Shown here: piece after piece, positions 1-64,000 of the stretch
Layout: the number at the start of each line of letters is the position of its first letter
Position numbering within the stretch: position 1 is the stretch's first letter
Source: Paraspadella gotoi
Lineage: Eukaryota; Animalia; Chaetognatha
Reading direction: 5' to 3'
Assembly: GCA_051294375.1 (NCBI GenBank)
Contig: CM119263.1
Coordinates: 14,338,414-14,402,413, forward strand
DNA: 64,000 bases
Made by a program: the position numbers and the translations under genes
Notes under the pieces: model-generated
Databases searched by the model: none
The model's input: the letters and a program-made list of their open reading frames with translations, nothing else
What the model was told of the DNA's origin: nothing

Positions 1-3000
1 ATCAGTTGAATTTGGCCTTCCTTATTTCCTTTTGTTTTTAAAATTTTTGGGTCTGCTCTCAGGTAACAGAAGCTAGCGGATAAGATTGAAAGAAGAAATT
101 AATCTAGAACAGGGAGATTAAAAGTAAAAAAAAAAAGTACTAAGAGAGTGGAGACTCAACCCAAAGCTGGCTCGAATCCCCCATCTCCCACCCGCGGCCT
201 AAACGGTTGTCGATTTTCCCATTTGTCGCTCGTTTTAGTTGTTGTCGTTGTCGTCGTCCTCACGACGCGTTGATGCGTTGAAGGAAAGAGAGAAAAGTGA
301 TTCCGTCGTTCGTCGTCGTCGTCGTCGTCGTCTGAATCTTAATCTCTTTTTATTGTCGTTTGTTGGTGAACGGTCCACGTGGCCGAAGCGAATCGCCGGC
401 GTAGCGTCGGCGGCGAGCGTGTCGGACGACGGGCGACGGGAATCAACGAAATCGAATGGCGAATGCGATTTGACGGGAAATGGGAGAAGATGCGAGAAGG
501 GGGGAAGTGTAGGACCGTGGGGTGCGGGATTTAGTGAAATAGTGGGGACGGAAACTGTGGAAGTCGTGGGCGGGGGGTGGAATAGATGGAATCCTGATCA
601 AAGCAGAGATAAGAGGGATACGAGTGTGAAAAGAATAATCGTTAAAAAAAGGGGCGGGTGGAGATTTGATCGCAGGGAAGTAGTGGGGGACTTTTGTCGG
701 GATAAAAGGAGATAAGGGTGTCATCTGTGGGGAGGGTGGATGACGGAGTGAAGTCCAAGGATCCGCAAGAGCGCAGCGAGCGCAAGCGTGCGGGGTGCTA
801 ACGAAAGTTCGTGTCCGATGTTTTAGTATAAAGATCTTTTTCATGTCAACGAATATGTAAAAAGTACAAAATAATATAATAGAGTCTCTAGAGAGTCTCT
901 TAGAGAGAAAAGGTTTTCATTTATTCAATCGTCGTCGTCGTTCGTCGTCCTCGTCGCTCTCAATTCACACTCATCTGTTTGCGTTTATGTGAGTCATTCA
1001 TCGCCGTTTATGAACGTTGGTTGTAGAGGCAAAGGAATTGATTGGAAGATGAAACGTCTCGCCAATACGCACGTGGCGGACAATGAAAGAACGGAGAGAG
1101 AGAGAGCGGAGAGAAAAAGAACAAGCGCATCTTATAATGGAACCTGAGAAGAGGATGGATATTCACTCAAAGAATGTGAGTAACAGACATTCAAAGAAAG
1201 AGGGAGAGCAGATTTTCTCTTTGAAGTAGACAGCGAGGCTGTAAGTTAGTAGCCAATTACGGATAGAGGCCCATGGCGGCGACATTTTCAACTTTGGCCA
1301 ATGTCGACGCTGAAAGGCGTGACTCTAGGAGGCGTGGCGCGGTAATCGCGGCCCGAGACGTTCGGTCGCGCGCGCCGTTTGCGGCGGCGGAAATCGTTGC
1401 CGCCCATTCGGGAGGCGGAACGACGAAAACGCCGAGGTTAAACGCCGATATCGCGGCTCTCTGCTGAATGAGACAGGGGGTGAGGCGCGGGGGGATAGCA
1501 TCAGACATTCGTGCGCAATGGGGCACAGATTTAAAGGATTCGGAACAAAAGCATTTGCGAGTAATGTCTTAAAGTAATTTGAGTCAGAGCTTTAGATTAC
1601 TTCTTGTTTTTATTCAATTTATGAAAGGGCGAAAGACGTTCAAAATTGTAAAAGCTGCGACAAAATAACAACATTAAACAAGATATATTGAAAATAAAAC
1701 TAAAAGCGTTAGTCATACAGCATGCGACAAAAACGCCGACAATATGCAAAGAAGCGCACTCTAAACTGTGTTGAACCGCTCGGATTATGGAGCTGACATC
1801 GTAAAAGGCAAAAGAGATGGAGGAAGATTGAAAAGGACGCGCTCGATGGAGTGCGCGGCGAAAAATGTGAGGCAGCCATTTATCGGGGGTCGTCGCCGAA
1901 TTAACGCCTGATTACGATGCATTCAAAGCGCGAGAGGATCGAAAAGAAGGGGGGAAGATCGGGAGATTGGGGGGGGGTGCGGGAATGGGTGGATGTTAAA
2001 GAACAAATTTGGTTGGGGGGGGAATGACCATTATTTTGGAGAATAGACGCGATAAGGCGAGAGGGAAAAGGGTGGCAAGGGATGCCAAGAGTTTTGAAGA
2101 TGGAGCTCGGCGCAATCGATCGACCGAAACTATGAAGAGCGACGAATGCCATGGGAAGATGGGAGGGGGGATTTATGGAGAGAATCTGGACGTGAAAGAT
2201 GAATAACAGGCTCGTTTCGGAGCGAAGCCGTTTGTAAGAAGGAACGAGCGAGTTATATTCTGCTGAGGGACGAAAGGCGAATGTACCTAGGGGTATGGGG
2301 GCAAGAAATCGATGGGTAGTTGTGGTTGAAGTGTAACTCCATCTTGTGGGTCTTGGAGGTGAGGCGCGCCGCTCGGGGTCTCGGCGAATTTCAAGGGTCG
2401 ATCCGTCGGAGGTTATAAGCCGCGAGTCGCTTTTATGGATCTCATAAAATTAAAGATTAAGGGGAGGCTAATTGCTTTGCATTCAAAAAAGAAAAAAGTG
2501 AAGAGAGAGTAATTGACGAAAATTTTACCCTCGATTTTTTTTTAAGGTTAACGAAGCGCGCGACTTGATCAACGTTTTGACGATATTTTTGAGGAAAAAA
2601 TTTACATTTAATTTTCTAAATTTAAGTAAATTTCGTCCATTCGTTTACCAATGAGTTCATAAGTCGTTTCAGCTATAACTAGAATATAATTAGCAATCTT
2701 TAGGATCGTGGGACGTTTAGATTCACCCTATTTGATCTCGCTATTTCAAATCCTATTCCGGTTTATCCGTCGCGGATCGAAAGTTCGCCCAAAACTTATC
2801 GCTTGGTCCCCCTCATCGCCTTCTCCTCCCATATGATTTCCAAACACTTTTTCCGTGCGAGTCGATGCTCTTTCGTTTTTAGATTCATTGGTTGATTTGG
2901 CGCGAATATCCTTGTTAAAAGTGATTCGCGCTCGTAACGCAGATTGTCAGGAAAAGATCATTCTAAACTTTGGAAAAAAAAGAGGGCGAAGGAGGGAGAG

Positions 3001-3917
3001 GGTGAGTGGTGAGGGAAGATCAGAGCCCCAGACTTAATTCAATTAAGAGCCGGAGAGACATTAGTCCCGAGTTCCATCAGAGTTGGAAACTGTTCCAAAA
3101 CGAGATAAACGAGATGATGACATCAGTTCGTCTGACGACGACGACGACACGACGTCGAGGAAGACGACCATGAATGTTCTCCGCGCTCTTTTTTTTTTGA
3201 CGAACAGGCCTCTAATTTCGTTTAAGCGATAATAATTCTATAAGAATTGTAATTATTATTATAAATAATTAAAAGAATTACTGATTACGTATCTATTTCT
3301 AAATTTGTCTGGCTATGATACACGCTTCTCCTCAGTTTCGTCGCCTGGCAAACCAGGGCTACGTTATCCCGCCTGCGGTTGTACGCAGGCCGCGGCGAAA
3401 CGGCTTATGATTCGCTGCGTAACGGCACTTTGGAGAATTTTTTCAAACGATTTTAAAATCATTGAAATATCGTTAGTGTCCATTAAGAAGCATTTTTTCC
3501 CTCGTCCACACTCATATTCATGACTTTACGATGCTTGGCTTCTTTACAGCCATTTTCTGTTTCTGAGATGGAAAAATTCCTATTTGCGGCAGAGCACAAA
3601 TATTATTTTTTATGGCGATGCGTTGTTATGAAAGAAGTTATGTATATAGGTTATTAAATATAGCATTCGCTTGTTAGATTGTTAACAGAAAGAGATTTAG
3701 TTTTAATTCCGAAAAATCCTTTTTGTGAATCTACAGTTTAAGTTTCAAATGTTAAATTCTAAATTTGGATATCAAATTTGTACGAATTTTAACTTAATAC
3801 TTGTAATTTTTGTTCCTTTTTATGCTCCGTATTCATTTCTCCCACTTGACTGATTATCTTTCTTGGCGCTGATTTAATCTCGTTTTTCTTTGAGGAGCTT
3901 CACGAATGAAAGAGAGA

Positions 3918-4009
<92 letters not shown>

Positions 4010-4672
4010 CGGCGCGAGATAAAATCTCTGCTAATGAGACGCGAGAGACGCCGTCGACCCAGCGCGCCGTCCCTCAAACGCGCGCGTCAGCGCGAGAGAG
4101 ATGGAGCCGGCCGGCGCTGGGCGGCGCTCGCTCCGGCACTTAGCACGATGCCGCTCGCCGCGCTCTCGTTAGAAACCATTTTACGCGCCTTTTCTTCGGC
4201 GCGCGAATTTATGATGAGGCTGTTTTTCGCGGCGGCGCTAATTGACTTTGGGCAGCGCGAGTTCGAGTGACTCGAAAATGTTTCGCCTTTTCTAACGACG
4301 TCATAAAAAGATTGTTTTGTGGCGCTGCAAGCGGAGATGAGACTCGAGACGACGACGACGAATGTAATATTGTTACATAAACTAACTTGACATTATTACC
4401 ATCAAGCTTCTTTATTATTTTATGCTGATTTCCTTTCTTCGATTTCTTTTCTTTGCTCTTTCTTTATACTCTTGATGCTTTGGTATAGTTTTATTTATAT
4501 TTAAAATGGATTTGTTATTTTTCTTGCATTTCATTGGTTGAAATTTAGATGAGAAAAAGTTTTGTTTTTTGCACAACGAATTCTTATTAATATTGTTACT
4601 ACATGTTTCGAATAGCATTTCTATTCTTCATCAGTGTAAAGGCAATTTGTGAATTTGAAGTTATAAGCTCTT

Positions 4673-4765
<93 letters not shown>

Positions 4766-6881
4766 CCTTTCTCCCCGCGATTGGATTGTTTCGTTTTGAC
4801 TTACTTATTAAACTCAACTTTAACATTGCTAAAACTGATAAGAATAGAAACGCAATTCGAAACAGGTATGGAAAATATTTAATAAAATTTAGTTGTGAAA
4901 AAATCAATCTTTTTCTCATTTTGAATTATATTTTTTATCTAAAACGAATTTTTAAACTTCGACGACGACGACAGTGACAACCACGACGACGTCGTCGACG
5001 ATTTGTGACGGCCACGTTTTTAATAAATGATAATGACGATATATCGCCGAAGACGAAGTCATAAAAAGATTTTCCTGTGACCGACATGAATGGGGAAAAT
5101 GACGACGAGGGCACTGATGAGGTTTTTTCTTCTCCTTCACTACAGAGGGCCGTCCCCGTTTCTTATCGATTATGATGCCACAATAAAAAGACCACCTTTC
5201 GTTCTAATGCGTTTCTCGATTACATTAAATTTAATTTTTTTTTTAAACTTTCGCAGAAAATCATCTTGACGAACATCGGAAAGAAACGATCCGCCGACGA
5301 TGACGACGGAAATTTCGGACGATGACGACGACGGCGGACCAACAGCGGCGACGAAAACAAACAGAATCCGTTGCAAAACAGGTGGAGAAAAGGATGACAC
5401 GTTCACCTGTTTTGCCGCTTTTAAGAAGAACATATCGATATCATCAATCATCAATATCCATTTAGTTTATTGATGTTGTATAATATTGGCTTTTTTTACA
5501 GCAAAAAGAAGCACCGGCGCAACCGAACTAACCTTCACTACATTTCAACTTCATGAGCTGGAGCGAGCATTCGAAAAATCTCACTATCCGGACGTCTACT
5601 CGCGGGAGGAATTGGCTATGGTGAGTTTCCGATTGCATAGATAAATCAGTTTAAGAAATTATTGATTGTCGTCAAGCATCTTTTAAATATAAGTTTTTAA
5701 ACTAATTTTTATGTCAATTTTCTTTTTTCATTTTTTTCCGCGCAGAAAGTCAACCTGCCCGAATTAGAGTTCAGGTAAGCTAATGAAAGTTCTGTTATTA
5801 ATGTAATAGTTAATCGTATGATATGAATGCTGGGATTGATTGAAAAAGTCTTCCTTACTGTGTGAATTTATTTTTAAAATATGTACGTAATGTATTTGAT
5901 ATTTAGTATATTAGTTATTTTTCTCTTCTTTGACAAAATTAACGGAAAAAAAATCTCCCTTCAAGTTTCCAATTGCACAATAATAATCCTACTGACCGAA
6001 CCATAAACTCTATCAAGGGCCACCATAACTTATGGGCATAAAAGAAAGTTTCCGTGCACCGAAAACCCTCGGAAGAACGACTCTGCCTATTTTTACGAGC
6101 CATCCCCTTCCACCCTTCCCTACCGTCCACCCTCCCCTTACCTAAGCCCCACCCCAGGTTGTCATTGCCCGATTTGAGTCCCAGGAGCCGACTTGGCCGT
6201 CGGGATAATAGAATGGCTTTTAATAAACCAAAGAAATGATGAGCGGAGGACATGAGCCGAGCGACTTGAAAGACTAACCTCGCGTGACCGGTGGTTGGGG
6301 CGAGGGAGAAAGGAAGGAAGAAAAGAAAAAGGAGTAGAGAAGAAAGATAAAGGAAAAAGGAAAAAGAAAAGTTACCCAATATATGAAGATGTAGAATGAG
6401 AAAATGGAGGTAAAGAGAGGGGGCTCTGAGGTAGGAAAAGAGGAAACTAAGTTGATAAAGTAATGAGAGGAAGACTTGCTGAAATTTAAAAACCAAGTAG
6501 GTGAAAGAAATGAGAAAATATAAAAGATGACAAAAGGAGGGGAAATATCTAGCAGCGGGAAAGGGGAGCGTGTGGGTTCTGAAAAACAGAAGTGAAAAGG
6601 CTGAAACAGGTTATTTTAGGCTTAACAACAAAAATTGGGTAAGGTTGTGAAAGAGATGACAATTGGCGACGAAACATAGGTTATTGGCCCTTTGACTATA
6701 TTTTATCTTAACGAATTGCCGATAAATTTAATTTGTACCCAAGCTACCCAACAATCCAGTTTTGAAACGGTATTCCTGTACGTTTCGTTTTCTGCTAAAC
6801 ATCATTGACGGAAATGAAGAATTGATGAAGGAAAGAAGATTTGACGATATAGACACGACGACGACCGACGACCCAAAATAA
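1..6881. repeat. Segmental duplication copy 1 (matches 7728-14622)
   Basis: Base 1 atcagttgaatttggcc recurs at 7728; colinear to ...gacgacc(c)aaaataa at ~6881 and ~14622. Differences are mostly 1-nt indels. Confidence 0.95.
5257..5774 (+). pseudogene. Rx: Frameshifted partial duplicate of Rx exons (5257-5381, 5502-5620, 5746-5774); probably an assembly artefact
   Basis: Same exons as 13026-13533 but 119 nt instead of 118 (extra A near 5531) and 29 nt instead of 30 (missing G near 5764). No helix-3 exon of its own. Confidence 0.8.
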
Positions 6882-7340
6882 ATCTCTCTCTTTTTTCGCA
6901 ATTTGATTTTAAATCGGTTGACGACTCAGATTAGGCAAGGCCCTCAAAATTTCTTTTTCTCTCTTTCGCCGCAACCCTTCAGTTTTTACTTTTCAGTTAA
7001 ATATCTCTCTCCCTCTTTTCTTTTTCTTTATATTATCTCCTCTATTTCTATCGTCTTATTCCCATATTTTCTCCCCCTTTTCCTCCTCCCCCCTCGATCC
7101 TCCACCATAAGTTCCCCCCCCCTTCTCCCACGATGATGCGCTCGTCTTCTTCCCCTTGAAATCGTTCCGACAACGACGCCTCCCCTCCCGGGACGACGAT
7201 GCGCCCACGAGCTTAATTTTAGTAATTAAAAATTATCGATTAATAAAGTTAACGTTTTTAAATGAGTCGCTCTCCGTGGGAATAACCCGACAAGTGGCGA
7301 AAAGATGCGCCGGAGAAAAATTGGGGGGAAGGGGGAGTAC

Positions 7341-7430
<90 letters not shown>

Positions 7431-10400
7431 TGTCTTGCATAAAGAACTAAAATTAGCGCGCCAGATTTAGAATCTGGATTCGAGATCTCGTCGACGCATC
7501 TTTCAAAAAAAAAAAAAGCGACGTTTGGGCGCGCGCCGATGCGTTCGAACAAAAGGTTCCCACGCGTCAAGAGTTGGGAGAGAGATAAGCATCGTTTTTT
7601 AGAAAGAGGGGCCGTTTAGACGCTTCTGTAGGAGATTTAAAAATGACGATTACGTCTTTTTAAATAAGGATTTTTATATTAATCATATTATTATTATTAT
7701 TATTAATCATATTATCAGTTAATTATGATCAGTTGAATTTGGCCTTCCTTATTTCCTTTTGTTTTTAAAATTTTTGGGTCTGCTCTCAGGTAACAGAAGC
7801 TAGCGGATAAGATTGAAAGAAGAAATTAATCTAGGAACAGGGAGATTAAAAGTAAAAAAAAAAGTACTAAGAGAGTGGAGACTCAACCCAAAGCTGGCTC
7901 GAATCCCCCATCTCCCACCCGCGGCCTAAACGGTTGTCGATTTTCCCATTTGTCGCTCGTTTTAGTTGTTGTCGTTGTCGTCGTCCTCACGACGCGTTGA
8001 TGCGTTGAAGGAAAGAGAGAAAAGTGATTCCGTCGTCGTCGTCGTCGTCGTCGTCGTCTGAATCTTAATCTCTTTTTATTGTCGTTTGTTGGTGAACGGT
8101 CCACGTGGCCGAAGCGAATCGCCGGCGTAGCGTCGGCGGCGAGCGTGTCGGACGACGGGCGACGGGAATCAACGAAATCGAATGGCGAATGCGATTTGAC
8201 GGGAAATGGGAGAAGATGCGAGAAGGGGGGAAGTGTAGGGACCGTGGGGTGCGGGGATTTAGTGAAATAGTGGGGACGGAAACTGTGGAAGTCGTGGCGG
8301 GGGTGGGAATAGATGGAATCCTGATCAAGCAGAGATAAGAGGGATACGAGTGTGAAAAGAATAATCGTTAAAAAAAGGGGCGGGTGGAGATTTATCGCAG
8401 GGAAGTAGTGGGGACTTTTGTCGGGATAAAAGGAGATTAAGGTGTCATCTGTGGGGACGGGTGGATGACGGAGTGAAGTCCAAGGATCCGCAAGAGCGCA
8501 GCGAGCGCAAGCGTGCGGGGTGCTAACGAAAGTTCGTGTCCGATGTTTTAGTATAAACATCTTTTTCATGTCAAACGAATATGTAAAAAGTACAAAATAA
8601 TAATAATAGAGTCTCTAGAGAGTCTCTTAGAGAGAAAAGGTTTTCATTTATTCATTCGTCGTCGTCGTCGTCGTCGTCGTCGTCCTCGTCGCTCTCAATT
8701 CACATCTCATCTGTTTGCGTTTATGTGAGTCATTCATCGCCGTTTATGAACGTTGGTTGTAGAGGCAAAGGAATTGATTGGAAGATGAAACGTCTCGCCA
8801 ATACGCACGTGGCGGACAATGAAAGAACGGAGAGAGAGAGAGCGGGAGAGAAAAAGAACAAGCGCATCTTGTAATGGAACCTGAGAAGAGAGATGGATAT
8901 TCACTCAAAGAATGTGAGTAACCGACATTCAAAGAAAGAGGGAGAGCAGATTTTCTCTTTGAAGTAGACAGCGAGGCTGTAAGTTAGTAGCCAATTACGG
9001 ATAGAGGCCCATGGCGGCGACATTTCAACTTTGGCCAATGTCGACGCTGAAAGGCGTGACTCTAGGAGGCGTGGCGCGGTAATCGCGGCCCGAGACGTTC
9101 GGTCGCGCGCGCCGTTTGCGGCGGCGGAAATCGTTGCCGCCCATTCGGGAGGCGGAACGACGAAAACGCCGAGGTTAAACGCCGATATCGCGGCCTCTCT
9201 GCTGAATGAGACAGGGGGTGAGGCGCGGGGGGGATAGCATCAGACATTCGTGCGCAATGGGGCACAGATTTAAAGGATTCGGAACAAAAGCATTTGCGAG
9301 TAATGTCTTAAAGTAATTTGAGTCAGAGCTTTAGATTACTTCTTGTTTTTATTCAATTTATGAAAGGGCGAAAGACGTTCAAAATTGTAAAAGCTGCGAC
9401 AAAATAACAACATTAAACAAGATATATTGAAAATAAAACTAAAAGCGTTAGTCATACAGCATGCGACAAAAACGCCGACAATATGCAAAGAAGCGCACTC
9501 TAAATGTTGTGAACCGCTCGGATTATGGAGCTGACATCGTAAAAGGCAAAAGAGATGGAGGAAGATTGAAAAGGACGCGCTCGATGGAGTGCGCGGCGAA
9601 AAATGTGAGGCAGCCATTTATCGGGGGTCGTCGCCGAATTAACGCCTGATTACGATGCATTCAAAGGCGCGAGAGGATCGAAAAGAAGGGGGGAAGGGAG
9701 TCGGGAGATTGGGGGGTGCGGGCGGTGCGGGGAATGGGTGGATGTTAAAGAACAAATTTGGTTGGGAGGGGGAATGACCCATTATTTTGGAGAATAGACG
9801 CGATAAGGCGAGAGGGTAAAAGGGTGGCAAGGGATGCCAAGAGTTTTGAAGATGGAGCTCGGCGCAATCGATCGACCGAAACTATGAAGAGCGACGAATG
9901 CCATGGGAAGATGGGAGGGGGGATTTATGGAGAGAATCTGGACGTGAAAGATGAATAACAGGCTCGTTTCGGAGCGAAGCCGTTTGTAAGAAGGAACGAG
10001 CGAGTTATATTCTGCTGAGGGACGAAAGGCGAATGTACCTAGGGGGTATGGGAGCAAGAAATCGATGGGTAGTTGTGGTTGAAGTGTAACTCCATCTTGT
10101 GGGTCTTGGAGGTGAGGCGCGCCGCTCGGGGTCTCGGCGAATTTCAAGGGTCGATCCGTCGGAGGTTATAAGCCGCGAGTCGCTTTTATGGATCTCATAA
10201 AGATTAAAGATTAAGGGGAGGCTAATTGCTTTGCATTCAAAAAAGAAAAAAGTGAAGAGAGAGTAATTGACGAAAATTTTACCCTCGATTTTTTTTTAAG
10301 GTTAACGAAGCGCGCGACTTGATCAACGTTTTGACGATATTTTTGAGGAAAAAATTTACATTTAATTTTCTAAATTTAAGTAAATTTCGTCCATTCGTTT

Positions 10401-11679
10401 ACCCAATGAGTTCATAAGTCGTTTCAGCTATAACTAGAATATAATTAGCAATCTTTAGGATCGTGGGACGTTTAATTCACCCTATTGATCTCGCTATTTC
10501 AAATCCTATTCCGGTTTATCCGTCGCGGATCGAAAGTCGCTTAAAAGCTTCGCCCAAAACTTATCGCTTGGTCCCCCTCATCGCCTTCTCCTCCCATATG
10601 ATTTCCAAACACTTTTTCCGTGCGAGTCGATGCTCTTTCGTTTTTAGATTCATTGGTTGATTTGGCGCGAATATCCTTGTTAAAAGTGATTCGCGCTCGT
10701 AACGCAGATTGTCAGGAAAAGATCATTCTAAACTTTGGGAAAAAAAAAGAGGGCGAAGGAGGGAGAGGGTGAGTGGTGAGGGGAAGATCAGAGCCCCAGA
10801 CTTAATTCAATTAAGAGCCGGAGAGACATTAGTCCCGAGTTCCATCAGAGTTGGAAACTGTTCCAAAGACGAGATAAACGAGATGATGACATCAGTTCGT
10901 CTGACGACGACGACGACGACGACGACGTCGAGGAAGACGACCATGAATGTCCTCCACGCTCTTTTTTTTTGACGAACAGGCCTCTAATTTCGTTTAAGCG
11001 ATAATAATTCTATAAGAATTGTAATTATTATAAAATTAATAGAATTACTGATTACGTATCTATTTCTAAATTTGGTCTGCCTATGATACACGCTTCTCCT
11101 CAGTTTCGTCGCCTGGCAACCAGGGCTACGTTATCCCCGCCTGCGGTTGTACGCAGGCCGCGGCGAAACGGCGGCTTATGATTCGCTGCGTAACGGCACT
11201 TTGGAGAATTTTTTCAAACGATTTTAAAATCATTGAAATATCGTTAGTGTCCATTAAGAAGCATTTTTTCCCTCGTCCACACTCATATTCATGACTTTAC
11301 GATGCTTGGCTTCTTTACAGCCATTTTCTGTTTCTGAGATGGAAAAATTCCTATTTGCGGCAGAGCACAAATTATATTTTTTTATGGCGATGGCGTTGTT
11401 ATGAAAGAAGTTATGTATATAGGTTATTAAATATAGCATTCGCTTGTTAGATTGTTAACAGAAAGAAGATTTAGTTTTAATTCCGAAAAATCCTTTTTGT
11501 GAATCTACAGTTTAAGTTTCAAATGTTAAATTCTAAATTTGGATATCAAATTTGTACGAATTTTAACTTAATACTTGTAATTTTTGTTCCTTTTTATGCT
11601 CCGTATTCATTTCTCCCACTTGACTGATTATTCTTTCTTGCGCTTGATTATCGTTTTTTCTTTGAGGAGCTTCACGAAT

Positions 11680-11741
<62 letters not shown>

Positions 11742-12435
11742 GAGAGGGAGGGGGGGGGAGAGAGAGGAGCGGCGCGAATAAAATCTCTGCTAATGAGACG
11801 CGAGAGACGCCGTCGACCCAGCGCGCCGTCCCGTCAAAGAACGGCGCCGTCAGCGCGAGAGAGATGGAGCCGGCCGGCGCTGGGCGGCGCTCGCTCCGGC
11901 ACTTAGCACGATGCCGCTCGCCGCGCTCTCGTTAGAAACCATTTTACGCGCCTTTTCTTCGGCGCGCGGAATTTATGATGAGGCTGTTTTTCGCGGCGGC
12001 GCTAATTGACTTTGGGCAGCGCGAGTTCGAGTGACTCGAAAATGTTTCGCCTTTTCTAACGACGTCATAAAAAGATTGTTTTGTGGCGCTGCAAGCGGAG
12101 ATGAGACTCGGACGACGACGACGACGACGATGTAATATTGTTACATAAACTAACTTGACATTATTACCATCAAGCTGCTTTATTATTTTATGCTGATTTC
12201 CTTTTCTCGATTTCTTTTCTTTGCTCTTTCTTTATACTCTTGATGCTTTGGTATAGTTTTATTTTTATATTTAAAATGGATTTGTTATTTTTCTTGCATA
12301 TCATTGGTTGAAATTTATATGAGAAAAAGTTGTTGTTTTTGCACAACGAATTCTTATTAATATTGTTACTACATGTTTCGAATAGCATTTCTATTCTTCA
12401 TCAGTGTAAAGGCAATTTGTGAATTTGCAAGTTTA

Positions 12436-12531
<96 letters not shown>

Positions 12532-13025
12532 CCTCCCTTTCTCCCCGCGATTGGATTGTTTCGTTTTGACTTACTTATTAAACTCAACTTTAACATTGCT
12601 AAAACTGATGAAGAATAGAAACGCAATTCGAAACAGGTATGGAAAAATATTAATAAAATTTAGTTGTGAAAAAATCAATCTTTTCTCATTTGAATTATAT
12701 TTTTTATCTAAAACGAATTTTTAAACTTCGACGACGACGACAGTGACAACCACGACGACGTCGTCGACGATTGTGACGGCCACGTTTTTAATAAATGATA
12801 ATGACGATATATCGCCGAAGACGAAGTCATAAAAAGATTTTCCTGTGACCGACATGAATGGGGAAAATGACGACGAGGGCACTGATGAGGTTTTTTCTCT
12901 CCTTCACTACAGAGGGCCGTCCCCGTTTCTTATCGATTATGATGCACAATAAAAAAAAAAGACCATCCTTCGTTCTAATGGTTTTCGATTAGCATTAAAT
13001 TTAATTTTTTTTTAAACTTTCGCAG

Positions 13026-13146
13026 AAAATCATCTGACGAACATCGGAAAGAAACGATCCGCCGACGATGACGACGGAATTTCGGACGATGACGACGACG
13101 GCGACAACAGCGGCGACGAAAACAAACAGAATCCGTTGCAAAACAG
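13026..13146 (+). CDS. Rx: Rx exon upstream of the homeodomain (acidic linker [40 protein letters not shown])
   Basis: ttcgcag acceptor and AG|gtgaga donor; 121 nt, open and in phase with the homeodomain exon. Confidence 0.8.
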
Positions 13147-16100
13147 GTGAGAAAGGATGACACGTTCACTGTTTTGCCGCTTTTAAGAAGAACTATCGAT
13201 ATCATCAATCATCAATATCCATTTAGTTTATTGATGTTCGTTAATATTGCTTTTTTTACAGCAAAAAGAAGCACCGGCGCAACCGAACTACCTTCACTAC
13301 ATTTCAACTTCATGAGCTGGAGCGAGCATTCGAAAAATCTCACTATCCGGACGTCTACTCGCGGGAGGAATTGGCTATGGTGAGTTTCGATTGCATAGAT
13401 AAATCAGTTTAAGAAATTATTGATTGCTGTCAAGCATCTTTTTAAATATTAAGTTTTTAAACTAATTTTATGTCAATTTTCTTTCTTCATGTTTCCCGCG
13501 CAGAAAGTCAACCTGCCCGAAGTTAGAGTTCAGGTAAGCTAATGAAAGTTCTGTTATTAATGTAATAGTTAATCGTATGATATGAATGCTGGATTGATTG
13601 AAAAAAGTCTTCCTTACTGTGTGAATTTATTTTAAAATATGTACGTAATGTATTTGATATTTAGTATATTAGTTATTTTTCTCTTCTTTGACAAAATTAA
13701 CGGAAAAAAAATCTCCCTTCAAGTTTCCAATTGCACAATAATAATCCTACTGACTGAACCATAAACTCGATCAAGGGCCACCATAACTTATGGGCATAAA
13801 AGAAAGTTTCCGTGCACCGAAAACCCTCGGAAGAGAACGACTCTGCCTATTTTTACGAGCCATCCCCTTCCACCTTTCCCTACCGTCCACCCTTCCCCTT
13901 ACCTAAGCCCCACCCCAGGTTGTCATGCCCGATTTGAGTCCCAGGAGCCGACTTGGCCGTCGGGATAATAGAATGGCTTTTAATAAACCAAAGGAAATGA
14001 TGAGCGGAGGACATGAGCCGAGCGACTTGAAAGACTAGACCTCGCGTGACCGGTGGGTTGGGGCGAGGGAGAAAGGAAGGAAGAAAAGAAAAAGGAGTAG
14101 AGAAGAAAGGATAAAGGAAAAAGGAAAAAGAAAAGTTACCCAATATATGAAGATGTAGAATGAGAAATGGAGGTAAAGAGAGGTGGCTCTGAGGTAGGAA
14201 AAGAGGAAACTAAGGTGATAAAGGTAATGAGAGGAAGACTTGCTGAATTTAAACCAGTGAGGTGAAAGAAATGAGAAAATAAAAGATGACAAAAGGAGGG
14301 GAAATATTAGAGCGGGAAGGGGAGGTTGTGGGTCTGAAAAAAAGTGAAAAGGCTGAAACAGGTTATTTTGCTTAACAACAAAAATTGGTTTAAGGTTGAA
14401 AGAGATGACAATTGGTCGACGAAACATAGGTATTGGCCCCTCTTGATATATTTTTATCTTAACGAATTGCCGATGAAAATTTATATGTACCCAAAGCTAC
14501 CCAAACATCCAGTTTTGAACGGTATCTCCTGTACGTTCGTTTTCTGCTAAACATCATGACGAATGAAGATTGATGAAGGAAGAAGATGACGAATATAGAC
14601 GACGACGACGACGACCAAAATAAGACGTTCGTGTCTCATTGAGTGGGTTTTTTTTCTGTCCCTCGGGATTTTGTTAATGTGGTAATCAACCTGAAATTGG
14701 TTTTCATTTTCTTGTTATCTTGTTTTTATGATGAGTTTTGATTGAAAAGCGACGTCTTTTCCTTTTTACGAATCAAAAGTCAAATCTCTGTTTTCTGTTT
14801 CGTTTTTGTGTTTTTTTATACGCCGAGTTTTTTTTTCCCGCCAACGATTATTTAGTTTTTCGTCTTGGGTTACAAGAATGACAAAAATGGTTAAACTTCT
14901 ATGGATAATGAGTTAAATACGCAATTATTTAACTTTTTGATATTATCCGAAGATTGATGATGAAATGCTTGTTCCTGGTTCAGGCCACAAAGCTAAACAT
15001 ATTTCGTGTGAGATAGCGCTTTAAGGTTCTATTAGATTTTATCTATTGACAGAGTAGATAGTTAACGCATATTATAAATTTATAGCCTTGATTCCATTGG
15101 CTAAAGAAGTAAATATTTTTTCAAAAAAAAGAAGGAATGTTTCAATGCCATGCTGCCGAAAGTAAAACTAAGTGAGACGGTTATTACGGCAAATGAATTA
15201 AAAAAATAATCTGCCATACTATATTATCAATCTACTTTGAATGGCAAGAGGAGGGAAAATATGAGGTTTGAAAATCATTCCCTTAAAAAAACTGAATCGC
15301 GCCATTTTTCTTGTTCTGAGTCTTGACATATTTTACATGAGAGCGGTAAACTCTCACTCCGAAAAACATGAAAAAAGTCTTGCAATAATATTCATCGTTT
15401 GGCTAAAGAAAATATTGAGCAAAACGAGGGAATAGGAGGGCAGCGAAATGAAGAATGAAAAAGAAACTGGGGGAGAAAGAAAAGCCACAAAAACGGGGGA
15501 CAAAAGGAGGAAGGGGGAAACTAAAAGCACGAAAACGTTCGGTCAGAGAAAAAGGGGAAAAAAAAAGGAAAAACGTCTCTTCTTCGGTCATGATATTTTT
15601 ATGGGAACTAATGAAATGAGATTGACAATTCCGTGGGATCGACTATCTCCTTTCTATCCATGTCCAATTTCCTCTCTATCTCTGCCCCTTCTTCTGTCCC
15701 CGTTTCCCCTTTAGCTTTAGCTCGAGGGTGAAAAATGATGAACAGGGAAAAAAATAAACGATTTCGACATAAAAAAAGAGAAGCCGAATTTTCTAACTTG
15801 TCTTTTTTCCATTGTCTATCAAAGCTGCCAATTAGAAAATCTAACCTCGAAAATATCGATCGAGTCTTTTAAGTTTGTTTTCTTCTCATTATCCCCGCTG
15901 GTTAAATATTTTTTTTACATCTTTATTAATATTATTAATATAATTTTCGACCGAACTAAAAAAAACAAAAAAAAACGAGTCGGGCGGCCGAAATTTAATT
16001 ACGTCTTCTTTCAATCCTCATCTGTGTCTCTCGGCCAGGATGTAATATAATGATTGCATGTGAAAGCCTGTGTTTGCTTCGTTCCTCCCATTCTTCATCT

Positions 16101-18573
16101 TCTTCTTTCTTTATATTCTTCTTCTTCTTTCCTCTTCTTTCTCGTCTACTTCTCCCCGAGTATCGACGCAACCGCCATCTCTCGGAATGATTTTCAATCA
16201 TTTTTCCCGGGACCCGAAGCTTTCGAAATATATCAATCATGGCAATAAGAAACACAGCGAGAGGAGAGAAAAGACACGAGAGATGAGAGAGGAGAGAGAG
16301 AGAGAGAGAGAGAGACGAGAGAGAGAGGAGAGAGCGGAAGGGTACGGAAGGTATTTTTCAGAAAAAGATCAAAACACAGTATCAGTAGGTTCTATCAACG
16401 CATAAAACATTAACTTCCGATGGGCGTGGACCAATTGGCGTCGAGAACTTACTTTACGTAGCTAAGCTAAAAACCGAGTCAGACGTTCGACGTCAAAAAA
16501 AGGTAATTCATAACCGAAGATCGATAAAAGGCTTCGTCAGATTTTGACCGAGTTAAAAATCGCACCTCCCCATGTCGCCACTCTCGCCGATCGCCACTCA
16601 GACCACACCGTCCACTCTCGCTAGCCAGGGACCTTCTTCTTCGCTTCCCAGTCTCGAGGGACATTTCAGCGGCGTTCCGATCCCACGCCGCCTGACCTGA
16701 GACCCTGGACCGCACCCTGCCAATATATTCGCTCGTATTCTCTTCATTCCCTTTCCTTTTCTTCCTCCCTCGTCTTCCTCCCCCCCCACTTTTCTTCCCC
16801 CTCTTCCTCCCTTCTCTTCCTCCCTTCTCTCTCCGCCGAAAATCTAATCAAAGGATAATGAAATATCTGCCTGGCCAAAGATTGAGGAGGACAGAATGAT
16901 TTGGGAGCGGAGGAGTCCGAGAGAGAAGGGACTCGAATGAAAGATGGATGGCGCGAGTGTGTTTTTCGTTGTTGTTGTTTGTGGAACTTGCTTATGATTC
17001 TTATGATTCGGGAAATTTTAGGAATTTCTGTAGCCTGTAATTTTTAGAGGTTGAGCCCAATTTATGGGATGAAGTTTGAACCGAATTGTTTGAATTGAAT
17101 TGAATTGAACTGAATTGAATTGAACTGAATGAAATTAAATTGCGTTTGAAATATTTAATTGAAATGCAAAGACTAGTCGCTAACATGTTTTTAATGAAAT
17201 CTAATAATATTGAATAGTGACAATAATATTGAATAGTGTCGATCTAACCGACTCTCGGGTAATGAATAACGGCATTCTCTCCTCTATTCTTGCGCAGGTT
17301 TGGTTCCAAAATCGTCGCGCGAAATGGCGTCGCCAGGAAAAGATGGCCAATCAGAAACTGAGCTCTGGGGGAGGCAGCGGTGGCGGCGCCCCGAATCAAA
17401 TTGGAGAGCCAATCGGAGAGCTGGGCTCTTTGGGTGGTGGCCCGCCGCCGCACTTGAGATCCTTGGGAAACGGCCTCGTTCCGACGAGCATTTCGGTAAG
17501 TCAAAAACTCATTAATCTTTAAAGAATAATTACTCCTATCCCATAACTAAAATCCTAAAAAAAGTTAACTAATTTCATCAAGAATGTAATGATTAGTTTG
17601 TCCTTTCCAGAACTTTGCCGCGAATTCTTTGGCGGGACAAATTTCAATGGACCACTGGCTTTCTAGCGCCACTGCCGCCGCAGCCGCTGCAGCCGCTGCT
17701 GGAACGCCCCTCGCTGCGACGTCGCCCTCCCCGGCCTCAATACAGGTTAGTTATTAATTACAGTTTGATATGAAAGAACAAATTATACGGTGTTATATCT
17801 TTTATATCAATTTAACGATCATTTTCTTAACCCATATTTAGGGCCTCCATGCCGCCGCTGCCGCGGCCGCCGCAGCCGCCGTTCACATGCACGCTGCCAC
17901 TTTTCCGGGGCTCCTCCATCACCCACCTCCTCCCCCTCCGCCTCATCATCCTCATCATCCCTCGACTTACCCGTCCTACCTGCACGCTCCGCCCCTCGCC
18001 AACATGCTTCACCCTGGCGCCGGCGTTCCAGGACTGCCGCCCGTTCCTCCGGCGTCTCTCTGCTCGCCGCTGGTCCATCTCGGCCGCCTGTCGCCATTGC
18101 AAGCGGCATCGGCCGCAGCCGCCGCCGCTGCGACGCTGCACCCTCGTCATCCCACGACGCCGCCGCTTCGCTCGACGCCGCCGCATCACCTAACCACGCC
18201 TCCTCTTCACGCGGCGACACCGCCGGCGCATCCGCCGCTACCCTTACCCGCCCCGGCGTCTTCGGCGTCATCTCCGTCCGCGATTTCGCCGCCGCTGCGG
18301 TCACCCGTCATTCGCGACGCCGGAGCGGTCGTTCCGTCGACCTCTTCCTTGTCTACTCACCACCGCCACCATCCATCTCTCCCCCCGCACCACCCCGCCT
18401 CTCCCGTCGCTTCCCCCGCGGCGTCGCCCGCCAGATCGGACGAACCGGAAGTGAGAGGCGCCGCCGCCGTCCTCGCTGCGCCCTTTGACGTCAAATCCAC
18501 GAGCATCTCGGCGCTGAGACTCAGAGCGAGGGAGCATCTGGCCACGCTGACGGGGCACGGGTGGGGCCGGTGA
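13026..18573 (+). CDS. Rx: Retinal homeobox (Rx/Rax) paired-like Q50 homeodomain transcription factor with OAR motif; exons 13026-13146, 13262-13379, 13504-13533, 17298-17495, 17611-17745, 17842-18573; 5'-partial
   Basis: Spliced translation gives [39 protein letters not shown]|[10 protein letters not shown]|[15 protein letters not shown], essentially the Rx homeodomain. An Rx-domain-like MDHWL and a C-terminal OAR ([15 protein letters not shown]) follow. All introns are GT-AG with consistent phases. Start exon and octapeptide not located. Confidence 0.95.
13262..13379 (+). CDS. Rx: Rx homeodomain exon, basic lead-in plus residues 1-36
   Basis: tttacag acceptor, ATG|gtgagt donor; encodes [39 protein letters not shown]. 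Confidence 0.95.
13504..13533 (+). CDS. Rx: Rx 30-nt homeodomain microexon, residues 37-46 ([10 protein letters not shown])
   Basis: cgcag acceptor, CAG|gtaagc donor; fills the homeodomain gap exactly. The 46/47 intron is the canonical PRD-class position. Confidence 0.95.
17298..17495 (+). CDS. Rx: Rx exon with recognition helix [15 protein letters not shown] and Gly-rich linker
   Basis: gcgcag acceptor, TCG|gtaagt donor, 198 nt. Confidence 0.95.
17611..17745 (+). CDS. Rx: Rx exon with MDHWL (Rx-domain-like) motif and poly-Ala
   Basis: tttccag acceptor, CAG|gttagt donor, 135 nt, open in phase 0. Confidence 0.85.
17842..18573 (+). CDS. Rx: Rx last coding exon, Pro/His/Ala-rich, with OAR motif
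   Basis: tttag acceptor in frame with ORF 17887-18573, which ends ...[26 protein letters not shown]. Confidence 0.93.
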   Translation, partial: GLHAAAAAAAAAAVHMHAATFPGLLHHPPPPPPPHHPHHPSTYPSYLHAPPLANMLHPGAGVPGLPPVPPASLCSPLVHLGRLSPLQAASAAAAAAATLHPRHPTTPPLRSTPPHHLTTPPLHAATPPAHPPLPLPAPASSASSPSAISPPLRSPVIRDAGAVVPSTSSLSTHHRHHPSLPPHHPASPVASPAASPARSDEPEVRGAAAVLAAPFDVKSTSISALRLRAREHLATLTGHGWGR

Positions 18574-18933
18574 TGGAATCGAAGGCATTGAAAACTGTCA
18601 TGAAAATTGAGAAATCTAGAATCTCAAAATTGTCGGCAGCTGCTTAGAGAATTCGCGAATTCAATGTGTTTCTGATGTTTTTCACTTTTACATTCGTCCT
18701 TACAATTTCTGATCTGTTTCTTAATTTGATTTTGGCGTCGCAAGTCTCTAGTCTCGCTTCGAGTAGAACAACGAATTTTATTATTATTTTTAGTTTTGTT
18801 TAATTTTTCGTGCTCTGTATCCGTTTCTTTAAATTGTTTCCTATTTTTCTCTCTCCTACAATCTGTATTTATGAAAGTACAAACGTTTATATAATCATTT
18901 ACTGTCCAAAAATGGTTTTGAAATAATGTATTT

Positions 18934-18939
18934 AATAAA
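18934..18939 (+). terminator. Candidate Rx polyadenylation signal AATAAA
   Basis: AATAAA about 360 nt after the stop codon, following a U-rich 3' UTR. Confidence 0.45.
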
Positions 18940-19264
18940 GAAAAAAAAAAATCAAAACTATGGATCTCTTATTGTGTGTCGCTCCAGATGGACAAAGTCA
19001 ATCCAAACAATTTTATGCAATTGAAATTAATTACTATCAATCCTAAAGGAACACACCCACCACTTTCGTAGCCTCCTCTTTGCGTAGTTTATATTTTATC
19101 CTATCCCATCCAGCCATCCATATCGTTCAAAATCACCGAATACAAACTCAGTTTCCTCTCATTCGAACTCGACTCACTTTCTTAACTTCCCTTCCCCCTC
19201 ATTTTCTTCGCCCATTAGCGATTCTTGCCTCACTCAATATCGCCCCTTTGCCTCTCTTCCGAGT

Positions 19265-19274
19265 NNNNNNNNNN
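19265..19274. other. Assembly gap (10 N) flanked by a duplicated 27-mer
   Basis: tatcgcccctt(t/a)gcctctcttccgagt on both sides. Confidence 0.95.
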
Positions 19275-22200
19275 TATCGCCCCTTAGCCTCTCTTCCGAG
19301 TCACGACCCATATTAGCGGAACTTTCCCCCTATTTAGCGAACTTTCGTTATCTTCCTCGCTCGTTATCACCGTCGCTCCTGACAGAGGCGCGACGAAAGA
19401 TCGAACGATAAGAAAAATAAGGCTTTAAAAAAAAAGAGGTAACAAACGAAAGAGAAGGAAAAGGAAAATAAACGTCACCGAAAGTACGGCGACGGTTTCC
19501 CCCTCGTCAACCTCCCTCTCTATTTTCTCTCTCTTCCTCCCCCCCCCCGCCCTTCTAGACCCCTCTCCGATTCGGCGACGAGAAGGGGAAACAGCGGCTC
19601 AAATTAAACGAGTTCAAAAGGAATTTCCCTAAACAATTCCTTAATTGCTGGTTTTAGTGTTTTTCAATAGAGGCAATCAATTACGACCGATACCGAACGA
19701 CAAAAAAAAATGGGGGGGGGGAAAGAAAGAAAACAAAATGGGAAAAGGAAAAAAAAAAGGAGCGCGGCTCTTCGACCAAAAAGGCGATCGAAGAAAATGC
19801 ATCCGAGAGAAAAAAAAAGAAGAAGAGGAAAACTGGAAGAGGAAGAGAAAAGAATTGACCCGTTTGTCGGCTATGGGGAGAGAGAAGAGGGAGGAAGAGG
19901 AAGGGCATGCATTCACGAGTAGTCGGACAATCGCTCCCCTCTCCCCCCCCCATTCGTTCATTGTCGGGGAAGGAGCCTGCGAGTTTTTTTTTTTTTTTTT
20001 TTTTTTGCGGTCGTCGTCATTTGCCGTCTTTGTTTTCGTCGACGTCGTCGTGTTTATCGTCGATCTGGTGATTGTTGTGTGTTCGTAGTCGTCGTCGTCG
20101 TCGTCGCGTGAAAGATCGAGATGATTTTGCTAAACGAGTTTTGACCTGAGGGGAAATCGAATCAATGCGCATGATTTGAAGTGAACGAATTTTTCAGATT
20201 TGTCTCCTGGCCGTGAATTAATCTTAAAATTTAAACGGCGAACTTGATTTAAAGAAAGAAAACAATTTGCCTATACTTTACGCTAATCTGAATATTACAG
20301 TTAGTCATATTGCGTATAAATGATTTATTAATGATTTAAATGATTTATAAATGATTTTCCGATATAAAAAGTTGACGTATACATTTTTTTTTAGAATTCG
20401 ACAGACATTAAAAAAAAAAAAAGCCTCAGCGAGTCCCCAAAAATGGGTGAAATTTTAGGACTTTCTTTCCTAACGATAATCTCTGAGTATTAATAATATC
20501 AAAATCACAGCCACTCCCTCCGTAAAGCATTGGCATGAGCGCCGTGAAGAGAGTCTCCAATCTGCGCGGCGTCTTCGATGGACGAAACGAAAACAATTCT
20601 GTTTCGTTGCGTCGGCGAATTCATCGCGAATCGGAATCAATGGGGCGGAGAATAACACGCTGCCGATCATCGGAAATAAAGTTTGGTTAATAGAAAATAA
20701 ATAAGTTAATCTATTTATATTTTTAAACATATTAATAATTTTTGTGTACTAGATAAAGATGGGTTCTGTTTGATATTTTTACTTTGAACAAAAAGTAAAA
20801 CAAAAGGTCATTCAGCCTATAATTAAAATTCATATAAAATTCATAACTTTTCCCGACCATCTCGACGGGGTGGAGAGAATCGAAAGATTTCTGAAGAGTG
20901 GGAGGAGGGAGAAAGGAAAACGTTGGCCCGATAATAAAAGGAGGTCAATTTGGTTTTTGTCATCCTTTTCTCCCTCTGCTCATTGTCTAATAAAAATGTC
21001 GCTTATCTCGAGTTCATCCAAACTTTTTTTCGCATCATTAAGCGATGATTCGTTCGCACAAAAGGCGCCGAACAAAAGGGAAGCGGAGGTTTTTGTTAAG
21101 GGTGGGGGAGTCGTTGAAACGAAACGCGATTCGGAAATACATATGAAAATTGAAACAATTTTGATCATATACTTTTCAACAAAATAAATAGGTTTAAGAG
21201 AAAGTAACAACCAGTTTAAATTTCCATCTATAAAAAAAACATTATTATTTTTCCGGATAATAAAAATAAAGCCGAAGCAAACGATTAAGAAATAAGCAAA
21301 TAACATATAAACGCTTCAATGATGACGACAAGAGCGACACTTAGATCTACATTAACGTTGAAAGGGAGAGGCGTGGAAAAAGAGGAGAGAGAGATGGAGA
21401 GAGGGAGAGAGAGAGTGAGAGAGTTAGTGAGACGGTAACCCGATCTAACGCAATGGCAAGAGAGGCGGAGCCTTTTTTCCTTTTCACGCCGATTATTAAA
21501 TTCGCCCTCACCTTTAACGTGAGACGATTGAAGATAAACCGTCACTGGGTTCGCGGTCTCACCCTCACGTCTCACACTGCCTTCTTTTCTTTTTGTGATG
21601 CATTTTACTTAGCTTTCTCTCTTTCTCTCTTCAGTATTTCATTAAAATTTGCAGTTTTGATTCTATAAAATCTTCAGCATCTTATTTCTGAAATCAATCT
21701 GCTCACCGAAAATTCTACTGCATTAGATCGTTGTTCTCACGATAAGCCCTCCCAAAAAAACACCTCTCCCATTCTCCCGCTCCCTCTCACCTTTCGCCTA
21801 GAATGTAAAGGGATCGAGGTATGATGTGAGACTAATCCTTGCAGACCACGCCAGGCTCTTCTGTGCGTGAAAAAATCAGGGAAAACACCTCTCACAGTCC
21901 TTTCACCCTTTTCACCTTCCAAGAATATGAGCTCATTGATTAAGAAATGATTGGAAACTAATCCTCCAAAACACCTCAGTCTCTTTCTCTCTCATTCGAG
22001 GATAAGCCGACGTTGACGCCTCCCACTCTCTCCCTCTCTCTTTCTCTCCTCGCCTCGATTGTTTGGCAGGGTGGAAACTGCAGAGTAGTTGAACTCCTAT
22101 ACGATTTGTGACCTTATGGCGTCTTTTTTTATTTTCAACCGTTTGGAAAGTTGTCTTAACAGAAAAAGACGTTCACATATATCAGAGGCCGACATACCAT

Positions 22201-22467
22201 TTAGATGGATTTTCTGAACTAGTTGATTGGTCTCAGGTATTAAGAAATTTCTTTAAAGAAGAAAAAGAACAAAAATTTTGGTTCACGATTCGAATAAGCC
22301 TTAATATGATTCCACCAATAAAAGATTCTACCAATATCCCATAAGGGTCGATCGGTATTTAGTATTTCTTTTGATTTAGAAGTAGAGCGAGGACATTCGC
22401 TTTCGACGGAATACATCGACCGAAATCAATAACAAAAAAGGTCGCCAGTTGGCAACTTAGTTTCCTT

Positions 22468-22471
<4 letters not shown>

Positions 22472-22531
<60 letters not shown>

Positions 22532-22818
22532 ATCCCTCTTTCCTTTTCACTGCTTTTCGGAATATCGTTAACAAAGTCACGAATTATCCGGTTAAATCGA
22601 AAACTAATTGACCGCGAAAATCCTCTCTCACTCAAGCGCTTCACCCCCCCCTTCCAAGCGCCCCCTTCATCGTTAATCGTCCCGAGGAAGCGCCGAACAC
22701 GAAATTTTCTCCCGAACAAAAAAAAAAAATCCGTAAAAAGAGCAGAAAATAATAAAACGAATGAAAATAAACAATGGACCAAAACAAACAAAAGACTGGG
22801 AGGGAGCTTATGCCACAA

Positions 22819-22908
<90 letters not shown>

Positions 22909-23030
22909 ATCGTTTTCCCATTTGCGTTCATCAGGGGAGGAGCGAACGTGAGGGTTCGAAGAGAAGAGCGGATAATTGGTCGCTTTGCCAACTCTCTTTC
23001 TTTGACTTCTTTTGACCGGAAAAATCTCCA

Positions 23031-23115
<85 letters not shown>
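22472..23115. repeat. Cluster of alternating (CT)n, (GA)n, (CT)n microsatellites, representative of many such tracts in the window
   Basis: Directly visible; these tracts generate the ERERER/SLSLSL ORFs. Confidence 0.95.
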
Positions 23116-23119
<4 letters not shown>

Positions 23120-23268
23120 CTATCCTTATAATAAATAAAATGTGATGATTAAAAAATGGAATTCACAATTATGGAATATATACTATTATAAATATATTTC
23201 AATATAATATATATAGTACATATAAATAAATAGCAATAAAAATATTGTGTAGACTATTGCGTAGATAA

Positions 23269-23660
23269 CAGGGGCGGCGAAAGGGAGAGGCACCCTCGCC
23301 TCAGACGAGTGGCCCCGGCCCCAGAGAGAAAAAAAGAAAAAAAAGAAGAAAAACCGTATGTAACCGTATCTCTGTTTCCGCTCATCTCATCTAGTCAAAA
23401 GGTTTAAAAAATTTAGACCCATCGCTCAGACTAGAGGCGAGGCACAATGATTGTGATTTAAAAAAAAACAAGTTTCAGTAAAACACCAAAGACAGGTTGC
23501 AAGTCCTGGAGGCAGAAGTTTGAGCAATTTTCAAGGCAGAAAGTCGGTAATCGAAAACTAAAAACTAAACTAAAAACTAAAATTATGGGGAGGGGTCCCG
23601 GGAGGGGCCCCGGCCAGGGGTCCAGAGTAGGGGCCCACCATTATTCTCTAGCCGCCCCTG
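23269..23660. mobile_element. Non-autonomous hAT-like MITE, 392 bp
   Basis: Terminal inverted repeats CAGGGGCGGC...GCCGCCCCTG. Flanks gtagataa (23261-23268) and gtagttaa (23661-23668) form an 8-bp TSD with one mismatch. Confidence 0.85.
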
Positions 23661-24651
23661 GTAGTTAATAAACCTCATTTTTGTTTCTACACACTCTGTT
23701 AAGATTTTCAACGTTGAACTTGGAAGTTTTGTCTCCCTCGCTCCCTCTCTTCTGCACGTGCAATGTCCATTCCCCCAGAATTTTAAAATGACCGACTGAC
23801 TGACGAAAGAGAAGAGAAATATGAATGGAGTTGATTCTCCTCACGGAGATTTTCTTTAATCTTTTTTCGCCGTTTTCTTTTCTTTCTTTTTTTTTTTTAC
23901 ATTTCTTTATCTTTTGTTTTTTTGTCTTTCTTCGTAGAAGAATGAAATCGGTCGATCGTTGTCTTAGTCGTGGCCGACGTCCGACGTCCGACGTCGTTAT
24001 CGTCGTTGTTCCGGTCAATTTTGTTCCATTGTGCCTCTTCACCTGCAAAGAAGTTGAGATTTTCTGCTTCTCCCGCCGGCGCCACAGCTGTCTCCCAAGG
24101 ATTCGCAGAGCGTGATCGGAGGCGCCGTCCGTGACCTTGATCAGTCCCAACTACAAATCATGGGGGCTTAGTTTAGTTTGCAAACTTCCTGCGTTTCCTG
24201 TCTGTAGGGTTTATGAATTTATACCTAAAATCAAATATCAAACTTCTCATTTCAACTGGCAAACGACAACAAACACAACAAGAAAAAATGCCGAAACGAA
24301 GCCCTGACCGAGGAAAACAACGAGAAACTTCGATTCGGTTTCGCGACGGGGGTCAAGCGGGGTCAGCCTCAGCCCACGACGGTAAGATGATGATTGTCTC
24401 CGTCGAATTTGGGACCAAAAAGATCGAAGGGGACAGAGAACAAAAGACGCGCGGGATCAGGGATATCATGGGCGAGCTGCCTAGATTGGATCGACTTAAA
24501 ACTTGACTCCCTCACTTCCTTTCTCACTCGGTAAAATTTCTCGGCACTTGCTCTCCTGGTGCTGGATTTTTTTCTTTTTACTTGAGATTCGAATATTCGG
24601 TTCACTTCGAGCACGACCTTCGTTTCTCTTTTTTTTTTTTCAAAAATCACG

Positions 24652-25615
24652 ATGACGACGGGCGTTTCTTCCTCAGATTTTTCCATCACCTCGATGAAGG
24701 GATTGGACGACTTGGCCTTTCATCAATTCATCAAGGAGGACCTAGTCATGGTCAGATAATTCTTTGTCGCGAAGCCCCCGTTTTCAATTGCCAAAGACGC
24801 AAAGCCCCCCCCCTTTTTTTTTTATTTAGTTGGACCCTCGTATTCCACAACCCGATGCACCCATCACGCCCTCCGTCGCCCCCACGCACTTCAACTTCAT
24901 TAACGATTCCCCGCCGGACGACCCGCAGCCGGTCGTCACAAAGCCGGTCTCGCCCTCCAATGGATGCAGCGTGGCCAATCCGACGAGCGGGGAATATCGA
25001 AGCGGCTCGGCCTTCGAGCGGTTTAAGGAGTTCGAGCAATGGGTCTTCGGACCCGGCGACGTCCTCGACATTGGACTAGAGCGCGACCGCTTGAGAGCTC
25101 TCAGCCCCGTCCTGGACGTTCCCGACAAATTCGAAATCCAAATCGCCACCTGCTCCGCCGACTTTTGGAAACTTTTAACTCGAGACGACGCTTGCGACGA
25201 CAACCCTTCCGCCGTAGATCGACCCTCCAAAGAGAAAGCCGACCCGAAGAATGCCGAGATGTATCAGAAGTTTCCACCAACGCCGCCCTACGGAGAGGTC
25301 TTCGGAGCTTCCTCCAATGCCCTCCCCTCCCCGATTGCAGGTTCGGACACCCAATTAACGCCGACCACTTCGACTCCCAAGGTTTCTTCGCCCGACGTAA
25401 ACATGAGCGAAGCCAATCCCGAGTACGACGATATTTTCGATAACTTCGAATATATCAAGGATCTGGAAGAGAAGGAAAAGGCGGCGGCCGCCTTAGCCGA
25501 AAACGACGACGAAAGTGTTGAGCCGCAAAACATGGAAATATCGGAGTCTTCTTCGACGACTCCGACGAAAGCCGCCGAATTCCATTTGGACCATTTGAAA
25601 TGGGTGCAATTTTAG
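24652..25615 (+). CDS. Uncharacterised acidic Pro/Ser-rich protein, ~294 aa; exons 24652-24750 and 24830-25615
   Basis: ATG-started 33-codon exon (MTTGVSSSDFSITSMKGLDDLAFHQFIKEDLVM), 79-nt GT-AG intron with strong pyrimidine tract, phase-0 join to a 261-codon non-repetitive ORF. No family recognised. Confidence 0.7.
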
Positions 25616-37621: not shown

Positions 37622-39952
37622 TTTGTGCTGTCTTGTGAACTTCTAATTAATTAGTCATATAAACAAGCCATAGCTTCAGTCAGTTCCCAATATATCTCTA
37701 CTGTTCAATTTAAATTTGATACTTTATATTTCTAATTATCTTTCGTGCATGTTTATGTTTATGTTCACCATGGTTTTGTGAGCATTTCACCAGGATCGAG
37801 AGATACTTTAGTGCGGAATGCGCGGATTATGGGGCGAATTCTTTTTTATTACTTCCTACGACCGCACGGCGGGTTTGAACCCGAGTTGGCTCGATAAAAA
37901 TTTGGAGGAAACTCGATCGTTACGTCGTAACATAAGAAGTTTTCAAATTTTTTCAGCTTTTTCTCGCAAAGTATCGATTCAAAGCATCCACAAGTTTCGA
38001 ACCGACTGTAGAGAATAATATTATAAAACGTTATTATTTTGAAAAGCCATGAAATCGTTGGCCTTTTTTTTTTCAACCTCTTTTATTTCTTACCGTTTTT
38101 CATTAATTTGATTTTTTTTTTTAAAAAGGCGGAATTCTATCTCCGGCGAGATGGATGATCCCGGAGATATATTCTTATTCATTCCTCCCTTTCAATGTCT
38201 ACCACTCGTCCCTGACTTACTAAACATTCTTCTCTCTTAATTTCTTTCTTCTTCCCGCTCCTCCTCCTCATCCCCTACTCCTCCCCTTCCTCTTCCTCCT
38301 AATCCTCCCCGTTCATCGCTTACCATCACCCCGGTTCACAATTCACAGTTCACAATTGTGAACGAACCACGATCGCTTTCAATTTTTTTTTTCTTTCATC
38401 GCGATATTTTCGTTTTTGATCGATGTGTCCGAAAAGACTTTCGTTTTTCGATTGCTTTAATAAAGATTTAATAGAATAAAAATTTAATGCGACTCTATGT
38501 TAGATGTTTTGCTACTAATTATAATTTATTTTTTTAGAAATATTAAATTGAAATATGTGCAGCACGCAACAGCAACAGCGTCGTAACTTTCTTTCAAAAA
38601 TAATTGCTATGAAGTAAAAAGTAAATAACTGGTAATAAAAAATAGATAATGCTCTTAATAATGACGAAAATTATATAAAGGGAAAATTCCAAAACCTCTT
38701 GACAAAATTTATAGTAAATTAACTTTCCCGCGATAAAATACATTATTTAATTCTGATCTGTTTAATGAGAAAATTAATTATAAATTGAAGCATTTACTTA
38801 TATTAATATTAATTATAATTACGTATGAACGAATTAAAAGGATGGTTAAAGTGATTACCCTGTGGTCTAAGCGCAAATTGACAACCTTAACAATGGTATT
38901 AAATAGAGTGAATGCAAAAACAAATAAAACGACGACTGGCTGAGAGAAAATCATTAGCTTCTTATTTCCTTTTTATATTTGCACTTTTCAACTCAAACAT
39001 TCACAAAACAAAACAAGAAAAGAATTCTGACCGCAGAACTAAGTAGGAAAATGTCGAAACTACTTTAAAACCAGAAACGATTAAAACCTCATGAAAAGTA
39101 AAAAGACACAAATACATAAAACTTGGACAGAAAAATGACGACGCGCCGAATATAAACAGACAAAACGGAAAAAAAAATCTTTTAAAAATAATGAAAAATG
39201 AAAGTCAGTTGGTTTTCACTTTTTGTTTGACTTTTGATTTTTAGAAAATACCTCTTTTTTTATTTTTCGAACTGTTTTACAGTAACCTTAACTATTTTTT
39301 TTTTGGTTATACGTTAACTTTTAAAACAAATTTACTTTTCTTTTCGCTATTTCGCCAGTTTTACTCTTTTGAAAAGCTTAATTGCGTACATTAACAGTCA
39401 TATTTGGCCTTTTTTCCGTTTGGTTTACGAACTTCTACGTGCCGCCCTTAAAAAAAACAAAAAACAATTATTTCTATATTTTTTTTCCTCAACCTTTAAT
39501 TTCTACCCCTCCACGACTTTTACCGCATCATAGTTTTGTCTTGTTTTGTTTTGTTTTGTTTTGTTTACGAAACCATAATCTCCGTTCAAGGGCGACCTTT
39601 ACGTTTTTATCTTAGCAAAGTTCACCGGAATAAAATCTTTTTTTTTTACAACGAATAGAATGTAACCGTTTCTGTACCCTAGTCGGCCGTGAAATCCCCG
39701 CTTCCCCTTCCGCCCGTAATCGTCCCCTTTGTCCGGTCGCCCGCCCCTTACGCCCGGTCGCCAGCCCCCTTCGCCCGCCGCGGTTCACTGTATCTTCAGC
39801 GATGTTGCTCTGAGGATTCGTCCAACGAAAACCCGACGAAAAAAAAAAGGCAGAGCGAATTTCTCGTTTTATTGTGATCCTGCGTTCGAACCGTGAACGC
39901 GAAAAATATCCCAGCTGTAAGTCAAAACGAAACAATCCAATCAGAAAAGGAG

Positions 39953-40023
<71 letters not shown>

Positions 40024-40279
40024 TAAAAAAACAGCGCATGACTTCAATGAAAAGTCAATTTTACTCAGGAAGTCAGTCTTTGCCTTTTCTGCTCGTGACT
40101 CTGGTTTAAAACTTCTCAATATTTTTCATGATCGCGGAAATCTTTAAAAACGAAAAATAAATTTGCGGATTACGATATTGTTTTGTTCTCCTCAGGATCT
40201 CTCTCGACCGACAGAACCTCCCGAAAAGTTGCACTCTCTTTTACTCTCTAGTTGCACTCTCTTTTTACTCTCTCTTCCC

Positions 40280-40357
<78 letters not shown>

Positions 40358-40361
40358 TCCT

Positions 40362-40386
40362 NNNNNNNNNNNNNNNNNNNNNNNNN
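40362..40386. other. Assembly gap (25 N)
   Basis: N run inside a CT tract. Confidence 0.97.
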
Positions 40387-40390
40387 CTCC

Positions 40391-40432
<42 letters not shown>

Positions 40433-40758
40433 CTCTCTCTCTCTCTCATCTTCTCTCTCCTCTCTCTCTCTCTCTCTCAGTCTTCAGTCGGCCATCGATT
40501 TGGTCCGCCCACCGAAGCGATGACGTCGACTCAGACGACGCCGTCTCCGACTCGAATAGACGGGACTCTGTTCTTGCGGCGCCGAGCGCTGCTACTCGCC
40601 CGAGTCCTCCCCAGCGTCTTACGGCGTCTTGCCCTCGGCGCCATCGACGGCCGATGTCGACGCACTCTGGCGCTAAACTATCGCACGTCGCTCAGAGAGA
40701 CGATGAAAGGACTCTGCTTGAAGATCGAACGCCTCGCCGACCGCCTCGACGACACAAA

Positions 40759-41226
40759 ATGCGCATGCGTGATCGAGTTTCTTTCCTGGAGGTCTTCGTC
40801 ATCGTCAGTCGTCGACGAACAAATTCATAGTCACTTTCCTCTGCCTCGCCTCCCTCTCCACTTTCGCGAGCATCCTTCACCCTCAACAGCCCCTTCTACA
40901 GCAAGTTTGCGACGGAAACAGCAACAGCAGCCGCGACGCCGGCGGCGGCGGCGGCGGCGAGCTTGACAATTTTCGTGGACAAAAACCTCATCTTCGACGG
41001 ATTCGTGGAAAATCCCCTCCAAACTTTTCGTCGATATCGACGACGACAACAACAAAACAACGATGGAAAAAGCGCAACAACGAGTTCGAGGATAAAGAGA
41101 CGATGCGGCAAACGACGACGACGACGACGATGACGACGACGACTTCCGGTTTGGCGTCCGAGTCAGAAATCCCTCTCGGCGAATTAGAACAAAAGCGCAA
41201 AATCGTTCAAGAGGCAAACGGGAGGA
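40759..41226 (+). pseudogene. Copy A of the same exon with many 1-nt indels
   Basis: Colinear with 50179-50641; frame broken by indels typical of read error. Confidence 0.6.
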
Positions 41227-44067
41227 GTGAGCCCGAAGGGGGCGGCAGGGGGGGGTGATATCAGGGAGGTAAATGACGGGGAGGAAGAAGAAATTGATTG
41301 GTAAATGAACGAGTTGAGGAAGAGGATTGAATTTGAATATTGTAACGATGAGCCTGAAAATAAACCAAAACAAAAGTCGCCGAAAAAAAACAAAAGATTT
41401 ATGAATCATGAAAAAAGGAAAGAGTTTTATATTCGGCGTTGGAGGAGTTAGGGTTCCATAAACTCGTTCCTCGATTAAATAATCAGAATCAGTTTTACGG
41501 AAGAAGAAGCGAAGGGGAGACTGGAAAGGCGAGAAGACTGTTTCCGGGTTTATACCTTACTCTTTTACGGGGGGGGGACTGGGGGCGCACACTGTTACCT
41601 GATGACGGAAAATATCCGGGCCAACTTATCACAGCTACGATCTCATAGATTTTCGTAAAGTTGGTTGAATTTAAAGTTCTGAGCCGAGATATCTGACCTT
41701 AGCTATTTGGTTTGTTGTCATGGTGATTTTTGTTTACAAGTTGTCATTTTCGACATAAATTGATTTTTTACTAACTTTTTTTTCGACATGGCGGACTTTA
41801 ACCTTAGGTAAAATAGTTATTTTGAAAAAATATTTACTTCTTTCCACGATTTATCAGAAGCTCTTTTCATAGGGTTTCTGCTGACATGCTTCTTTCAATG
41901 ATTTAAAGTCGACATACTGGAATACAGTGGCATGCAGATGACAGCATCATTTTCTCAGTACTTTCTTTCCTTTAAGTTCCAAATTTTCATCTTTAAGGTC
42001 CTGGGTTAACTAGGGTTAAACGAAATTGAACCTTGGATGGTATTTAATAGTCAGGAGTATTTCCCATTTATTACCCCTGTTGCGGTTTTTTTGCGGTTTT
42101 TCCATTTAAGAAAGAAATAGGCCTCACCAGTTGACTAGTTCATGCAAATTAAGATAAAGTTAAATTCATTTTAATTATATTTGACTAAAATAAATAACCT
42201 CAACCTTCAGTGATTTAAATAAATATATAAGGATTTAAAAGATATATTTTTAAGCTTTTCATCGATTTATTATTTTTCAAAAAAAATTGTTTTTCTTCTA
42301 TGAGAACCAAAATTATTTATCCTAGGAGGTCAAGATCAAATTAAATTGTTGAAATATTGAAACTGCATTTGAACATCTCGGTTTCCTAGGGTTCTAGTAG
42401 TAACGCATTTAAATGTACTTTAATAGTCAATTTTCATATTCGTCTTACTATGTTAAAGCAGATTCCTTCGGTTTAAATATCAAAGAGATATAAGATAAAC
42501 AAACAGTAATCTTCGAAATTTTTATTTTCTATATAAATTAACTATAAAAAAAGGATGAAAATCAACTTGCCGGACAAATCAATTAAAATAGTTGGTGATC
42601 AATAAAATATCAGGAATTATGCGGCAAATGTCATAAGCAACTAATATCAGATTAGTCATAGATCATTTGCTTAAGAAACTAACAACGGGAACAACAGTAA
42701 CAACGACAAATATGCAGTGTAACGTTCATATTCAATACAAAAAGAAATTTTAAGTGAAATATATTGTTAATATTATTAATTTACTCTTGTTTTTTACTGA
42801 CGACAAACATGTTTCTCTGTCCATCTGTCAAAATGTCTGATAATCTTTAAAAATTGATTTTATTGTGAAGTCTCACATTTTTTTGTTTGTACCTTCACGC
42901 TGAGGTCGCCAAATGACCTAATACTTACTTTTTTGCTTTACTTCAGTCAGTATGTACCTCTCTCTCTCAATCTCTCTCTCTCTCTATATATATATATTAT
43001 ATATACAATATACATATAGAAAGAAAGAAGGGAGAAAGTGAGAGAGAATGAGATATATATATATATCTCTCGCTCTCTTTCTCTGTCTGTATCTGTCAGT
43101 CTCTCTTTCTAACTCAACATCTTCTCCCGCTCTTTGCCTCTCTCTCACACTCTCTCCCTCTCTATCTGTAGAGAAGCTTGGCTCTCTACGCCTCTTGAGG
43201 TGAGGATGGTCCACTTGGTCGCAACTTATCTGACGAAAAGTATCCAAACGTTTCTGTAAACTGAAGCTCAAAAGTCGAAAAAGAAGAAATGCGGGAATAA
43301 ATGTAAATAAATGTAATAAATGTAGACAAATCCGTAGAGAAAATCGAGATCAAATCGAGATGAATCAATAAATCGTAGAGGAATCCAATAAATCGTAGAA
43401 GAATCTTCAGTAAAAACGTAGTAGAAAACTTTGTAAGAAAGTAGTTGACAGTCTAGAGTGATCCAGTGAATCTAATCTGTCTTGTTGTCTTGTCCAAGTA
43501 AAGTTTGGAGAGAGAGAGAGAAAAAGAGAGAGAGGGAGAGAAGAGTGGAGAAAGAGTCCGGTCAGTCTCTGTCCGGTCGATCGTCAATCGGTCGAATGGG
43601 TCAGATCTGGCCGTCTCCGTCGGTCTCGGCCTTTTCTCTTCACTATCTCTCTTTCTATCTGTCTCTCTCTCTCTCCGGAATGAATTTGGCGGTGATGTTG
43701 GCACTGCTTCGTTGTGTATTGTTATTTAAAAGCATTACTAAACCAATTTTGTTTGGTTATTAGTTTATTTGTTTATTAGTTTATTTATCTTTAGTTAATT
43801 TTCAATTTCAAGTTTACTTAACTTATCTATCCTTGTTGTACATTTAAAAATGTCATGTTTCTCTCTTCTCTCTCTCTCTCTCCTCTCACTTTCACAATTT
43901 CAAAAAAACAACTTACTTCCCTTTTTCCCTGTCCTTATCTTCACCGTCCTTACATCTGACCACTGTCCTTCTCTCAATTCTTTGTTGGAAACTCTCTCTC
44001 TCTCTCTCTCTTTCTCTCTCTATCTCTATCTCACCATCTTATGTCTGTGAAAGTTGTCCCAAAACAA

Positions 44068-44125
44068 GCGCTGATGAGTGCTGAAGACTCAAAAATGTAA
44101 GAGACGAAACATTTCCGTCACTGAA
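44068..44125 (+). ncRNA. Degenerate hammerhead-like motif; duplicate at 53492-53549
   Basis: AGUG-CUGAAGA-CUC...GAG ac-GAAA-cauuucc-GUC-ACU followed by AATAAA; register off by one nucleotide. Confidence 0.35.
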
Positions 44126-44225
44126 TGTATAATAAAATCGTTGTGATTAAACTTCTTTCATTGTGTTTGAGTTATTTGAGATTAAAGACGAAGTCTTATT
44201 ACGTCAACGATTTTATTTTAATGGT

Positions 44226-44262
44226 ACAGACTTTCGGCTTTCATTCAAGCTTTCATCAGTGC
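44226..44262 (-). ncRNA. Minimal hammerhead-ribozyme-like motif (Penelope type); duplicate at 53650-53686
   Basis: Minus strand reads GCA-CUGAUGA-aaGCUU gaauga AAGCc-GAAA-GUC-UGU: conserved core, stem II and short stem I. Confidence 0.5.
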
Positions 44263-44301
44263 TTTGACAATTCACAATTTCATGTTATCTAAATTGACTT
44301 T

Positions 44302-44337
<36 letters not shown>

Positions 44338-44396
44338 AATGGCCAACAAAGAAGTGAGACAGGGCAGTGGTGAAATGTGAGGACAGGTTTAAGTTG

Positions 44397-44432
<36 letters not shown>

Positions 44433-44876
44433 AAGCAGAGGTTAACATTTTTGGAAGTACCATTAAAATAAAGTCATTGATGTAATAAGACTTGGTCTTT
44501 AATCTCAAATAATAAATCCTTGTCAACCATTAAAAACTTTCGTTTTCAAACTCCGCTACATTTATATTCAACTAAAAACCATTAACGGTTATAATTCTCA
44601 TTTGCATATTGTAGTGAGAGATTTTAAAATAAAAAAATAAGAAAAACAAACAAAAAAGAAACAAATATTTAAAGAAAAGTTAATACAACTTATATAAATG
44701 AAAACTATAATATTATATTACAGCATAAATCCCTTTTTTTTTAATTTTTAAAAAAATATTTTAATAGATATGAACTTAGGAATTGAGAATATTAAAGTTT
44801 TTAGTCATTATTAAAGTCAAACGGATTTCTGGAGGGGGTGGGATGTTGGCTCAATTACATCTATTAAAAAAAAAGG

Positions 44877-46414
44877 AGTCGTTCTGGCTCGATAGCAAGG
44901 CCTGTGATATTTTTCCGTCATCCACCCTACTAAGCTCATATATGTAGTCGTTTGGCCGATAGCGAGCCCTGTGATATTTCCGTCATCCACCTACTAAGCT
45001 CAATAGTGTAGTCGTTCTGGCTCGATAGCGAGGCCTGTGATATTTTCCGTCATCCACCCTACTAAGCTCATTAGTGTTAGTCGTTCTGGCTCGATAGCGA
45101 GGCCCTGTGATATTTTCCGTCATCCACCTACTAAGCTCATATATGTAGTCGTTCTGGCTCGATAGCGAGGCCCTGTGATATTTTCCGTCATCCACCCTAC
45201 TAAGCTCATATTTAGTGTAGTCGTTCTGGCTCGATAGCGAGGCCCTGTGATATTTTCCGTCATCCACCCTACTAAGCTCATATAGTGTAGTCGTTCATGG
45301 CTCGATAGCGAAGGCCCTGTGATATTTTCCGTCATCCACCCTACTAAGCTCATATAGTGTAGTCGTTCTGGCTCGATAGCGAGGCCCTGTGATATTTTCC
45401 GTCATCCACCCTACTAAGCTCATATAGTGTAAGTCGTTCTGGCTCGATAGCGAGGCCCTGTGATATTTTCCGTCATCCACCCTACTAAGCTCATATAGTG
45501 TAGTCGTTCTGGCTCGATAGCGAGGCCCTGTGATTATTTTCCGTCATCCACCCTACTAAGCTCATATAGTGTAGTCGTTCTGGCTCGATAGCGAGGCCCT
45601 GTGATATTTTTCCGTCATCCACCTACTAAGCTCATATAGTGTAGTCGTTCTGGCTCGATAGCGAGCCCTGTGATATTTTCCGTCATCCACCCTACTAAGC
45701 TCATATAGTGTAGTCGTTCTGGCTCGATTAGCGAGGCCCTGTGATATTTTTCCGTCATCCACCCTACTAAGCTCATATAGTGTAGTCGTCTGGCTCGATA
45801 GCGAGGCCCTGTGATATTTTCCCGTCATCCACCCTACTAAGCTCATATAGTGTAGTCGTTCTGGCTCGATAGCGAGGCCCTGTGATATTTTCCGTCATCC
45901 CACCCTACTAAGCTCATTATAGTGTAGTCGTCTGGCTCCGAATAGCCGAGGCCCTGTGATATTTTCCGTCATCCACCCTACTAGCTCATATAGTGTAGTC
46001 GTTCTGGCTCGATTAGCGAGGCCCTGTGATTTTTTTCCGTCATCCACCCTACTAAAGCTCATATAGTGTAGTCGTTCTGGCCGATAGCGAGGCCCTGTGA
46101 TATTTTTTCCGTCATCCACCTACTAAGCTCATATAGTGTAGTCGTTTCGGCTCGATAGCGAGGCCTGTGATATTTTCCGTCATCCACCCTACTAAGCCAT
46201 ATAGTGTAGTCGTTCTGGCTCGATAGCGAGGCCCTGTGATATTTTCCGTCATCCACCTACTAAAAGCTCATATAGTGTAGTCGTTCTGGCTCGAAGCGGG
46301 CCCTGTGATATTTTCCGTCATCCACCCTACTAAGCTCATATAGTGTAGTCGTTCTGGCTCGATAGCGAGGCCCTGTGATATTTTCCGTCATCCACCCTCT
46401 AAGCTCATATAGTG
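44877..46414. repeat. 70-bp tandem array, ~22 copies, equal to the amplified right end of the transposon
   Basis: Unit gtagtcgttctggctcgatagcgaggccctgtgatattttccgtcatccaccctactaagctcatatagt; no spacers; variation mostly 1-nt indels. Confidence 0.97.
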
Positions 46415-47104
46415 GGCGGGGAGTGCAGGGACGATAAGGGGTTAGAATAGACTTTTTTTGCCTAGAGTTGTCGGCGGTGGTTCGAAAACCTTGAGTTGAA
46501 TTTAGACTCGAAAAGAAGTTAATAAGAATGAATGAAAGACGAATCCAGATGAAGAAGGTGATAAGACGTTGCCCTTTTTTTTTTTTGCCTTTCAACTGTT
46601 TGGCCTTCGACACGCGTCGGGCAGGGAGCGTGAGCTTTTTTTATTCTGATTAGTGTTAAATATTTTATAATTTACAGGGTTCGGAATCAAAACTTATAAA
46701 ATTGTATTATATTTACAAATAAACGCATATGTCCTAAACCGTTTAAAGTTTTTCCTTTGATCGAGATTGTGACAGTAAATTAAGGACATATTAGGAATAA
46801 CAAGTGTGAAAACAAAATAATGTTTATTAGGAGAGGAGGAGAAATCATATAAAAACTGAAAGTCATACCAATGCACGTAGATGTTAACTTTGAAAAAAAT
46901 TATAAAAAATAAAAAAATATTGCGCTAAAAAACATCTGAAAACAATAAAGGAAAAAACATATGTTCTTAGAGGAAAAAAACTGCAGCCAATCTATAAGAT
47001 CGGACAACAACGCATAACTGAAAACGGAAGGAGGGAGATAGAACAACCAGATGGAGATCCGAGATAAAAGATGCCCGGTTTTAAGGATTCTATCAGCAAT
47101 CCTA

Positions 47105-47199
<95 letters not shown>

Positions 47200-47908
47200 T
47201 AAAGAAACAAAAAGTGATAAATGAGGAAAAGATAAAAGAGGAAGCGTCCATAGCGAAGGGAAAAATAAGATAGAGAGATAAGGGAAAAAAAGGAAATGGG
47301 AGGGAAGCCAAAAAGGAAGGTCTGACTTTTTTTTTTTCATTCATTATCCCATTTTTTTTCTATCATGAAACTGAACAACTTTTTATTTCTGAAACGAAAA
47401 CTCTCAGCGGCGGCGGGGAGTTGATAATCCGCGCGCCTTTTAACCCTTAATCCTTTACCCTTAATTTCGATCCTTTCCAACAAAGAGACTTTCACTTCCC
47501 TTGTCAAAAAAATGGCGAGAGGCGGCGAAGCTTTGGTCCAAACGCTCAGTTTAAGCCTCGAGAGTTTTGTCAAGATTTTTTAATCGCTTTTCTCGAGATT
47601 CATCTTCATTCTTCAAATCTCCAAATTTATCGGTGAAGTTGAAAAAGGTCGACGTCTATTCCCTTTTCGATCTCTAACGAGGCATGTTTCCTTTCACATC
47701 AATCGCTTTCACTTATCTCCAGGGACTATCACTCCAAAATGCCATCATCGGACAATATTTGATATATATCGACTTCACCTAAAAACGATTTTATTCGACG
47801 CTCCGATGTTTATTATTTTGCGAGGAAACTAATCATTTTTAATCACAGAATCTGCCATGGTTGATTAAAAGTTTAAAATGAAGAGCGACTATTTTTTTCA
47901 CGCCTTTA

Positions 47909-47985
<77 letters not shown>

Positions 47986-48249
47986 TTCTCCGTCGGCTCG
48001 TGGCTCGTGGCTCGTTTTCTATCAGCCGATAGAGTTTCACTTTTCATTCTTTTCTTCTCATCTTAAATTTCTTGACCTTTGACACTCGAGGTGTAACTCA
48101 ACGACCGGTTTCGTCCTCGTTCTCTTCGGCCTTTTCCTCTTCCTTCCTTCCTACTGGCCAGTGGACACCCGACCCTTCGACTGACCTACCCATATCCCAG
48201 TCCTCCATCATCCAGTAAGTTTACTTTCTCACACTAATCCCCAAATTTT

Positions 48250-48615
48250 ATCCCATCTCAATTTTTATTAACATCTTATCCTTATTCCAAAACATTCCCT
48301 TCCCATCTCAATCCCGATTCCCATCTCAATCCCTGTTTGCAATCTTAATAGCAATTCCCTCTTAATCCCTATTCCAATCTTAATCTCTATTCCCATATTA
48401 ATCCCTATTCCCTCCTCAATCACAATTCACTAATCACTAATAACTATTCCCATTCAATACGTATTCCCATCTCAATCCATAATCTAATCTCAATCCCTAT
48501 TCCCATCTCAATCCCTTTCCCATCTTATCACTATTTCCATCTCTATTCCTCTTCCAATCTCAATCCATATTCTAATCTTAATCCTATTCCCATATCAATA
48601 ATCTCTCCAATCTAA
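48250..48615. repeat. Degenerate hexamer-based minisatellite (ccctattcccatctcaat-like, ~18 bp); second copy at ~59270-59655
   Basis: Repeated aatccc/tattcc/catctc units. Confidence 0.8.
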
Positions 48616-50178
48616 ACCTTCTGAAACCCTTTCTCCTTTTCCGCATCATCGTCTCTCTCTCCCACCCTGCCCCTACTTCCCCCCCCCACAGTCCCCACCC
48701 TGCGTTCCAATCAAAACAAACGGCCTCTACATGGGATCGGAATTTTCTTTCGGCTCGCCCGGGAGGTCAGGAGGAGGGGGGGGCAAGAAATCGGGGTGGG
48801 CGGGTAGGGGCATCGTGTGCCCAGGCGGGCGTTGATTGGGCCGAAACGGGGTAAGTTTATCGGAGAAATGGGGATAAGGATTGAGTGGGGTCGAGTCCGC
48901 GGCGAATCAAACGAGGGCAAATTATGCAGAAGCCGCGTTGCTGCGACTCGTCGAGGCGAAAGTCAAGCCGAATTACGGAATTGAAACAGTAGCCGAGAGA
49001 GCCAAAGGATCAGCCCGAGATATCGATGTAGATGGCGACCGCGAAACAAAAGGGAAACGGGAATCAATGGTATGAATATATAAAAGAAAAAGATTGTCGG
49101 CAAAGTCGTGCTTCTCATCTCGGCAAAATATTCGCGCGAAGTCGTAAACATCGAAAAATTAGAAAGAAAAATATTTTTTACTCCTCCGTATTTTATTTTA
49201 TGTTTTTTTTTTTTTTTTTTTTTGACGACCGGTAAAAGGGGAGGAAAGAAGAAGCCCCGCAAAGTTTTGTTGTTTTTTATTTTCTGTTTCTCTCACTAAA
49301 TGACAAAAGCGGGAGAGAGAATTTATGCTTTTAACGTGTTTTTAAAAGCGTTCGTCGAGTTAAAAAACCTCAATTTAAACGTCGATTCGATAAAGATTCG
49401 GACGACGGAAACCTGAGAATCTTTTTTTCTTGAGATGTATATTTATATTTAATTTTTTTAATTGGAAAAGAATTTGTTGGTTTCTCTTGTTTGTTAAGCG
49501 ACTCCGTCATAAATTAGGAACGGGTGTTGCTGTCTCCACTGTGGTCTTTAGATTTACAGCACCGTAAAAAAACATTGAAAGAATTTGCAAAAGAAATGTA
49601 AGATTTGAAAGGTTGAAACAAAAATTTTGACACACCCATCCGGGGAATGGACCGGAATAATCCATGGAGGTTGTAAAAAAATACGATCGAACAGGGGAAA
49701 GTCTTTTACCGGTTTATTCAGAAATGAAATTAGTTTATTGATTTAGAATTTACGTAGAATTTTAACCATCAACACTTTGACAATGACATTTTTCCCGGGA
49801 CTGGCTGTTGGCTATGCTTGGTCTGTCTTCGTTCTGGTAGTCTGTTAGGCGCTGGGTCTCTTTTTTTAGTCGTCTCTCACAACAGGTATACCAGTCAGTC
49901 TTCAGTCGGCCATCGATTTGGTCGCGCCACCGGAAGCGATGACGTCGACTCAGACGACGCCGCCTCCGACTCGAATGACGGGACTCTGTTCTTGCGGCGC
50001 CGAGCGCTGCTACTCCCCGAAGTTCCTCGCCCAGCGTCTTACGGCGTCTTGCCCTCGGCGCCATCGGACGCCGATGTCGACGCACTCTGGCGCTAAACTA
50101 TCGCACGTCGCTCAGAGAGACGATGAAAGGACTCTGCTTGAAGATCGAACGCCTCGCCGACCGCCTCGACGACACAAA

Positions 50179-64000: not shown

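What the first reader, a model, noticed from the sequence alone, without database searches (positions are those of the whole stretch)
41588..46414. CAC...GTG transposon with 12/23-RSS-like asymmetric ends (Transib/Chapaev/RAG-like lineage)
Seen: left end CACACTG-TTACCT-GATGACGGAAAATATC-cgggcc; right end (reverse complement) CACTATA-TGAGCTTAG(T)AGGGTG-GATGACGGAAAATATC-acagggcc. The identical 16-bp block starts 13 nt from the left tip and 22-23 nt from the right tip, about one helical turn apart. Measured from the heptamer to the A-rich GGAAAATAT, the spacers are 12 and 21-22 nt. The target is GC-rich with a GGCG duplication. Established: V(D)J RSSs are CACAGTG plus a 12 or 23 spacer plus an A-rich nonamer; Transib and ProtoRAG ends begin CAC (often CACTATG) with 5-bp GC-rich TSDs; Chapaev has CAC/GTG ends with 4-bp TSDs; helical-turn asymmetry has been noted for some Transibs. 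Inference: a non-autonomous member of a RAG1-related family whose transposase may need a 12/23-like end pair. The TSD reads 4 bp, but one G-run error would make it 5.
Basis: partly seen in the sequence, partly recalled or inferred. Interest (0 to 1): 0.88.

Follow-up and report, generated by a model that had tools for sequence, protein, structure and literature searches.

The report
Transib-like transposon with 22 stacked ends
This is a young, multicopy 4.8-kb cut-and-paste transposon of an invertebrate animal, likely of the RAG-related Transib kind; its unequal 12/22-spaced ends are a pattern known since 2005, but its right end is stacked 22 times in tandem, which would offer the transposase many alternative places to cut.

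Summary
The ends are real. Short-read contigs of four runs show a multicopy, homogeneous family with both tips where stated. This site is empty in at least one run and in a third copy of the locus in the window, so it is a recent insertion with a GGCG duplication (4 bp as read; 5 bp not excluded). The 29/39 geometry matches mosquito TransibN2_AG, so 12/23-like Transib ends are known, not new. No transposase was found, so the superfamily rests on the ends alone; Chapaev is the rival. I found no such array described for Transib. Likely the transposase can pair the single short-spaced end with any stacked long-spaced end. A variant end 7 nt shorter argues against strict spacing. The second copy (51012-55838) is an assembly duplicate.

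The parts
41588..46414 (+). Non-autonomous DNA transposon copy, 4827 bp
   Evidence: family contigs begin at 41587-41588 in 3 of 4 runs; many flanks behind the right tip
41588..41616 (+). Left end: heptamer CACACTG (41588-41594), 12-nt spacer, nonamer-like GGAAAATAT (41607-41615); shared block 41601-41616 = nt 14-29
46377..46414 (-). Outermost right end: heptamer CACTATA (46414-46408), 22-nt spacer (21 as read, one base lost), shared block 46392-46377 = nt 24-39 after correction
   Evidence: (table 4)
44877..46414 (-). Tandem array, 22 units of 70 bp; each unit is the terminal 69 bp of the right end plus one junction base; 16 of 22 read with an intact tip
   Evidence: junction seen in short-read contigs of 4 of 4 runs (tables 5, 5c, 7)
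41584..41587 (+). Left target-site duplication GGCG (5 bp if one G was lost at the right junction)
46415..46418 (+). Right target-site duplication GGCG
41617..44876 (.). Non-coding AT-rich body (33% GC) with microsatellites; no transposase remnant found
42074..42550 (.). Probable nested piece of another, more abundant repeat
   Evidence: depth peaks, loose ends and joint 42118->42514 in 3 of 4 runs
51012..55838 (+). Second copy, byte-identical including read errors: assembly duplicate of the same insertion, not an independent copy
57393..57396 (+). Empty site: single GGCG in a third copy of the host segment
   Evidence: empty form also in run X2

Best explanation
A recently inserted, multicopy, non-coding DNA transposon with one short-spaced and 22 stacked long-spaced RSS-like ends, likely moved in trans by a Transib-type transposase that likely pairs the left end with any one of the stacked right ends. 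Shown: tips, 10-nt asymmetry, duplication of a GC-rich target, filled and empty alleles, many homogeneous copies, and a family-wide tip-bearing array. Inferred: the enzyme is a Transib (RAG1-core-like DDE) transposase encoded elsewhere; it binds the CAC tip and the inner block, with one helical turn of asymmetry as in TransibN2_AG; it cuts by nick-hairpin as HzTransib does. Because every unit ends in a full tip, a cut at an inner unit would move a shorter element and leave the outer units at the donor site, giving variable array length and orphan arrays. The array likely began as one duplication of the terminal 69-70 bp (self-insertion into its own right end, or slippage at an AGT microhomology) and grew by unequal exchange.
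For: Geometry: the block ends at nt 29/39 here; by my hand count on the Fig. S4 text, TransibN2_AG is 29/39 and TransibN1_AG 29/40. The paper's conserved positions (CAC at 1-3, A at 34-35 of the long end) are met, and A at 24-25 on the short end. Heptamers are 6/7 to CACAATG (left) and to the CACTATG of Hopper, TransibN1_DM and TransibN1_DP (right). Target 75% GC, as described for Transib. Mobility: body/flank depth 11-37 in 4 of 4 runs (not a copy number); a single 962-nt contig from 41588 in X2 and 519-nt contigs from 41587 in X4 and X7; empty site in the window and, by inference from two 221-nt records of depth 2.44 that abut at letters 86/87, in X2. Array: junction contigs in 4 of 4 runs and tip/body depth 24-166. 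Inner-tip cutting: one X2 contig joins a GC-rich stretch to a unit lacking its first 4 nt, and units have long unrelated sequence on the inner side in all 4 runs (table 7). TSD length varies within Transib and RAG.
Against: The TSD reads 4 bp in both assembled copies; canonical Transib gives 5 and HzTransib invariably 5, while Chapaev gives 3-4. Three-base runs in the array lose a base in 5 of 22 and 3 of 22 units, so a lost G is possible but less likely than not. No transposase was found. The two tips share only CAC and T6, whereas the mosquito families share about 10 terminal bases. One X2 contig (depth 15.6 against 2.44 for the flank) carries a right end with the block 7 nt closer to the tip (table 7; tip cut off in the 30 letters shown), against strict spacing. 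The unrelated inner-side sequences may be bodies of other families sharing this end, not excision scars; most rows are mixed consensuses. Neither RAG1 alone nor HzTransib alone prefers a 12/23 pair.
Confidence: 0.62

Rival explanations
1. Same element, but moved by a Chapaev (CMC) transposase that makes 4-bp duplications; the end asymmetry is shared ancestry or convergence within the CMC-Transib clade.
For: TSD reads 4 bp in both copies and fits the empty site without correction; Chapaev hallmarks are CAC..GTG tips and 3-4-bp TSDs; the whole clade has CA..TG ends and 2-5-bp TSDs.
Against: The 29/39 geometry and A34-A35 match described Transib ends. The Chapaev3 subgroup uses TWA targets, unlike this GC-rich site. 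I found no description of one-turn asymmetry in Chapaev in the passages read; Repbase entries were not available.
Confidence: 0.22
2. Transib-type element, but the array is passive: only the outermost tip is cut and array length changes by slippage or unequal exchange alone, as in other TIR-derived satellites.
For: TIR-derived tandem repeats are a known class (Tetris TIR-220, Xstir, pvB370). The element has kept 22 units here and tip/body depth is 24 or more in all 4 runs, which frequent inner cutting would erode. Junction bases vary (T mostly; A, AT and probably C), as point mutation would give.
Against: Inner tips are sequence-identical to the outer one (16 of 22 intact as read), so nothing in the sequence shields them; one scar-like junction exists.
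Confidence: 0.35
3. Non-autonomous derivative of a RAGL (RAG1-RAG2) transposon with asymmetric ends.
For: PflRAGL-A ends have a heptamer, a nonamer-like block and a 10-bp asymmetry; other RAGL ends are asymmetric.
Against: RAGL ends keep a conserved A-rich TR2 of 9-10 bp next to the heptamer on both ends; here those bases differ between ends. RAGL TSDs are 5 bp. No RAG1L or RAG2L remnant.
Confidence: 0.06
4. The array, the asymmetry or the element is an artefact of a noisy long-read assembly.
For: The assembly holds false-looking tandem duplications (1-6881 against 7728-14623, and the three copies of this locus) and a byte-identical second copy.
Against: Independent short-read contigs show both tips, both spacings, the tandem junction and the depth jump. 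Only the number 22 and the second copy depend on the assembly.
Confidence: 0.03

Closest known systems
Transib families with RSS12/RSS23-like ends: Transib5, Transib2_AG, TransibN1_AG, N2_AG, N3_AG (PMC1131882)
   Same: CAC tips, inner shared block ending at nt 29 (short end) and 39-40 (long end), short end on the left, GC-rich target, non-autonomous copies
   Different: There 5-bp TSDs and about 10 shared terminal bases; here 4 bp as read and only CAC shared. No tandem array of the end is mentioned in the passages read ('tandem' 0 hits in the main text).
Chapaev (CMC) transposons (PMC4079192)
   Same: CAC..GTG tips, 3-4-bp TSD
   Different: Chapaev3 uses TWA targets; no one-turn asymmetry found in the passages read
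V(D)J recombination signals and RAGL-A ends (10.1101/2023.08.20.553239)
   Same: Heptamer, length-asymmetric spacer and A-rich block; several long-spaced signals facing one short-spaced signal
   Different: Heptamers are CACACTG and CACTATA, the block includes 6 conserved bases before the nonamer, no TR2, no RAG genes, no evidence of programmed rearrangement
TIR-derived satellites: Tetris TIR-220, Xstir from Xmix, pvB370 from pDv (PMC9659126, PMC12628747, PMC6947457)
   Same: Tandem repeat built from the end region of a DNA transposon and carried by it
   Different: Here the unit is the complete end including the cleavable tip, on one side only; whether those units include the tip was not stated in the passages read

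Membership tests
Transib | Transib-clade DDE transposase (own or partner's) | not testable with these tools
   No genome held; 38 translated frames of the element and its left junction gave no Pfam match above cut-off
Transib | CAC at positions 1-3 and a CACAATG/CACTATG-like heptamer on both ends | tested here: met
   CACACTG and CACTATA, each 6/7 to a published heptamer
Transib | A at positions 34-35 of the long end (RSS nonamer positions 5-6) | tested here: met
   Long end has A32-A35, short end A22-A25; weak alone in AT-rich DNA
Transib (asymmetric families) | Ends differing by one helical turn, RSS12-like left and RSS23-like right | tested here: met
   29/39 here; 29/39 and 29/40 in TransibN2_AG and N1_AG by hand count
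Transib | 5-bp TSD | tested here: inconclusive
   4 bp as read at one site; a G-run loss would give 5, and such losses occur in 3-5 of 22 units; TSD length is reported as labile in Transib
Transib | GC-rich target | tested here: met
   75% GC at this one site; flanks behind other right tips are partly mixed consensuses
Chapaev | CAC..GTG tips and 3-4-bp TSD | tested here: met
   As read; one site only
Chapaev | Chapaev transposase | not testable with these tools
Chapaev3 | TWA TSD | tested here: not met
   Target is GGCG (definition)
RAGL | Conserved TR2 next to the heptamer on both ends; RAG1L and RAG2L genes | tested here: not met
   Bases 8-13 differ between ends; no coding remnant; definition
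EnSpm/CACTA | Matching CACTA/G tips and 2-3-bp TSD (partly recalled) | tested here: not met
   Left tip is CACAC; the duplication is at least 4 bp by the empty site

The most novel reading that the evidence does not exclude
A RAG2-less Transib family whose transposase enforces a 12/23-like rule and picks one of about 22 stacked long-spaced ends to pair with its single short-spaced end. This would be a natural one-of-many signal choice like an antigen-receptor locus; the rule would protect the array from cutting itself, and each jump from an inner tip would seed an orphan minisatellite at the donor site.
Probability: 0.2. Interest if true: 0.72.

Novelty: new variant of a known kind. Interest (0 to 1): 0.42.

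Why it matters
Whether any Transib transposase enforces unequal end pairing on its own bears on where the 12/23 rule came from. In the papers read, HzTransib ends lack a nonamer and RAG1 alone ignores the rule. A young polymorphic family with unequal ends is a candidate for that test once its transposase is found. The stacked ends add an in-genome read-out (array length, orphan arrays, scars) and a direct route from a transposon end to a dispersed minisatellite. Without the transposase it remains one more Transib-like family with an odd end.

Tried and rejected
Whole-genome search: no genome held, so no copy table and no tblastn for a partner. Transposase remnants: 61 frames of 30 aa or more were listed; 38 of them, plus 12 host frames, were scanned against Pfam with nothing relevant. 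Rfam: 0 matches. Relatives by DNA pattern: 0 in metagenome and viral contigs with the 21-base pattern. The looser pattern gave 126 loci, all inspected at the match: none shows either end beyond the pattern itself, distances are spread from 12 to 24, and a repeated cluster at distance 14 stays similar beyond the CAC, so it is not a terminus. Idea that the 70-bp unit equals the full TIR homology: the two ends align to nt 69, but the inner part is not significant (3843 of 20000 shuffles, 3308 of 20000 random 32-mers), rejected. Treating 51012-55838 as a second insertion: rejected, same site and byte-identical. Reading a C..G target preference from loose ends: rejected, the consensuses are mixed with the tandem junction. 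Helitron/Helentron: rejected on the duplicated target and CAC..GTG tips (defining features recalled). Earlier scan notes: none for this genome, none by words, one unrelated archaeal hit sharing 2 of 30 words. Host: an animal (homeodomain and OAR motif); named relatives of a dehydrogenase are only 36-42% identical, arthropods ranking first, so the lineage is not fixed. Literature searches for an array of whole Transib ends (listings, then passages of three reviews) found none; Repbase and Dfam were not available, so absence from print is not established. Figure 4C of PMC1131882 was seen only as its legend; bioRxiv supplements were not seen and may bear on TSD and TIR variety.
Full report
Observation. 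The ends are in the sequence as stated: CACACTG at 41588, the reverse complement of CACTATA at 46414, and GGCG on both sides. The 16-bp block is exact on both ends; a common run that long arose in 3 of 5000 random pairs of 45-mers. The assembly is noisy: the array units differ from their majority by 48 indels and 27 mismatched cells in 1540, many of the latter from misalignment. The outermost unit lacks one A that short-read contigs of all four runs laid restore. The block therefore lies at nt 14-29 (left) and 24-39 (right): spacers of 12 and 22 to GGAAAATAT, offset 10.

The right end is the last of 22 tandem 70-bp units, 44877-46414. Each unit is the terminal 69 bp plus one base; the base is T at 17 of the 19 junctions that could be read (TT and TA once each), and the innermost unit is preceded by G; 16 of 22 units read with an intact tip. 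The window holds the host segment three times. The copy at 51012-55838 is byte-identical over 4827 bases, errors included, while 500 bases of left flank differ by 2 mismatches and 44 gap positions in an end-to-end alignment: an assembly duplicate of one insertion. The third segment is empty, with a single GGCG at 57393-57396.

Independent data. No genome is held. Eight public runs of one organism from two studies hold the stretch; I laid 4 of the 8, all as contigs. Summed depth rises 11-37-fold from flank to element body (the tool warns this is no copy number; X4's flank value is from the left flank only). Long single contigs start at the left tip in X2, X4 and X7, so the family is homogeneous and its left boundary is right. 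Left-flank contigs in X1, X2 and X7 stop matching at 41587 and run on. In X2 a 221-nt record of depth 2.44 matches the left flank to letter 86 and a record of the same length and depth matches the right flank from letter 87; I infer one contig, the empty allele. X4 has no cover of the right flank. No listed contig bridges flank and element at this site, but both tables are cut. The tandem junction appears in all four runs, and depth at the tip is 24-166 times that of the body (overlapping contigs inflate this). The array is thus a family trait and probably shared with other families: several different multi-copy inner sequences abut the unit (table 8).

TSD. Four bases fit both filled copies and the empty site without correction. 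Five bases need one G lost from a four-G run in both copies, which may share one source at the junction. Three-base runs in the array lose a base in 5 of 22 and 3 of 22 units, a four-T run in 1 of 22. Four is favoured several-fold but five is open, and this is one site.

Coding. No transposase remnant: 38 of the 61 frames listed were scanned against Pfam without a match above cut-off; Rfam gave nothing. The element is non-autonomous. Pattern scans found no relatives. The host is an animal, lineage not fixed.

Comparison with what is known. PMC1131882 (passages, legend of Fig. 4, part 1 and passages of Fig. S4) defines Transib ends as a CACAATG-like heptamer and an A-rich nonamer, with 5-bp GC-rich TSDs, and names five families with RSS12/RSS23-like ends. 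By hand count the shared block ends at 29/39 in TransibN2_AG and 29/40 in TransibN1_AG, as here. PMC9435367 (passages) says all Subgroup I and some Subgroup II Transibs have asymmetric ends; PMC8355894 (passages) reviews the same; 10.1101/2023.08.20.553239 (passages) reports a 10-bp asymmetry with TR2 in RAGL-A. So the headline feature is known. 10.64898/2026.08.26.747230 (abstract, sections 14 and 20) reports 2-, 3- and 5-bp TSDs within Transib and warns that ends should not override transposase homology, which cuts both ways here. PMC4079192 and PMC3014272 (passages) give Chapaev CAC..GTG tips with 3-4-bp TSDs, TWA for Chapaev3; PMC12730594 (passages) gives 2-5 bp for the wider clade; PMC3630058 (one passage) added nothing. 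PMC4840297 (passages) shows nick-hairpin cleavage and 5-bp TSDs for HzTransib, little nonamer likeness in its ends, and no 12/23 preference without RAG2. Reviews of transposon-derived satellites (PMC9659126, PMC12628747, PMC6947457; passages) list TIR-derived arrays but none from Transib; four searches found no array of whole Transib ends. Repbase and Dfam could not be checked.

Mechanism. Shown: a mobile, young, polymorphic element with unequal ends and a tip-bearing array. Inferred: a Transib-type transposase made elsewhere binds tip and inner block, pairs the short-spaced left end with a long-spaced right end, cuts and inserts into GC-rich DNA (about 0.62; Chapaev about 0.22). Since inner tips equal the outer one, the enzyme could cut at any unit, moving a shorter element and leaving the rest behind (about even odds given the first step). 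For: one X2 contig joins GC-rich DNA to a unit missing 4 nt. Against: long arrays persist, and other inner-side sequences may simply be other families. Whether unequal pairing is required is untested; one X2 contig at about six times flank depth has the block 7 nt nearer the tip, though its tip is not fully shown and it may be a passive relic. The inner part of the unit shows no significant likeness to the left end.

Verdict. Observation confirmed with a one-base correction; interpretation partly supported; the 12/23-like ends are a known Transib pattern. The unreported feature is the stack of complete ends. It works like an asymmetric Transib; membership is probable but unproven without the transposase and a TSD table. 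New variant of a known kind, interest 0.42.

Noticed in passing
window 1-6881 and 7728-14623; 40392-49803, 49895-56164, 56204-60844: Large tandem near-duplicates differing mostly by indels (89-99% identity): probably haplotypes or reads stitched in series. Copy counts in this assembly should be distrusted.
   Followed up: partly
window 42639-42680: In run X2 an 89-nt contig (depth 15.6) leaves the body here and continues into a variant right end whose block is 7 nt nearer the tip: possibly a short derivative of about 1.1 kb.
   Followed up: no
window 42074-42550: Both edges have much higher depth and many loose ends, and a more abundant form skips 42119-42513 with 32 other letters: a nested or shared small repeat.
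   Followed up: no
window 44172-44227 and 44457-44512: 56-nt inverted repeat, 93% complementary, 229 nt apart, with CT and GA microsatellites nearby: possible nested MITE or foldback.
   Followed up: no
window 46346-46414: Tip variants in short reads read CACTGTA and CACTGTG, closer to the V(D)J heptamer; junction bases between units vary (T, A, AT, probably C).
   Followed up: no
window 17214-18573: End of a homeodomain and an OAR motif: aristaless/Arx-type gene (family name recalled).
   Followed up: partly
window 28739-29329: Short-chain dehydrogenase, retinol-dehydrogenase-like exons.
   Followed up: partly
window 40773-41258 (also about 50219-50673, 56638-57078): Frameshift-ridden frame without Pfam match ending about 330 bp before the insertion; the element may sit just downstream of an unknown gene.
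   Followed up: no
L006, L007, L032, L041, L044, L051, L066, L068, L072, L073, L074, L090: A diverged repeat family that contains the 16-bp block by chance; not a terminus, unrelated to this element.
   Followed up: partly
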